Shown: piece by piece, positions 1 to 64,000 of the stretch
How the letters are laid out: every line of letters starts with the position of its first letter
Position numbering within the stretch: position 1 is the first letter of the stretch
Origin: an uncultured virus (IMG/VR IMGVR_UViG_3300035210_000116)
Lineage: Duplodnaviria > Heunggongvirae > Uroviricota > Caudoviricetes
Virus record (IMG/VR): IMGVR_UViG_3300035210_000116
DNA length: 64,000 nt
Direction: 5' to 3' (one strand)
Notes under the pieces: model-generated
The model's input: the letters and a program-made list of their open reading frames with translations, nothing else
Told to the model about the DNA's origin: nothing
Database searches by the model: none
Position numbers and translations under genes: made by a program

Positions 1-213
1 GCTGGTGCTAAGGGCGACACAGGAGCCGCTGGTGCTAAGGGCGACACAGGAGCCGCTGGTGCTAAGGGCGACACAGGAGCCGCTGGTGCTAAGGGCGACA
101 CAGGAGCCGCTGGTACCGACGGAGCTAAAGGAGACAAGGGAGACAAGGGAGACACAGGAGCCGCTGGTACCGACGGAGCTAAAGGAGACAAGGGAGACAC
201 AGGAACTGCTGGA
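1..213 (+). repeat. Coding tandem repeats: 27-bp unit x4, then related collagen-codon repeats
   Basis: GCTGGTGCTAAGGGCGACACAGGAGCC repeated four times (1-108), followed by GGAGACAAG-type units. Confidence 0.95.
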
Positions 214-882
214 GTAGATGGGGACACGGGTCCAGCCGGACCAACGGCAGTATCTTCTGACGTAGGAAATCTTGCAGTTCTCGGAACTGACAGCAAACTA
301 CTGGTCAATGCCGCCCATATTACGCCGGCCGCGATTGGAGCGGCGACGGTTGCTCAAGGCACCGATGCGCGCCCACCCGACATCAATGGTATGACTGCCG
401 AAAACGACATCTTGGCAGATGATGATTACGTTCCGTTTTACGATGCGAGTGAGACCGCTAATCGCAAAGGAATTTTGACTAAGTTTTGGGACTATATCAC
501 TGCGAAGATTACCGTAATAGGTATTGCTCCATACATAACGGGCTACAGTCAGGCAGGGAATACCACCCTTACTGCCTCCAGCGGTACACTAACAATCCCG
601 CTAGATGGGAAATGCTACTCTTACACAATTCCATCTGGTACAGCAATAACGTTAGCACTATCAGACACACCAACTCCTCCGCTGTGTGCGAGTGTACAGA
701 TTGAATTCACACAGCACGCCAGTTCAGCAGGAACACTCGCATATCCCTCCGCTTGGTTATGGGTCGGGTCAACTGCAGTACCACTGCCAACCGCTCTAAG
801 TGCGAAGATGCTACTGGAGGTACAGTCTATGCCTTCTGGCAGTATTCTGGCCTTTGCATCATGGGTTGGGGTGCAAGTATGA
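1..882 (+). CDS. Tail fibre protein with collagen-like G-X-Y repeats (5' truncated)
   Basis: Frame 1 is open from base 1 (AGAKGDTGA repeats, [13 protein letters not shown]) and continues in frame into the 391..882 ORF; contains [19 protein letters not shown], a fibre-type motif. Confidence 0.8.
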
Positions 883-1808
883 TAGGCTCCAGACTGCAAG
901 CAGGGTGGCGCCAAGGGCGTAATATTTGGGTGCAGAAAGCACCTAAGTATGGTAGTGAGACCTCTATCTACTCCATGGCCGTATTTAACGGCAAACTCTA
1001 TGGTGCAACAGGTCCCATCAATGGCCTTCTTCTAGAGTGGAATGGCACTAATGCCTGGGTGCAGAAAGCGCCTACGTATGGTAGTGAGACCTCTATCTAC
1101 TCCATGGCCGTGTTTAACGGCAAACTCTATGGCGGAACAATCCCCAACGGCCTTCTTCTAGAGTGGAATGGCACTAATGCCTGGGTGCAGAAGGCGCCTA
1201 AGTATGGTAGTGAGACCCATATCTACTCTTTGGCCGTGTTTAACGGCAAACTCTACGGCGGGACAACCCCCAGCGGCAATCTTCTAGAGTGGAACGGCAC
1301 TAATGCCTGGGTGCAGAAAGCCCCTAAGTGTGGTAGTGAAACTGTTGTCTACTCCTTGGCCGTGTTTAACGGCAAACTCTATGGCGGAACAGGCCCCGGC
1401 GGCAATCTTCTAGAGTGGAACGGTACTAATGCCTGGGTGCAGAAAGCGCCTAAGTATGGTAGTGAAACTATTGTCTACTCCTTGGCCGTGTTTAACGGCA
1501 AACTCTATGGCGGGACTGGATTTGTTAGCGGTAGTCTTCTAGAGTGGAACGGTACTAATGCCTGGGTGCAGAAAGCACCTGCGTACGGCACTAACTCGCG
1601 CGCCAGAGCCCTAGTTGTGTTTAATAACACGCTGTACGTAACGGGCTATACCTCCAATTTGTTGTTGGCGTGGAATAACATCGACGCATGGCAACTACGA
1701 GCGCCGAAATTGGGCGCAGAAACTTATAGCGCAGCCTTGGTTATCCACAAGCAGAAACTTTACGCCGGCACCGGTATAAATGGCAATCTATTCGAGTGGA
1801 GCACATAA
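879..1808 (+). CDS. Repeat (probably 7-bladed beta-propeller) protein, putative receptor-binding protein
   Basis: ATG at 879 overlaps the upstream stop (ATGA); five near-identical 42-43 aa repeats [28 protein letters not shown]...LLEWNGTNA plus two diverged ones. Confidence 0.75.
927..1580 (+). repeat. 126-129 bp tandem coding repeats (starts 927, 1056, 1182, 1308, 1434, partial 1563)
   Basis: Direct alignment of units beginning TGGGTGCAGAA. Confidence 0.95.
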
Positions 1809-2215
1809 TGAGTTACGTCTATAATCTAGCGCCAGCAGATACTCCGGAGTGGGTGCATAGTGGTCCTAATATCGTACCGTTTACATCTTTATCCGTCGCG
1901 CAGTTGGCGTCGATTGGCTGGCTACCATTGATCTACGATCCACCTGATTCATCACTGGGTTATGCCAACCCTGTTGCCGAAACTCGCGCTGGACAACGGG
2001 TGGCAGTTGCCTATGCTTTGGGAACAGCAGAAGAGCGCGCGGCAGTTATACTTCGCGCGCAATGGCTTGCTACCGCCTTACTTCAATCGCAACTGGATGT
2101 TGCGGCAGCTCGTGCTATACTAGCTGTACCACTATCGGTTTCTCCGACGAGGGACGACATCCAAGCACGTATAGATGCGCTTGCTATTCTTCAACCAATT
2201 ACCGCAGGAATTTAA
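1808..2215 (+). CDS. Hypothetical protein, possibly tail fibre accessory/chaperone
   Basis: TAATG coupling with the upstream gene; position after fibre genes. Confidence 0.55.
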   Translation: MSYVYNLAPADTPEWVHSGPNIVPFTSLSVAQLASIGWLPLIYDPPDSSLGYANPVAETRAGQRVAVAYALGTAEERAAVILRAQWLATALLQSQLDVAAARAILAVPLSVSPTRDDIQARIDALAILQPITAGI

Positions 2216-2217
2216 CC

Positions 2218-2496
2218 ATGGCTTTACTAGTAAATCTCAACACCACTAACGCTCGTGGTCTACGTCTGGCTAATGCTATCCAGTCTATTCAGACAGGACT
2301 TTCTGTTTTACGCGAGCTAGACGGCTTACGTGCTCAAACTGTTGGTGTCTCGGCCGCTGTATTTGGCGCAGCTTTTGGTATTGCTAACCCGGCAGAAGCG
2401 CAGGCACTAAACGACCGATGGGGCGCTATCGCAGCAAAAACCTACACAGGTTTACAGGACTTCCTGGATGCGACGTTAGCCGGACCTTCTGCTTAA
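2218..2496 (+). CDS. Hypothetical protein
   Basis: ATG 2 nt after the upstream stop, MALLVNLNTT...; fills the operon. Confidence 0.6.
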   Translation: MALLVNLNTTNARGLRLANAIQSIQTGLSVLRELDGLRAQTVGVSAAVFGAAFGIANPAEAQALNDRWGAIAAKTYTGLQDFLDATLAGPSA

Positions 2497-2515
2497 GCAA
2501 CAAGACTAAAAGACC

Positions 2516-3076
2516 ATGACTGATGATTACAGCATGGAAAATTGCCCTCTGAGCGTATCGTGCCAAGAGACTATTGCTCAACGCTGGATTCGTCAAGATG
2601 CTGTAAACAAGAGGCTTGGCGCTAAACTGGATGCTGCCGAGGGCAGAATAAGTGACATACAGGCTCATGGTTTTGGCCTACAGGATCTTATAACCAAGCA
2701 AGGAGCAGAATTTAAAGAAGAACGTGAGCAGACGAGACAAGCCGTGCGCGCGGTTGCAACAGCCTTAGCAAATTCTGATAGGCTGCAAGCACTACGCCAT
2801 GAAAAAATACTCGATGTTCAACAGCGTAACCTTTCGGCCAACGTCGAATTACTCGGAATCTTTCAGGGGCATGAACTTAATGAAGCTACCAAGCTGAAAA
2901 ACCTCGATGGCAAGATACTCGTTAATCGTGTTGGCCATAAAGCATTTATTGGCCTTGGAGTTATTGCGATGCTGGGGCTTTCTGGTTTTATAGGAACTAT
3001 GCTCTTTCCAGGTATCGATCTCGCATTCCACGCAGGAATTAATGCTTTCATGGCTTTAATGCCAGGGCACTTTTAA
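2516..3076 (+). CDS. Coiled-coil protein with C-terminal transmembrane segment (possible lysis-associated)
   Basis: Hydrophobic C-terminus AFIGLGVIAMLGLSGFIGTMLF; adjacent to holin. Confidence 0.55.
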   Translation: MTDDYSMENCPLSVSCQETIAQRWIRQDAVNKRLGAKLDAAEGRISDIQAHGFGLQDLITKQGAEFKEEREQTRQAVRAVATALANSDRLQALRHEKILDVQQRNLSANVELLGIFQGHELNEATKLKNLDGKILVNRVGHKAFIGLGVIAMLGLSGFIGTMLFPGIDLAFHAGINAFMALMPGHF

Positions 3077-3088
3077 AGGAAAGTTTAC

Positions 3089-3367
3089 ATGGTAACTGAC
3101 GCACCCACTGAAGTACTCGGAAATGGAACAGAAATTGTTATCCCTTCTGTATTTGTGAACGGTTGGAGACCTTTTGTTGGTTGGGTATGCGGATGGGCCT
3201 TTGCCTATCATTTCATAGTAGAACCGTCGCTGGCCTTCGTTTTTGCCACTCTCGGATATCCTGTGGTCCTTCCGGAGTTTAATTTGGACGAATTAACAAC
3301 TGTTCTCTTCGGTCTACTTGGTTTAAGTGGCCTGCGCACGTACGAAAAAGTAAAAGGTGTTGCCTAA
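3089..3367 (+). CDS. Holin, 3TM/GTA-type holin family
   Basis: GWRPFVGWVCG...LLGLSGLRTYEKVKGVA signature; AAGGA RBS. Confidence 0.8.
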   Translation: MVTDAPTEVLGNGTEIVIPSVFVNGWRPFVGWVCGWAFAYHFIVEPSLAFVFATLGYPVVLPEFNLDELTTVLFGLLGLSGLRTYEKVKGVA

Positions 3368-4287
3368 TGACTGACAAGACCATGAAAATGGGGCCGTGGG
3401 CTGGAATTGACAACGTTCGTAGAGACGACGAGGACGTATTTCAGCTTCCAGGCCCGAGAGAAAAGAGATTAGCTAATCTCATTTCTATTGTAAATATGGA
3501 CCAAGACGAATCTGGTTGGCCGTTTACCACCAGGGACGACTGGACATTAATCGATAATGCCAGTGCGCATAGTCTATTTGAGTACTCAGGCATATCCTAC
3601 GCCGTGTTGAACAACGTTCTTGTACAGCTAAATGACACGGGTGTTACAAACCTGGCAGACGTTTCAGGCCCACTGTCGTGGACAATTTTGAACGATGAAC
3701 CAGTTTTCACAGATGGCTCCATCATACGAGTAATTCGCAACTCATCCTGTATTCCATTACCATCTAGTATCTCCGAAGCGGATGAGCAAAGAGTGCTCGA
3801 TCCTCTACCTGGTGGTACCGGCATCGCTTACTGGAATGGTCGCCTACTGGTTGTCAGAGGTACGACTCTTTTTCTTTCTGAACCACTACGCTACGGTGCA
3901 TATGATACAATGCGCGGAAGAGTTCAATTTGGACAGCAGATACAGTGGATTGCGGCGATACAGTCGGGCATATATGTAGGGCTAACAGAGTCAATAAGAT
4001 TCCTCGATGGGACAGATCCTCTTGCTTTTACGCATAAAAGAGCGTCCGGTCCTGGGTGGGGTGGAACTGTCGTAGATTCGGCTGAGATGTATCTTAATGA
4101 ACTGCGGGCCCAGGAGAATGAGGGAACGAAGGAGATTGCCGTATGGATGGAAGAGAAAGGGTTCGTCCTTGGTCTACCATCTGGAAAGGTTGAAAGACCT
4201 CAGGCATACAACCTAAAAGATTTGGAGATTTTCCACGGTGGGAAGATCTCTCTGTACAACAGCCGGCTGACGGCTATAAGACCATAA
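3367..4287 (+). CDS. Putative virion structural (tail) protein
   Basis: 306-aa beta-rich ORF coupled to the holin stop; structural context. Confidence 0.55.
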   Translation: MTDKTMKMGPWAGIDNVRRDDEDVFQLPGPREKRLANLISIVNMDQDESGWPFTTRDDWTLIDNASAHSLFEYSGISYAVLNNVLVQLNDTGVTNLADVSGPLSWTILNDEPVFTDGSIIRVIRNSSCIPLPSSISEADEQRVLDPLPGGTGIAYWNGRLLVVRGTTLFLSEPLRYGAYDTMRGRVQFGQQIQWIAAIQSGIYVGLTESIRFLDGTDPLAFTHKRASGPGWGGTVVDSAEMYLNELRAQENEGTKEIAVWMEEKGFVLGLPSGKVERPQAYNLKDLEIFHGGKISLYNSRLTAIRP

Positions 4288-4299
4288 CCGGAGACTTAA

Positions 4300-4872
4300 A
4301 TGAAGCACATTCGAGAACTACAGACTTTTATAATCGGAGGCGACGCGAAGCCAGAAGATGGTGGAATCCTTATTCATGATTCTGCCATGCTCCGTGGAAC
4401 TTATCGTACGTGGATAAATGGAGAGGGCGAGCAGATTGATCACAATCTTCTGCCTACTCAAGGTATTGCGTACCTTCTGGGACTGCTTGGGTCTACTAAC
4501 AAAGAAACGGCTTTTTATCTTGCGCCCTTCTCTGGTAATGTATCCCCAGCAGCTAACTGGACTGCCGCTAACTTCGCTTCCAATGCCACAGAGATTACGT
4601 CCTTGACTGAAGGATTCAGTAACACGGTAAGACCTACTTGGATTCCAGGTTCTGTTGCTGCCGGAGTCATTGGCAATACGGCGGCAGTTGCATCCTTTAA
4701 CATTGTTTGTACAAGCGTTGTGAATATCGCTGGTATGGGGCTTTTGTCTAGCAATGTACGTGGTGGAACAGGCGGACTTTTGCTGTCTGCTAGTAGATAC
4801 GGCGCAGTGCGTGTTGTCAATACTGGCGATACGTTCGAAGTCGAATACAACATTTCTCTAACTGATTCTTAA
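4300..4872 (+). CDS. Putative tail structural protein
   Basis: GGAG RBS; beta-rich, ends VVNTGDTFEVEYNISLTDS. Confidence 0.6.
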   Translation: MKHIRELQTFIIGGDAKPEDGGILIHDSAMLRGTYRTWINGEGEQIDHNLLPTQGIAYLLGLLGSTNKETAFYLAPFSGNVSPAANWTAANFASNATEITSLTEGFSNTVRPTWIPGSVAAGVIGNTAAVASFNIVCTSVVNIAGMGLLSSNVRGGTGGLLLSASRYGAVRVVNTGDTFEVEYNISLTDS

Positions 4873-4884
4873 TAGAGGTGATTT

Positions 4885-5349
4885 ATGGCTAATGCCTTAA
4901 CTGATATGGCCCGTGCCATGTTTGCACGTGGAGCGATTAACTGGGAGTCTGACACGCTAAAATGCGTCCTTGTCGACACTGCCTCTGTTAGTTTCACTAC
5001 TATAAACCAGACTTCGTCTAATCCAGGCGATATTCCGGCAAATATGAGCTTAATTCCGACTACGTATCGTAACAACGGCGCATCTGGAGCTGTTGGTATG
5101 CCGCTAGCAAACAAGGCTGTTATGCCTAATGGAGCCTGCGACGCAGATGACGTTACGTTCACCGCTGTTCAGACGCTCTCTGGAGGTGGTGCTTTGGAGG
5201 CTGTTGTTATATACAAGGACGGGGCGTCTGATGCATTACGAGCTATACTTTGTTGGTTAGACACAGCCACGGGTTTGCCTATCGTGCCGAATGGGGGCGA
5301 CATAATTTGTACTTTTGACGGCGGGGTAAATCGTTTGTTCAGATTGTGA
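4885..5349 (+). CDS. Putative tail structural protein
   Basis: GAGGTG RBS; MANAL...INWESDTLKCVLVD...DADDVTF...GLPIVPNGGDI pattern typical of small phage tail proteins. Confidence 0.65.
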   Translation: MANALTDMARAMFARGAINWESDTLKCVLVDTASVSFTTINQTSSNPGDIPANMSLIPTTYRNNGASGAVGMPLANKAVMPNGACDADDVTFTAVQTLSGGGALEAVVIYKDGASDALRAILCWLDTATGLPIVPNGGDIICTFDGGVNRLFRL

Positions 5350-5353
5350 TAAA

Positions 5354-5366
5354 AATCAACGAGTTA
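5354..5366 (+). promoter_or_regulatory. IHF consensus site
   Basis: AATCAACGAGTTA matches WATCAANNNNTTR, about 30 bp upstream of a -35 box. Confidence 0.45.
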
Positions 5367-5394
5367 CGAACTACAAATATTTCGTTAGCGAGGC

Positions 5395-5423
5395 TTGACA
5401 TTTCCTGTGTAGCAGTATATACT
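5395..5423 (+). promoter_or_regulatory. Sigma70-type promoter
   Basis: TTGACA-17 bp-TATACT in the intergenic region before 5455. Confidence 0.8.
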
Positions 5424-5454
5424 ACTCTTTCCTTAAACCAAAAGAGTAATTATT

Positions 5455-5952
5455 ATGGCTTTCACAGCACGAATCGACAAATGCAAACAGTGTGGCGGTG
5501 AGTATCTACGAAAAGGATCGGTTGGAGTCTATTGTTCCGAAGCATGCAAGGAAGTTGCAAAGCACGGAGAAGAGAGGGAATGCTTACAGTGCAGCAAGGC
5601 GCTAGGTCGAAGGCAGAAAAAGTTTTGTTCAAGGGAATGTATAGATCAGCATGCTAGAGACAACACAGTTAGAAAAGGAACATGCGAAGAATGTGGAAAA
5701 GACTTCCTAAAAGATCGTCCTGACACTAAATATTGTTCTATAGCATGCCGCGATAAAGCGGCTAGTTGTGTTAAAGAGTACATATGTTTGACGTGCGGAG
5801 TACACTTTTCTAGAAAAAGTGCTAATTCCAAGGACTATAAGTACTGTTCAGTATCATGCTCATCTATCACGAACAATGCTACACGAGTGTTAAAGCGTAA
5901 TATTCATCCAATAGATGTCGCTGCGCCTTCAGTAGAGAAGGAGGCAGAATAA
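5455..5952 (+). CDS. Cys-rich zinc-ribbon repeat protein (nuclease-less paralog of the next gene)
   Basis: Four CxxC...[YF]CSxxC units; N-terminus MAFTARIDKC parallels MAFEARIDNC. Confidence 0.75.
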   Translation: MAFTARIDKCKQCGGEYLRKGSVGVYCSEACKEVAKHGEERECLQCSKALGRRQKKFCSRECIDQHARDNTVRKGTCEECGKDFLKDRPDTKYCSIACRDKAASCVKEYICLTCGVHFSRKSANSKDYKYCSVSCSSITNNATRVLKRNIHPIDVAAPSVEKEAE

Positions 5953-6746
5953 TGGCCTTCGAAGCTCGTATAGATAATTGTGTTCTTTGTAGCGAGGAGT
6001 TTCTTCGCACTGGTACTAGACACTTATACTGCTCTGATAAGTGCAAAGAAGTAGCAAAATATGGAAAGCAAAGAACGTGCCTTCACTGTGGTACTATCCT
6101 TCGTTCGGAGCAGCCAAAATATTGTTCTACAAACTGTAAGTATTCGCATACGCTAAAAGATTTTGGCGAGAAAGTTCCGTGCGACGCCTGTGGAAATCCA
6201 TTTCATAAGCGGCGAAAGGATCAACGTTTTTGCTCAGTAGAGTGTAAAAACATAGGTTTAAGTGCTATACACGAATTCGTATGCGAGCAATGTGGAACCA
6301 CGTTTGAGAAAAAGAACACCAAGGATAGAATATATAAATTCTGCTCAAAATCATGTTCAGGAAAGTACAACAATACGCTAAATAGCAAGTCTCCAGACCT
6401 TTGGACTAGGACAACACGCGCTGGAGATGGGTATGTCGCAATCCAAACACCAAACGGCAGTATGCTAGAACATAGATACGTTATGGAGCAGAAATTAGAT
6501 CGTAAGCTGCTTGAAGGTGAGAATGTCCACCACATCGATGGAAATAGAGGTAATAATGCTCCGGATAATCTGGAGTTGTGGGTCACGCCTCAACCTACAG
6601 GGGTTAGACCTCTACAAGTTGTAAAGAATCTTATAGCCTCTTTCAGCAAGGAAGAAAAAGCCGAACTTATTATGGACCTAGTAACTTCTATGGATGAAGA
6701 AAAACGTTCCACCTTGATCGAGCAAATCATCGACTGCTACTTCTAA
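5952..6746 (+). CDS. HNH homing endonuclease with Cys-rich repeats
   Basis: EHRYVMEQKLDRKL..ENVHHIDGNRGNNAPDNLEL HNH motif. Confidence 0.85.
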   Translation: MAFEARIDNCVLCSEEFLRTGTRHLYCSDKCKEVAKYGKQRTCLHCGTILRSEQPKYCSTNCKYSHTLKDFGEKVPCDACGNPFHKRRKDQRFCSVECKNIGLSAIHEFVCEQCGTTFEKKNTKDRIYKFCSKSCSGKYNNTLNSKSPDLWTRTTRAGDGYVAIQTPNGSMLEHRYVMEQKLDRKLLEGENVHHIDGNRGNNAPDNLELWVTPQPTGVRPLQVVKNLIASFSKEEKAELIMDLVTSMDEEKRSTLIEQIIDCYF

Positions 6747-6757
6747 ACCAATATCTC

Positions 6758-6766
6758 TGCTATAAT
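6758..6766 (+). promoter_or_regulatory. Extended -10 promoter element
   Basis: TGCTATAAT in the gap upstream of 6799. Confidence 0.6.
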
Positions 6767-6798
6767 ACTGTCTTTATCCCAGAAAGAGAGTAAAATAT

Positions 6799-9186
6799 AT
6801 GCCCGCACCAGCCACGCATTGGAGAGTCCGTTTTAATCGTTTGAATGCGACGCGCTCCTATAACATATCCACTCTCTATCCGTGTGATTCGACTCTAACC
6901 CAGATATCGAATCATACGGCTCTAACTGGTACTCCGCTTTATAACGCCGTTACGTACCCTCTAACCAATTTGTTGGACTCGAACACGGCAACCTTTACAG
7001 CTTTCAACTGGACCACTGAGACGAGTTTCTCTGTTACTTTCCAGTATGCTGCTCCGGTACTTATCGACCACTTTCTACTCAACGTTTCTGGAGCAGCGGC
7101 AGTTGGTAATCCGCTAGAATCTTTTAACCTCTCGTTTGTGGTGGAATCTTCTAGCGACGGGACTACCTTCGTGGTTCAATCCTCTCAGGACAAAGTCATA
7201 GGTTCAGTCGGCGCGGACTACCGTTTTGGCGCTACTTCAGCTTCTTCTTATTACCCCTTCCCGACGAGAGGAATAACCTCTGGTACTGGTGGAATCTATG
7301 GCATCGTATCCGAGGATTCAGTAGCTTTACCTAATCGCCCTGTTTATCTCTTTGAGAGAGACAGTTTCTTTAAGGTTGGATATACAACTACAGATAATTC
7401 TGGTGGCTATGGCTTCGATGGGCTAAACACTAACAGCGAGTTTCTTGTAATGTCAGTCGACCCCTCTGGTCCTCCATATAAGAATGCTATTGTGTGGGAT
7501 CGCATAAAACCCATCAACACCCTTGGAGCGCAGACTCCAGCCGATCGTTTCTGGGCTAGGAGATTTCGTGATCCAGCCTTTGGTATAACATACGGATATC
7601 TGGCGTACTCAGATGGTATTACTTATAATCAGCTAATTTCTGCACAAGGTGGAACTCCTTTTATCGGAGTTGAGTATGGTATAAATTACCCGCCTGTATC
7701 CAGCCTAGATAATTATTCCTTTTCCACCGCAGCTGTTGCTGGAGGAGCTTTCAAGCTGCTAAGCAGTACAAGAGGGCAATTAACTGATAATACTCTGCGC
7801 TACGGTATAAATTCCGAGGCTGACTTTGGCATTTTTGGTGTTAATGCTGCTGCACAACCAGCAAACTATAATGCGCTAACCTTTGAGTATGTGTTTGTTC
7901 CGCCAGTTACAGGAGAAAGTGACCTTTTTATCACTTTTACTACTAACCAAGACAGCGGGGCTTCGAACGAAGTATATGGGGGTAGTTATTCATTAATTGC
8001 CGCCGGAGTCACTCTTCAAGTCACACCAACTGTGGTTAATGTACGAATACCGCTCGCGGGCGCGAATAGATCAGTAGTTAGAGCTACGCACGCTGTAATT
8101 CAGGGCACGGTTACGCATATAACAGTAGTCTACCTGCAAGATAACTACATTAAACTATACTATAATGGAGTTCTAACACAAACTACGGCGATAACCGGCG
8201 CTGGTAGACTATGGACATATGCCCAGTATTTACACTCTGCGGCATATGCATATGAAAATTATGATCAGGTCTACACAGGATCAGTAGCATGCCGCGCAGT
8301 CAATGGTTTTAATTTAGCCGGCTCTGGTCATAATGTCTTAGGTAATACAACTTATCCTGGAATTCCTCGTGGATGGGGCGGGCAGTTTGGTTGTGCCTCT
8401 TTCTTCGGAAGAGCTTTCTCAGATGCCGATGTTACTAACCTGTATGATTCGTTTATAAATCCTACTACTCACGTTGTACTTCCTACAATGCCCGGCTACG
8501 CTGGAGAGGTAGAAGCTGATAACCCTGTCTTGTATCTGCGGCTTAATGATTTAACTGCTCCCAACCCTGGATATCGGTCAGTTTGTGGTATGCGCGGGCT
8601 ATATTTTAACAATATTGCAGGTACTTTATTCGCGCAGACTCCTGCCTTCGTTGCAGGACAGACAGCAATTAAGACTAGCGCCGGAGGGCTTTACACTTGG
8701 AACACGCCCGCTTTACCTAGCCAAGTGTTCACTTTGGAGACATTTGTTAATTTCACTAGTGTAAGCGTGCTACAAATGCTTTGGGGAACTTCTCGGTACC
8801 AAGCAGTAGGCGCTATGGGATATATTCAACTTCTAGCCACTGGAAAAATTGCACTGACCCTTACAGATCAATCAGGTCAAGTCTTCATTCTTAGTTATTC
8901 TCATACGGCGCTTGTAGTTAATACGAACTACCACATAGTTGTAACTTACGATCCTTGGTACACGCAACTATCTAATCTGTATATAGATGGAGTTCTTGTA
9001 TCTACGCTAGCCGCAACGTCTATGCCAGATTTCTACTACAACAGACAAATGTCTATAGGGTGCCTTACTACAACAGGACCAACTGTAGCACAACAGGTGC
9101 AAGGTTACATTGGAGAATTTGCACTGTACAACGCAGTAGTGCCAGCTGAGCGTGTAGCGGCTCACTACGCCGCACGTAATAACTAA
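6799..9186 (+). CDS. Tail protein with concanavalin A-like/LamG lectin domains
   Basis: ADNPVLYLRLND, FTLETFV, YHIVVTYD...LYIDG, IGEFALYN...RVAAHY LamG-like motifs. Confidence 0.75.
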   Translation: MPAPATHWRVRFNRLNATRSYNISTLYPCDSTLTQISNHTALTGTPLYNAVTYPLTNLLDSNTATFTAFNWTTETSFSVTFQYAAPVLIDHFLLNVSGAAAVGNPLESFNLSFVVESSSDGTTFVVQSSQDKVIGSVGADYRFGATSASSYYPFPTRGITSGTGGIYGIVSEDSVALPNRPVYLFERDSFFKVGYTTTDNSGGYGFDGLNTNSEFLVMSVDPSGPPYKNAIVWDRIKPINTLGAQTPADRFWARRFRDPAFGITYGYLAYSDGITYNQLISAQGGTPFIGVEYGINYPPVSSLDNYSFSTAAVAGGAFKLLSSTRGQLTDNTLRYGINSEADFGIFGVNAAAQPANYNALTFEYVFVPPVTGESDLFITFTTNQDSGASNEVYGGSYSLIAAGVTLQVTPTVVNVRIPLAGANRSVVRATHAVIQGTVTHITVVYLQDNYIKLYYNGVLTQTTAITGAGRLWTYAQYLHSAAYAYENYDQVYTGSVACRAVNGFNLAGSGHNVLGNTTYPGIPRGWGGQFGCASFFGRAFSDADVTNLYDSFINPTTHVVLPTMPGYAGEVEADNPVLYLRLNDLTAPNPGYRSVCGMRGLYFNNIAGTLFAQTPAFVAGQTAIKTSAGGLYTWNTPALPSQVFTLETFVNFTSVSVLQMLWGTSRYQAVGAMGYIQLLATGKIALTLTDQSGQVFILSYSHTALVVNTNYHIVVTYDPWYTQLSNLYIDGVLVSTLAATSMPDFYYNRQMSIGCLTTTGPTVAQQVQGYIGEFALYNAVVPAERVAAHYAARNN

Positions 9187-9197
9187 GGAGAACTTCG

Positions 9198-12100
9198 GTG
9201 GCATATACGCTACCGATCGCGAACCTTAGCGTAGGTTCTACAACTGAGTTCGGGCTTGGTGGATCAATAACCTGCCGGACTCGGGCTCTGCTTATAGAAT
9301 CTACTTACGAAGGACTAGTATTCGGTTCTAATCTCCGTGTTTATGATTCCGCAGTAAATGGCGGGATATGTAATTTCACGTTCGTCGACCCAAATTACTC
9401 CATAGTTCCTGCTCCACAGTTTAATTTTGGCGGTACAGGCACGTTGTTTGCGCCCGTCGGTATAAATTCCACTGTATACGGAAACTCTTTATTTAAGAAC
9501 AAGGCAGGTTCATTTCTTCCAGAAGGGATAGACGATTCTATATTTGGTAAAACCTTTCTTGGAGGAAAAAGTGTAGATTTTAACTTCGCGGATATAGTCA
9601 ATCCTATTAACTATCCAGGAATGGCGCTTCGCTTTGACTTTATAGACGGGCCTTTTTTATCCAGAAGTATTCCAACAATAACCGCGTCGGAACAGACACA
9701 GTTTGGCATTTCGTGGATTACTTTAAAAGCTCAGGCAATATTACCCACTAGTTGTGGCATCATTCTAGTTCAAGCGCCGACCTTTGCCATAGCTTCCACG
9801 CCGGGAGTTCCTTTCCAGTTTAGTGCGGCATACGCGCAACCAGAATGTTATAACCTCCCGTTTGTCTTCGGAGGCGAACTTCCCCCACTTGTTTTTAAAG
9901 GTTTTACGGCCGCAGTTTTTGGTAGCGCGAAGCTACGAAACACTGCGCAAACCCTTACTCCTGTTAGTGTATATGACCATGCTCTTGGCGTAACTAGAGT
10001 AGCTTTCAAGGGTCAGTTTGCAGTCGATCTTCGTTTTGACTTCTCGTGGGACTACTTTTTAAGACCTTCAACCTCGGCAAACGTTCCATTCTATTTCTTC
10101 GCCGAAGGTAAAATTGCGTTCAACCTACAAACTGATATGACGCAGTTTGGAGCGGCCTCTGTAAGGCGCAACGAGGTTCTTCTGGGCTTCTACGGTTTTT
10201 CTAGCCAGGCAATAGGTACTGCTAGAGTATCTCCCCCGGCTGCGCAGATAAGACCTTCGGCGCTACCTCCAATAAACGCGTATGGCACTAACAACGTAAG
10301 GAATGTAACATTCCAGCAACAACTAAGTTTTACAAATTACAGCATATTCCAACCCGTTTTTCCCTCGAATACCGTAGTTCTTAACTGGCAGCAGTTCATA
10401 AAGCCGTATTATTCTTCATCTTTCTACTCATTTACCGAGTTTGGAACTAATGTTGTTCGCACATTTGGCCCGCAGCATGCAACAAACGTAGGAGCAGGTT
10501 GTACAACAGAGTACGGAGTTTCTTGGCTATCGAACTGGCTTCGTTTTCTACCACTCGGCGCTCTGGATAGTATCAGCTTTGGAACTTCCCATGTTAGATA
10601 CGTTCGTGCATATGTTAATCCGCAATGGGAAGTATTTACGTTATACGGGAACCCGCGTGTAATTCGCTACAACGAAGTAGATTGCGTAGGTTTCTCTTAC
10701 ACAGCCTACGGTAATCCAGCACTAATTTTTAGTAATCTGCTTGTAGGAATCGGATTTAATTCATTCGAATCTGGCGGCACAGTGGTTAAAAATCGTGCGC
10801 AAGCAATTGTTTTCGATATAAAAGATGCAGATGTAGGAATAAGTACACCGGGATTTGGAACTTCGCTAATCTACGATTCTGATCAATATTTTACATTTGA
10901 TATTCCTATAGAGAACGTTGAAACAGCCTTCTATGGATATATGACTAATGTCCATAATAGAAACCGGGCCATGGAATTTCCGGGATTTGATAGTTTCTAT
11001 TGGCGCCCATACGCTCACGCAGTTGGAATTACTGCCCGCATTATTTACACTCCGTCATTACCCACAACGGAATTTGGCGATTCATGGATTTCACGCAGAA
11101 TACGTTCGTTTTCAGTATATGGGCTTGATTCTAGTACTATACAGTACGATTACTATACCGAGATACTTAACAAAGGAGAGAAAATAAGTGTAGATGGATT
11201 TACGGCATACGAGTTTGGCGAAGTACCAGAAGTTTGGAATAACCGAAGATACAGAAGTCTTGGTGGATATGATTTTTGTGATTTCCCCGATACTTCTAGA
11301 GTCAGCCATGGAATTCAATATATAGAACTTCCTAACCTACTTCCTGGTGACTATAGTCTTACCTTTGGAACTCCTTCTGTCTCTCTGCATGACCAGTATG
11401 TTTTCCTAAATCCTATGGATGTTGATATCCGTCTTGGTACATTATCGGTTGATGGTCCGTATTTCTATGGTTTTAGCCCTTACGGCATACCACCACCGGA
11501 AAGATATGGTAATGCTGCAGAAGTAAGAAATAAGAATCGTCCAATTAAGCCTTATCAAATTACTGAACCTCTTTTACCAATATTTGCTATAGATTCTTCT
11601 TGGCATTTTATTACTAATTTAACTATAGACAGCCTTGAGATAGGCCAATTTAAAGCCGCCGACAACAAACAATACATAGCCCCGCAAGGATTATTCGCTT
11701 CTTATATTACAGGACCTCCTGGTGCTACAGTTCGTAATATATCAGTACCAACTGTATACCCTCAATGGCTAAAAGATATTGGTGGACTACCTCATGCGTA
11801 TAGTACCGAAGTCACTATGTTGGTTAGTAACTTTTCTATACGCTCAATGGGCATGTTTATTGAAGGATTTGACGCTCTGAAAATTGGAGGGGTTGATAAT
11901 GTCCTAAGTACCGTCTGGCAACTTCGTAACTACTACCCATTCACAGGATATGGAGAACCGGCAGTTACGCATTTCCATCGCAGAATAACTGTCGCTACTT
12001 CTGGAGATAGTCTTGTAGTTCCATCGAGTCTGCCGCCTGGAGGTTATGGTCAACTAGCTGTTTCCCCGTTCTATATCAACGATTTGGGCAACGCTGGTTT

Positions 12101-12869
12101 ATACATTGACGATCGGCAGTACGGACAACCACCTTGGTTTGGCTATTTTAGCGCGCACGTCCCTGGACTTACTGTACAACCGTCCTTCTTTGGTAGCACG
12201 TACACAGAGTTTGGTACTGCTGAACTTTTCCTTGGCCTGCGTTATATTAATTATAAATCTCTTTCTAGTACTAATTTTGGTATACTACTCATAAAACCTT
12301 TTAAACAACGCTTGTGGTTCTCAGGCGATGTAAGTGATACGTTTGGTTCCTGTGTGGTCAACGAGAAAGGCTTACAGCCAGTAATCGATCCGAGCACTAA
12401 AGCAATTTTGTTATCTACTCTCGGTGAGCAGACTCAATTCGGGCAAAGTGCTGTCGAGAATAAAAACCGCCCTGTACGCTTCAGCGGTGGCGACTCCTTA
12501 GTTTGTATATTCGGACAAGATTTACCAATAGTTCCGCTGGTTTGGCATTATCCACGTGGATTTACTACAGTATCTTTTAGCTCACCAACATTTGGCACTC
12601 CTTGGATAACACCTAGTCCGCGCATCCTGGATATGACTTATCCAGAGGACTATTCTGATGGTATGACGGAGTTTGACTGGACAATCTTTGCTATTCGTAT
12701 GCGCTTACGTACAGATCATGTGCTCAAGGTTGGCGGAATGGACTATGCTATAATGGGTAATCCAACACTGACTAATAGGTATCAGTATGCTAGAATTTAT
12801 CAGGTCGCTCCACCGCTCTTTCCGTGTTATTCGGTAACGATAACCCATGGCTATATCTTTCGAAGGTGA
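9198..12869 (+). CDS. Large putative tail protein with degenerate FG/YG-ending repeats
   Basis: AAGGAG RBS, GTG start, 1223 aa; recurring GxxxxxFG(T/S) units. Confidence 0.65.
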   Translation: MAYTLPIANLSVGSTTEFGLGGSITCRTRALLIESTYEGLVFGSNLRVYDSAVNGGICNFTFVDPNYSIVPAPQFNFGGTGTLFAPVGINSTVYGNSLFKNKAGSFLPEGIDDSIFGKTFLGGKSVDFNFADIVNPINYPGMALRFDFIDGPFLSRSIPTITASEQTQFGISWITLKAQAILPTSCGIILVQAPTFAIASTPGVPFQFSAAYAQPECYNLPFVFGGELPPLVFKGFTAAVFGSAKLRNTAQTLTPVSVYDHALGVTRVAFKGQFAVDLRFDFSWDYFLRPSTSANVPFYFFAEGKIAFNLQTDMTQFGAASVRRNEVLLGFYGFSSQAIGTARVSPPAAQIRPSALPPINAYGTNNVRNVTFQQQLSFTNYSIFQPVFPSNTVVLNWQQFIKPYYSSSFYSFTEFGTNVVRTFGPQHATNVGAGCTTEYGVSWLSNWLRFLPLGALDSISFGTSHVRYVRAYVNPQWEVFTLYGNPRVIRYNEVDCVGFSYTAYGNPALIFSNLLVGIGFNSFESGGTVVKNRAQAIVFDIKDADVGISTPGFGTSLIYDSDQYFTFDIPIENVETAFYGYMTNVHNRNRAMEFPGFDSFYWRPYAHAVGITARIIYTPSLPTTEFGDSWISRRIRSFSVYGLDSSTIQYDYYTEILNKGEKISVDGFTAYEFGEVPEVWNNRRYRSLGGYDFCDFPDTSRVSHGIQYIELPNLLPGDYSLTFGTPSVSLHDQYVFLNPMDVDIRLGTLSVDGPYFYGFSPYGIPPPERYGNAAEVRNKNRPIKPYQITEPLLPIFAIDSSWHFITNLTIDSLEIGQFKAADNKQYIAPQGLFASYITGPPGATVRNISVPTVYPQWLKDIGGLPHAYSTEVTMLVSNFSIRSMGMFIEGFDALKIGGVDNVLSTVWQLRNYYPFTGYGEPAVTHFHRRITVATSGDSLVVPSSLPPGGYGQLAVSPFYINDLGNAGLYIDDRQYGQPPWFGYFSAHVPGLTVQPSFFGSTYTEFGTAELFLGLRYINYKSLSSTNFGILLIKPFKQRLWFSGDVSDTFGSCVVNEKGLQPVIDPSTKAILLSTLGEQTQFGQSAVENKNRPVRFSGGDSLVCIFGQDLPIVPLVWHYPRGFTTVSFSSPTFGTPWITPSPRILDMTYPEDYSDGMTEFDWTIFAIRMRLRTDHVLKVGGMDYAIMGNPTLTNRYQYARIYQVAPPLFPCYSVTITHGYIFRR

Positions 12870-15585
12870 TGAAGCATTTGCCCTGGCCGTTTTGGATGAA
12901 GCCATTAGTCGAAGAACTGCCGTGCGGTTGATGAAAAACTCTCTGGGCATTCCGCAAATGATAAAGTCCTTCGATCTTTCGAATGGATGTCAGGTCTATG
13001 TGGTAGACCTCGAGCACACACAAAAAATGCACATTGTCGCTCCGGCAAAAAGTACAATAGTGGTCCCGGAAAAAAAGACTTTCTATTATTATGTCGAAAA
13101 TGGTATCCCCGACTATGTTAGCGGAGCTGTTACGCAGCCCGTAATAGAAACTACTGCCACCGGTAAATTTGACGATAATGGACAACCTATAATGGTTGAT
13201 TCAGTTCGCGAAGTAAAAATAACAGAGCAGACCAGTGAGCGTATATCTATGTATGACGCTAAAATCAAACTGGCGACTCCTGAGACGGGCGGTTTTGCCG
13301 CAATGCAAAATCCACTGTACCCAATAAGATACACGCAGCATAAAAACATACATCCTGGATTCTATAGCGGGTGGATGCGCACTGTAGTACAAGTTTTACT
13401 TGGTATAGGAACACAGAGCCAGGATTCTTACGAGCGAAGAAGCGGGTTGGCTCATCAGCTACAAAGAATAGACATGAACGACACTGCGTATGTTGCGCGC
13501 AGCGCTTTTGGTCTGTATAATCCTGATCGTACTAGAACAGTGGAGGTTCTGTATGATTATAGGTTTAACAAAACCCACGGAATCACTCTCGGTGGTACTT
13601 TGCCTGGCAAGACCGAAAAACTTCCATATCTTATAGAAATAGGGCAGGCTGGGGTTATAGCCTTCCCGCTTTCGCTTGATCCCGTTTCTCTGACTGCCGA
13701 CGGAGCAGCGAGATACAAAGAATTGTACCCAGAATTATTTTCAGACTACGAAGGTGGCGCTGGAAGTTCGTCTGGCATAGGACTTTTTGATTTTCTTGGC
13801 GGCTTTCCAACTGGAGAATTCCCTTACGTTTATGAACGAGATCGTGCGTCTCTTATACGCGCCGGCGAGGCGGTAGTAATATGTTCTACCAATGCCTTTT
13901 ATGCCAACAGCATGTATAGCTCAGCGATGGGTTGGGTATTCAACGAATCTGGATCAGAGGCGCATAATACCTGTTGGGGCTCTGACGCTAAAGGAGTATC
14001 GATCGGTTATTTGTACGGAATAAATATTGAGATAGGAGATTTTACCCCCGCTATAACTGATCCCAGGGCAGGACAGCTCGCAGGCGAATTGGGTAGAGCG
14101 CAAACTCTAAGGGTGTGGGAGAATAATAAGATAGGACGACTTTCTTCTGCGCAAGTAGAAACACTTTTATCAATACGCGACGCAAAAGCTAAGTATGAAG
14201 CTTTTGATTCTATGGAAGTTAAAGCTGAATTTAAAGCAACTGGTTCGTGCAAGATGTCAAGAAAAGGCTACCTTTATCATCCAGGAAAACTTGCCCCTAC
14301 TGGTGGTTGGTGCAATGGTCCAAGCGGTCAGCCCCAAATAAAGTTCTGGGAACCCATCATGGAATCCCCTATTTCTTTCGATTTCGGGTATTATGAAGAA
14401 GTGTCGGATATGGGGTGGAGGCAGAGTAAATTGAATCCTGCGCCAAAGTGTGATACACCTATGCTTGTGCTATATGGACAAGGTGGTGAGATCGATATCG
14501 TAAATTACTTTTACAGGGATACTCCTCCAGTTCCATTCGAACAAGTAGATACAAGAGAACCTTGTCAGTTCGATGGTACGTGGACTTCGGAAAGCAACAC
14601 ACTGGGTACTGGACTTTTTTGTAACTTCTATTCTTCGCAATGGGACCCACGTAAAGAGTTGTCGATCGGTGTGCACACAAAAACAACCAGCACTGGTAAG
14701 TTCTTGGGAAACACTGACTTTATGGATTTTGGCGGCTTCTGGGAAATGTGCTGCGACATTCGGAAAGAGTTTTGGTATGCTACAAGCTACGAGACAAGTG
14801 CTACGGGGGCGCAGTCAGCAAATGCCGCCGTAGTGTGGCCGGGGGGTGATAGAAATATCTACTATACTGTAGAGGTAGAAAGTACTACTTCTTCGAGTAG
14901 ATCAAGCGGCACAAGCAAGCCGTATGTTGCAGGATATGGTAACGTTGTCAAACATGGCAGGGTGTACCATTTTATTTTCCACTGGCTAGGTAGTGGGTGT
15001 ATTAAAGAAGAAGGCGGACCCAGTCCCGGTGACGGACCGCCATGTATGCTGCGCGAAGTATACCCATCTACCGTCACCGAATCTTGTTTCAGTGGTGCGC
15101 CCTCCTTCCCATACTACAGCGTATGCGGCGGTGATTGGACTGGATATCACGGAGCGGGTGATCTTATCCCAGGTGGTATCACGATTTGGTATTCTAAACG
15201 ATTTGGTAACGAGCCACCGGGGGAGGCACACTCTTCCACAACTCCCCCAGAAGCAACGCTAAACTGGAGATCTAGGATTTTTGGGGATACGTCTTTAAAT
15301 GGTAGTATAATCGACAGTGAAGCTCTGACGCAAGTAAATGATTCAGACCATCAACTTGGGTTAGATATAGAGGACTCAGCAATGTCGATGTGGTGGTGGA
15401 GAGCTAGTCCAACTGGGTGTGAGACTCCAACGTACGCTCCTCCGTTGAACATAAACATAAATACATTTGGCGATGCTCTTACGGTTTACGAACCACAATT
15501 TGAATTTCCCTCAAGGTATGAGGGCACACCAATCGAGCTAAAAGATAATTTAGCGGGTTGTTTTATAGGATACGTAGCAAAATGA
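12847..15585 (+). CDS. Putative structural protein
   Basis: 912-aa ORF coupled within the structural operon. Confidence 0.6.
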   Translation: MAISFEGDEAFALAVLDEAISRRTAVRLMKNSLGIPQMIKSFDLSNGCQVYVVDLEHTQKMHIVAPAKSTIVVPEKKTFYYYVENGIPDYVSGAVTQPVIETTATGKFDDNGQPIMVDSVREVKITEQTSERISMYDAKIKLATPETGGFAAMQNPLYPIRYTQHKNIHPGFYSGWMRTVVQVLLGIGTQSQDSYERRSGLAHQLQRIDMNDTAYVARSAFGLYNPDRTRTVEVLYDYRFNKTHGITLGGTLPGKTEKLPYLIEIGQAGVIAFPLSLDPVSLTADGAARYKELYPELFSDYEGGAGSSSGIGLFDFLGGFPTGEFPYVYERDRASLIRAGEAVVICSTNAFYANSMYSSAMGWVFNESGSEAHNTCWGSDAKGVSIGYLYGINIEIGDFTPAITDPRAGQLAGELGRAQTLRVWENNKIGRLSSAQVETLLSIRDAKAKYEAFDSMEVKAEFKATGSCKMSRKGYLYHPGKLAPTGGWCNGPSGQPQIKFWEPIMESPISFDFGYYEEVSDMGWRQSKLNPAPKCDTPMLVLYGQGGEIDIVNYFYRDTPPVPFEQVDTREPCQFDGTWTSESNTLGTGLFCNFYSSQWDPRKELSIGVHTKTTSTGKFLGNTDFMDFGGFWEMCCDIRKEFWYATSYETSATGAQSANAAVVWPGGDRNIYYTVEVESTTSSSRSSGTSKPYVAGYGNVVKHGRVYHFIFHWLGSGCIKEEGGPSPGDGPPCMLREVYPSTVTESCFSGAPSFPYYSVCGGDWTGYHGAGDLIPGGITIWYSKRFGNEPPGEAHSSTTPPEATLNWRSRIFGDTSLNGSIIDSEALTQVNDSDHQLGLDIEDSAMSMWWWRASPTGCETPTYAPPLNININTFGDALTVYEPQFEFPSRYEGTPIELKDNLAGCFIGYVAK

Positions 15586-17624
15586 GTTTTCCAGGCGCAA
15601 AAACCCAGTGGCACACAGTTCCGGCAACTTCCCCAGGAAACTGGGAGCAGAATAATGCTGCTGCTGCGGAAGCTGAATCGATAGATGTAGCTAATAGCAT
15701 AATCGAACTGCGTTCTAATGCTTCGGCCTTGGCGACTCTTGCTCTAAAATATATAAATGAATGCAGGGCGTTTTCGGCCGACATAACTTCAGTCAATTAT
15801 GTTCCCCCAACTTTCGCTGGAGCGCAATTAGTAACTGTTGACACGGACTGGTCGTGGCCGGCTGTAAGTGATTTAATAATTCCAACAACAGCTACTCCTG
15901 ATTTTTCTAAAGCGCGCATAGTTGGGGAATTTACTGCGAGCGAAGATATAGAGCGTCCAGCTATTACACCGACTGTACTTCCAGTAAAGCCGTTCGCTAC
16001 TAGCCCACAACAAATTCCGAATGACCCTACAATTCTTTCTATAGATGTACCAGAAACACCTGTTTATGTTTATCCTTTGATCACTTCAGTCCCTGTTCCT
16101 CCTCCATTGGGCTTAGCGCCAGTGTATAAAGAACTTCCTGACCCAATTATGCTAAAAGCGATTTCTTTTCCCGAGATAAACGACGCAGGAGTAACTAATG
16201 CTTTTTCTGCACTTGAGGCGATTATTAAGGCGCGACCCACTATACCTATTTATTCACCTTATATCCCAAGTGTTTTCCAAGTTATAGGTGCTTTACTAGC
16301 TGGTCCACCAGAGTACGTAGTTAATGCTACGCGAGCATATACGGCTCGAAGAGCTACGATTGAAGATAGACAGAGCAGTTTTATAAATACAGTTTATTCA
16401 AGACGTGGGCTTGTTTCGGTAGACTCTTCTGCTTATATTTCTAAGGAAAAAGCTCGTACAATTAGCCAAGCCGAAGCATACAGGGTTGTTACTATCGCTC
16501 TAGCAGCCGATGATTCGATACGTGACGCTTACAAAGTTGGAACCGCGGCACACGCCCAAGCTGTCGAACTTCTTATTGCAATAACTGACAGTGAGTTTGA
16601 TGCTCTATTTGCTAACGCTGAAGCACAGGGTGAGCTTTGGAATGCTGCCGTAGCTTCGTATCAAGGGGTTGCTGCTACGTTTGAAAACAAGGCGCAGGCT
16701 TATACTCTAGCATTTACGGAAGAAGAAGCGCGAGTTCAGAATTACACTACACAAATGGATTCCTTGAAAGTACGTGCGGGATTTGAAAGCACGACGGCAC
16801 GTTATTTTGCGTCTACTGAACAAAGTAAAGCGCTTACCCTAGACATTAACAGTCTGTTAGTTGATACTGAAAAAGCCAAAGTACAGGCTTTTTCCACATC
16901 AAATCGCGCCGTCGCGGCTCGCGCCGAAGCTCTTGGAATAGAGTTTGAGCAATACCAAGCGCTTGTCGCTAAGTGGACTGGCTCACTCGCCGCTGTACAA
17001 GCTACGTGGAAAGAAGCCTCAGCCAGAGCCAAAGCTATAGCAGCTACGAACCAGGCGATAGCGCAACGAGTTGCTGCTTCTGGTGAAAGTAATCTTATCA
17101 TAGCGACAGAGGCGCAAAAAGCTGCTGCATATGTTGCTGCGCAGGCTGAACGGCTTAAGGCTAATATAAGTCAGCGTTCTTCGGCCTTCGCTGTAACTGA
17201 AGCCAGTAACCAAATAGCTGGGGCGTTAGCGCAGAACATATCGACTATCTATAGCACTGGTCTAACACAACTTACGCAAAAAGTTACGGCTGAAAGTGCC
17301 AACATAGAAGGGAGAGCCGTCGAGGCCGCCGCTGCGTCGAGATTCTTTGTTCAAGCGGCTGAGGCAGCAGGACGCGCTGCCACCCTTACGCAACAAGCAA
17401 ACATTCAACTAGCCGAAGCTTATTCTATGGCGCAAGAAACCTCTGGTAAAGCTACGGCGGCTATCGAAGCTGGCCGATTTGGCGGATACAGTGCTAGAGT
17501 TTCGCTTAGTGCTAGTGCAGAACTTGGCGCCTCAGAGCACAGCGGACGAAGGGTTGATAATTCATACGCAGTTACTACCTCTGAATCTGATAGTTACCAA
17601 GAAAGCCTTAACATGGTTAAATAA
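15582..17624 (+). CDS. Pro-rich then Ala-rich coiled-coil virion protein
   Basis: ATG at 15582 overlaps the upstream TGA; long helical C-terminal half. Confidence 0.6.
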   Translation: MSFPGAKTQWHTVPATSPGNWEQNNAAAAEAESIDVANSIIELRSNASALATLALKYINECRAFSADITSVNYVPPTFAGAQLVTVDTDWSWPAVSDLIIPTTATPDFSKARIVGEFTASEDIERPAITPTVLPVKPFATSPQQIPNDPTILSIDVPETPVYVYPLITSVPVPPPLGLAPVYKELPDPIMLKAISFPEINDAGVTNAFSALEAIIKARPTIPIYSPYIPSVFQVIGALLAGPPEYVVNATRAYTARRATIEDRQSSFINTVYSRRGLVSVDSSAYISKEKARTISQAEAYRVVTIALAADDSIRDAYKVGTAAHAQAVELLIAITDSEFDALFANAEAQGELWNAAVASYQGVAATFENKAQAYTLAFTEEEARVQNYTTQMDSLKVRAGFESTTARYFASTEQSKALTLDINSLLVDTEKAKVQAFSTSNRAVAARAEALGIEFEQYQALVAKWTGSLAAVQATWKEASARAKAIAATNQAIAQRVAASGESNLIIATEAQKAAAYVAAQAERLKANISQRSSAFAVTEASNQIAGALAQNISTIYSTGLTQLTQKVTAESANIEGRAVEAAAASRFFVQAAEAAGRAATLTQQANIQLAEAYSMAQETSGKATAAIEAGRFGGYSARVSLSASAELGASEHSGRRVDNSYAVTTSESDSYQESLNMVK

Positions 17625-17635
17625 CGGAGAAATAT

Positions 17636-19648
17636 ATGGCATATTCTGGTGGATCAGTATCGACGTCGATTAGCGGCGCCGGAGGTGGAGCTTCTCCGAC
17701 TAGTATAATTTCTAGGGCGCGCTCATTAATCGCGCTTCCTACTTTTAGTGGGACTGCTACTTTTCCAGATGGTTTTGCTTCTCCTATGGCATTTGCTACA
17801 GCATTAATAAACGCTCCAGCTGGTGCCATGCTCACAATACCTAATTATGCCCCTCCTGTTATACCAGCGCCCACGACAATAGATGTTAATCCACAAGAAG
17901 CGGCGTATAGAGCCGTAGATAGTCTCCTTGCAATGCCTTTTCTTCCAGTGGCTGTAGCTCCAAAATGGGGAGTTCCAGAGCTGCCTGTTTATAGTGCGTA
18001 TGAAGCTGTTTCTTCTGCTCCCGTTGACTACCCCGAGCAGGAACTTGAGATACTTCCTGACAGCGCTGGACTTACATCTAATCTTGTACTCACGCCTATA
18101 GCTATAGGAAATCGACCGGTTCCGGCGAATCTTATAGTAAATGAATTTATTCCGGAAATTTTGGCCCCATTCAATGACGGACTGCCAGAATATAAAGAGC
18201 TGGAGGCTTTTATAGCTTTATCCGCTACTGAGGTCTTGTATACTGCTGATAATGATCTTCTGCAACACATACTTGGTACTATCGATGGAAAGACTTCGCT
18301 TAGTGAAGACACGCAATTATCGATGTTTAAATCTAAACTAGAATGGGCAGATGTCGATGAACGTGAAGCTGAGCAAAAAGCTTTTGAAAGTGCCGCTTCT
18401 AAAGGATTTTCTCTACCTTCTCCAGAACTAATGGACACTATTTTAGCAATCTCATCTAAAGATAGTAGAGAACGTGAAAAAGCTAACCGGGAAATTCTCG
18501 AGGACGTTATAAAACGAGGAAGGGAAACCCAGTTAGGAGCGATAGAAACTTCTACAACTCTTGAAAAAGTACATTTTTCATTGTTTAATAATTATGTAGA
18601 GCGTCTACTTAAAACACAACGTTTTAACGTAAAAATGTCAGTAACGCTATATGACGCTCTTGTAAAGCTGTATAATGCAAAGATTGCACTAGTTGCGATA
18701 CTTATCCGGTCTTATAAAGAGTATGCGCAGACAGTAAGAATACAAAATAGTGCGATAGAAGCGCAAGGTCAAGGTGAGTCAGCACGTTTAGAGGCTCTTC
18801 AATCTGAGACAGTTTCTTATGAAGCTCAGATCAACACAGCAAAGGCTATGGGGCAAATAGAACGACTACGCATCGATTTGGCCACATTACCAATAGCAGA
18901 ATTCGAAGCTAAACTAGTTGGTATAATGGCACATGTTAATACTGTTAAAAAAAATATCCAAGCGTATGAAACGTCTATCAAGGCTTTTTCGCAGGCTACG
19001 GAAGCTGTCAACGAGCGCTGGGGAACCTATGTCTCAGAAGTCGAATCATCGATCTCTGTTGTTTCTGTTGATTCTGCTAACGCTAAGGAAGCTGCATCTT
19101 ACGCACAGACAGAAACTGGTAGGATACAAGCCCACTCGAGTTATGTTGGCCAAGCTGTTCAAAATCTTGAAAATGAGGTCGGAGAATACTCTGCGTATTC
19201 TCAAGCGCAACGGGGCTACCTACAAGCCCTTACAGGGAAACTAGGTGCTGAGGCGCAGTCAGTCGAAGCTTTTTCTAGAGCAGTTGGTGCAGTAACAAGC
19301 TATACTTCCGGCTGGAACAAGGCCGAAGCAGAACGCACTGGAGCAGTTAATATGTTTGATCTAACCAATGCCGAACAGAACACACGGCAGCAGGCTCTTA
19401 ATACAGAGGCGCAAGCGGCACAGGCAAGAATACGTGCGGGATGGTTATCAGCGAGAGCGCAAGCTGCTGCTGGACAGGCCCAAGCTGCTTTTGGAGTAAC
19501 GAGCGCTTCATTAAACTTGTCTGGTGGCGTAGGTTTAAAAAATGAATCCGTAGATAGTGGCGAAATTATTTTCTCAGATCATGCTTCTAGGGAATATTCT
19601 ACGCGCAGATCAATCTCTGCATCTGCCACTAATCATTCCGGAGGTTAA
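17636..19648 (+). CDS. Pro-rich then coiled-coil virion protein, probable paralog of 15582..17624
   Basis: GGAG RBS; same size and architecture; similar C-terminus. Confidence 0.6.
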   Translation: MAYSGGSVSTSISGAGGGASPTSIISRARSLIALPTFSGTATFPDGFASPMAFATALINAPAGAMLTIPNYAPPVIPAPTTIDVNPQEAAYRAVDSLLAMPFLPVAVAPKWGVPELPVYSAYEAVSSAPVDYPEQELEILPDSAGLTSNLVLTPIAIGNRPVPANLIVNEFIPEILAPFNDGLPEYKELEAFIALSATEVLYTADNDLLQHILGTIDGKTSLSEDTQLSMFKSKLEWADVDEREAEQKAFESAASKGFSLPSPELMDTILAISSKDSREREKANREILEDVIKRGRETQLGAIETSTTLEKVHFSLFNNYVERLLKTQRFNVKMSVTLYDALVKLYNAKIALVAILIRSYKEYAQTVRIQNSAIEAQGQGESARLEALQSETVSYEAQINTAKAMGQIERLRIDLATLPIAEFEAKLVGIMAHVNTVKKNIQAYETSIKAFSQATEAVNERWGTYVSEVESSISVVSVDSANAKEAASYAQTETGRIQAHSSYVGQAVQNLENEVGEYSAYSQAQRGYLQALTGKLGAEAQSVEAFSRAVGAVTSYTSGWNKAEAERTGAVNMFDLTNAEQNTRQQALNTEAQAAQARIRAGWLSARAQAAAGQAQAAFGVTSASLNLSGGVGLKNESVDSGEIIFSDHASREYSTRRSISASATNHSGG

Positions 19649-19650
19649 TT

Positions 19651-20817
19651 GTGGCCAGAGAAATAACATATGAAGTAGCTACTATTTTTGCCGAAGCGCG
19701 TAGTAGACTTATATTAGAAGGGCTAATAGAATCCGCCGTTATAACCGAGTATTCCATCGCATCTTTTTTGTATACAACACTAGACACTGGGGTAATTACA
19801 GGAGAAGTTCTTACTGAGTCAATAAAGCACAATCTTTATGACGATGCATTTATAAGTGGATGGGCGGCTGGTGGAAATAGAGCAAAAAGAATAACAGAAG
19901 AAACGGGGAGGATATTTAGTGCATCTATCGGGACTAGAGTTCTTTATGCCGCCACTACAGAAGAAGCCTTATTAAACAGCTTGGTACTAAGCGGTTTAGC
20001 CAAAAATATTCTGCTGGACAATGCGCAATGTAGTTCATCGTCTTTCACAAAGCGTTTAATTAAATGGAATATAACAGATGTTGCTTTACTTCACTCTGTT
20101 ATTTCTTATAAGCCTAAAACAGTTATAACTGACACTGCTGTAGCCACCAGCGAAACTATTATTGTCGTAACTCAACGAGTTACGACGCTAGAGGGTGCTG
20201 CCGTTCACGGAGTTTCTACTTATAAAATAGTTTGCAGATCGCCAATTTTAGACTCAGGAATTATAACTTCTCGCCTCGGCGCTAGAGGAATTATTGCCAA
20301 AGGTCGGATAATTGACATGGCGTATATTACCAGTATACTTCCTATAATGGCCCCGATAGAGTTTGGTACTAGGGCGTGGGTTATCAACGTAAGAAACTGG
20401 TACATGGGTGAATATCGGGGGCTTCCGGTCAAAGAGATTGGTAGTAAGTATGGAACCAGTCCTAATGGACTATATGTAAGAACTCCTGGGTATCTCGCCG
20501 CGGAGTCCTATATCGAAACTGGTGATCTAAATCTAATCGCAGGTAGCGACTTCAATGTACATACGATATACATGATGCTACACGCCGAGCATTCAGAGCT
20601 TGACATACTTGTTACTGCCTCTCAGTATGGTAGAGAAGTAGTAATAGAGTACGACGTGCCAGTGCTTGTATCCACCAAAGAGCGCAATCGCATAGTACGC
20701 CTGAGCCGCAAGGTGGATGGTAATGCGTGGAAATTTAGGATTGGTTCTTTAACGGGCCATTGGGGAATAACGAACATGAGCCTCGAAATCGGAAGAAATC
20801 GGGTACCGAAGAAGTAG
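19651..20817 (+). CDS. Putative structural protein
   Basis: GGAGG RBS, GTG start, 388 aa. Confidence 0.6.
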   Translation: MAREITYEVATIFAEARSRLILEGLIESAVITEYSIASFLYTTLDTGVITGEVLTESIKHNLYDDAFISGWAAGGNRAKRITEETGRIFSASIGTRVLYAATTEEALLNSLVLSGLAKNILLDNAQCSSSSFTKRLIKWNITDVALLHSVISYKPKTVITDTAVATSETIIVVTQRVTTLEGAAVHGVSTYKIVCRSPILDSGIITSRLGARGIIAKGRIIDMAYITSILPIMAPIEFGTRAWVINVRNWYMGEYRGLPVKEIGSKYGTSPNGLYVRTPGYLAAESYIETGDLNLIAGSDFNVHTIYMMLHAEHSELDILVTASQYGREVVIEYDVPVLVSTKERNRIVRLSRKVDGNAWKFRIGSLTGHWGITNMSLEIGRNRVPKK

Positions 20818-20826
20818 GAGATAAAA

Positions 20827-21879
20827 ATGGCTAGATCAGATAACTATGATACTACAAATTATGGATGGGGCGGTGATAAAGGATACTTAGCACGCCCAAA
20901 TGGAGGTGTAACTAGTAAACAAAGCGGTCCTGGTGCTCCGTACATGGGGAAAAACAATGTTTATGGAGACTCTGGTCCCGGATTGGCGCGATCCAAGAAA
21001 TATCTACCCGGTGGATCAGGCCCAGGTGCTTCTCCTGCCCCTATGAGTAGTCGCCCGTATGGCAGTGTATCAACGACCCCAAGTTCTACGCCTCCTGGCG
21101 GCGCGGTATCTCCATACGCAGCGCCAAATCAAGGTCCTGATTTTGACCCGTATGGCAATAATCCGAAGCCAGCTGCACCAGCACCAGCACCAGCACAGCC
21201 TCCTGTCCACGCACCAATTCAGGCGAATGTATCAGCTTCAACTAGAGCAGCTATGGCGCAAGGTGCTGCGTATATAGCGAATAATGACAATACGGCCCCA
21301 GCAGCACCAGTACCAGTACCACCTCCAAATCCTACGCCCGCCGCGCAGGCAGCACCACAGGGACCGGCTAGACCAGATCAAGATTACTATAGTATCGAGA
21401 ACCAGGCGGCGAGAATTGGGCAGGAAGGGTGGACTCCGCAACAAGAGCAAGCAGGAGCAGCAGCAGCCTCACGGCAAGGGAATCCGTACCAACCGCTGCA
21501 ACAGGCGGCAGGACCCGCGCCACAGGAGACGTACGGACAACCTCTTAGTGCTAATGACAGAAGCGAGCCGAGTGTTACTTATTCTGATGGACGCCTGTTG
21601 ACTGGTGCTGATTGGCAAGGTGACGCAGGTAGAGCTAGATGGCTTCAGGCTAATCCAGGTACAAGCGATCCAGCGCACGATAACCCGATTAAGTACGCCT
21701 ATAATACAAATTCTGCAGGTAATAATTGGGAACAGTCTGTAGCTGGAGCGCCCGCCAGACCCCAAGGTTATAAACCACTAGGTGCTCCTGCGACAGGGGT
21801 TCTGTCTGAGGAAGAGAAGAACAAGTATGCTAATGCATTGAATCCTTTGCCTATCCAACCAAGATTAGCAGGAAACTAA
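20827..21879 (+). CDS. Low-complexity Pro/Gly/Ala/Gln-rich protein, putative internal virion protein
   Basis: AGGAG RBS; disordered composition; upstream of the giant protein. Confidence 0.6.
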   Translation: MARSDNYDTTNYGWGGDKGYLARPNGGVTSKQSGPGAPYMGKNNVYGDSGPGLARSKKYLPGGSGPGASPAPMSSRPYGSVSTTPSSTPPGGAVSPYAAPNQGPDFDPYGNNPKPAAPAPAPAQPPVHAPIQANVSASTRAAMAQGAAYIANNDNTAPAAPVPVPPPNPTPAAQAAPQGPARPDQDYYSIENQAARIGQEGWTPQQEQAGAAAASRQGNPYQPLQQAAGPAPQETYGQPLSANDRSEPSVTYSDGRLLTGADWQGDAGRARWLQANPGTSDPAHDNPIKYAYNTNSAGNNWEQSVAGAPARPQGYKPLGAPATGVLSEEEKNKYANALNPLPIQPRLAGN

Positions 21880-21935
21880 GGACTTAGTACGGGCGATGTT
21901 TTCTAGTAAGACCGAAGTTTCTAATTACAAACCCG

Positions 21936-21944
21936 TGGTATAAT
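21936..21944 (+). promoter_or_regulatory. Extended -10 promoter element
   Basis: TGGTATAAT preceded by ATTACAAA, as at 36992-37012. Confidence 0.6.
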
Positions 21945-21967
21945 AAAGGACCAACCTGGAGAAAAAT

Positions 21968-23719
21968 ATGAGTATACAAGTAACTAACACTGGCCCGATG
22001 GGGAATCCACGCAATTTGACAACGCCTGTACAACAACCCTATGATCCTACGGTGAATCAAAACAGTTTAGTGCGCCAGCAAGTCACTAGCCAAGGACGTC
22101 AACAAAACGAAGATCTCGCCGCGCGACAAGCGGCTCAGAATAGGCAGCAGACAGATGTAAATGGATGGCAGCGGCCTTATACTACGCCGCGCCCACAGAA
22201 CTGGAAAGCGTCCGATACATTAGCTCCTGGGACGAGAGTCACGGATCCTGCTCCTGTTTATGGCAATACTCCAAGGCAGTTCCCTAACATGTTCCAGCAG
22301 TCTGCGGACGATGCGCAAGCGCGCGTAGATGGTGGTCGCCCAACTGACTACTATAATCCGGAGAATCAGTGGGCTCGTCTCCAGGCGGATGCGCCATTTA
22401 CTGAGTCTGTAGACTATCATAACATGATGAGTAGTGTCCCAGATCGCCCTTCAGAATGGCAGTATGAAACAGATAGTCGTCGCGCAGGTATGCAGGATGG
22501 TTCTGATGTTGTAAAACTCATTAGACAAGGTCGTGTTGACGACAGATATAACAACGCTTGGGATCGTCGTGAGACAGCCCTAGCTAACGTGGGTAACACA
22601 GTTTCTGGTTTCAGAGAGAAGCAGCAAGGTCGCTACTATGATCAGCAGAAAGCTATCGCTGACAGAATCGCCGAGCTACAGCAGTCGGGTATAAAAGCTT
22701 CTGGGTATGTGGCTAATACGACTGAGGCAAACAAAGGTACATTAGCTGTTGCTAACGCGCAGAATATCCCACAACTTGTTGCAGGAAGGCAAGAAGCATA
22801 CTACACAGATCTTGCTTTACGGCAGAAGCGCGCCGAGAGTGTCCCAGGTATGCCGTTACCGGATATAACGCCATTTGATCCTAACTCGCCTTTCGATGTG
22901 AGGAAGGGAACATATTTCAAAGCACCTGGAGTAGCGTCTGGCGCGGCTCCTATAGCCGGAGGACAACCAGGGGGACAGCCAGGGGGACAGCCAGGGGGAC
23001 AGCCAGGGGGGCAACCTGGAGCAAGACAGAACACTCAGCAAAGGCTGAATGCGCAAATGAAGCAGCTTACTGCGCAGATGTCTGATCCCAACATCGACCC
23101 TATGGAACTAAACCGACTAAGTGCTGTTTTTAACAAGATTCGAGGAGATTCCGAACGTATAGTTAATGACGCTGCAGAAGGTGCTGCGATTGAAAAAGAT
23201 CCCACGAAGCGAGCGAACGAGATAGCGCTGATAAAGAACGGAATACGCAATCATCCAGAGATTGACGCCACTGACCCAGCTTCTTGGGGATCGCTCAGTT
23301 TCCAATTGTCCAACCGAGATGCCGTTCCAGCAACAACTTGGGGGACAGACGATGCCGTGGCTTCCTCTAAGTACTACCTCGCACCAGACTCGCAGCAGGC
23401 CGGCTTGGCGCAAAGAATGATGGGGAGTATGCCATGGGAGTGGTGGTCCGATACTCCCAAATTGTGGGATAATAAAAAACTGGTTTTCACAGAAGAAGGT
23501 CTCCCACGATACAAAGACTACGGCAGTCAGATGAGACTTGATTCGGCGGATCGTGCCAGCGGGCGAGACCTCTATACTCAAACCCTGCGGAGACTTCAAG
23601 AAGCAGAAAAAACGCAAGGTGGGAAACTTACTCCGCAGCAGCAGCTTCTAAAGGACGAACTTGATTCTAACTACGCGGGCAGTTACGGACGAAATATGTA
23701 CGCGCCTTGGAACAGATAA
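21968..23719 (+). CDS. Putative internal virion/ejection protein
   Basis: 583 aa, Q/N/D-rich, GGQP repeats; directly precedes the giant protein. Confidence 0.6.
   Translation: MSIQVTNTGPMGNPRNLTTPVQQPYDPTVNQNSLVRQQVTSQGRQQNEDLAARQAAQNRQQTDVNGWQRPYTTPRPQNWKASDTLAPGTRVTDPAPVYGNTPRQFPNMFQQSADDAQARVDGGRPTDYYNPENQWARLQADAPFTESVDYHNMMSSVPDRPSEWQYETDSRRAGMQDGSDVVKLIRQGRVDDRYNNAWDRRETALANVGNTVSGFREKQQGRYYDQQKAIADRIAELQQSGIKASGYVANTTEANKGTLAVANAQNIPQLVAGRQEAYYTDLALRQKRAESVPGMPLPDITPFDPNSPFDVRKGTYFKAPGVASGAAPIAGGQPGGQPGGQPGGQPGGQPGARQNTQQRLNAQMKQLTAQMSDPNIDPMELNRLSAVFNKIRGDSERIVNDAAEGAAIEKDPTKRANEIALIKNGIRNHPEIDATDPASWGSLSFQLSNRDAVPATTWGTDDAVASSKYYLAPDSQQAGLAQRMMGSMPWEWWSDTPKLWDNKKLVFTEEGLPRYKDYGSQMRLDSADRASGRDLYTQTLRRLQEAEKTQGGKLTPQQQLLKDELDSNYAGSYGRNMYAPWNR
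22958..23020 (+). repeat. 12-bp coding tandem repeat (GGQP x5)
   Basis: GGGGGACAGCCA units. Confidence 0.9.
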
Positions 23720-23721
23720 GC

Positions 23722-23825
23722 TGCTATAATGGGGCTCAAAGCAGAACTCCGTTCGACGGTAATCGAACGGAGTTCCTAGACAGTAAACTAGTCAGGAGTT
23801 TAGAGCCATGAAAAGAAGTATAGCA
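23722..23825. promoter_or_regulatory. Leader of the giant gene: extended -10, perfect 13-bp hairpin, opposing -10
   Basis: TGCTATAAT 23722-30; GAACTCCGTTCGA/TCGAACGGAGTTC 23744-75; TGCTATACT on the minus strand 23817-25. Confidence 0.6.
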
Positions 23826-23849
23826 CAACCGGCGCAGGTTATAGAATAA
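23808..23849 (+). CDS. Putative 13-aa leader peptide MKRSIAQPAQVIE
   Basis: AGGAG RBS at 23794-98; its TAA abuts the in-frame ATG of the giant gene. Confidence 0.4.
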   Translation: MKRSIAQPAQVIE

Positions 23850-26800
23850 ATGTCTAATCAAGTCCAGTACGAAAATCCGTTTAGCGACGACCAAGAACTT
23901 GCTGAAAGGTATGCTAAAGGTCGTGCTTCTACTGAAAAGGACAGCGCCTTTCTTGGCGCTCTCCGTGGTGGCGTATCGAGTCTAAAAGGCACGAGTGTAT
24001 CCGCACTTTCAGCTGGAGCGCACGCTATTGGACTCGATAGCGTAGGGTCAAAACTTGACAGGTCTGCTGCGAAAACGATGGCTCAAAGTCAAGGAGAGAG
24101 CTTTCTAACTCCCTCTTTGCAAGACGTTAATAATGCGCAATCTCTTGGTAGGTGGGTAGCAGGGAATATCGCGAGTAACATCCCCCTGTTCGGATCATTA
24201 GCTTTAGGCGGCGCAGCTGGCGGTGTTCTTGGAGCGGCAACGCACGGAAAACGTGGACTAGCTAAGGCTATAGACAAAGCTAATACCAAAGAGCTAGAAA
24301 AAATACTTGAAAAAGACTATGGAGCGTCAGCTTCTACGGCGCGCGCAGCCGAAAACCTAATAAAACCTGCGGACGAAAAAGACTTTCTAAAAAACGCCGT
24401 TTCCGCCGGTCTTTCCCGTGTAACTCTTCGGTCACGTATAGGCAGCGACATCGGTAGCATTTTACCTTATGCTGTCCAAACTAGTGGCGAAAACGAACAG
24501 GCGTATCAAAACGATCCGAATAGTACGGCGACTGAAAAAGAAAAAGCTCGTATGGCCCTAAAATTGGGGCTAGCAGAAAGTATTGTGGGCTCATATGTAT
24601 CTCCTATGGCTGTACTACAACGCTTTACCAAGGCTGAAAAAGCGATCGACAAAGCTGCAAAATACTCTGGTCTTAGTAAGACAGAAAAAAGCAAGATGTT
24701 GGCCAAAGCTGCTGCGAAGGAGTGGCTACACGCCGGAGTCAATGAAAGCGCCACAGAGCTTTTTGAGGATAGTATTTCCCAATGGGGCGGAAGACAGCTC
24801 AATCCGGACTTAGATTATAACGTAGCTCAAGGAATAGAAAGCGGATTAGCTGGTGGCGTAGTCGGCGGCGCGATGGCCTCCCCTGCTGCGCTGTCGGCGA
24901 TGCATCGCGCTCGAAAAACAGCTTTGGATGAAGAAGAACAAGCCTTCGAGAACTCCCCAGAAGGTACTCAGCAAAAGATCGACGCCCTGGACACAGAAGT
25001 CCCGGAAAGTGAGAAAGACTTCACCTTCCACTTGGTGCGTTCGGACCTGCTTCAAACTAAAGCTGTCCGACTGCTCCACACGACGACTGCTAACCCAGCT
25101 GATATCATTCAAACCTTCAAGGACTTGAAAGATGCCCAAGCAGTTGCGCCAACCAATATAAACGATAAGGACAAGTGGATTCACAATATAGCCAGACTGG
25201 AGAAGGCATCCCAGGACCTGCTTGCTGCTCACCCCGTTGAGCTGGCAAGTTTTGCGCATTACGCAGCTACGCCTACAACCCAACCTGGTAGTAAGCCACG
25301 CGGAACTCCCGAGGAAGAGCTTCACATAAATGGTCAGGTTGACAAAGACCTTTTTGTTTCTCTGTTCTTAGCTCAAGGTAACCAGGAGCTTGTTGATTTA
25401 GCCCAAGGAAAGGACAACCTAGATGTCAGTACCGCTCTCCAAGGAAATGATGAAGTAGAGATCGACACGGCTACTAGAGGGCTCGCATTGAAACTACATA
25501 GAATGTATGAAACGATGCTGCACAACCCTGTGGACCAAGAACTGTCAACTAAGTTACTCACTGCTAGGAATGAGTTGTTCGAAAAAACAGGCGTAGTCGC
25601 GATCCCATTCTCACCAGTGGAAAAGAAGGAACAGATTGCTATTTTCACAGCTATAAAGGATACATCCAAAGATCCAAATATACGCGTAGATGCAATAGAG
25701 CGCATAGTTGCTCTTTCTCTTAACGTCCCCGACCATATATCTGACTCGTTAAAACTTGAGGAAAGAACACGAGTGCTTCATCCTGACGTTCTACCAAACT
25801 CGTTCTTTGATACAAACCACACTGAGTCTGATTCTGCTCGCCATAATCGTATCGATAGCGCATATAACATGGCTGAAGCGGCACTTGAAAAGAATCCTGA
25901 TAATCCATTACTTGCTGCGCAAGTTGAAAGACTGAACTCTACTCTCGCACAACTGGAAATTAGCGAAGGAAAAATACGGCCCTCTTCTTCTGAGGAAGTA
26001 TTAAGAACTGAGAAAGTTGAGCTAGAAAGCAAGGGCAAAGAAAACTTGACACCTAGAGAACAGACGAGGCTTCTGCGCATCAACGGTGCGTTGATGCAGC
26101 GTGCGCGCCTAACAGCAAGAGGTAGTACCGTTTCTGATGAGGAAGCAGAGGAACAGCGTAAGAGCGAGACAGTTAAGAAGGTCGAGATACAGGCCAAACC
26201 ACAAGGTTTACCTTCCAACCATGTTTTGAGTTCTTTTCCGGACAAAGCCGACGACAACGCAGAGTTTGGGTACGTTGGAGTTGACAGAAGTGGTTACGCC
26301 ATTATAAAAGGCAAGTCTGGTCTGCGGCAATATAGTATTGTGCGCATTCCGCCGACTATAAACGAACTAATCGGTCAACCTGCCGATAGCGCAAATCCCG
26401 CCATTCCTCCAAAGCCGATATACTTTGGCGGCACAGCTTTGGAATACGGCGAAGCAGCCGAGATGATCGTCAAGGCTCATACGGAAGGAAAGCCACTCGA
26501 TTATAAGGCATTTTACCGTGAGGCTGAAAGGCAATATCATGAATCACGACCTTTGATCCCTCTAGATGGACACACTCCTACGCCTTTAATGGTGCGCAGT
26601 GATTATGAAGGAAATCTCATTCATATACCTAGTGAGAGCGATAGAATTTCGAGAAGGGCGCCTTTTGTCGCTATCATACCTGCTGATCCTACAGGGAAAA
26701 TTGTAATAAAGCACACACGTTCTGGTGTACTTGTTGAAATCCCTGTAAACCTAGAAGATCTTCTGATAATGAAGAAGAAAAAGGCTGATAATAGTTTCAC

Positions 26801-29800
26801 AATGGCCAATGTTAGAGAAGAACTTCCTAATGTTGCCAAGTACAACGATAAACCTATATCAGCAGAGAGTATAGGTGCGGCTCTTGCGGAAGCTAACAAA
26901 AATAGAACCGAAGCTATGGCCTTAGCTGAGGCTGCGGGTGAAGAGTTCGACCCTAACACTCCGGGGACGTTCGTAACTGCAGAAGAAATATTCACTCTCG
27001 CAAGACACTCGTTTGAATTCCGCGGCGAATGGCGTGAAGTTGGAACAGTCGTAGTAAAAAGCGGTGAAGGAGGGGCAGTATTCGCCGAGGAAGCGACAGT
27101 CGATAGTGATTATTATCGCGCTAACCCTATTCTTGCCGAATACAACGCAATACCAGTTAAGATAACGTCCGAACCTGGGCCAGAACACATGCGCCTGGGT
27201 GTAGCAGAGGCGGTTAAGTATTTCTACAACCTATCAGAACGCAAAGTTCTGCTTGGGACCATGGACAACAAACTGTTCTTTGTTACTCCAGAGAAGAGGC
27301 AAGAATTTCTCGACGACTATAAATTACGAGATACCCTTGAGGGCAATATTAACTTCCTTGAACGAATAGGCACCATCTTGAAGAAAGAGAGCGGCGATCG
27401 CAAGATGCACAAGGTAGATCACATTAAGCATCTACTCAACCAAGATGATGGTAAAGGTGGCTTGAAGCATGAGAGCGATGGCACAGTAGGCATAATTGAG
27501 AATGCGGAGTTGACGCAGGGAGTTATGCGCAGATGGGTTACTGACACCAGTGCTCCAAACAGGCGCGGGTATTGGAAAGTAGATAAAGGAATTCTTCGTT
27601 CTCCTTTACAGTTCCGCGACTGGAAACGCGCGATAAATACTGAAACAGGAATGGTTGATCTTAAGGCCCTTGCGGCTTCTGAGACACTAACTGAAGAGCA
27701 ACAGGCGCTTAATGCCGCGCTCCAGTTTGGTAAAAAACAAACAAAAACTACTGATAATGGAGATGCTGCTGAGATTGAGTGGTACCGTATGTTCCCTCCT
27801 GCATCTCAGCGTGGAGGTTCCGTAAACTACCAGCAGATAATGTTTAGTGATAATGATAGAGCCATCGCGTATGCGAAGCAAGATCGTGCGCGCTTAAGCG
27901 GGATATCGAACGCCATTGACGAAATCTATGCTGATAACCCAGAAGTAATAAGAAAAATTGCACTTGGCATGTCTCCAGCTGATCTGATATCTCAAGAAGG
28001 ACCGTTGAAACTGCTGACTCAATTCAAGGCTGATACGTCTCGTGCATATGTATTCGCATCTGAAGAACTGCTTGATGCTCTCATACCACTGGACAAGAAA
28101 GCACTCACCAAGATAAAGGGTGAATTTGCAATTAGATATCAGCGTAAGTATGAAGGTAGTCGATCAGAGTGTCTACTTCTTCCTGAAACATACAACGAAA
28201 TGAATAAGATATGGCGCAAGAGAAACAATGATCGCAATCTGCAAGAAGGCGATATTGTTATTCTTCACCGTGATCCCGCTCTTCCTGACGCTTCCTCCAT
28301 GGCACCGTTTATATTTCGCGGTATAGCTACGTTGCAGAATGACTTTGGTTCTCATAACCGCGGCATCGTTGTTCATTCTAACGCTACAGGATGGGCTGAA
28401 GCAGCAGGCGACTTCGATGGAGACTCCGGTGTTCTCACGTATCCTGATCCAAACTTAATACCGGCCAAGCAGCGCCAAGATACTAACGCTCCTGGAATTA
28501 GTTTCATGAAATATGGCGCGGATAAAGAAGAGCCATACACAAAGTTCATTCCAGTTGGGGCGATAATAGCTTTCACCAAGCCTGGTGATACTGCTGTCAC
28601 GAGAATAGAAATAAATGCTGATAAGTCTAATCTGATAATACCTGATGGCGTGAAGATGACGAATGTAACCATACAAGCCCCTATAATGCAGAGATCAATA
28701 GAGGATGAAACGGGCGGTGTAGCTGAACCTGAGATAATGGGGCACGAAAAAGAAATAGACCTCGTTGGACATATAGCGACTATACGTGCGACGGGCTTCA
28801 GTCAGATGATTGGCAACATAATGAGCCTGGCTCAAAAAGCCGCCGAAATCGGTCTCTTAGATAAACTTGTGTACATTGAAAAAATGGACAGACACGGTAA
28901 CCCTGTTGTCAATAAAGCAACAGGGCTTACAGAAGAGACGCACGTCACTTTTGCCATACTTGCCGCCAAACTCGGGCAGGCTTCTATAAGCGCGAAGAAG
29001 AAAGCGGCTTTTGCCGAACAAGCCATGAAAGCTTATAAGAAGCTCACGGAATTCATCGACGATAATTCTCCCGTTGAACGTGACCCTCAAACTGGCCAAG
29101 TGCTTATGCGTACTATAAAGCACGGTCCAGACAAGGGCAAGCAAGTACCAATAAAAGGTTCTTACTTCATTAAACTTTTCCGCGATATTTCTGATGCACC
29201 AATACGTAGTTCTGAAAGCGCTAAATTGCTCAAAGCTCTCGCGGTAAAAAATGACGCACTTTTCTTTAAACAGAAAGGATATACGCCTCAAGTATTCGTA
29301 AAAGACGGCGCTTCGCCAAAAGGCTACTGGGGTAAACCAGTAACTAAGGATGAGTGTCTTGAAGTAGCTTTTATGGCGGCGCTCAGAGTGCTGCGAAACT
29401 ACAGAAATGACAGATTCCGTACGCTTGAGGATATTCTCAGATCGACCGATAAATCTCCGGAGGTAACGAGTCTTCAGCTGCAGGCGAGAGCTTTAACAAT
29501 CGAACTACGCAAAACAATTGATCCAGTCATAGCCAAAGAACTAAAAACACCTTTCGCTGTACTACAACATACCATCAAATACTACGGCGGCGGAATCGAG
29601 GCTATTATCGACCCAGCAGGCGCTATAGGTTCCACATGGTATGCTCTTAAGCCAGAGTTAAAGAATTCACCAAACTATTTTGATAATACTCCTTCAATGC
29701 ACATAGAGCTTGCTTGGCGCACCATAGTGCTCAAGAAAATATTCACGGCAATTGATTTGTTCAGTTCAGGCGGTTTTAACGAAGCACTAAGCGCCGCGGC

Positions 29801-32800
29801 AGTAAAGCTATCAGAAGAATCTGGAAAAAATAATCCGACCGTACATGAATACCTTAGACGGACGAATGAGTACTATAGATATCTTTCCAATAAACGCCAA
29901 GACTTGGATACTATAGATGATAGACAAGAGATAGAGAGCTATCTTAATGAACGGTCCATCCTTAATAGCCAGCTAAAATACTACTATAACCTGAACGTTT
30001 TGACGGGGTCCCAGCTCATCGCGTATGGCCCGCAGGCAATGGCAGCAAGACTAATAACGATTCCAGAACTGGAAAAGATAGCGTCCTTAGCCAAGAACGC
30101 TGGTACTTTCAGAATGTCCGTTACAGTCGCTGATAAGGCCGGAAATAAGCTCCTAACTAGTGACATAATTCCTGGTATCTACAAAGCGGCCGACGACGGG
30201 AGTTTCACGCTTGTAAGAAATCTCGACAATACCGCTGAACCTGGTTCGATCAAACTACAACGATACCGTGAACCAGGGACAAAAAACAAGATAGCCTATG
30301 ATGCAGTCGACCCACTACCTCAAATGAGGGAGATGAGTGATATACGGCTTGGTGCTAAGGATGAAGTTATCATAATCCCACTCGACCCAACTACTGGGGC
30401 GACACGTCAGGTCCAGGTAAACACTCTTTCAGCTACTAATGAAACCGTCGTTAAGGCACAAGCCGAAGCTAAAGCGCAAGCTGGCGATATGGAAATTGCC
30501 TTCAGCACATGGCCAGCTATGCCAGCATCTGATGTCAATACCAGACCAGGTGAACCACACCTCAGTGATGCGCAGAGATTATCGCAGGCCATAACAGATC
30601 CAGCCGTAGCTAGTGGAGCAAAACCTTTCCCCTTAGCGCCGCGTGTGTATGAGGATAATCTAGGTAAATGGTATGCCACGTTTGTTGAAAGAAAGAGCAG
30701 GAACGAACCAGACTACAGAAAAATACTAATCAACAAGGTCTACCACTATTTTAGAGTAGAACGCGTAGAGCAAGCTCCGAGACGTGGTGCTGATATCAAG
30801 CAGCCTTGGGTTACATACCTTGGCACAGATTACAACACAGCTTTGAATACTGCGTATGCCGGTGGATCGCTTCCAACCGTAACAAGAGCTAATTTTGATA
30901 GAGAAAAGAAGCTGAAGCAACAAGAAATTGCCAATATGCCGCTTCGCAAGGCAATTTCCGATTACGTTGCTTCCATATCCACAAAAGCAGAAAACGCGCC
31001 TACAGTTGCTGAATATAATACACTGCTTGGCCTGCTCGACCCGAGCACTTTCACGAGAGGGGGCGAGTTTAAGGCCCTTTATGATAGAATAGTAGAATTT
31101 CTTCCTAGGGTAATCGTATCTCGCGAGACTGGTAGAGTGCTTAGCAGGGAGTCCGACAAAGAAAAAGCCAAAAAGAAGCGCCAGGAGCTTTATCCAGACC
31201 TGCTTAATCCTGCCCAAGAACTTGCGGCAGTTAAGTTTTTTGTGGCTGAAGCCGCTAGATTAGCAGCCACGATAGAACCGGTCAAGAGTGCTGATCCAAG
31301 TCTTGTAAGAAACCAGATTAAACTCACTCTTCCAGCAATCTATGATGACTTAAGCTCTGATAGATATTCATATAACGAGGCGCGTGTAGCCAGAGATATG
31401 GAGCGTTCTAGTCGAGCTACGACTTTTATAGGAAGCCACGATGGTACAGCGTGGGCTGCGCACTACGCTAGTCTGTGGGGCAACAAAGTAAATACTGGGC
31501 AATATACCAAGGACGACATTGTTTTCGTTGTAGTAAATAGTCCTAGACTTGATGGAACGCACTTTAATGACGACACAGCTGAAGCGCATCACATAAAGAA
31601 ATGCATCGAGGAAGCTGCTAAAGCAGGCGCTAAGTTCCTGTTCCCGAATATAAAACTTCTTTTGGCAGTGTCTGAAGATCGCGCCAAGGCGAGAGTAACA
31701 GGTAAACCAGCCACCAAGCTGGAGTATGCCGGTGAGTACGACGCGGCCACATTCCTAAATAAACTTGGGCTGGGTTACGCTATACCGACTGAAAAATCTG
31801 CTGATCCAACTCTTTGGGAGAAGGCTGAAACCGGTGTAAAGGCGAGTTCGTTGTTTAGTGCTAACGCAGACGCGGCTATAAATCTTGACCCTGATCCACA
31901 TGCTACCAACTCTTTGGCTCACGTTGAATTACGTACCATGAACTCTGCACAAACTACTGCGGAGTTACAGAATGCGACGGACAGTCTTGGCTTCCTTGTA
32001 GGACACGCAGGAAAAACACCAAAACTGATAAACGCAGAACTTATGTATGATGCACTGATACGAACTGGCATTCAGAAGAATATAGACCTTGCTGGGCAAA
32101 TACTCGAATACGCTAGAACACAAGGTAGAAAAACCTGGGCCGATGAGAAAGGTGTCGTCCATACTAGAAAGGGTAGATTCGGAACAGGTACTCGTGGGGT
32201 AATGCTCCCGCAGTCGGATGGTACTGTATTTATCTATGTCGCAGGTGGAAAGCATGATACGAAAGCTGCACAACTTGGTATTTTGGCGCACGAGCTCGGT
32301 CACTGGTTGATTGATGCTGAGTGGGCCCACCTAAATGATATTGGTGGCAACAAGGTACTAGCCGCTAAGATACGCGCTGCTGCCCTTGCGCACATGAGCA
32401 AGAAGAACATACCAGTTAGTGAGGCTGCATTCCATGAATGGTGCGCCGATAATATAGCTTCTTGGATTACGACTAATCCCGTTGTTCGTTCCGGCATGGA
32501 CACATGGTTCAAGAGAGTAGCCGATAACCTAAAGCGCATGTGGTCTAAAATAAGGGAGCTATTTGCTGGAGTTGAAGGACGCCAGACTGATGGAACCAAC
32601 ACCTTCCCGAAAGCTGATGCCAACGTCGAAGAGTGGATGAACAGTCTGCTTAAGCTGAAGGATCCACAAGAGGTTGTGTTGGCATATGGTCCCGACAATC
32701 CAAGCGGTTCCGCTAGCACTATAAGCATAGTAGACAGAATCGCACAGCGAAAAGTTCGTCTTAAGAGATGGGCAGATACTGGAAATATGGACATTCAGGC

Positions 32801-35618
32801 TGTCGATGAAATAATTCCATACATTAGGGACAATCTTGAGCGTTTACTTACACCAGGTGACGCACAAACTCTGCAGCGAGTTTCTCAAGAGCCGAACATG
32901 CAGCGGCGGCTGTCACAACTTCTAAAACCTGGAAGTAAAGCAGCACAAGCTGTCGCAGCGGACTATAAGACGGCAGCGGCATACGTTTATGTACTAACTA
33001 GCACTGGGGTCCTTGTACCTTCGCAGCAAGTACGTAGTATTCTGTCGACGTTAGGCGATCTGATAATGCAGAAGAACCGTAAGTCTCTTGAAGCCACGTC
33101 GGCCGAGAACGATGCAGTTATAGAGAGCTTTGCTAAAGCTGACCTCTATATACCTGCCACTGAGTCTCTGATTGACACAGACTCGATCGCACATAGACTT
33201 ATTCTGGATAGATCCAAGCGGTATGCAAAAGGTGCACTTGGCGCAGCACAAAAGACTACGCAAACATACAACGAACTTCTTGGTGGTTACTTAAACGTCC
33301 CGTACGGGCAAGTCCTTGCAACGGGTATTCCTTCCTTGATTAAATTTGCCAACACACTTCAACCTATGGCTTGGAACTTGGCTGGTTTCAAACCGCTTGG
33401 AGCAGGAGAAAGAGGAAAGGCGCAGTCACAAAGATGGTTTGTCGAAGCTGCTGACATAGTTGTGAAGCTAACCGAGGCGGGTAAAAAAGATCTTCTAGGT
33501 TTACTGTATCCACTAAAAGGTGGCGATACGCCTGTTGTACCTCCAAACGTTACCGCTGCCCATGAAAGAATAAAGAGACTCTTGGCAAAGATATTTGAAT
33601 ATGAGAATGATCCTGCGCTTGTTAAGTATTTAGCAGTTCCAAATCGTAAAGATTACTGGCCGATGATTCCTAAGAATGACTATATCAGAGACAACATGGA
33701 TTCTACTGTCGCTCTGTATCTCGGAGAACAATCGTTCAAAGATGGTTGGGACGATGTAAAGGTTCACTACATCGACTGGATTAACTCCAACCAAGATCCA
33801 GGGGATGAATCCAATATAACTGTGGCGGTAGCAAAAGTAAAGGCTATGACTCAACCGGAGTTCGTTAAGTTCTATCTCGAACGTGATGATGAGCACCTTC
33901 TTCCAGGGTGGAGATTGCATCAATTGAGATCAGGAGTGACTTCTACTCCAGGCTTTAGGTTCAAGAATCCACGGGAGCTTAACTTCTTACTAGGAAGTAA
34001 GGACAAGGCGACCCATGAAAGAGTGCTTGAGACCCTTGAAACTGATCCGACGGTTGTCCTGGCTAGGTATGCGCGTAATGCAACTAAGCGCGTTGAGTTT
34101 GCTCGCCTAGTATCAACATTACCTAAGCTACGAAAGAAAGATGCCACAGGTGAAATGGTGACTGACCCGTTGGGCAGTTTTGCTGGGCTGTGGCAACAAG
34201 TGGGATTAGAGGCTGAGGATTCTAAAGCTGCTGCCAAAGCTGTAGCTCTTACGATCAATTATGTTGACGCCGTCAATGGACAACTAGGTTTGAAACAGCG
34301 TGATGCTATTGATCATTGGCTGGAAGCGATGTACCCGAACAATCCTGAAGCTTGGGTGAGAGCTAACTTCCATTCGGGTGGCGGTCAGATCATGAACGAG
34401 AACTTGAACAACATCCGTTCTGGACTGCATGCTTATGTCGACATAGTTCATCTTTCGCTTAATGCACTCACCAGTCTGGTAGATCCACTTGGAGTCCTAG
34501 TAAAAATGGGAGACGGGAAGGCATTCATCAAAGTCATGAATGAGACGCGCGCCAGTTTGATAAACCAGTTTAAGGGAATGCCTCCAGGAGCAGTTGACTT
34601 GATGCTCAAGCAGGCAGGTGTTGAGAGTCACTCGTTCCAGAATGAAGACTTACAAGCCACTTATAATGGTCCAGAAACTGCTATGTGGGCCCAGAAGCTA
34701 CTTGGCCAGTGGTTCAAGATGATAGGTGTCGATGCCATAGGTAGAGGAACCTCTAAACTAGCTGGGCACGGATCAAACGAAAAGCTGATCGCTTGGGCTA
34801 AGGGCGCACAGGTAGGTGCTGCGGGTACTGCTGAAGAGCTTGCACGCCACGGTTTGACATGGGAGGATGTTCGCACGTCGACAGAAGCTGAACTTCTTGG
34901 TTACGGAGTAGAAGCAGCAGAAGCGAGAGAAAAAGCAGGGGAAGTTCTGCATCTTCTGACATTCGATGAATATTGTGCTGCTGTCGATGCTGGAGATACC
35001 AAAGAAATTGAGCGCGATCTGCGCGTCCGTGGAGCTATATTCCGCTTCGTTGAAGAAAGCCAAGTACGTCCTGGGGCTACTACGCGCTCGTTACCGATGA
35101 GTAATCCATATTTTAGCTTGCTGAGTATCTGGCGATCTTACATACTGGCTTTTGACAACCAGATTGGGAAACCTGCTTGGGCTAAGCTCGGAGAAGAAGG
35201 TAATGGATACCCACTGGCTTTCTTGATACTTGCTTACATCCCAGTGTTGTTGTTCGCCGAAGTTATACGAGAAGCAATCAAAATGGCATTTAGTGATAAC
35301 GAGGACGAGGACGGAAACAAGAGTTGGACCCCACCGTATAGATCAAACTGGACATTTGGCGACTACATTGGGTACGCGGCGGGTAAAGCAGGACTTTATG
35401 GCCCTTCAGAAATCCCGATAGACGCTATTAAAGCGACCGTCAACAGTGGAATGAGCAAAGGTATTGCGTCGGCTGGTGGAGTGCTAACAAGTGATATTTG
35501 GAAGTACGATCGGTATGGCAAACTGCCTCTGCCTTTGCAGGATGCAACCTCCAACTGGAGCACAGCGAAAAGTAAGAAAGACAGCGACGTTGAATCATCT
35601 AGTATCAGAGCAGGCTAA
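23850..35618 (+). CDS. Giant polyvalent virion protein with putative double-psi beta-barrel RNA polymerase domain and zincin-like motif
   Basis: GDIVILHRDP (R1474)...AGDFDGDSGV (D1521-D1525); VDKGIL upstream; LAHELGH (H2814) with downstream HEWCAD. Confidence 0.75.
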   Translation: MSNQVQYENPFSDDQELAERYAKGRASTEKDSAFLGALRGGVSSLKGTSVSALSAGAHAIGLDSVGSKLDRSAAKTMAQSQGESFLTPSLQDVNNAQSLGRWVAGNIASNIPLFGSLALGGAAGGVLGAATHGKRGLAKAIDKANTKELEKILEKDYGASASTARAAENLIKPADEKDFLKNAVSAGLSRVTLRSRIGSDIGSILPYAVQTSGENEQAYQNDPNSTATEKEKARMALKLGLAESIVGSYVSPMAVLQRFTKAEKAIDKAAKYSGLSKTEKSKMLAKAAAKEWLHAGVNESATELFEDSISQWGGRQLNPDLDYNVAQGIESGLAGGVVGGAMASPAALSAMHRARKTALDEEEQAFENSPEGTQQKIDALDTEVPESEKDFTFHLVRSDLLQTKAVRLLHTTTANPADIIQTFKDLKDAQAVAPTNINDKDKWIHNIARLEKASQDLLAAHPVELASFAHYAATPTTQPGSKPRGTPEEELHINGQVDKDLFVSLFLAQGNQELVDLAQGKDNLDVSTALQGNDEVEIDTATRGLALKLHRMYETMLHNPVDQELSTKLLTARNELFEKTGVVAIPFSPVEKKEQIAIFTAIKDTSKDPNIRVDAIERIVALSLNVPDHISDSLKLEERTRVLHPDVLPNSFFDTNHTESDSARHNRIDSAYNMAEAALEKNPDNPLLAAQVERLNSTLAQLEISEGKIRPSSSEEVLRTEKVELESKGKENLTPREQTRLLRINGALMQRARLTARGSTVSDEEAEEQRKSETVKKVEIQAKPQGLPSNHVLSSFPDKADDNAEFGYVGVDRSGYAIIKGKSGLRQYSIVRIPPTINELIGQPADSANPAIPPKPIYFGGTALEYGEAAEMIVKAHTEGKPLDYKAFYREAERQYHESRPLIPLDGHTPTPLMVRSDYEGNLIHIPSESDRISRRAPFVAIIPADPTGKIVIKHTRSGVLVEIPVNLEDLLIMKKKKADNSFTMANVREELPNVAKYNDKPISAESIGAALAEANKNRTEAMALAEAAGEEFDPNTPGTFVTAEEIFTLARHSFEFRGEWREVGTVVVKSGEGGAVFAEEATVDSDYYRANPILAEYNAIPVKITSEPGPEHMRLGVAEAVKYFYNLSERKVLLGTMDNKLFFVTPEKRQEFLDDYKLRDTLEGNINFLERIGTILKKESGDRKMHKVDHIKHLLNQDDGKGGLKHESDGTVGIIENAELTQGVMRRWVTDTSAPNRRGYWKVDKGILRSPLQFRDWKRAINTETGMVDLKALAASETLTEEQQALNAALQFGKKQTKTTDNGDAAEIEWYRMFPPASQRGGSVNYQQIMFSDNDRAIAYAKQDRARLSGISNAIDEIYADNPEVIRKIALGMSPADLISQEGPLKLLTQFKADTSRAYVFASEELLDALIPLDKKALTKIKGEFAIRYQRKYEGSRSECLLLPETYNEMNKIWRKRNNDRNLQEGDIVILHRDPALPDASSMAPFIFRGIATLQNDFGSHNRGIVVHSNATGWAEAAGDFDGDSGVLTYPDPNLIPAKQRQDTNAPGISFMKYGADKEEPYTKFIPVGAIIAFTKPGDTAVTRIEINADKSNLIIPDGVKMTNVTIQAPIMQRSIEDETGGVAEPEIMGHEKEIDLVGHIATIRATGFSQMIGNIMSLAQKAAEIGLLDKLVYIEKMDRHGNPVVNKATGLTEETHVTFAILAAKLGQASISAKKKAAFAEQAMKAYKKLTEFIDDNSPVERDPQTGQVLMRTIKHGPDKGKQVPIKGSYFIKLFRDISDAPIRSSESAKLLKALAVKNDALFFKQKGYTPQVFVKDGASPKGYWGKPVTKDECLEVAFMAALRVLRNYRNDRFRTLEDILRSTDKSPEVTSLQLQARALTIELRKTIDPVIAKELKTPFAVLQHTIKYYGGGIEAIIDPAGAIGSTWYALKPELKNSPNYFDNTPSMHIELAWRTIVLKKIFTAIDLFSSGGFNEALSAAAVKLSEESGKNNPTVHEYLRRTNEYYRYLSNKRQDLDTIDDRQEIESYLNERSILNSQLKYYYNLNVLTGSQLIAYGPQAMAARLITIPELEKIASLAKNAGTFRMSVTVADKAGNKLLTSDIIPGIYKAADDGSFTLVRNLDNTAEPGSIKLQRYREPGTKNKIAYDAVDPLPQMREMSDIRLGAKDEVIIIPLDPTTGATRQVQVNTLSATNETVVKAQAEAKAQAGDMEIAFSTWPAMPASDVNTRPGEPHLSDAQRLSQAITDPAVASGAKPFPLAPRVYEDNLGKWYATFVERKSRNEPDYRKILINKVYHYFRVERVEQAPRRGADIKQPWVTYLGTDYNTALNTAYAGGSLPTVTRANFDREKKLKQQEIANMPLRKAISDYVASISTKAENAPTVAEYNTLLGLLDPSTFTRGGEFKALYDRIVEFLPRVIVSRETGRVLSRESDKEKAKKKRQELYPDLLNPAQELAAVKFFVAEAARLAATIEPVKSADPSLVRNQIKLTLPAIYDDLSSDRYSYNEARVARDMERSSRATTFIGSHDGTAWAAHYASLWGNKVNTGQYTKDDIVFVVVNSPRLDGTHFNDDTAEAHHIKKCIEEAAKAGAKFLFPNIKLLLAVSEDRAKARVTGKPATKLEYAGEYDAATFLNKLGLGYAIPTEKSADPTLWEKAETGVKASSLFSANADAAINLDPDPHATNSLAHVELRTMNSAQTTAELQNATDSLGFLVGHAGKTPKLINAELMYDALIRTGIQKNIDLAGQILEYARTQGRKTWADEKGVVHTRKGRFGTGTRGVMLPQSDGTVFIYVAGGKHDTKAAQLGILAHELGHWLIDAEWAHLNDIGGNKVLAAKIRAAALAHMSKKNIPVSEAAFHEWCADNIASWITTNPVVRSGMDTWFKRVADNLKRMWSKIRELFAGVEGRQTDGTNTFPKADANVEEWMNSLLKLKDPQEVVLAYGPDNPSGSASTISIVDRIAQRKVRLKRWADTGNMDIQAVDEIIPYIRDNLERLLTPGDAQTLQRVSQEPNMQRRLSQLLKPGSKAAQAVAADYKTAAAYVYVLTSTGVLVPSQQVRSILSTLGDLIMQKNRKSLEATSAENDAVIESFAKADLYIPATESLIDTDSIAHRLILDRSKRYAKGALGAAQKTTQTYNELLGGYLNVPYGQVLATGIPSLIKFANTLQPMAWNLAGFKPLGAGERGKAQSQRWFVEAADIVVKLTEAGKKDLLGLLYPLKGGDTPVVPPNVTAAHERIKRLLAKIFEYENDPALVKYLAVPNRKDYWPMIPKNDYIRDNMDSTVALYLGEQSFKDGWDDVKVHYIDWINSNQDPGDESNITVAVAKVKAMTQPEFVKFYLERDDEHLLPGWRLHQLRSGVTSTPGFRFKNPRELNFLLGSKDKATHERVLETLETDPTVVLARYARNATKRVEFARLVSTLPKLRKKDATGEMVTDPLGSFAGLWQQVGLEAEDSKAAAKAVALTINYVDAVNGQLGLKQRDAIDHWLEAMYPNNPEAWVRANFHSGGGQIMNENLNNIRSGLHAYVDIVHLSLNALTSLVDPLGVLVKMGDGKAFIKVMNETRASLINQFKGMPPGAVDLMLKQAGVESHSFQNEDLQATYNGPETAMWAQKLLGQWFKMIGVDAIGRGTSKLAGHGSNEKLIAWAKGAQVGAAGTAEELARHGLTWEDVRTSTEAELLGYGVEAAEAREKAGEVLHLLTFDEYCAAVDAGDTKEIERDLRVRGAIFRFVEESQVRPGATTRSLPMSNPYFSLLSIWRSYILAFDNQIGKPAWAKLGEEGNGYPLAFLILAYIPVLLFAEVIREAIKMAFSDNEDEDGNKSWTPPYRSNWTFGDYIGYAAGKAGLYGPSEIPIDAIKATVNSGMSKGIASAGGVLTSDIWKYDRYGKLPLPLQDATSNWSTAKSKKDSDVESSSIRAG

Positions 35619-35619
35619 T

Positions 35620-35724
35620 ATGAGTGGGACTAAAGCGTGTAATAGGTGCGGTATTGAAAAGCCATTAGCAGAGTTCACTCGCAGTAAAAGCAATAAAGGC
35701 AGCAAAATCAACGCCGTCACTTAG
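35620..35724 (+). pseudogene. Truncated remnant resembling the N-terminal zinc finger of a homing endonuclease
   Basis: MSGTKACNRCGIEKPLAEF, then a stop after 34 aa. Confidence 0.55.
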
Positions 35725-35736
35725 AGGATAAATAAC

Positions 35737-36834
35737 ATGGTAGACTACGACACCTACAGAGATCCACTACGTGATCTTTCGGAAGAACAACTATATGCGT
35801 ATGCCATGCGTATGAAACATCTTGGCTTCAGGTCGGGGGCTCTAGACCAACTAGATGCAGACGAGCTTTCCAGGTACGGCTTCAACCCTAGCAAGCTGCA
35901 CGTTGCCCCTGGAGTTCAGGATAAATATGGCGTATACGGTTTAGCGATACCACCAAAAAAGGAATTGGATGGTATTAATATGCACGACTATGTCAATGGT
36001 AGCTATAAAGGTCTTGATTCAAACATAGCGGAAAACGAGCATCTCGTCGGTGGTGACACCATACTTCTTACTAAACCCGGAGAGTCACTTGATAACTACG
36101 GTGGTACTATGCGCCACGAGGCAGATCATCAGGCTATGTATAACACTGGACTGAAGGATAATTCTCCTACAGGGTACGATGACGAAGAGGCTCTAGTACG
36201 ATACATAGATCAACGTGTCCACGGTGATAACCAACCAGGAGATGCAACGGCTTGGTACGCAGCACGGTATCCCGACATCAGAGCACGAAAAGCTAAGATG
36301 GAAGAAGCCGCCAGAGCATATGCTAGGTTTGATGATGAGCGGAAAGCACGCGAAGCACAAAACTACCAGAGAAATGAACAAGCACAGCAGACTCTACAAA
36401 CACCAGTAGAGCGCATGCAGTTCCTAATGGGTTCTGACGATCCGCAACCAAGACGGCAGATGGCTAAAGTGTACAACCAATATTACCCACCTCTTCAGTC
36501 TCCAGGTAGAGCACCTGTAGAAGAGGTAGCGCAAGCTGCATATAAACCTCCTCATGATATCTATCCCACAGATGATAAAGAACTATATCGTCCAACCGGA
36601 GATCGAGCTGTACCAAATGGTCCAAAGTATGCAAACGCCGGAGCCATACCTAGTGGTTACGCTGGAGGCGGGTGGGAGAACACTTTCAAAGAGAGTGATC
36701 CAGCTCCAAGAGTGGCTAGTAGGGGGTACGAGGAAGCCAACAAGACTTGGGCGGCTGATCCTACCATGCGGGGTAGAGCCGAAGGCGGCAAAACCTTCTA
36801 CTCGTACAAAAGTCCTTTAGGATCAACGGTGTAA
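35737..36834 (+). CDS. Hypothetical protein with HExxH motif; YxxPL motif at both ends
   Basis: GAGGA RBS; MRHEADH...DDEEALVR; YRDPL near the N-terminus, YKSPLG at the C-terminus. Confidence 0.65.
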   Translation: MVDYDTYRDPLRDLSEEQLYAYAMRMKHLGFRSGALDQLDADELSRYGFNPSKLHVAPGVQDKYGVYGLAIPPKKELDGINMHDYVNGSYKGLDSNIAENEHLVGGDTILLTKPGESLDNYGGTMRHEADHQAMYNTGLKDNSPTGYDDEEALVRYIDQRVHGDNQPGDATAWYAARYPDIRARKAKMEEAARAYARFDDERKAREAQNYQRNEQAQQTLQTPVERMQFLMGSDDPQPRRQMAKVYNQYYPPLQSPGRAPVEEVAQAAYKPPHDIYPTDDKELYRPTGDRAVPNGPKYANAGAIPSGYAGGGWENTFKESDPAPRVASRGYEEANKTWAADPTMRGRAEGGKTFYSYKSPLGSTV

Positions 36835-37000
36835 GCGTGTAAGCAAGATGTAATCTTGGAAAGTGTCGTAAGTCATTGATTTGCGCGCTCTTAGTAGAGA
36901 AAAGAAGTTGTAAGTAGTTTTCTAACAAAAGTTAAAGTTTTTTTTCTAAAAAACAATAACAAGCTACGGTTCTAGTTTAGTTGGTTTTTACATTACAAAT
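36829..37000. repeat. Non-coding ~175-bp element, copy 1 (TGTAA iterons, IHF consensus, A/T tracts, TTACA end)
   Basis: Aligns with 43636-43805; TAAGTCATTGATT at 36869-81. Confidence 0.9.
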
Positions 37001-37003
37001 CTC

Positions 37004-37012
37004 TGGTATAAT
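37004..37012 (+). promoter_or_regulatory. Extended -10 promoter element
   Basis: TGGTATAAT upstream of 37077. Confidence 0.6.
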
Positions 37013-37076
37013 ATCTTCTAAAATCAAGGCCGCAATAGTCGGCGACAACAGCCAAGCTGGCTAAAAAGAGGCAAAA

Positions 37077-37685
37077 ATGGCAATCGTGGTTAATGAAACA
37101 ACAAAGAAATTACGCGCACTTGGCGGCCACTGGGCAGGAGCAAAGACTGAGTTCCTCGCCGGTGGCAAAGTTCACGTTACTGGTCTCACACATCCTGACT
37201 ATGCGGAAAAGGGCCTGCACACTACCGCTGACAAGCTCAAAGCTAGGTTAGCTAAGGACGCGCCGGCTAAAAAGAAGGCCCCATCTAAGTCCGGGAATGC
37301 TATTGATCAGTATACCGAATACGCTAACACACGTAAGGGCGAGGCTTATGAACCGCCGAAAGAAGGAACAAGAACCTCCAGGAAAACCGACCGCGCGCAA
37401 TACGCAGAATACGCTGCATTGAGACAGGGAGAAAAATTCAAGCCGCCTGCTACAGGCGACGTGCACGTACGTACGAAGCCACAAGAGCGCCCTGGGCCTC
37501 ACCACGAAGGAGCCGAAGATGAGTATGACCGCGCGATGAAGGGAGAGCTCTCGGCTACGAAGCCCATTAGAGAAGCGAAGACGCCGCCAACAGTCGCAGA
37601 GGCGAATGCCCAAGCAAAAGCCAAGCCATCTCAACCAGGCGAGGTTAAAAAACCCCGGGCAAGAAAACCTAAGGCCGCTAGCTAA
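37077..37685 (+). CDS. Basic Lys/Ala/Pro-rich protein
   Basis: GAGG RBS; histone-like tail KKPRARKPKAAS; internal duplication QYTEYANTRKGE/QYAEYAALRQGE. Confidence 0.65.
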   Translation: MAIVVNETTKKLRALGGHWAGAKTEFLAGGKVHVTGLTHPDYAEKGLHTTADKLKARLAKDAPAKKKAPSKSGNAIDQYTEYANTRKGEAYEPPKEGTRTSRKTDRAQYAEYAALRQGEKFKPPATGDVHVRTKPQERPGPHHEGAEDEYDRAMKGELSATKPIREAKTPPTVAEANAQAKAKPSQPGEVKKPRARKPKAAS

Positions 37686-37699
37686 ACTGGAATTAAGTA

Positions 37700-38449
37700 A
37701 TGAGCGATACTTACTTAGAGCGGTACCAAAACCCACTTGGAACTCAACCAGCGGGTAGACAGCCTATAAGATTAGACCCCACTGTTCAGCACAATGATAG
37801 TTACAGTGGTCCTAATACTCAAAGTATTATGTATACCCAACACCCACAGCCTGTTCAGTACAAAACTCTGATAAACGGAGAAGCTAGGGGTTTTAACTAC
37901 GACATTCCTGAAATTGATAGACCAAGAGAAACCAGGCCGAATGCTTTTCAGCGCATAGGAGACAAACTGCGAGCTAACCCAGGATTAACCTCTCTTGGAG
38001 CAATGAAGGCAACAGGTATAACTCCTGAGGGGTATAATGCTATGATGGCTGCGAGGCGCTACAAAGCTTCTCAATACCCTGCCGAGGGCTTGCTGGAGCA
38101 TGCGGCTGACTTCATAGGTAATCTAGGAGGAGACACATCTGATCCAATCGGCTGGTATTCAGCCGGAAAAACGATGACTCCTGGAGGTGCTGGAGGTGCT
38201 GGAGCAGCATACTCTTCGGTTAAATCGGCTCTATCTGATACCCTGGAAGGGAAGTCACCTAACTTCGCCAGGGCCGCGCTAGCGGGAGTTGCCGGATATA
38301 GCGGGGCCAGAATTGGCGACAAGAGCCTTAATAGAGCCCTGGGCCGAAGCTCAGGCAGTATAGGAGAGATAGCAGGAAGATCAATGGCCGGGAACTGGCT
38401 TGAGAGTGTGCTGGGTGATGCTTCAGCAAGCGTTATACCAAGGCAATAA
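37700..38449 (+). CDS. Gly/Ala-rich protein with N-terminal YQNPLG
   Basis: ORF in operon; shared motif. Confidence 0.65.
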   Translation: MSDTYLERYQNPLGTQPAGRQPIRLDPTVQHNDSYSGPNTQSIMYTQHPQPVQYKTLINGEARGFNYDIPEIDRPRETRPNAFQRIGDKLRANPGLTSLGAMKATGITPEGYNAMMAARRYKASQYPAEGLLEHAADFIGNLGGDTSDPIGWYSAGKTMTPGGAGGAGAAYSSVKSALSDTLEGKSPNFARAALAGVAGYSGARIGDKSLNRALGRSSGSIGEIAGRSMAGNWLESVLGDASASVIPRQ

Positions 38450-38493
38450 ATAACGAGGCTTAGCCTCACAACACCAACCAAGAGGATAAGACC

Positions 38494-38562
38494 GTGGCAT
38501 GTGGAAAACCGATGAAGAAGAAAGCGCCGGCTAAACCCGGCAAAAAGCCCCCCGTTTATTAA
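38494..38562 (+). CDS. 22-aa basic peptide MACGKPMKKKAPAKPGKKPPVY
   Basis: AGAGGA RBS then GTG start; below the ORF-track cutoff. Confidence 0.5.
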   Translation: MACGKPMKKKAPAKPGKKPPVY

Positions 38563-38579
38563 TAGAGGAGATAAGTAAA

Positions 38580-38717
38580 ATGGCAAGTTCAGGCAGAAGC
38601 TCGGGTGCTCCGAAGGCACCAGTAAAAAATACCCAAGGTAAGAGCAAGCCGCCAATTAAGGGTGGCGGAAAGACAAATCCCTTTGGGAAGTCACCTACCA
38701 AACGGCCGGGCGATTGA
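38580..38717 (+). CDS. 45-aa basic K/G/P/S-rich peptide
   Basis: GAGGAG RBS, ATG; MASSGRSSGAPKAPVK...TNPFGKSPTKRPGD. Confidence 0.6.
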   Translation: MASSGRSSGAPKAPVKNTQGKSKPPIKGGGKTNPFGKSPTKRPGD

Positions 38718-38723
38718 AGGCAT

Positions 38724-38745
38724 AAGGCGCTATTCGTAGCGCCTT
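38724..38745. other. Perfect 9-bp hairpin with TTCG loop (processing or stability element)
   Basis: AAGGCGCTA-TTCG-TAGCGCCTT, intergenic, no U-tract. Confidence 0.55.
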
Positions 38746-38763
38746 GAACCTAGGACATAGAAT

Positions 38764-39219
38764 ATGAGTAAGAAACCTGTGTATACTGACGAAGAGGTAG
38801 ATGCCGCTGTAAAAGCAGGCTTCTTATCAAAGCAGGATGCTGCGTACCTTAAACAAGGGCTAGATACTCGTGGTAAGGCCATCGTCGATCCTTATGGTAA
38901 AGTCATGCAGGTAGATCGAGATGCAGCATTACAAATACTAGCATCTCCAGATATAGCAACGAAAGATAAAAAGAAAGCCTATGAAAGTCTTATTGCCTTT
39001 GATAAGGCAAATCCTCCATCCAAGAAGAAGTATGGACAAGGACATCCATGGGGTGGTATTGCAGGAGGGACTGTAGGTGGGTTAGCTGGAGCAGCGATCG
39101 GAAGCAGTCCGCTGGTAAAAGCAGCACTTGGAACAGGTGGAGCAATTGGTGGCGCCGCTCTTGGCTCAATGATCGCACCACGTAGACCAAGTCCCTACGA
39201 AGATCCACTAGGCGCCTAG
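38764..39219 (+). CDS. Glycine-zipper protein, C-terminal YEDPLGA
   Basis: PWGGIAGGTVGGLAGAAIG GxxxG repeats. Confidence 0.75.
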   Translation: MSKKPVYTDEEVDAAVKAGFLSKQDAAYLKQGLDTRGKAIVDPYGKVMQVDRDAALQILASPDIATKDKKKAYESLIAFDKANPPSKKKYGQGHPWGGIAGGTVGGLAGAAIGSSPLVKAALGTGGAIGGAALGSMIAPRRPSPYEDPLGA

Positions 39220-39222
39220 ATC

Positions 39223-39534
39223 ATGGACCAAGAAGAAGAAAATAAGATCTTCACCACCCCAACTGCTCTCGGGTCTATATTCTTGGGCGCTGGTGCTGGT
39301 ACAGCTGTAGGCGCTGGTATGCGTAGGCTATACAGAGGTAAAGGAACCGTAGCGTTCCAAAATATGGCAAAGCTTAAACCTATTGGAACGCTTATGTCAG
39401 CCGAGTCTTGGCAGGACTATTTAAACAATATAGTCGGTGGAACCGTAGGTTTAGGAGCAGGGTACGGCTATAATAAGCTGCAAGAGAAGGAAAGAAAGAG
39501 ACTTCGCGCTTACAAAGACCCATTAGGAGCTTAG
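39223..39534 (+). CDS. Glycine-zipper protein, C-terminal YKDPLGA
   Basis: Two GxxxG hydrophobic segments. Confidence 0.75.
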   Translation: MDQEEENKIFTTPTALGSIFLGAGAGTAVGAGMRRLYRGKGTVAFQNMAKLKPIGTLMSAESWQDYLNNIVGGTVGLGAGYGYNKLQEKERKRLRAYKDPLGA

Positions 39535-39537
39535 AAC

Positions 39538-39963
39538 ATGGGAATTTGGACAAACCACAAGCAAGGTGATCTATTAAACGAAGCGCAAGGTGAAGCCTTG
39601 ACAGCTGCTCGTGACAAAGAAAGAGCGATAAATGGTGGAAGGCCAGATAAGGCTCTTATAGAAGAACTGAAGAAGAAAGAAACCAAGAAGAAGGCTAAGG
39701 ACGTTGCACCAACAAAGCCCAAGGAAAAAGTGGGGCCAAGACCGAAGGCAGAAGTTAAGGCGGAAACCAAGAGGGAACCACCTCCAGTACAAGGTGTGTC
39801 GAAAAAGAGTAACACGGCGCTGCTCAACTTCATGGGTGAACCAAGAAAGATACCTAAACCTCAGTGGAAAAGGAAAGCTTGGCTGGCGGGTGGTGGTACG
39901 CTAGCAGCAGGGATAGGATATAAAACATACGAGCACTATAAAGACCCACTGGAGAAAGATTAA
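39538..39963 (+). CDS. Lys-rich protein with Gly-rich segment, C-terminal YKDPLEKD
   Basis: AGGAG RBS; shared motif. Confidence 0.7.
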   Translation: MGIWTNHKQGDLLNEAQGEALTAARDKERAINGGRPDKALIEELKKKETKKKAKDVAPTKPKEKVGPRPKAEVKAETKREPPPVQGVSKKSNTALLNFMGEPRKIPKPQWKRKAWLAGGGTLAAGIGYKTYEHYKDPLEKD

Positions 39964-40190
39964 TGGCTAAGCTAACGAAAGACCAGCGCGATGCATTAAA
40001 AGACGATGATTTCGTCTTTAAAAAAGAACGTAGATACCCGTACAATGACCCGTCTCACGCCGTTGCGGCCCTTGCAAGAAGTTCTCAGCATGGTACGCCG
40101 GAAGAAAAAAAACAGGTTAAGAGTGCAGTATGCACTCGCTACCCAGGGCTTAACGCCTGTAAAACTGACTCTTACAAGAGCCCGCTATAA
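39963..40190 (+). CDS. Small DUF6582-like protein, C-terminal YKSPL
   Basis: LTKDQRDALKDDDF...ERRYPYNDPSHAVAALAR pattern recalled for this family. Confidence 0.65.
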   Translation: MAKLTKDQRDALKDDDFVFKKERRYPYNDPSHAVAALARSSQHGTPEEKKQVKSAVCTRYPGLNACKTDSYKSPL

Positions 40191-40272
40191 TGGACTACAC
40201 TAATCTATTCAAACTCGCTCTGGTCAGAGTATAATCTGCGCAAGGGCTCCAAAACACCAGAGGACATATAAA

Positions 40273-41091
40273 ATGGCACAACAACAGTTTTCACCAGAAC
40301 AAATTCAATCCGCCGTCGAAAGTGGTTTAATTACCCAGGAGGACGCCGACTCACTCCTTCAACAAATGGAAGGTGATATGCCGTGGGGTGCCGCCGCAGG
40401 CGCTACGGTCGGAGGTCTAGCCGGGGCTGGAATTGGTGCGCTGGTCGGTGGCCCGATGGGTAAGAAACTAAGTGGCGCAATGTCCAATCTAGCCGGCTCC
40501 AACGCTGTATCTAAAGGGCTAAAAACCGCAGGCGAGTATGGCGAAGGCGCTTTCAAAGGAGGCACTCGCAGCCAGCTTGGTGGTGACATCGCTGGCGCAG
40601 CTACTGGTCTTGGTGCTGGCGGAATGGCCGGATCAGCCGCAGGTGGAATGATGGACAGTGAACCACAAGGTTTGAGCGACGAGCAGCAACAGCTTATTCA
40701 AGCCCTTATGTCGCCAGAAACTAGTCCTGAGGACAAGAAACAAATATTAGCAATGCTTCAACAGATGGAACAAGGTGGTGGAGAAGGTGATCCAAACGAG
40801 CAAGAGCCTGACCAAGACGTAGACGATGGTTCTGGCTTCCCATGGTCTCAGGCAGCGGGGGGTGCTGCGGGCGCCGCAATTGGAGCTTCACTAGGAGCTG
40901 GCGCAGGCCACATGGCGACAAGAGGAGCAGCGGGTATGATGGGTAAACCGCGCCTAGGCGGATTTAATGCCGCGCAGATGGGTGGAGCAGGAGCAGGACT
41001 TGGATTGGGTGGAGCCGGGGGGATCGGAGCTATGGGGATGATGATGGATCCTCGTAAGCAACAGTACGCTGATCCACTAGGACAAGGTTAA
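40273..41091 (+). CDS. Glycine-zipper protein, C-terminal YADPLGQG
   Basis: GAGGA RBS; multiple GxxxG segments. Confidence 0.75.
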   Translation: MAQQQFSPEQIQSAVESGLITQEDADSLLQQMEGDMPWGAAAGATVGGLAGAGIGALVGGPMGKKLSGAMSNLAGSNAVSKGLKTAGEYGEGAFKGGTRSQLGGDIAGAATGLGAGGMAGSAAGGMMDSEPQGLSDEQQQLIQALMSPETSPEDKKQILAMLQQMEQGGGEGDPNEQEPDQDVDDGSGFPWSQAAGGAAGAAIGASLGAGAGHMATRGAAGMMGKPRLGGFNAAQMGGAGAGLGLGGAGGIGAMGMMMDPRKQQYADPLGQG

Positions 41092-41100
41092 TAGGAGGCT

Positions 41101-41769
41101 ATGATGTCATCTGAAGAAAATGCGTTTCGTGGAGAACTTTTTGATCTTGCTAAATCTAGAGGAATGTCCCAAGCGCAACTAAAACAAGCTGCGCAACCGC
41201 GTAATGCTTTGAAAGTTATTCCTCCTCGACGCAGCGCTCTGAAGATGATACCACAGTCATGGAATCCAGCCGTAAGCGTCGGGAAACAAGCAGGACAACC
41301 AAGCTGGATAAACGCTATGCTGGAGCACGCGGATAGGGGTAGTCTCGGTGTACCTGAAGAGACGCTAAGAGCCGCAGCGGAGAAGGAAGCGGCGAGTGCT
41401 AAGTTAGCGCGGGCACTAGGACTACGCCACCAAGAACAAGGTGCGTGGAGAGAGGCGCTAGAAGGGGCAGAAGCAAGTGCTACTGCGCCTACGGCTAGTG
41501 TTAGAAAACCTTTAGCGTCAAGTCGACCAAGGCTCTCGGAAGAAGAGGTCGCAGCTAGAATAGCGGCCATTGAGCGAGAGAAACTAGCCGCAAGTAAAGT
41601 AGCTGATCTGGCTACCTCCCAAGCGGCCATGGGGACGAAGAAAATACCAAAAGGAAAGATAAGCCAAATCAAGAAACTTGGGCTTGGTCTAGGTGCCTTA
41701 GCTGCTGCCTATGGCGTAGGTAGATACAACAGCCCTCTAGCACCTGCCGTAGTTGACACATCATGGTAA
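41101..41769 (+). CDS. Ala/Lys-rich protein with C-terminal hydrophobic segment and YNSPLA
   Basis: AGGAGG RBS; LGLGLGALAAAYGVGRYNSPL. Confidence 0.7.
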   Translation: MMSSEENAFRGELFDLAKSRGMSQAQLKQAAQPRNALKVIPPRRSALKMIPQSWNPAVSVGKQAGQPSWINAMLEHADRGSLGVPEETLRAAAEKEAASAKLARALGLRHQEQGAWREALEGAEASATAPTASVRKPLASSRPRLSEEEVAARIAAIEREKLAASKVADLATSQAAMGTKKIPKGKISQIKKLGLGLGALAAAYGVGRYNSPLAPAVVDTSW

Positions 41770-41894
41770 GCAAAGAGACTTGTGGAAAATGTGTGTATCT
41801 ACTCGTCTACGGGTGCCCGTGCCAGCCTGCTAAGTGCAGGTACAACCTAGAACCTGATTCTGAGAAGTGCTTAGAGAGGAAAAAAGATGGATAG
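41763..41894 (+). CDS. 43-aa Cys-rich mini-protein
   Basis: MVSKETCGKCVYLLVYGCPCQPAKCRY...; bridges both neighbours with short overlaps. Confidence 0.4.
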   Translation: MVSKETCGKCVYLLVYGCPCQPAKCRYNLEPDSEKCLERKKDG

Positions 41895-42726
41895 GCAAGA
41901 GAAAAAGAGCTCTGTACCCTACGGCGCCATTTTAGGTGCATTACTAGGTGGCGCGGGTAAGGGCTACGTCGGCCACCTTCTTGGAAAGGAACTCGGTCTA
42001 CAGGGTGGAGTAGCTAAAGGGGTTACTGGCTTAGTGGGTGCAATAGGCGCTGGCGTCGGAGGTTGGGCAGGAAATAAAGCTCAGCAAGGAGACTACGAGG
42101 GCGCCATGGGTATAGGAGCAGGATTATCTGCGCTAATCGCAGCTGAGGGTATTCGCCATAAGTGGTTACCAACCAGTAAGATTATGGAAATAGCAGAAAC
42201 GTCACCTAAGTTAGCGCAAGCCCTTGGAATTGGAGTCCCGCTTGGGGGCTACATCGTAGCTCCTATGATAGCCGAACAACTAGGTAGTGCCGCAGGCCGC
42301 CATTTAACTTCTCCCGAGAAACGTAGAGCCAAGGAAGCAGAACAAGCCGCACTACTAGCCCAGTACGCTGAAGCCAGCCGTGGAAAACCTAACCCTCTTG
42401 GTACAATGGCGGCTACTGCCGCAGGGGGACTTGGTGCTGGGTGGGGAGCTGGTAAGCTCCTTGGACCAAGAGTGGGGAGAATGCTTAAGGGAGATGAAAA
42501 AGCAAGAAAGATAAGAGATGCAGTTGAAAGACTAACAGATGCTAGAAAGAAGGAGCCGAAGGTAAAAGCAGCTGAAAGCAAAGCGTGGGATACAATAGCT
42601 GAGCACAAGCGGATTGGCATCGGCCTTGCCGAAGCTGGTGGCGCGCTACTTGGAGGAACTGGCGCTGGTGTTGGATGGTATAATGCAATGGACGATTCAG
42701 ATAAATACAAGAGCCCATTAGCATGA
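41887..42726 (+). CDS. Glycine-zipper protein, C-terminal YKSPLA
   Basis: PYGAILGALLGG; several GxxxG segments. Confidence 0.75.
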   Translation: MDRQEKKSSVPYGAILGALLGGAGKGYVGHLLGKELGLQGGVAKGVTGLVGAIGAGVGGWAGNKAQQGDYEGAMGIGAGLSALIAAEGIRHKWLPTSKIMEIAETSPKLAQALGIGVPLGGYIVAPMIAEQLGSAAGRHLTSPEKRRAKEAEQAALLAQYAEASRGKPNPLGTMAATAAGGLGAGWGAGKLLGPRVGRMLKGDEKARKIRDAVERLTDARKKEPKVKAAESKAWDTIAEHKRIGIGLAEAGGALLGGTGAGVGWYNAMDDSDKYKSPLA

Positions 42727-43649
42727 GTAGATACTACGAAGAACCTGATAATAGCCTTCCCTACGGAGCCGTAATAGGCGCTGGGATTGGAGGTGCTGGT
42801 CAAGGTTACTTCGGATATAGAGCTACGAAAGCTCTGCCTGATCCGGTGTTTAACATCGCGCATCTTGGAGTCCTGGAAGGAGCCAAGAAAATGTGGAAAA
42901 ACGCACCAGAAGGAAGGGTGCGGAAAGTACTAAACATAGGGCATGGAGTTGGGCACGGAATACATGGAGCATTAGCAGGAGCAATAGCTGGCCATGGTAT
43001 GCAGAATGGGCAATATGAAGGAATGGGGGAGATGGCGGGAGGTGTTGGTTTAGGCGTCCTTGGCTTGAAAGCTGCTGAACACTTATCTCCCACAGGCAAG
43101 TTTCTGGAACGCATGGAGAAAAGCAGGATAGGAAAGAAGATCGTTGATGATCTCTTCAACAAAGCAGCAGGGATAGCGCCGGTTATAAAGAACTCCCACG
43201 AAACATGGAAGAAAATGATAGACGCAGCACCACTTGTTGCAGGTTCTGGAGGTGCAGGTCTTGCGGGAGCAGTTGGTTTTGGGGAACTTGGTGAGTACCT
43301 GACGAGCGACAAGAACAAGAAGAAAGCTCTTATGAAGGAGAACAAGGCCAAGTTGGAGAAGGCAAAAGAAGGCTATGTTCCTATGTCGCACAAAGCCCTA
43401 GCAGCTATGATAGGAGCAACTATAGCTGGAGGAACGGGGGGTGCGCTGCTGGGGAAAAGACTTGGAGGGCACTTGCCAGCGAGAAAGTTTGCTGTGCTAG
43501 CAGGAAAGGACAACACCCGACTAGGGCGTATCTACGCTGGTGGAGTCAGCGGTACGATAGGGGCAGTAGGTGGTGGGATGGCGGAAAACAGGTTCGGAGA
43601 CCGTAGGAAGTACGAAAATCCCTTGGATAACAAGCGTGTAAGCGTGTAA
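42723..43649 (+). CDS. Glycine-zipper protein, paralog of 41887..42726, C-terminal YENPL
   Basis: PYGAVIGAGIGGAGQGY vs PYGAILGALLGGAGKGY; QNGQYEG vs QQGDYEG. Confidence 0.75.
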   Translation: MSRYYEEPDNSLPYGAVIGAGIGGAGQGYFGYRATKALPDPVFNIAHLGVLEGAKKMWKNAPEGRVRKVLNIGHGVGHGIHGALAGAIAGHGMQNGQYEGMGEMAGGVGLGVLGLKAAEHLSPTGKFLERMEKSRIGKKIVDDLFNKAAGIAPVIKNSHETWKKMIDAAPLVAGSGGAGLAGAVGFGELGEYLTSDKNKKKALMKENKAKLEKAKEGYVPMSHKALAAMIGATIAGGTGGALLGKRLGGHLPARKFAVLAGKDNTRLGRIYAGGVSGTIGAVGGGMAENRFGDRRKYENPLDNKRVSV

Positions 43650-43810
43650 GCAAGATGTAATCTGGAAAAGTCTCGTAAGTCCTTGATTTCTACGCTCTAA
43701 GTACTAAAAGAAGTTGTAATGTGTTTTTGAAAAAAGTTAAAGTTTTTTTGAAAAAACAAACAAAAAACATTCAGTTCTAACTTAGCGAGATTTTACATTA
43801 CAAATTACAC
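43636..43810. repeat. Non-coding ~175-bp element, copy 2
   Basis: GTGTAAGCGTGTAAGCAAGATGTAATC identical to copy 1; TAAGTCCTTGATT at 43676-88; ends TTACATTACAAATTACAC. Confidence 0.9.
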
Positions 43811-43823
43811 TTTGGGGAACAAA

Positions 43824-44132
43824 ATGAACGAAGATGAATTACTAGCCCTCCTGTCGGACCCCAACATTCCGGGTGACCAGAAGAAGCGGGCACTTGCCGC
43901 TAAGGACAGGCATAAGACTGACTGGCCGGGGACAATTGCCGCGCTGGGAATGGACGCTGGCGCTGGCGCGCTAGGTATAACAGCATTAGATAAATGGGAT
44001 CCGCAAAATATTCCCAAAGGATGGAAACGTAACACGGCAGGAGGAGTTATAGGTGGTGGCGCCGGACTGGCAGCGGCATATGGAATCAACGCTCTTCGTA
44101 ACTACTACAGTAATCCACTAGGACAAGATTAA
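43824..44132 (+). CDS. Glycine-zipper protein, C-terminal YSNPLGQD
   Basis: GGGGA RBS then ATG at 43824. Confidence 0.7.
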   Translation: MNEDELLALLSDPNIPGDQKKRALAAKDRHKTDWPGTIAALGMDAGAGALGITALDKWDPQNIPKGWKRNTAGGVIGGGAGLAAAYGINALRNYYSNPLGQD

Positions 44133-45136
44133 TGGCTACATACACCTCTTGGCAAGTAGAAGACGAACTGGTTAATTCTGGCGTAGATCCGGACATGGCC
44201 AAAAGCATAGCCTATCAGCTTGGAGATGATCGTCTAGATAGCGACCAGGTAATGCAGGCGAATAAGTACGCTGAAGTCAGGAACCCACGTCTACCACGAG
44301 GAAGTGAGGGAAAACAGGAGTCGAACTTTGTCCAGAATGCGGCAGGTGAAGGCGGATGGGCAGCAGGCGCATTGGCTAGTGCCAAATTGTTAGGCGGAAA
44401 AGGAAGCTTCGTCCTTCCATTCTTAGGCTCGACCGCAGGAAACTTAGGGACGATGAATGCCTCTAATTTCTACGACAGAGCCACAGTCCCACAGATGATT
44501 GGAGACGCCGCCGGAAGCTGGGGAGGTGGTGCTATAGGTCGGGTAGGTGGCGCGGCCTTAGGAAGAGCTTTAGGAGGCGCAGCAGGGGCCGCCGTAGGAA
44601 CTGCAGCGGGAGCCGCCACGGGAGCCGCTACAGGCGCTTGGGGAGGCCCTCTGGGCATGCTTGCGGGTGGCGTACTAGGCGGATGGTTACTGCCTAAACT
44701 AATGCCTAACGGATCAAAACCTGTTGATGAGGACGACGGAAAGAAACCTAGAGGATGGGGAGTAGCTGCGCCATTACTGGCGGCTGGAGCACTCGCAGTA
44801 CCAAGTAGCCGTAGGTTACTTAAGAGTGGAATTCCGGACACGGTGCAAAAATATCTAAATCCTCTAGCAGGACATGTTGACAGCTTCTTAACCAAGAATG
44901 GTGGTGGACTATATGGAAATATGCGCAAGGCTTACCAGGATGTGAGAAAACCCGGCATCGAAGCATATGAAGGAAGACAGAAGAGAAATATTTATGGATT
45001 TGGCGGCGGCTTCCGGGATTCGGCAAATAGTATGTCTGCGACAGGCGCCGCGATGGACTCAGTTGGAGAGTCGTTAACAGATTTTATCAAACGAAAAATG
45101 GCCGCAAGAGCAGCTAAAGCAGGAGTTACAACATGA
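44132..45136 (+). CDS. Glycine-zipper protein (internal YLNPL)
   Basis: Long GAAGAAVGTAAGAATGAATGAWGGPLG zipper. Confidence 0.75.
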   Translation: MATYTSWQVEDELVNSGVDPDMAKSIAYQLGDDRLDSDQVMQANKYAEVRNPRLPRGSEGKQESNFVQNAAGEGGWAAGALASAKLLGGKGSFVLPFLGSTAGNLGTMNASNFYDRATVPQMIGDAAGSWGGGAIGRVGGAALGRALGGAAGAAVGTAAGAATGAATGAWGGPLGMLAGGVLGGWLLPKLMPNGSKPVDEDDGKKPRGWGVAAPLLAAGALAVPSSRRLLKSGIPDTVQKYLNPLAGHVDSFLTKNGGGLYGNMRKAYQDVRKPGIEAYEGRQKRNIYGFGGGFRDSANSMSATGAAMDSVGESLTDFIKRKMAARAAKAGVTT

Positions 45137-45732
45137 CAAGACAATACGATGATGACAGTGGTGGCTCCATGCTTGGCACAATCGCAAAAGGAACAGGACT
45201 ACTAGGCGCAGGATTGACTATGACACCAGTTGGTAGACCGCTGCGAAAGTCAATAAGAAAGTTCGCGAGTCCTTTTGAGAGGCAGATCAGCGCTGTAGAA
45301 ACTGCTTTAGGTAAGACGAAAGCGCCTATACAGGAAGGCCTAAACATAGCAACAGGCGGTGCTTTTGGGTTAGGAAAACTCGCACAGAAAGACGCAAGAT
45401 TAGAGAGAGAACTACTACAAAATAGGAAAGACCCAAACTTGTGGAGTTCAACAGGACAAAATTTTCGGGATCTAGGATCAGGTATTGTAAATGCTGGACG
45501 CGGAATTAAAGAAACCCTAGCTACTTTACCAACTGCTGCTACCGTAGCTCTTCGTAAAAAGGGCACCGAAGCAGAGCCAATGGGATCAGAAATGTGGAGG
45601 ACTTGGTTAGCTTCTCCAAGATCAAAACATTTTTCTCCTGATGAACTAGAACTGATATTACGCCATCCTGGAACTACTCCTGATGAAAAGGCGCTTGCCT
45701 ATATGCGAGGAATAGCTAATGCTAAACTATGA
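45133..45732 (+). CDS. Hypothetical protein related to the array
   Basis: AGGAG RBS; C-terminal DELELILRHPGTTPDEKALA module shared with array members. Confidence 0.65.
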   Translation: MTRQYDDDSGGSMLGTIAKGTGLLGAGLTMTPVGRPLRKSIRKFASPFERQISAVETALGKTKAPIQEGLNIATGGAFGLGKLAQKDARLERELLQNRKDPNLWSSTGQNFRDLGSGIVNAGRGIKETLATLPTAATVALRKKGTEAEPMGSEMWRTWLASPRSKHFSPDELELILRHPGTTPDEKALAYMRGIANAKL

Positions 45733-46207
45733 AAAAGACGGCCGTATGGCCGTTCTCCTTTTCCTTGGGAAGTACGTCGTTAAGACCTACCCCACAGTAG
45801 CCGAATCACTTGGTCTTACTAACAAGCAGCATCTAGCAAAATTACTAAAAGATCGGTTAGAAAAAGACAAGCTAAAAGCCCGTATTGCAATAGACTGGAG
45901 AAAACAACTCGCTGCTAAATTGATGTTGGCAGATGACGAAATAGTACGAGCTACAAACACGATACTGGAAGTGATCGAAGATACCCTTGCTAAGGGAGAG
46001 CCAGTAAGAATCAAACACTTCGGTGATTTTCTCTTAACAGAAAGAGATTTTGAGGGAACTAAAATCAATACAGTGAGATTTAAGATTTCTCCATCTTGGT
46101 TAAGAGATCTAAATCCACCGCATAGCGATGCAGACCTTGGTTTGAAAAGAAAGTATGGGAAGCGTCTTGAACGAAAGGCTCCTTCTAAAACTATTCAGTC
46201 CCCCTAA
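45719..46207 (+). CDS. HU/IHF-like DNA-binding protein with N-terminal extension (start uncertain)
   Basis: ILEVIEDTLAKGEPVRIKHFGDF...VRFKIS matches the HU/IHF pattern. Confidence 0.7.
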   Translation: MLNYEKDGRMAVLLFLGKYVVKTYPTVAESLGLTNKQHLAKLLKDRLEKDKLKARIAIDWRKQLAAKLMLADDEIVRATNTILEVIEDTLAKGEPVRIKHFGDFLLTERDFEGTKINTVRFKISPSWLRDLNPPHSDADLGLKRKYGKRLERKAPSKTIQSP

Positions 46208-46307
46208 GAATTTTTTCAAGGCGCTCCATGGCTAATTTATTGTTCGCATGCTGACTGCACTCGCTGTCGCAGAAAATAATAATTCGCCTATCCTACTTCT
46301 GGCTTTA

Positions 46308-47702
46308 TTAGACATTAGTTTTTCCTTCGAAGAGATTATTCAAAGCTTCCATATAGTTCCTTTTTCCTGTAAAAACTTCGTAAGCGTTAAAATCGTGAGT
46401 ATCTCTAGCCAGAATTATTATGGACTCCGTAGGTTTATCTTGGAGTCCTCTTCTTATTCTAGCTGTACCTTGTAGGTACAAATCAGCTTGGTACGTAGGA
46501 GATGCAAAAATAACTGTAGTGCATCTAGTAAGCGTAATTCCATGTGCCGAACTCTTGGGGTGAAGCAATAGAACTCTAAGCTTTCCGGCTTGCATGTTTT
46601 TTATTATTTCATTACGCTTTTCTGTAGAAGAGACATCTCCATCGATTACATCGTATGACAATCCCCGAGCTATACATTGTTTAATAAGTTCTGCTCTTTG
46701 GTGTTTCCATAAAAAGAAACATATGGTATGTTCTCGACCTTCAAATAAATCACCAATGAGATTATATCGTCCATTATCTACAGTAGACCAAGTTCTATCA
46801 CGACCATCTGGATCATTATACATTGCGCCTGAAGCACATTGCAAAAGTTTGCCGGCAAGAGCCGCTTTGTTTACTGCCGAAATATTTTTTCCTTCATATT
46901 GTAGAAAAGCATTACGACAAAGTTCATCGTATATTTTTCTGTGCTTGTCAGATAAATCATAGTATATTATTCTATGATCCATTTTTGGAACATTCTTCAT
47001 ACATTCTTCAAAAGAATGCTGAATTAATATATCGCCCAAAAGACCGTGAACAATTTCAGCAGAATCAGGCCGATCTATCCACTGAGTAAATGGGCCTTTT
47101 TTTGTAGGGAATTGCATGAGATTTCGGAACGCTGTAAATCGTTTTCCTAATCGTTGCCCATCATCTACTATTCGACACTGTGACCAAAGCTCAGTGACAG
47201 AGTTTGGAGCAAAAGTTCCACTCATACAATGCCGTTTGACAAAATATGGAGCTAGTTTAAAACTCGCTTTTGTTCTTTGGGCTTCAGGATTCTTATACGC
47301 GTGACTTTCATCATTAATTAATAAAGCATTTTTACCAAGACGATTTCTTAGCCACTTATCACTTTGTTTGGCTAACCAAGTCATTCCATCTTGATTAAGA
47401 ATGAGTATATCTGAAGAATCTTCAAAAGCTTTTTTCCTATTCTCTTCAGGAGCTTCTGCCAAAGAAACCGATAAATCAGGGAAAAATCTTGAAAGATCTT
47501 CGAGCCAAGCCGCCCGAACTAAAGTCTTAGGACAAGTTATTAGAACTCTAGAACCACCATTCTCTAAAAAGTATTCAGCAATCGCTGCGTGGCTATTTGT
47601 TTTCCCTGTGCCACTCGAAGATCCATCTAAAACAGATGGTTTATTTTTACCAAACTCATAAGTTTGAAGCTGGTGAGGCCAAAGTTGTGATAAATCAATC
47701 AT
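46308..47702 (-). CDS. SF2 (SNF2-like) helicase
   Basis: GTGKT, DESH, SGT, HGITL motifs. Confidence 0.85.
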   Translation of the reverse strand: MIDLSQLWPHQLQTYEFGKNKPSVLDGSSSGTGKTNSHAAIAEYFLENGGSRVLITCPKTLVRAAWLEDLSRFFPDLSVSLAEAPEENRKKAFEDSSDILILNQDGMTWLAKQSDKWLRNRLGKNALLINDESHAYKNPEAQRTKASFKLAPYFVKRHCMSGTFAPNSVTELWSQCRIVDDGQRLGKRFTAFRNLMQFPTKKGPFTQWIDRPDSAEIVHGLLGDILIQHSFEECMKNVPKMDHRIIYYDLSDKHRKIYDELCRNAFLQYEGKNISAVNKAALAGKLLQCASGAMYNDPDGRDRTWSTVDNGRYNLIGDLFEGREHTICFFLWKHQRAELIKQCIARGLSYDVIDGDVSSTEKRNEIIKNMQAGKLRVLLLHPKSSAHGITLTRCTTVIFASPTYQADLYLQGTARIRRGLQDKPTESIIILARDTHDFNAYEVFTGKRNYMEALNNLFEGKTNV

Positions 47703-47710
47703 ATATTTTC

Positions 47711-47950
47711 CTAACTTTTTATTCGATCTTCCAGTGTTTTAGTAGCGACAATATCTTTATCTTCTTCTCCTTGCATACGGGGCCATCCTTCAAATAACAC
47801 AGTGATCGCATCAACTAATCCAATTCGATCAAGAGCATGAAGCATGTCTTCATTTTCTTCAAGTTCGAACCGAAAGATCTTGGTTATAGAATGCCAATGA
47901 CTACCTGACATCCACCTATCATTCCATACAGCAGTATATTTTTCACCCAT
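47711..47950 (-). CDS. Hypothetical protein
   Basis: ORF coupled within the minus-strand operon. Confidence 0.5.
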   Translation of the reverse strand: MGEKYTAVWNDRWMSGSHWHSITKIFRFELEENEDMLHALDRIGLVDAITVLFEGWPRMQGEEDKDIVATKTLEDRIKS

Positions 47951-48254
47951 GGCGAATAGCATCCTCTATCTTCGGAAGACAACGCTTGCAGATTATGACA
48001 TATTCCCTCTTGCCATAGAAAACAATAACTTTCTGTGTTTTTCTTTGCACATCTGCATAGCAGATGGAGCATACTCCACTTCTATCAAGCATACGATACT
48101 CAGGAACTCTATTTACTTGTGGCATAGCCATTTTTTTCGGTATTGGTAGCGGTATTACTGGCATTTGCGCCGGCTTAAGAGAAGCATACGTGTACTGATC
48201 AAGTATTGAAGGAGACATGTATTGACCAAGTCTTTCAATTTTTATCTCCGTCAT
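47943..48254 (-). CDS. Hypothetical zinc-finger protein
   Basis: CSIC...CKRC. Confidence 0.55.
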   Translation of the reverse strand: MTEIKIERLGQYMSPSILDQYTYASLKPAQMPVIPLPIPKKMAMPQVNRVPEYRMLDRSGVCSICYADVQRKTQKVIVFYGKREYVIICKRCLPKIEDAIRHG

Positions 48255-48850
48255 ACATTCAAGCTCTGTATCTTTGCTTCATCCCATAATTCCGGACGGA
48301 GTCTTTTTAAAACTTCTCCTTGATCATCGCTTGAATAAGCGCGAATGAAAGCGTGTACCCATTCAGCAGCTATTTCTAGACTCTCCATAGACTGTTTTAA
48401 CATGTAAATGGCATTTGTGTTTAGTCCGATAGCCTCATATTCAAGAGCATCATATGCTGCTGTACAAGCGTTATTTGCTTCAATCAGTAAAACATGCAGT
48501 TGAAATAGCCTAGCATTACATTCATCAACGGCTATGACGCTTTCTAGGTCTTGAAAAGAATTGGCTATGAATTCTACTTGACCAAGCATAAATTGAGCTA
48601 TTTCTTGTAGGGCTATTTCTTGATTTTTATCAACAGTTTTACCAGCCTTAATGAGTTGATACAGCAGTTGCTGGAGTAAGACTCTTGGTGTAAAATTACC
48701 CCAAAGCAAGGGTAGACTGACTGTAGCAGCCTGTACTTGCTGCAAAGAAGTCAGATACGCAATTACAGCGTGACTTTTTCGATATACCTTGTGTCCAACT
48801 AAGATTGAGCCTAGGTCTGCTTTCTTCTCTCGCAATTCAGTAATCTTCAT
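48251..48850 (-). CDS. Hypothetical helical protein
   Basis: 199-aa ORF with ATGA coupling. Confidence 0.6.
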   Translation of the reverse strand: MKITELREKKADLGSILVGHKVYRKSHAVIAYLTSLQQVQAATVSLPLLWGNFTPRVLLQQLLYQLIKAGKTVDKNQEIALQEIAQFMLGQVEFIANSFQDLESVIAVDECNARLFQLHVLLIEANNACTAAYDALEYEAIGLNTNAIYMLKQSMESLEIAAEWVHAFIRAYSSDDQGEVLKRLRPELWDEAKIQSLNV

Positions 48851-48862
48851 GTCATTATTTTC

Positions 48863-49558
48863 CTATTCTAGTGACTCAGTATTACGGTCCCAACGACGCC
48901 TAGTTATGGCCGGATGGCGCAAAGAACCGTCAGGTGTTTTATTGACGAAGCTTATTTCGAAAATACTGTTGATCAAAGTCGGGTCAGTAAACCAAGCGAT
49001 ACGACCAAATTTTGTAATTCCGCTCGATACTCGAATTGGGCGTCCATTTAGTTCAAAAAGTAAAACTCCAACCATACCTTTGTTGTATTTACCAACACCC
49101 TCCTCAAAACCAAGACAACGAAGATCGATAGTATACTTCGTTTTCACTTTGATCCACGCATCAGTAAATGGATTATGAATTACGAGACCTTCATGTCCTT
49201 CTTTTACTACTTCTTTTAAACGATTTTCAATATAACTAGCCGATGGATTAGTTATAGTCCCTAAACTAAGTCTTTGATCTGTTTCAGGAGATAGTGTATA
49301 GAAATCAGACAAAAGAATTTCATCTTTTCGCGCTGAATTTTTTACGAGACTAACACTTTCGGCCCAATCAGTTCTATAGAATTCCCAAATGCCATCTTCG
49401 ATAGCGTTAGAAGAAATAAACTCTTCTAAATTTTCAAAAACTTTTCCTCCTTTTGAATACGGAATTCCATCAGAAATTCTAACATCTACGCCGTCAATTT
49501 TTCGACTTAGTTCAAATACACCGAGTAAACTCTCGCCGGGCCAATTTTTGAATTTCAT
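48863..49558 (-). CDS. Minimal ATP-dependent DNA ligase
   Basis: KIDG (motif I), EGLV (IV), WIKVK (V), SLRHP...RWDR (VI). Confidence 0.8.
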   Translation of the reverse strand: MKFKNWPGESLLGVFELSRKIDGVDVRISDGIPYSKGGKVFENLEEFISSNAIEDGIWEFYRTDWAESVSLVKNSARKDEILLSDFYTLSPETDQRLSLGTITNPSASYIENRLKEVVKEGHEGLVIHNPFTDAWIKVKTKYTIDLRCLGFEEGVGKYNKGMVGVLLFELNGRPIRVSSGITKFGRIAWFTDPTLINSIFEISFVNKTPDGSLRHPAITRRRWDRNTESLE

Positions 49559-50425
49559 TTATATTGCCATTTTCATAGGATGTGATAATTTAGGATGTGG
49601 ATCATAGTTGTTAAACCAACACCATTGTTCGAGAGGAATTGTAGTCTGTTCAAGAAAATGTAAATCTGAGCATCTAGGATGAATAATTAGAGTCGGTTGC
49701 TTTCTTGGTTCTCGTTTAATTTGTTCGGTCAATGCTTCAATGTGATTAACATAAATATGATAGTTAAAAGCAAAGTATAATAACTTACCAAAGTTATGGC
49801 CAGTTATTTGTGCCATTATAGCTAGTAACCAAGCATATTGTGTTACATTGAACGGCATTCCAAGTCCAACATCATTAGAACGAACATACACAAAAAGATC
49901 TAACTTATCTTCGCGCAAACCAAATTGGTAAAACATATGGCAAGACGGTAAGGCCATCATATTTAGTTCTCCTGGATTCCAATAAGAAACTATTTCTCGC
50001 CTATTATCGATTCCAGCACAAAGATCTTCGTAGACTTTTGTAACTTGATCTACAGAATACCCTTTACTATCTGTACGCCATTTTCTACCCTGAACGCCAT
50101 AAATTCTTCCTAAATCATCTACACCTTTTCGATGAAAATTATTTAACCACGTATCATTTTTATTGGCGTTAGCATCCCAGACTTTAGTACCTAAAGTTCT
50201 AAAGTCGGCAGCATTATCATATCCGCGAATAAAACCTAATTGTTCAGCAAACGCCGATTTCCAAGCAATAGGTTTTGTTGTTAGAATAGGAAACCCTTCT
50301 GCAAGATTAAACTCTAGCAGTATTCCTAACTTATACAAAGTATCTATGCCGGTACGATTGCTAGCTCGCAATCCTGTAGCTAAAATGTCGCTCACTAAGG
50401 CTATATAGGCATTATCAAAATTCAT
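49559..50425 (-). CDS. thyA: Thymidylate synthase
   Basis: RTG, LGRIYGVQ, ALPSCH, RSNDVGLGMPFN, HIYVNH; AAGGAG RBS before ATG at 50425. Confidence 0.95.
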   Translation of the reverse strand: MNFDNAYIALVSDILATGLRASNRTGIDTLYKLGILLEFNLAEGFPILTTKPIAWKSAFAEQLGFIRGYDNAADFRTLGTKVWDANANKNDTWLNNFHRKGVDDLGRIYGVQGRKWRTDSKGYSVDQVTKVYEDLCAGIDNRREIVSYWNPGELNMMALPSCHMFYQFGLREDKLDLFVYVRSNDVGLGMPFNVTQYAWLLAIMAQITGHNFGKLLYFAFNYHIYVNHIEALTEQIKREPRKQPTLIIHPRCSDLHFLEQTTIPLEQWCWFNNYDPHPKLSHPMKMAI

Positions 50426-50466
50426 ATAAAACTCCTTGGTAGGCCATCCCTGGCCCAAAGTTCCGA

Positions 50467-51276
50467 TCAATAGTAATCGGAGTCTAGGTCCTGCTCGTCA
50501 TCCTCTTCGTAATTCGGATCCAAGCTGCCACCATAGTTGATTCTGGCCTCATTGAAGTGACCAACCACCTCATCGGTGATGTCCGTAAGAACTTCATACC
50601 CACGACAACGAAGTTTCGAATCGTTGTAATCCGTAGGAATAGTTCCAACGTCTTCAGGCCCAATAGCAACAGCCACGATCCTATCACCATCGTTATAGTA
50701 TGTACGCAGATAGTCTCTAGAACATGCATGATAGCCACGTGAACATGTGACGTTTGGGTCAGTGTCGACCTTAGACCAGTCCAACTTTGGAACTACCGTA
50801 CCCGGAGCGTTCGAGATAGCTTTAGTACGCTTGTCCGAATAATCATTGCAGACAATCTTGAAAGCCAGAAACCGGCCATCAGGTAAGATTGGCATCTTTG
50901 TAACTTCCATGAAGCGGAACATCCGTGAACGAGTATCATGGCTAGGATTCTCAAACAGCCGTTTGATGAAATTAACGACTGGTTCGTAATTACCATCGTC
51001 GATAGCAGCACGAAGATAAACCGCCAGATCCATGGCAATCGGAGTACCCAGATAGGTATATCCACCGCCAGAAGTCTCGATGCCTTCTTCAACCAGCTTA
51101 AGGAATAAATCCTCAGCCCGACCTTTGATGCTCAGCAGTTGTTTCAGTTCTTCCTCATCTTGCTCAAACAGAGCTTCTTTAACGGCAGCAAACCGTCTGT
51201 CAGAACATGAGACAGGGTAAGGAACGCCGTCTAGGACGATGATAACCTCGTCATCTCTTTTAATATAATTGATCAT
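50467..51276 (-). CDS. rIIB: rIIB-like protein
   Basis: DGRFLAFK, VDTDPNVTCSRGYH, IPTDYNDSKLRCRGYEV. Confidence 0.85.
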   Translation of the reverse strand: MINYIKRDDEVIIVLDGVPYPVSCSDRRFAAVKEALFEQDEEELKQLLSIKGRAEDLFLKLVEEGIETSGGGYTYLGTPIAMDLAVYLRAAIDDGNYEPVVNFIKRLFENPSHDTRSRMFRFMEVTKMPILPDGRFLAFKIVCNDYSDKRTKAISNAPGTVVPKLDWSKVDTDPNVTCSRGYHACSRDYLRTYYNDGDRIVAVAIGPEDVGTIPTDYNDSKLRCRGYEVLTDITDEVVGHFNEARINYGGSLDPNYEEDDEQDLDSDYY

Positions 51277-53465
51277 GTTGTAGATTTTTCTCCGATTAAT
51301 TGATTGTTAATACGTTCCGCTGCTTTTAAAGCCCTAACAGCTTGGGCATTTTTTGACTTTGCTCCTGTTGGTTTGTTATTAGTAAATTCTGCTACCTGTT
51401 CAGCCCAGGTAGAAACCGCTGTAAACAGAATATCATTTCCATTATAACCCCAACCACGAGTAGTCGGAAACTTCACGGCAATATCGTCGATGCGAGCCTT
51501 GATCAAAAGATTATTAGGTCCTCTAATTACTGGCGCTTTCTGAATTCCGTACTTATTACAGAGTGCTTCAAAACGAATTAACCAATCCGCTGGACCGTAC
51601 GCTTTAACTGTCTGCAAGTTGGATCCGTAGCCAATGACATTATTAACCTGAAGCGAATGAAAAAAGCTTCTGCGTTGTACATAGGCAGACTTTAAAAAAG
51701 CATCAATCCATACATCAAGTTCAGAAAGTGGCTTGAAGGCTTTCTCGACAGTCTTAGTTCCACGAGATGCCGGAAGCCCGATGATTACTGGGCGCTTATA
51801 CTCTGGAATAAGATCTTTAAATTCTAAAAATCTCATAAGTATAGCCGCCCCTACGCCATCGACACACCCAACTCTTGTAGCGACCCAGTAGACCTCTTTT
51901 TTTAGAGCCTTAAGAGATTGGATATTATGCGTAGCTGAATTCCAATCAACTTTGTGCTCACCTGAAGAAAGTCCATTATACACAAGGATATTATGTTTTG
52001 GATCTTGTATAGACTTTACAACTACTCTTGTTCGTCTCATTCGCTCGACCGCGGGAGACCTACTTAAAGCCTCTTCATCTCGCTCTTTTCTAAATGCTGC
52101 AACTTCTGCATCAAGATCCCATACTGGGAATTTATTAAGGATATCAAGAATCTGTGGATCTGTACCATACTCTTTGTCGATTACTAGTAAAGTAGTTTTT
52201 TTAGGGAAATCTGCTGGAAATTCATAATACCTACGCCCACTACCAAGATAATCAGTCAGATCAAACTGAATAAGCTTTGCAACATAAATAGGTTCTGTTT
52301 GTTCGGAATGCCTATGAATAAGATCTAAGTAGTTATTTGATTGGTTTGGAACCTCCGTCTTTTCCCAATAATGCTTGGACTCGTGCTGACGAATATATCT
52401 AGCACGAACTTTCAGGTTCGCTTTATCTTCGGGGAGAGTACCAAGTAATCGATACCTAAAAGTATCTTGCTCGAAATCAAGCTCCTCTTCAGCGAATAAT
52501 TTATTGATGCCACGTTGTAGATCAGCCAAAAAGGTACTAATTGCACGCGGAGTAACGTTTACATACTCTCTACTTGGATGTACAGGATATTCTCCAATAG
52601 AAGAAAGTATTTCAACGTGGTTGTTCTTGGTGATATTATCGACGATGCTAACCGCATTAACAGTTTTACCACCGATATTCAATGTGAGACTTTTTGCCTG
52701 AATAAAATCCTTGACGGTCTTCAATTCCATTTTATAGGCGACAAATCCCATGATTATGGAAATACCATTTCCGGCGCGCAAAGTTATAGGACCAAGTACT
52801 TGCTCTGCGTGTAGTTCCAAATCTTTGAAGACAATTCCATGTTGATCACCGAGTAGAACATACTTTTCTTTTGGAATCCTTGGAAGGATATTAAGCGCAG
52901 CTTGTCTAAATTGGATATAATCATTCGAACTCGACGTTGTGTATTGGACCTTGATTCCTGTCGATTCCGTAGTATCGATACACGATATGAGATCCACACA
53001 AGGTAGATTATCTTCATTGTAATACACAATGTAGATTCTAGCCTTTGTTCCACCATCCTCATTATGATATGAAGTAACAGTAAAGGACGTTGTGTAAGCT
53101 AGTGGACTCTTAGTACCAAGACCAAGGCCACCATGTACTTCATTACTACCACGTCTACTACTATTACCATAGTCGAGGTATATCGCCATGAAGTCTTCAT
53201 GAGACAACCCAGTACCAAAGTCGCGGATTGAAAACTGCTCCTGCCAAATAGTTGGAAGCAGAATCTCAACTGGTCGGTCTACGCAAGATTCAATGTGCGC
53301 ATCTAACGCATTGATAAGCACTTCTCGAAACGGACTCTCCACATTTTTTTGGTACAAATCTTTTGATAAGACGTGCAAAATGACAGGATTAAGTGAAATA
53401 CTCGCTACTTTATGGTCTAGAACTTCAGAAGTTTGAACTGCGCTTTTGAGCGCGTTTACTATCAT
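51273..53465 (-). CDS. rIIA: rIIA-like protein (N-terminal GHKL ATPase)
   Basis: REVLINALDAH, IRDFGTGLS, GGLGLGTKSPLAY; adjacent to rIIB. Confidence 0.85.
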   Translation of the reverse strand: MIVNALKSAVQTSEVLDHKVASISLNPVILHVLSKDLYQKNVESPFREVLINALDAHIESCVDRPVEILLPTIWQEQFSIRDFGTGLSHEDFMAIYLDYGNSSRRGSNEVHGGLGLGTKSPLAYTTSFTVTSYHNEDGGTKARIYIVYYNEDNLPCVDLISCIDTTESTGIKVQYTTSSSNDYIQFRQAALNILPRIPKEKYVLLGDQHGIVFKDLELHAEQVLGPITLRAGNGISIIMGFVAYKMELKTVKDFIQAKSLTLNIGGKTVNAVSIVDNITKNNHVEILSSIGEYPVHPSREYVNVTPRAISTFLADLQRGINKLFAEEELDFEQDTFRYRLLGTLPEDKANLKVRARYIRQHESKHYWEKTEVPNQSNNYLDLIHRHSEQTEPIYVAKLIQFDLTDYLGSGRRYYEFPADFPKKTTLLVIDKEYGTDPQILDILNKFPVWDLDAEVAAFRKERDEEALSRSPAVERMRRTRVVVKSIQDPKHNILVYNGLSSGEHKVDWNSATHNIQSLKALKKEVYWVATRVGCVDGVGAAILMRFLEFKDLIPEYKRPVIIGLPASRGTKTVEKAFKPLSELDVWIDAFLKSAYVQRRSFFHSLQVNNVIGYGSNLQTVKAYGPADWLIRFEALCNKYGIQKAPVIRGPNNLLIKARIDDIAVKFPTTRGWGYNGNDILFTAVSTWAEQVAEFTNNKPTGAKSKNAQAVRALKAAERINNQLIGEKSTT

Positions 53466-53788
53466 TGTAGTTTGCTCTCATCGAAAGGAGGAAAAAATGT
53501 CTTCACAGTCTCAACTTGCATTTTTCCTGCAAGGAAATACCGAATCCAGATTGTTCCTTTCGGTTCTTCATGACTATAGACAGTGAGTAGGTGCGTTGGA
53601 AATACATCGGATACTTTCCTCATGTCAGGAACTAAAGTATCCCACCAAGTATCACCCTGATTCTTTGCGAACATATCTTCGCACTCAGGACACTCCCTGA
53701 TTCGTTCAACGATTTTTAGCCGAGTGTCCTTATCAGTATCAGGAGTGAATTTTATCTTATATTTGATGTAACTTATCTCTTTGTTCAT
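53462..53788 (-). CDS. Hypothetical protein
   Basis: 108-aa ORF in operon. Confidence 0.6.
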   Translation of the reverse strand: MNKEISYIKYKIKFTPDTDKDTRLKIVERIRECPECEDMFAKNQGDTWWDTLVPDMRKVSDVFPTHLLTVYSHEEPKGTIWIRYFLAGKMQVETVKTFFPPFDESKLQ

Positions 53789-53804
53789 GTTTATTTTGCC
53801 ATAA

Positions 53805-54224
53805 TTAGGAAATTTGATTTCCTGTAAGACACTTCGATAAATAATCTGCTAAGGTCTTTATAGGAAGAAAAAGGTTAATCATTGGGTCAAAGCTAAATGG
53901 ATAAGGCAGAAGACAGGCGATTGTTGTACGCCCCATACCTGATCCCACTAAAACCCTTACTTTTTGATTATTTTTGTTAGCCCGCTCTAACCAAAGTCGT
54001 TGGGCGATCCATGATTTTGTGTTACAGATATCAGCAGGTAATACAACCTCAGTCCAAGGAATTTCGATCCATTTGTGCTCAATCCAGAATATGCAAGAAG
54101 AACCCTCATAAAGAAAATCTGGTGTACCAGAACGAAATGGATTATTCATTTTCTCAAAGTAGACATCCTTGTCTAACTTTGAATTGAATAGCCGAGAAAA
54201 TCTAGTCTCAGGTTTCCCAGCCAT
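53805..54224 (-). CDS. PD-(D/E)xK (VRR-NUC-like) nuclease
   Basis: PE...SGTPD...WIEHK...Q..WL. Confidence 0.7.
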   Translation of the reverse strand: MAGKPETRFSRLFNSKLDKDVYFEKMNNPFRSGTPDFLYEGSSCIFWIEHKWIEIPWTEVVLPADICNTKSWIAQRLWLERANKNNQKVRVLVGSGMGRTTIACLLPYPFSFDPMINLFLPIKTLADYLSKCLTGNQIS

Positions 54225-54384
54225 TCTCTGCTTCTTCGCCTTTGTAGTACTCCTTCAAGGCATCGTCATACCATTTCCAGTTATCACCTCCGCCACGCTC
54301 AAGAGCTTCAAGTTTTCTACTGTCATCAATGAGTTTTTTGTACTCACTATCTTCTAGAACAATTTGTTGCGTTAATTTGATCAT
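54208..54384 (-). CDS. 58-aa phage protein
   Basis: MIKLTQQ...LEALERGGGDNWKWYDDAL, resembles the common phage GVDNW motif; fills the gap with overlaps. Confidence 0.55.
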   Translation of the reverse strand: MIKLTQQIVLEDSEYKKLIDDSRKLEALERGGGDNWKWYDDALKEYYKGEEAENGWET

Positions 54385-54761
54385 ATTGCTGTAGCCTTCT
54401 CAAAAGAGCGTCTTAGATCTTCATCTTCCTCACTTTCCTCTCTATCTAAATCTCCTAGAAGATAGCCACCAGGTGGTTCCCACTGCTCACCTTGTTTAAA
54501 CTGCTCAAACAGTTCTGCTACCTCTTCAGTTTCTTGAATCGGGAGCACTTGTGGCGAAGAAGAACTTTCTCTTTGATATTTTTGCCAGGCGAGGAGTACC
54601 TTTTTGTATTGAGTCTTTAATTTCGGTGTTTGAGTATAACCGTCGATAAAGATGTCAATTTCTTCGGTATCAACTTTGCTAAGCTCATGCAGTAGCATTT
54701 CGCGCTCAGTTGAGAAACTGGTACCATCGTCGGCAACCCAAACTATTGTAGATTTACCCAT
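54381..54761 (-). CDS. Hypothetical protein
   Basis: WVADDGTSF N-terminus, acidic tail. Confidence 0.6.
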   Translation of the reverse strand: MGKSTIVWVADDGTSFSTEREMLLHELSKVDTEEIDIFIDGYTQTPKLKTQYKKVLLAWQKYQRESSSSPQVLPIQETEEVAELFEQFKQGEQWEPPGGYLLGDLDREESEEDEDLRRSFEKATAI

Positions 54762-54763
54762 GT

Positions 54764-55600
54764 TTAGCGCTCCCGAGCCTTTCTAATTATCTCTGGTTCA
54801 GTATTAGCATTACTAGGTTCAACCGGAATACCACGCTTGTATGCATCAATCGCACGAGCCGTAAGCATATCAGTTGCTTCATCAAGCCGGTTCGCCAGGT
54901 TTGTAATAAGTTCTCTGCTGACAGGGCTTGTTGCGACGAATTCTTGTGCCCACTTATCTTTCTCACCCATACTAAATCGGACATATACAGTAATAGTATG
55001 ACCAAATTTGGCATTGATGGTTGCTAGGAAGCCATCAGCAACTTTAGCATTGGCTTTCTTAGCCTCAAGGAGAAGAAAGTCTTCTCCAACTGCTGGAACA
55101 TAAACAGCGAGAAGGACATGCTCAGAGCATTCCTTACCACGGCCTTTACCGCCTTTGTCTGAACCCCATTCGAATTTGCTGCATGGAGTACCACATGGCC
55201 CAGCACAATATGGCGCTATTACAGAAGCATGAGGGGATAGATTTTCGTTCTTTGCATCAAACGCTCCTTCAAGGATCGCAAAGCAGTCCACTGGATTGTT
55301 CTTACCTTCTTCATAGGATCCTGCATAATGAATGTTGCAGTGCTTTGCAGCGACAATAATACCCGTGAAAGACTGTGTCTCAGTACTATCAGCATCAGGT
55401 AAAATGAACGCCTTAGCATCAAGGCGAATTTTATTAATGGTTATAGCAGCCGAGTTTTTCAGTTGCTCAGAGTATGATGCAATCTTGCGTTGAAGTGCTT
55501 CAGGGAGAAAAGTTAAAGAAAAGACTTCATCGACAGGAGCCAGTTCATTAGCTGAGATTAGATCAGTAATATCTGTCATATAGTTTCCTATGTTGTTCAT
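54764..55600 (-). CDS. Hypothetical replication-module protein, possibly ssDNA-binding
   Basis: YEEGKNNPVDC...CSKFEWGS..GRGKEC pattern; context. Confidence 0.5.
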   Translation of the reverse strand: MNNIGNYMTDITDLISANELAPVDEVFSLTFLPEALQRKIASYSEQLKNSAAITINKIRLDAKAFILPDADSTETQSFTGIIVAAKHCNIHYAGSYEEGKNNPVDCFAILEGAFDAKNENLSPHASVIAPYCAGPCGTPCSKFEWGSDKGGKGRGKECSEHVLLAVYVPAVGEDFLLLEAKKANAKVADGFLATINAKFGHTITVYVRFSMGEKDKWAQEFVATSPVSRELITNLANRLDEATDMLTARAIDAYKRGIPVEPSNANTEPEIIRKARER

Positions 55601-55629
55601 TGTTTGAAAACGTCCTTGTTGTAATGGTA

Positions 55630-56352
55630 CTATCTATGTACTTGGTTAATTCGAGTTTTCGTCACGACGACAATTCCAGGAATAGAATAAAATGTTTCTA
55701 ATTCCTCTAAGACTCCTTCTTTCAATCGATTTGCCAAGGTTAATGCCAGTAGCTTGGTTCCGAAAACTTCTTGTGGCGGTTTATCGTCCATATTTTCGTA
55801 TAGTTTACAAAAAACTGCCGCACAAGATTCAGCATCATACTCGGCTGCCTCGAGAAAGTCCAGAAATTCTTTTTTTTCCAGCGCGAAAATTGCGAGTTCC
55901 TCTTGAATGGTTTTTACAGCGACTCGTTTTTGATACAAATACAGTTTATGGGTCCTTAAAACGTACCGTTCGAAAGCTGTTTGATCATCGATTTGCGGAT
56001 AATTGAAGTCCCTTGACTTAGAGATTGTGTAAGTTGAGGTCTTAGTACCCTCAGATTTTCTTTCGTCGAACCTCTCAAGAAACTCCTGATCGATGGAGTC
56101 CCGCTCGGCACGAAGAGCTTCACTTGCACGTTCGCAGATTGCGATTTCTCCTTTAATGGCATATCTACGAGTAGCTAGCCATTCATCATCTCGATCAGCT
56201 AGTAAAGGTGCTTTTTTGGCCTCAAATTCTTGCTCTGGAGCAGATACAGGAACTGAATTTAAAACAGCCATGACTGGTTGTTGCGTCAATTTTGCAAAAG
56301 AGAAAAGATCCTCTACGAATGAGTCAGAAAATAAATCAGGTTTTTCCAACAT
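55630..56352 (-). CDS. Hypothetical protein
   Basis: AGGAG RBS; 240-aa ORF. Confidence 0.6.
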   Translation of the reverse strand: MLEKPDLFSDSFVEDLFSFAKLTQQPVMAVLNSVPVSAPEQEFEAKKAPLLADRDDEWLATRRYAIKGEIAICERASEALRAERDSIDQEFLERFDERKSEGTKTSTYTISKSRDFNYPQIDDQTAFERYVLRTHKLYLYQKRVAVKTIQEELAIFALEKKEFLDFLEAAEYDAESCAAVFCKLYENMDDKPPQEVFGTKLLALTLANRLKEGVLEELETFYSIPGIVVVTKTRINQVHR

Positions 56353-56638
56353 TTCCTACTCCTAGTAGTTTGGATTGATTTATCTTAAGTGCTTTAGCTA
56401 GTAAGCTAAAGTTATCATCAGCCGGAAAATACTTCGCAGCTAAGTAACCACGAATAGTGCTTACTGGAATCCCTGAAGCAAGAGCTAGTTGATTTACAGT
56501 AGTCTTTTTCAATAACATATATCTAGCAAGTTCTGCGCTAAAAATAGCTAGTGCTGGTGGTATATTACATACTCTTGGTTTAGGTCCCAACACGCGCGGC
56601 ATTGGCCACACTGATTTTGTTGGTAGCGGGACGGACAT
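56336..56638 (-). CDS. XRE-family helix-turn-helix protein
   Basis: TVNQLALASGIPVSTIRGY...P..DNFSLLAKAL. Confidence 0.7.
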   Translation of the reverse strand: MSVPLPTKSVWPMPRVLGPKPRVCNIPPALAIFSAELARYMLLKKTTVNQLALASGIPVSTIRGYLAAKYFPADDNFSLLAKALKINQSKLLGVGNVGKT

Positions 56639-57273
56639 ATATGGGCATCCTTTATTGGTTCATTGTTCTTGACGTTATAAACAGCGGAGTTTACAACTCC
56701 AACTATTGTCGTTGTTTGTTTCTCGTTTATTTTGGTCGACGAGATTCGTATTGTGAGATTTGGAGCAATCTGTTTACTTAGCGCTGAGACATAGTTCCTT
56801 TGTTGAGTTGGAAGCCATACGTTTACATAAGGTTCTATGTTCCAAGCGATTTGATTAATATCCTCCATCATCTGAGTTGATTGAACATCGCCCGAATCAA
56901 AGAAACGAAAGTATTGATATTTATCTGCTAGATATAGCAGTCGTATACTCATTAAAATAACCCAATCCTTGTCATTTTTCCAACCATAGTAGCGATTATG
57001 CAAGGCGCTTTTGACCGTTTCAAAGGAGTACCTTCCTTTTAACGCATAACATGTGGAACAAGGAGTTCCAGGAATTTTGCGCAAGGTAGATCCAACTTGG
57101 CATTTAGTTGCAGAGATGGACCACGAGGGTCCTGGCATCTTTGAAGTGAAACTGAGAGTTCCGATCCGTTTATCGATCTCTTCAAGTATTTTTGTTTTCG
57201 ATGTTGCTTGTAAGTTAGTTTGTAAGGTTGTCTGTAAAGCAGTAATTTTGCGATTTACAGGCGTATCTTCGAT
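56548..57273 (-). CDS. GP88-like Cys-rich protein (probable non-canonical ATC start)
   Basis: SKMPG..C...CSTCYALKGRY, FRFFDSGD, CGQCRAC; frame open 45 codons upstream of the ATG, to an ATC after GAGGAG. Confidence 0.65.
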   Translation of the reverse strand: MEDTPVNRKITALQTTLQTNLQATSKTKILEEIDKRIGTLSFTSKMPGPSWSISATKCQVGSTLRKIPGTPCSTCYALKGRYSFETVKSALHNRYYGWKNDKDWVILMSIRLLYLADKYQYFRFFDSGDVQSTQMMEDINQIAWNIEPYVNVWLPTQQRNYVSALSKQIAPNLTIRISSTKINEKQTTTIVGVVNSAVYNVKNNEPIKDAHICPSRYQQNQCGQCRACWDLNQEYVIYHQH

Positions 57274-57341
57274 AGTATTCTCCTCAACTGGCGACTAGCT
57301 GATATATTTGGTCTTTACTTTCCTAGATAGACGATTCGTGA

Positions 57342-57505
57342 TGTATAGAGGAACTAGATAGGACTCGAACCTATTTGATCGGGGCATATTGAATTATCCA
57401 ATAGTACACATGTGCACTGTGTAGTATCCTTTCTTTCGTTACCTGTTCCGAGACGGTCAGTAATCCGTTCTGCCTACCCATAGCCGTTACAAGTTCCTCT
57501 ATGCA
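57342..57505 (-). ncRNA. tRNA-like RNA E (long closing stem plus T-arm)
   Basis: TGCATAGAGGAACT/AGTTCCTCTATACA; ATAGG-TTCGAGT-CCTAT. Confidence 0.55.
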
Positions 57506-57516
57506 CCATAAAGGGA

Positions 57517-57686
57517 AGGTCAACCTAGGAATCGAACCTAGTATAACAGAGATCGTTATGCACTTGATCTCCACTGCTATCCTGTTTGCCCGGGCCCCTT
57601 CCGCACCCTGTCTCTTTCCATAAGATGACCCAAATACAAATGCTATTACCTGGCCAGATAATTCGCTTTGTACCAAGATGTTGACC
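57517..57686 (-). ncRNA. tRNA-like RNA D (~170 nt)
   Basis: Acceptor GGTCAAC/GTTGACC; T-arm CTAGG-TTCGATT-CCTAG. Confidence 0.6.
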
Positions 57687-57691
57687 ATAAT

Positions 57692-57757
57692 TGGTGGACA
57701 ATAGCGGTGTCGAACCGCTTATTCCTACGTGATAGGAAGTATTCCCGATAATTGCCC
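57692..57757 (-). ncRNA. 66-nt D-stem-less tRNA-like RNA C with Ala identity elements
   Basis: GGGCAAT/ATTGTCC-A-CCA (G3.U70, A73); T-arm AGCGG-TTCGACA-CCGCT. Confidence 0.65.
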
Positions 57758-57767
57758 ATAGTTTGAT

Positions 57768-57848
57768 TGGTTGACACTGGTGGATTCGAACCACCACCTC
57801 CCCCGCGTTAAGCTTAAACGCGTGGGAAAGACTTCCCAAAGAGTGCCA
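57768..57848 (-). ncRNA. 81-nt tRNA-like RNA B with G3.U70
   Basis: TGGCACT/AGTGTCA-A-CCA; T-arm GGTGG-TTCGAAT-CCACC; hairpin CGCGTT-TAAGCTT-AACGCG. Confidence 0.65.
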
Positions 57849-57852
57849 GTAT

Positions 57853-58060
57853 TGATCTCCAGTACGGGAGTCGAACCCGTTATAGACTATACTGCGTGCA
57901 TTACTTCGCAGCGAACACTGAGATTAAAACGCGCATCATCGAAACTAACTCGTCTCTGGGCTAGCCACTGCACCTGCAAAATCCCTCAGTTTCCTAAAGT
58001 CATCGCTTTTTCGCTTCACCTCTTCGTTTTTAGGCGGCGGTACCATTTGCCTTACTGGAG
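57853..58060 (-). ncRNA. tRNA-like RNA A (~205 nt) with large central insertion
   Basis: Acceptor CTCCAGT/ACTGGAG; D-arm GGC-AAATGGTACC-GCC; T-arm ACGGG-TTCGACT-CCCGT. Confidence 0.65.
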
Positions 58061-58065
58061 TTAAT

Positions 58066-58139
58066 TGGCGGGTCAGCAGGGAATCGAACCCCAGTCAGTA
58101 GTTTTGGAGACTACTACTTTGCCACTAAGCTACAAACCC
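58066..58139 (-). tRNA. trnW: tRNA-Trp (CCA)
   Basis: GGGTTTGTAGCTTAGTGGCAAAGTAGTAGTCTCCAAAACTACTGACTGGGGTTCGATTCCCTGCTGACCCGCCA folds as a cloverleaf with encoded CCA. Confidence 0.9.
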
Positions 58140-58401
58140 TGAAAGCTTCTTCATTATCACGACATTTAATAACGTCATCCCAGTCGACCCATTTTCCGCT
58201 ATCTCGATCAAAGATATCATAACAACCTACTTTTTCAAGGTTTACTTCTCTGTTATCTGCTTCTTTATCTTCCTTAGCAAGAGCTTCGATATCCTCCCAT
58301 TTGACCCAGTCTCCTATTGTGTCTTGAATGGATTCCCAATGGCATCCATATTCTAAACCGTAGGCGGCAATATCGTATCTGTCAAGTTGTTCAATTTGCA
58401 T
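58114..58401 (-). CDS. Hypothetical protein, paralog of the next gene; 3' end overlaps tRNA-Trp
   Basis: LDRYDI...GDWVKWEDI...DIFDRDSGKWVDWDD. Confidence 0.6.
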   Translation of the reverse strand: MQIEQLDRYDIAAYGLEYGCHWESIQDTIGDWVKWEDIEALAKEDKEADNREVNLEKVGCYDIFDRDSGKWVDWDDVIKCRDNEEAFRVCSLVAK

Positions 58402-58646
58402 TTCGTTTCACTTTGTTCTTTGATCCGGGTGGTCGACCCCTTTTCTTCTTTAAGACTGGCACAGATATCATCCCAGTCCAACCATCTGCGTCCTTCTCTG
58501 TCAAAGATATCACAGTATTCGAGTAGTTTGATAATTTTGGCGATATCTCTCCATTTGACAAAGTCTCCTCTTGAATCGGATTCTTCGGTCCAATAGACTC
58601 CATATTCTCCGTCGTCATAAGCATAAATATCGTATCTTTCAAGCAT
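58353..58646 (-). CDS. Hypothetical protein
   Basis: GAGG RBS; LERYDI...GDFVKWRDI...DIFDREGRRWLDWDD. Confidence 0.6.
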   Translation of the reverse strand: MLERYDIYAYDDGEYGVYWTEESDSRGDFVKWRDIAKIIKLLEYCDIFDREGRRWLDWDDICASLKEEKGSTTRIKEQSETKCKLNNLTDTILPPTV

Positions 58647-58885
58647 GGTTGTTCCTCTGTTGAAGATAAACAATTAGGCGCGGCAGCGCATTCTTGTATC
58701 TCTTCTATGCGTAGTTCCCATACAGACATATCTATAAGAACTGGTTTTGAGTAGTAAAAATCTGTTATGACGGCTGGAGTCCCAGTTCTAGTCCCTACGA
58801 TAATCTCTCCTTGACCTAAAATATAGTCTTTACCAGTTTTTATATTTAAAATCCTGTATTTTTTCATGCCTTTGTATTTCCACAT
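58391..58885 (-). CDS. Hypothetical protein ending in an AT-hook-like motif; overlaps the previous ORF
   Basis: C-terminal KKKRGRPPGSKNK. Confidence 0.45.
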   Translation of the reverse strand: MWKYKGMKKYRILNIKTGKDYILGQGEIIVGTRTGTPAVITDFYYSKPVLIDMSVWELRIEEIQECAAAPNCLSSTEEQPCLKDTIFMLMTTENMESIGPKNPIQEETLSNGEISPKLSNYSNTVISLTEKDADGWTGMISVPVLKKKRGRPPGSKNKVKRNAN

Positions 58886-58896
58886 GGGACAGTTAT

Positions 58897-59094
58897 TTAT
58901 CTGCCTTTACGTTCACCTAGAACACGTACTACTGCATAGAAGATTGAGCGGTGTAATACTGATTCTATTTCAGGCAAAATATGATTTATAGACTCTTCTC
59001 TCACAATATCCAGTATAATACTATCTACTTTTCTTGAAAGTTCTTCTCCGCTCGGAGTCATACGATCAATTTCATTATAAAGTGGGTCTTTCAC
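58897..59094 (-). CDS. Hypothetical protein
   Basis: 65-aa ORF in operon. Confidence 0.5.
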   Translation of the reverse strand: MKDPLYNEIDRMTPSGEELSRKVDSIILDIVREESINHILPEIESVLHRSIFYAVVRVLGERKGR

Positions 59095-59611
59095 GTTTCT
59101 TTATCTCCGCAGTAATTTGTTCTAATCGCACAGGCATATAGTCCCAACAATCTACCCCGATGTCTACTGCTCGTGGATCATAGTACTTAGTACCATGTGA
59201 ATGCCCATGGATATGAGCCCAACCATGGAACTTGTTCGGCCAATCATATATAGGATAATGTGACATAACCAAACCAATGTTAGAATCGGTTACGATATCT
59301 CTTGGATGAATCGAGAAGAACTCTTTTAATTTATTAACATTTCCCATATCGTGATTTCCAAGAATTAATATCTTCTTACCTTTTAGCTCATGTAGCATAG
59401 AGTAGTCTCTAAAAAAGACATCCCCAAGGTGCCAGATAGTATCATCATCCTCAACAACAGAATTCCATCGTTCAACCAGTACTTTATTCATCTCCTGCAC
59501 TGTCTGACATACTCTGTATCTATTGCTAAACTTGATGATGTTTTCGTGACCAAAATGGTGGTCGGATGTATACCAAACGTTGTTGGACATTTTAAATACT
59601 CTCCTGCTCAA
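59075..59611 (-). CDS. Calcineurin-like metallophosphoesterase
   Basis: SDHHFGH, LGD, GNHD, HGHSH. Confidence 0.85.
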   Translation of the reverse strand: MSRRVFKMSNNVWYTSDHHFGHENIIKFSNRYRVCQTVQEMNKVLVERWNSVVEDDDTIWHLGDVFFRDYSMLHELKGKKILILGNHDMGNVNKLKEFFSIHPRDIVTDSNIGLVMSHYPIYDWPNKFHGWAHIHGHSHGTKYYDPRAVDIGVDCWDYMPVRLEQITAEIKKRERPTL

Positions 59612-60306
59612 GTTCTAGGTTTTAAGACTGGGTTATATGGGCGTAGAAGCTTGCGCTCTATTTCGTGAGCCATTGTTGGTGTTCGATCCAGTCTGTAGAA
59701 ATACTTTGTATCATCAGGTTCTTCAGACCATCCAAATTGTTCGTACCAGTCTGACTCTGGTTGCCCAAAGAATTCCCAGATAGCTTGATAATTTTCTCTT
59801 GTCCAGGAAGTACGAGATGGAAGTAAGTTTCTCGTACAAGCGTGATCTGGGTACTCAGCATTTTTCCATTTTTTGTGTGTTGCTATTTTACAACCCTTAT
59901 ACAATAGTAGAGCACGGAGGCCAGAATGAAATTCTTCATCCCCCCAAAAAGGAGGATCAATTTCTGGATACTCTGCCTCCTCCAGTTTTGAGACTATGTC
60001 ACGCCACTTAAAAAGCGCTTCCTTACGCTTCTTCAGCATCTCAGTTTTGCCACTTACCTTGATAGGACGTATGATTCGTTCTTCAGATGTGGTGGCTATA
60101 AAACGAGCTAATTGTAGTTCGGCGTTAGTCCAGAATTTTGCCATTGTGTGGTATGAATATCCACTTTCTCCATTAGCCCTTTTGGGATAACATTCACAAA
60201 GACTTTTCAAGATAAGTAGACCAGCTACTTCTACTTGATATAAGTGCTTGATACTCAGTGCCTTAGCACTTCTCTCAAAATCTGGGAAAGGCATAAAGAC
60301 GATCAT
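59608..60306 (-). CDS. Pyrimidine-dimer glycosylase-like (MSMEG_6728-like) protein, diverged
   Basis: FMPFPDFERSAKAL...PFWGDEEFHS..RALLLYK...YEQFGW. Confidence 0.55.
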   Translation of the reverse strand: MIVFMPFPDFERSAKALSIKHLYQVEVAGLLILKSLCECYPKRANGESGYSYHTMAKFWTNAELQLARFIATTSEERIIRPIKVSGKTEMLKKRKEALFKWRDIVSKLEEAEYPEIDPPFWGDEEFHSGLRALLLYKGCKIATHKKWKNAEYPDHACTRNLLPSRTSWTRENYQAIWEFFGQPESDWYEQFGWSEEPDDTKYFYRLDRTPTMAHEIERKLLRPYNPVLKPRT

Positions 60307-60983
60307 CAGAATTTTCTTATGCTAGCTTCGCCATCATTAATCTCAAGAACTTCTCGTTTTCTTGGAAAACAATCGACATTGAAGTTATCTGGATAAACTT
60401 CCCATACTCCTTGTGAGGTACCAAAAGGACGATAATTAGAATGTCCAAACACTTGTTTGATGCCAGGGACTGGTTTAAATTCTTCTGTATCACACCAGAG
60501 AATTCCTCCAACAGGAAATAGGCCGCCTCTAGTATAGCCAATTTGTGCGAGGTTTTCGATTGGTGCTTCATCAAGATATTTTACTATTTCTTGAAAATTC
60601 ATATCTTTTTCAGGTAACCAACTTTCGCTGACTCCAGCGTGAGTGACGAGAAAATCATCTACTATAACATACCATCGAAAATTTCTTAAAATACGTGCCT
60701 TCCGTTTGTTTATTTCTTGCTGTGTTTTATGTTCATAACCAGAACATGCATAACGATTATTCAAATACCCATATTCGTGATTCGCGATTAAAGCAGTTAC
60801 ATTATCTCTTGTTTCAATAGCTTCTAAAACTAAATCAACGCATTCTATTTGTTCATCTATGTTTTTATCAAAGCTATCTACAAAATCAGATACGAATACT
60901 GTGGCTTGGTCTTTGTCTTGGAGCAAATCTCTAACATGGCCGACCAACCCATGGATGTCGCCGCATACAATAACGCTACTCAT
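60306..60983 (-). CDS. Metallophosphoesterase
   Basis: GDIHG, DFVD, NHE, THAG, QVFGHS. Confidence 0.8.
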   Translation of the reverse strand: MSSVIVCGDIHGLVGHVRDLLQDKDQATVFVSDFVDSFDKNIDEQIECVDLVLEAIETRDNVTALIANHEYGYLNNRYACSGYEHKTQQEINKRKARILRNFRWYVIVDDFLVTHAGVSESWLPEKDMNFQEIVKYLDEAPIENLAQIGYTRGGLFPVGGILWCDTEEFKPVPGIKQVFGHSNYRPFGTSQGVWEVYPDNFNVDCFPRKREVLEINDGEASIRKF

Positions 60984-61401
60984 TTGATGTTTCTCTAAGT
61001 GCTAGTTCCAAAATAGCTAGAGCATTCCACGCTGCATGCGCTAAGTGCAATGACCCAGATTCTTTATCATTTGGCCCTTCAATGAATTGTTTGAGGGTGT
61101 GGCGTCCTTGCGCATCGCTATAGCGAGTCATTCCGTCTTGTACGGTTCGCCAACCACCTCGTGTGTATTTATTAGCTCCATCTCCTGCAACCTTTGCAAC
61201 AGCTAACAAGGCTCGTGGAAAACTTTCAAAGACAAGACCAACTGGAGGCTTGTCGTCGTCATCTTTTGCCCCCGGCTGATGAAGATTTAGTTTCTTGGTA
61301 ATTAGAGGGTTTGGATTTGGAGCTGTTAAAACTATCTCAAGTATTTCTCTGAAGGAAGCTTGTGAATCACCATGCCATTCAAACTCGTTGTGGTCATTCA
61401 T
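60976..61401 (-). CDS. dATP/dGTP diphosphohydrolase-domain (DUF5664) protein
   Basis: GAKDDDDKP, GANKY..GWR, ESGSLHLAHAAWNAL. Confidence 0.8.
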   Translation of the reverse strand: MNDHNEFEWHGDSQASFREILEIVLTAPNPNPLITKKLNLHQPGAKDDDDKPPVGLVFESFPRALLAVAKVAGDGANKYTRGGWRTVQDGMTRYSDAQGRHTLKQFIEGPNDKESGSLHLAHAAWNALAILELALRETSNE

Positions 61402-62054
61402 TTACGTCTCTTATTTGTTTTTGAACTCATAAATTCATCTATTGGCACGGTAAGAGCTTTTTCTAGGTCCCACCCATACTCAAGTCTATTCCATAGGTTT
61501 TTGGCAGTTATATTGAACTTATCGGCCAAATCCGCAAGACAATAATCTTGCCCCTCATAACTTAGAATCCTATTAGTTCTTCTATTTCGTTGCTGAACAA
61601 TTTTGGTAGCCCAACAACAGTTGTCTTTCGAGTAACCTAGAGAATTATCTTTTCGCTCAAGAGTATGTTTCATCGAAGGTTTTTCTCCCATATCAGACAG
61701 GAAGGTTTCGAAACTAGCAAGCCATTCTTGGCACACAGTTATCCCCCGCCCACCATAATTTTCATAGTGCTTATGACTTGGATTACTGCATCTGTTTTTC
61801 ATACAAGACCAAGTAATGTATTCGCTAGTACGACTTCTACCGTGTTTTGTTGCAACACGTTTCATCCTTTCTATGCGAAGACACCCACAACTTGTAGAAG
61901 AACCGTTCATTAAAGAACCAGATTGAACTACTCTTTCAGTCCCGCAAGAACAACGAACTAGCCATCTAGCAGAACCTTTTGACGTATTTTCTGCTCTAGC
62001 AATTACTTCGTTTTCTCCAAACTTATCACCCACCTTTACTTTCAAAGAGCTCAT
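61398..62054 (-). CDS. HNH-type homing endonuclease
   Basis: WSCMKNRC...YGGRGITVCQEW...TLERKDNSLGYSKDNCCWAT. Confidence 0.85.
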   Translation of the reverse strand: MSSLKVKVGDKFGENEVIARAENTSKGSARWLVRCSCGTERVVQSGSLMNGSSTSCGCLRIERMKRVATKHGRSRTSEYITWSCMKNRCSNPSHKHYENYGGRGITVCQEWLASFETFLSDMGEKPSMKHTLERKDNSLGYSKDNCCWATKIVQQRNRRTNRILSYEGQDYCLADLADKFNITAKNLWNRLEYGWDLEKALTVPIDEFMSSKTNKRRK

Positions 62055-62080
62055 TGCTTACTCTTAGGATTAAAGACCCT

Positions 62081-62089
62081 AGTATAACA
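62081..62089 (-). promoter_or_regulatory. Extended -10 element for the endonuclease gene
   Basis: TGTTATACT on the minus strand, 26 nt before the ATG. Confidence 0.5.
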
Positions 62090-62116
62090 TAGAAGGTCTA
62101 CGGAATAGTAACTATG

Positions 62117-64000
62117 TTACTTGGTGTAGTTGTAGGCGTGTCCCCCCTCTGCATCAAGAGGAATGCCAGGGGCCCAGGTCGGTGATTTACGCATTGCGGT
62201 AATGCCAAATGCCAAAGCTTCATCAGCTTCTTCTTTCTTAGCGAGGAATACAACTTCGTCATGAACAAGAAGAACTATACGATGTTTCTTAGCTATTTCA
62301 AGAGCTTGTTCTGCCACGATTATCCTCGCTAGGCATTGGCATATATTCTCATCGAGCTTTGAGTGCCAAATACGCGTGTAGATTGCTCCAGTCTCCCGAG
62401 AGAATCCGGTTTGGTATACCAGCTCAGAAAATTCCTTATCCTTAAAAGTATGGAAGTGAAGATTCTTATAATGCAGATATAGTTCATTCGGCATGAAGAT
62501 CTTGTCATCACAGATGCCTAGTAGATTCTGTACTTTGAAGCCAGTTTGTTTCGCGGCCATCATAACTAGAGCATGCTTTAGAATGTCCCAGCCCTCGATG
62601 ATCTTGTTTCTTTTAGCCCTATAGAAGTCAACAGCTGCTATAGCTCCCTCTGGAGTCATCGGAACAACTTCCCCGATAATGGATCCAGACAGACAACCAT
62701 CGAGATATTTCTTCCAGCCCATCCCAAATCCTAGGCCAAGCTCCATGGCTTTACCTACTGGGCGTAAGTGTGCATTAATACCATCTTGGTGCTTTGAATG
62801 CTTACGTACAGTAACTCCATATAGTGCGGAGGCAAGGGCTGCGTATGGATCATCACCATTAGCAAACAAATTAAGAAGGTCAGTCTGTCCCCACAACCAG
62901 GCATTGACTCTAGCCTCAATTTGCGAGGAATCGGCGACCACAAGTACATATCCAGGAGGAGCAGTAATAGCTTCGCGGAGCCTAGAACCACGCCCATCTC
63001 TACCTGAGGGAAGATTTTGGAGGTTGATTTTATCCCAACCACTCCACCTCATAGTATGTGCCCCACAATACTTAAGTGGAACACAAAGAGGTTTTGTACC
63101 AGCATCTGTTGCAATAAGAAAGCTTTCTGCCCTAGTTTTGCGAATCGTTGACTTAAGTCCTGTCCAAGCTGCAACTAGGTCTGATACGCGCGAATCTTCG
63201 CCAAGATTCATAAGCTCTATATCATTTTTGGCAAAAGCATAGGTATAGACTGGAGAACCATCATCGTTATATTTCAGCTCTCCCTTTGTCGTTTTTGCAT
63301 GCTTCATTGGTGGTACTACACCACGCGATTTAATAAGTTCTGCAAAACATGGGCGGGAACGCATTAATCCCGTAGTACCTTTGTCCACAACTATTTGCCG
63401 ACATTTAGACGACAGTTGGGCGTCTTTTATTAAACTCGATTCTAGTAATGACTTTAGTCTGATATCTTCTTCTTCAATCTCAGCTCGGCATAAACCGGCA
63501 TTGACTTCAAGTATAGGAACAGTAAAAGCACGAATAGTTATGTCGATGATATGAAGTTCAACTTCTGGAAAACCTCTATCATAGTATAAGATTTCAAAAG
63601 CTGAGCGCGTCTGCTCAGAGTCTCTTATGGCATAAGGAATTAGCGCAGTCTCTTGTTCACTACTAAGTATGCGTATTCCAGAGGTTTCTTCTAGAACACC
63701 TTCAAGTTTACCAGGTAGATTCAAGCGTTTACAGAGATTCTTTAGGCTACCACTTTCATGAACGCCCCACTCTCCATAAGACATGCTCATAGTATCAAGA
63801 TAATAGTCTGCTTCAATTCCATAATGCTCGTAGGCTAAAAAGCCATCGAAGGCGCAATTATGTGAGAGCCATGCAAAACGTTGTTTTTTTAGCTCATTGA
63901 AAAACGCTTGAAGTTTATAGTGCGTAATCCATCCAGACTTACCCTCTGGATCTACATAACTAAACCCGTGGCAATAAAATCTTGGATCTCGTATATACAT
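62117..64000 (-). CDS. polA: Family A DNA polymerase (N-terminus probably beyond the window)
   Basis: Exonuclease HNCAFD and YAIRD; NLQNLP; motif A DSSQIEAR; motif B R...K...LGLGFG; motif C VHDE. Confidence 0.92.
   Translation of the reverse strand: MYIRDPRFYCHGFSYVDPEGKSGWITHYKLQAFFNELKKQRFAWLSHNCAFDGFLAYEHYGIEADYYLDTMSMSYGEWGVHESGSLKNLCKRLNLPGKLEGVLEETSGIRILSSEQETALIPYAIRDSEQTRSAFEILYYDRGFPEVELHIIDITIRAFTVPILEVNAGLCRAEIEEEDIRLKSLLESSLIKDAQLSSKCRQIVVDKGTTGLMRSRPCFAELIKSRGVVPPMKHAKTTKGELKYNDDGSPVYTYAFAKNDIELMNLGEDSRVSDLVAAWTGLKSTIRKTRAESFLIATDAGTKPLCVPLKYCGAHTMRWSGWDKINLQNLPSGRDGRGSRLREAITAPPGYVLVVADSSQIEARVNAWLWGQTDLLNLFANGDDPYAALASALYGVTVRKHSKHQDGINAHLRPVGKAMELGLGFGMGWKKYLDGCLSGSIIGEVVPMTPEGAIAAVDFYRAKRNKIIEGWDILKHALVMMAAKQTGFKVQNLLGICDDKIFMPNELYLHYKNLHFHTFKDKEFSELVYQTGFSRETGAIYTRIWHSKLDENICQCLARIIVAEQALEIAKKHRIVLLVHDEVVFLAKKEEADEALAFGITAMRKSPTWAPGIPLDAEGGHAYNYTK

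Follow-up and report, generated by a model that had tools for sequence, protein, structure and literature searches.

The RNAs closest in kind to those described here are RNAC and RNAD of phage T4 (Table 1), which are proven stable transcripts, are encoded head to tail on one strand directly behind a normal tRNA gene (tRNA-Arg), and, in the accessible text of reviews from 2010 and 2022, are still without a known role (PMC3014915, PMC9697503). Behind tRNA-Arg, the spacers at the T4 locus are 1 nt for rnaD and 6 nt for rnaC. RNAC possesses a canonical T arm (CCGGG-UUCGAAU-CCCGG), the strand that follows it pairs at five of seven positions with the 5' end of the same molecule, and ∼95 nt of other hairpins are found in between; Rfam contains no family for either RNA. 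A different design is represented by YrlA (RF02553), which, like the array presented below, consists of tRNA-mimicking, non-coding RNA, occurring in phages that encode Ro60 together with a large complement of tRNAs. According to the accessible text, the YrlA of Mycobacterium smegmatis is cleaved by RNase P and receives CCA (PMC4201824; Chen et al. 2014). For mycobacteriophage DS6A, the available text of PMC4131195 describes a tmRNA sequence consisting of little beyond the TLD, and reports that a molecule similar to this TLD strongly inhibits tmRNA, perhaps via titration of SmpB. Lastly, large phages such as Lak carry oversized, insert-bearing tRNA genes that, in the accessible account, retain the tRNA frame, reside in tRNA clusters and are missed by bacterial finders (Devoto et al. 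2019; PMC6784885), much as is the case for three of the elements considered here.

A co-oriented array behind tRNA-Trp

The DNA analysed was a 64,000 nt stretch from a large peat-soil phage (the window). On its minus strand, at positions 57345–58139 (9366–10160 on the phage sequence G002), five modules, which we termed E1–E5 (Table 1), come after a canonical tRNA-Trp. Inspection of the sequence and a script showed that, in each module, a T stem of 5 bp carries a TTCGA loop and the two ends of the module form a helix, with perfect pairing in every closing stem and every T stem. The initial annotation had proposed five non-canonical, tRNA-shaped modules at this site, built on an acceptor/T-arm frame, and both the number and the frame were borne out by the T arms, the closing helices and an excess of the T-loop motif. 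At this locus, a tRNA gene and five genes for small, tRNA-shaped RNAs of the T4 RNAC/RNAD kind are probably arrayed in one orientation.

Table 1. Location of the array elements, of neighbouring or overlapping ORFs, and of the T4 reference locus
Feature	Location	Strand	Basis and remarks
Upstream ORF, 95 aa, protein-coding	58114..58401	-	Codon score 0.179, inside the spread of values for true genes in the window
tRNA-Trp(CCA)	58066..58139	-	ARAGORN; Rfam RF00005, 59 bits; encoded GCCA end; heads the array
E1, 204 nt	57857..58060	-	Sequence and script
E2, 81 nt including ACCA	57768..57848	-	Sequence and script; putative compact tRNA-like gene
E3, 66 nt including ACCA	57692..57757	-	Script; putative mini tRNA-like gene
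E4, 169 nt	57518..57686	-	Script; putative tRNA-shaped RNA gene
E5, 158 nt	57345..57502	-	Sequence; least tRNA-like of the five
ORF, 105 aa, across E4 and E5, judged not to be a gene	57371..57688	-	Codon score -0.032
T4 RNAC (species 1, 139 nt) and RNAD (species 2, 119 nt)	AF158101 70908-71171		

This arrangement is not random. The T-loop motif GGTTCGANNCC occurs six times in the 64 kb, with every copy on the minus strand, at 57361–58090 and so inside the array, compared with 0.36 occurrences expected; none of 100 shuffled sequences reached six, and the invariant T-loop residues are retained in all six array motifs. A fully pairing 7-mer located anywhere within 300 nt is not unusual (a chance of 0.23–0.31 per element). 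For E1–E4 the closing 7-mer is found ≤ 13 nt behind the preceding element, with a joint chance of ∼3 × 10−8, and for the perfect 11-bp closing helix of E5 the chance is ∼5 × 10−3. The frame in which 7 bp of acceptor stem stack on a T stem of 5 bp, with UUCRANN as the T loop, is complete in E1–E4; in E5 it is offset by 2 nt or contains one mismatch. The MFE folds of E1–E4 retain both acceptor and T arm, and the folds of E2 (−32.8 kcal/mol, z −3.19), E3 (−20.6 kcal/mol, z −3.47, equalled by 0 of 200 shuffles) and E4 (−54.8 kcal/mol, z −2.94, likewise 0 of 200) are better than those of shuffled sequences; those of E1 (−60.1 kcal/mol, z −1.22) and E5 (z −1.51) are not. Some particulars of the initial annotation needed adjustment. 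The tight packing is real, but the spacers, which had been given as 4–11 nt, measure 5, 8, 10, 5 and 15 nt from tRNA-Trp to E5; the pairing strand directly follows the T stem in E1–E4, but not in E5, where the helix begins 2 nt later. Similarly, the proposal that the D and anticodon regions are replaced by unrelated sequence does not apply so simply to all five, as an anticodon-like hairpin is retained in both E2 and E3, and a hairpin resembling a D loop in E1. The modules divide into two groups, one of compact tRNA variants of the alanine type (E2 and E3) and one of expanded RNAs of the T4 RNAC type (E1, E4 and E5).

Expanded modules and their likeness to T4 RNAC

In place of D and anticodon arms, E1, E4 and E5 carry 100–130 nt of unrelated, structured sequence. 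The core of E1 (∼130 nt) is enclosed by a 7-bp stem made up entirely of Watson–Crick pairs (CTCCAGT/ACTGGAG) and a T arm of ACGGG-TTCGACT-CCCGT, both present in the predicted fold; it includes the D-loop-like hairpin GGCA-AAUGGUAC-CGCC, which contains UGGUA, and the module ends in A-UCA with no encoded CCA. A tmRNA-like tag frame read by eye in E1 was rejected, as the module has no alanine acceptor and is called by no finder. E4 is closed by seven Watson–Crick pairs (GGUCAAC/GUUGACC), has a T arm of CUAGG-UUCGAUU-CCUAG, four internal hairpins and the tail U-UCC, and its MFE and centroid folds agree, both with acceptor and T arm. The 3:70 pair is C3-G70 in E1 and U3-A70 in E4, and so not of the alanine type. 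E5 has a T-arm-like hairpin (AUAGG-UUCGAGU-CCUAU), 2 nt beyond which its perfect 11-bp closing helix (AUAGAGGAACU/AGUUCCUCUAU) begins; an alternative, abutting 7-bp register contains one mismatch. Its MFE fold has no T arm and its centroid fold retains the closing helix only, although its T arm agrees with that of E4 at 14 of 15 bases (z 4.2). Neither the sequence nor the predicted folds revealed an anticodon stem around the core of any of the three expanded modules, and pairwise local alignments of all inserts revealed similarity in the T arms only, with no family common to the inserts. The pentamer GUGCA recurs in several loops, and is too short to carry weight.

The features that the array has in common with T4 RNAC, which define a kind rather than a sequence family, are the position in a cluster behind a tRNA, and a T arm with a closing helix around non-tRNA structure. 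The first module begins 5 nt behind tRNA-Trp. There are, however, differences. The array has no sequence similarity to rnaC or rnaD in a distant blastn search against phages, and contains five such elements rather than two; its closing stems are perfect over 7–11 bp, compared with 5/7 pairs in RNAC, and T4 RNAD, unlike the modules, shows no T arm. Furthermore, the T4 RNAs are proven and those of the array predicted. The array provides new examples of a long-known, unexplained kind of phage RNA, with the T4 design recurring in all five modules of an unrelated soil phage.

Compact modules with alanine-type acceptors

The acceptor stems of E2 (UGGCACU/AGUGUCA) and E3 (GGGCAAU/AUUGUCC) both feature G2-C71, G3·U70 and A73. 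E2 has a T arm of GGUGG-UUCGAAU-CCACC and no canonical D arm, and is predicted to form either a 6-bp hairpin with the loop UAAGCUU, which contains AGC, or a 13-bp rod-like arm. In E3, whose T arm is AGCGG-UUCGACA-CCGCU, a 12-nt linker is found where the D arm would be, followed by a single hairpin (UUCCU-AUCACGU-AGGAA) with CAC in its loop. The bacterial alanine acceptor determinants are A73, G2-C71, G3·U70 and G4-C69, together with G20 (PMC9976931); E2 and E3 hold three of the four acceptor determinants, with C4-G69 replacing G4-C69, and have no D loop. Amongst ∼20 acceptor stems of the phage, compared by eye, G3·U70 is present in E2 and E3 only. Given these three determinants and the encoded ACCA, both modules are probably charged by the alanyl-tRNA synthetase of the host.

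In other viral loci, a pattern scan identified at least 18 uncalled closed elements of the alanine-type mini kind (56–71 nt, 15 distinct) from 125 motif occurrences in 119 loci; as the pattern itself required alanine-type features, this demonstrates that the kind recurs, and speaks neither to homology nor to any special status of alanine. All of the ∼10 elements checked were placed between canonical tRNAs. The literature searched, from which most subscription journals were absent, yielded no account of alanine-type mini tRNA-like RNAs in phages.

Gene-finder and family searches

At its default setting ARAGORN detects a single gene in the window, tRNA-Trp(CCA), and at the gathering score Rfam likewise returns this tRNA alone, in agreement with the expectation of the initial annotation that standard finders would miss the modules. 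For E1, E3, E4 and E5 there was no Rfam match at E ≤ 10, and E2 matched the tRNA family at 16.4 bits (E 4.2), under the cut-off of 29; hence, none of the five belongs to an Rfam family, as opposed to the outcome, considered at the outset, that all might match known ones. No tmRNA was found by either the ARAGORN tmRNA search or Rfam, and a promoter and terminator scan returned nothing above chance. The 95-aa upstream ORF overlaps tRNA-Trp, ending 26 nt inside it, so the array is probably transcribed by read-through from this ORF. Elements such as these imply that counts of phage tRNAs made with standard finders overlook a sizeable set of tRNA-derived genes.

Alternative explanations

It could be argued that the modules are working, if deviant, tRNAs, with E2 being tRNA-Ala(AGC), E3 tRNA-Val(CAC), and E1, E4 and E5 tRNA genes whose inserts are removed or tolerated. 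At lowered thresholds ARAGORN indeed calls E2 as tRNA-Ala(agc) (-ps85 only) and E3 as tRNA-Val(cac) (-ps85 or -ps90 only). The AGC loop of E2 fits its alanine acceptor, GCT makes up the largest share of Ala codons in the phage (38 % of 1339), and no further tRNA-Ala or tRNA-Val is present there, with no canonical tRNA-Ala identified by ARAGORN; E2 could still decode on these grounds. Even so, E2 has A33 in place of U33, has U37 and is without a G18-G19 D loop, whilst E3 has no D arm, its G3·U70 would conflict with a Val anticodon, and GTG is used least among the Val codons (10 % of 818). With regard to inserts, tRNA introns are reported in the accessible text on Lak phages (PMC6784885), and several of the ∼15 further tRNAs of the present phage contain inserts; in its other tRNA cluster, ARAGORN in intron mode detected two such genes and Rfam aligned one with 56 nt replacing the anticodon loop. 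In insert-bearing genes of this sort, however, an insert of 29–62 nt leaves the D arm, the anticodon stem and a readable anticodon in place, which is not so in E1, E4 and E5. Moreover, intron mode (-i0,250) returned only tRNA-Trp from 57200–58300 at the default threshold, and only chimeras across two elements at -ps90, and no ribozyme family, group I introns included, matched the array at E ≤ 10. We consequently assign this explanation a low probability. Similarly unlikely is that the elements are tRNA genes in decay, or leftovers of duplications and insertions during tRNA-gene turnover, with no function of their own. Phage tRNA sets do turn over quickly, E5 is poorly tRNA-like, the E1 and E5 folds do not surpass shuffled sequences, no orthologues of the elements were found, and degenerate tRNA matches (25.9 and 32.9 bits) exist elsewhere in the phage. 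Decay should break stems, however, and here all closing and T stems pair fully across 62–204 nt in head-to-tail packing, with intact T-loop invariants throughout and ACCA kept in E2 and E3.

A further explanation, close to the Y-RNA-like adaptor role suggested in the initial annotation, is that E1–E5 are Y-RNA partners tethering a phage Ro60 to other factors. Outside the window the phage encodes both a Ro60 orthologue (535 aa; TROVE 3 × 10−44, Ro60 vWA 2 × 10−58) and an RNA ligase; tRNA mimicry by bacterial and phage Y RNAs is documented in the accessible text of PMC4201824, and in Gordonia phage Forza, our positive control, a YrlA match (52.1 bits) is located inside a tRNA array and next to the Ro gene. 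As a YrlA-like RNA is undetectable anywhere in the present phage, its Ro60 is left without an identified partner. Nevertheless, the array differs from YrlA in several respects. RF02553 gave no match at E ≤ 10 across 57000–58500, its best match in the whole phage (15.1 bits, E 0.12) being outside the array at G002 30632–30694, and the GNCGAAN0-1G motif, found in YrlA on the 5' strand of the terminal Ro60-binding stem, is absent from both strands of G002 8500–10500. The topology is also reversed, with the ends of E1–E5 forming an acceptor stem rather than placing a stem in the anticodon position; YrlA is permuted, running from T arm to acceptor-like hairpin to D arm, and its ends form the Ro60-binding stem. 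Finally, the Ro60 gene (G002 27066–28673) lies 16.9 kb from the array, beside a different tRNA cluster, compared with distances of within 4 kb for described Y RNAs. Thus, the presence of Ro60 is in favour of an adaptor role, and the failed YrlA tests and the distance make it improbable. Most remote of all is that part of the stretch is protein-coding, with the tRNA-like features being incidental. An ATG-started frame of 105 codons is open across E4 and E5 and was called by gene callers on two contigs, yet ORFs overlapping the array have codon scores of −0.03 to −0.19, with that of the 105-aa ORF below all 118 true-gene windows (lowest value 0.056), and two T-arm motifs with matching closing helices sit within it. 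No homologues were found for the overlapping ORFs; the 105-aa ORF has no PHROG family, and matches itself alone among 5.8 billion proteins. The possibility that the modules are tRNA 3' fragments left by integration was rejected, as every T arm comes with a matching 5' strand of its own.

Proposed maturation and role

Returning to an array of tRNA-shaped small RNA genes, a plausible route is that the upstream gene, tRNA-Trp and E1–E5 are transcribed together as a single precursor. The 12-bp acceptor/T-arm stack and T loop of each module would be recognized by RNase P, 3' trimming enzymes and the CCA-adding enzyme, and each module would be excised as a stable RNA; E5 may be an exception, its stack being interrupted and its T arm absent from the best predicted fold. 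None of the five is likely to be an efficient decoder, because E2 and E3 have no D arm, E2 has no U33, and E1, E4 and E5 contain 100–130 nt of other structure. E2 and E3 would instead be charged by the host alanyl-tRNA synthetase, whilst in E1, E4 and E5 the tRNA frame may serve to mature, stabilize and display a foreign folded domain. Our best guess is that the modules act on proteins which recognize the top half of tRNA, by engaging or titrating them.

Taken further, the whole array might comprise tRNA top halves acting outside decoding, which we consider rather unlikely. E2 and E3 would then be members of a class of phage mini RNAs that recurs and is so far undescribed; alanine-charged by host AlaRS, they would disturb host processes that depend on alanyl-tRNA or on tmRNA/SmpB, e.g. 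ribosome rescue, by analogy with the proposal for DS6A. E1, E4 and E5 would display their folded domains to the phage Ro60 and RNA ligase as a non-YrlA type of Y RNA. The DS6A precedent, the nearest known counterpart of E2 and E3, was compared by its published description. Like E2 and E3, the TLD-only tmRNA is a short phage RNA with an alanine-type acceptor (G3·U70, A73, CCA) and a T arm, and without a normal decoding body. In contrast, E2 and E3 keep an anticodon-like hairpin, have no recognized analogue of the SmpB-binding D loop, and are called as tmRNA by neither ARAGORN nor Rfam. Accordingly, of the modulators of ribosome rescue put forward in the initial annotation, precedent exists for E2 and E3 only, through their alanine identity set and the DS6A RNA. 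Decoys for anticodon nucleases were also suggested there as a possible role. The alanine signal on two modules, together with a phage-encoded Ro60 and RNA ligase, turns a vague puzzle into one that can be tested at the bench.

Relatives and variation

Searches for orthologues of E1–E5 returned the phage itself or distant relatives without nearby tRNAs. No array orthologue was detected in viral contigs using the GP88-like, 164-aa, rIIA, phosphoesterase, DNA polymerase and Ro60 proteins, in T-arm scans of the loci retrieved, or with a pattern for the 3' half of tRNA-Trp; in metagenome contigs the GP88-like protein identified two distant loci, neither with a tRNA. A distant blastn search of 57300–58200 against 50,697 phage records matched three, each over tRNA-Trp only. 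As no orthologue of any element was found, there is no between-species covariation for E1–E5. Among sequencing runs, no RNA run was listed as containing the stretch. Contigs from three peat DNA data sets contain the stretch or parts of it without differences, leaving no variation to read; such identity says little for or against decay. Within the phage, paralogue comparison, by eye and over short alignments, revealed compensatory changes. The first pair of the T stem is C-G in E4 and A-U in E5, and between E3 and a mini element of 48 nt from another part of the genome, a T-stem pair changes from G-C to A-U and an acceptor pair from A-U to U-A.

An array of tRNA-shaped RNA genes

In the 64-kb window, default ARAGORN reported a single gene, tRNA-Trp(CCA), and Rfam at gathering scores returned the same tRNA and nothing further, just as the initial annotation had expected of standard finders. 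Behind this tRNA, on the minus strand, lie five modules (E1–E5, in order), each with a UUCGANN loop closed by a 5-bp stem, and 3' of each of these T arms is a strand that pairs with the stretch just past the end of the previous module. The sequence GGTTCGANNCC has six copies in the 64-kb window, against an expectation of 0.36, and every one of them is on the minus strand at 57361–58090; six copies were reached in none of 100 shuffles. Using a script that seeks T arms flanked on the 3' side, without a gap, by a 7-nt strand able to pair fully with an upstream partner, we recovered E1–E4. A pairing 7-mer anywhere within 300 nt is common (0.23–0.31); the chance of four in succession with the partner ≤ 13 nt behind the previous element is ∼3 × 10−8, and that of the 11-mer closing helix of E5 is ∼5 × 10−3. 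We therefore regard the observation as real: five tRNA-shaped RNA genes form a non-random array. The initially annotated order, tRNA-Trp followed by five modules of T arm and closing strand, was thus borne out by sequence, script, motif count and chance estimates. The tight packing also held, with a measured spacing of 5–15 nt rather than 4–11 nt, as did the T arm and closing strand of E5, except that its strand does not abut the T stem, the helix starting 2 nt downstream.

The array is non-coding and lies outside known RNA families. Three ∼100-codon ORFs overlapping it had codon scores of −0.03, −0.08 and −0.19, against a minimum of 0.056 among 118 windows from the true genes of the window and 0.18 for the genuine upstream gene (58114–58401). 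None of the overlapping ORFs matched a PHROG family, and in a search of 5.8 billion proteins the one of 105 aa had no match but itself. Rfam, run permissively (E ≤ 10) over 57000–58500, returned tRNA-Trp and a weak tRNA match at E2 (16.4 bits, cut-off 29), whereas families of introns, ribozymes, tmRNA and Y RNA gave no match; the modules therefore do not belong to known Rfam families, the alternative raised by the initial annotation.

Positions of the array and of other features of the phage (G002 is one of its two IMG/VR records; window coordinate = G002 coordinate + 47979)
Feature	Record	Position	Strand	Length	Remarks
tRNA-Trp(CCA)	window	58066–58139	minus		
E1	window	58060–57857	minus	204 nt	script
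E2	window	57848–57772 + ACCA	minus	81 nt with ACCA	script
E3	window	57757–57696 + ACCA	minus	66 nt with ACCA	script
E4	window	57686–57518	minus	169 nt	script
E5	window	57502–57345	minus		perfect 11-bp closing helix
Ro60/Rsr orthologue	G002	27066–28673 (window-equivalent 75045–76652)	minus	535 aa	TROVE 3e-44, Ro60 vWA 2e-58
RNA ligase	G002	17707–18738	minus		PF09414, PHA02142 OB fold
Oversized tRNA	G002	30536–30656	minus		56 nt replacing anticodon loop; 46.9 bits
Oversized class II Leu(tag)	G002	30666–30817	minus		62-nt AT-rich insert
tRNA-frame gene	G002	29991–30116	minus	126 nt	extra 52-nt hairpin between D arm and GUA anticodon arm; CUGUAAA loop; ACCA
Acceptor-hairpin-T-arm mini	G002	30478–30525	minus	48 nt	fold better than shuffles
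Two related units	G002	30190–30259, 30118–30189	minus	∼70 nt each	7–9-bp closing stem, RCCA tail, T loop absent; folds better than shuffles
Weak tRNA match	G002	29758–29830	minus		25.9 bits; degenerate T arm
Thymidylate synthase	window	49559–50470			
dATP/dGTP diphosphohydrolase N-terminal domain	window	60976–61401	minus	141 aa	PF18909, 2.5e-25
Terminase-like gene	G002	62694–65714	plus		LAGLIDADG or intein-type insertion
Ribonucleotide reductase-like gene	G002	68436–71531	plus		LAGLIDADG or intein-type insertion
NADAR-domain genes	G002	45396–45902, 66991–67488			
Open frame	window	23850–35618	plus	3922 codons	structural-gene half

Compact and expanded modules

Only at lowered thresholds did ARAGORN call the compact modules, E2 as tRNA-Ala(agc) and E3 as tRNA-Val(cac); the phage has no canonical tRNA-Ala or tRNA-Val by ARAGORN. 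Both lack a D arm bearing G18-G19, and E2, whose loop UAAGCUU is without U33, has as its best predicted fold a 13-bp rod-like arm instead of an anticodon-type hairpin. Both are far more stable than their shuffles (z −3.2 for E2, −3.5 for E3). They share an encoded ACCA, G2–C71, G3·U70 and A73, with C4–G69 at position 4:69, and when acceptor strings were read by eye G3·U70 appeared in these two alone among ∼20 acceptor stems of the phage. The bacterial alanine set, as stated in the review PMC9976931, is A73, G2–C71, G3·U70 and G4–C69, with G3·U70 the major determinant; the reference list of that paper includes work on RNA minihelices chargeable with alanine.

In E1, E4 and E5, ∼100–130 nt of unrelated sequence separates the closing stem from the T arm, and ARAGORN in intron mode at default threshold solved none of the three. 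Four hairpins make up the predicted fold of E4, whose minimum-energy and centroid structures are in agreement (z −2.9). E1 retains a D-loop-like hairpin with UGGUA and is no more stable than its shuffles, whilst fold analysis placed E5 as the weakest of the three. Pairwise local alignments found no sequence in common between the inserts; the sole similarity among these modules is between E4 and E5, in their T arms.

Recurrence of mini elements in other phages

Searching IMG/VR with the fixed positions of E3 (GGGC, 20–42 nt, T loop, GUCCACCA) gave at least 119 viral loci. Among the loci listed, the 3' motif occurred 125 times: 76 inside ARAGORN tRNA or tmRNA genes, 19 without a closing partner, 12 closed at ≥ 72 nt, and 18 (15 distinct sequences) in closed, uncalled elements of 56–71 nt (L054, L058, L077, L080, L082, L087, L090, L137, L154, L164 and other loci). 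The 15 distinct minis have G1-G2-G3·U70, A73 and CCA, and come from uncultured phages other than this one. About ten were compared with the ARAGORN map, and each of these occupies the interval from one canonical tRNA to the next. Three pairs are clearly related in sequence, one showing, by eye, an A-U to U-A exchange in the acceptor stem. Because the pattern itself demands alanine features, the scan speaks to recurrence and not to alanine preference: such minis recur in phage tRNA arrays, which implies no homology to E3.

Array orthologues were absent from searches by flanking proteins in viral and metagenome contigs, by tRNA-Trp pattern and by blastn against phage records, no RNA run was listed as containing the stretch, and the DNA data sets that do contain it showed zero variants; for these reasons we infer expression, processing, charging and function from anatomy and analogy. 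Two features make the array testable: E2 and E3 have a putative alanine identity, and the phage encodes a Ro60 and an RNA ligase of its own.

Comparison with known RNAs

The closest design is that of T4 RNAC and RNAD, whose roles are given as unknown in PMC3014915 and PMC9697503. In T4, rnaD and rnaC lie 1 and 6 nt behind tRNA-Arg; rnaC, for which there is no Rfam family, has ∼95 nt of hairpins between its 5' end and a T arm (CCGGG-UUCGAAU-CCCGG), followed by a strand pairing at 5 of 7 positions with its own 5' end. As distant blastn against phage records gave no sequence similarity despite the like design, we place the array with the T4 RNAs by kind and not by sequence family; its modules would be new members of this long-known but unexplained kind of phage RNA. 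The alanine-type acceptor and T arm of E2 and E3 also occur in the TLD-only tmRNA listed for mycobacteriophage DS6A (Hudson et al. 2014, PMC4131195), and the same source describes a TLD-only molecule as strongly inhibiting tmRNA, perhaps via SmpB titration. E2 and E3 are not called by any tmRNA finder.

The Ro60 orthologue, which adjoins the phage's largest tRNA cluster outside the window, raises the possibility of Y RNAs: Chen et al. 2014 (PMC4201824) report tRNA-mimicking YrlA RNAs from 254 bacteria and 22 phages, in each case no more than 4 kb from Ro60, and we found Ro-like genes in 381 phage records. In Gordonia phage Forza (NC_070763) the Ro gene abuts a tRNA array containing an unannotated YrlA match (RF02553, 52 bits, E 5e-10; L045 7742–7841, ∼88.6 kb in the record) between tRNA-Gln and tRNA-Ile, ∼1.1 kb from the Ro-like gene, which served as positive control for the model. 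Near our Ro60 gene and elsewhere in the phage record no YrlA-type Y RNA was found, the best score being 15 bits at a tRNA–tRNA junction. Since the model gives ≤ 15 bits, the GNCGAAN0-1G motif has no copy in the array, the YrlA topology is the reverse of that of E1–E5, and Ro60 is 16.9 kb away, E1–E5 are ruled out as YrlA. The RNA ligase is encoded at a distance of 7.5 kb from the array and could partner the odd tRNAs in RNA repair or joining.

The Ro60-adjacent cluster and the phage genome

The tRNA cluster at G002 28.8–31.6 kb contains further unusual tRNA-frame genes, oversized and miniature (see table). The weak tRNA match there has the loop CUUUAGG, a UUA anticodon, which is ochre-suppressor-like. 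TTT(T/C)AGGGCCG is present in five copies within 2.5 kb of this cluster on the minus strand (G002 31187, 29983, 29796, 28860 and 28775), twice directly 3' of a tRNA end and with conservation limited to the 11-nt core; it may be a promoter or processing signal.

The window corresponds to two IMG/VR records, G001 (window 1–47.9 kb) and G002 (83.6 kb), and a 131.6-kb contig has the same ORF as the 105-aa one over the array. The source is peat metagenomes, and the phage is a large tailed one with rIIA, DNA polymerase, thymidylate synthase and P22-type portal genes. Default ARAGORN gave 13 tRNAs in G002 and intron mode 15; they form four clusters and are all encoded on the minus strand. Two genes carry insertions, two have NADAR domains, and a single very long open frame lies in the structural-gene half. 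The dATP/dGTP diphosphohydrolase domain, together with thymidylate synthase, may point to changes in nucleotide pools or to a modified base.
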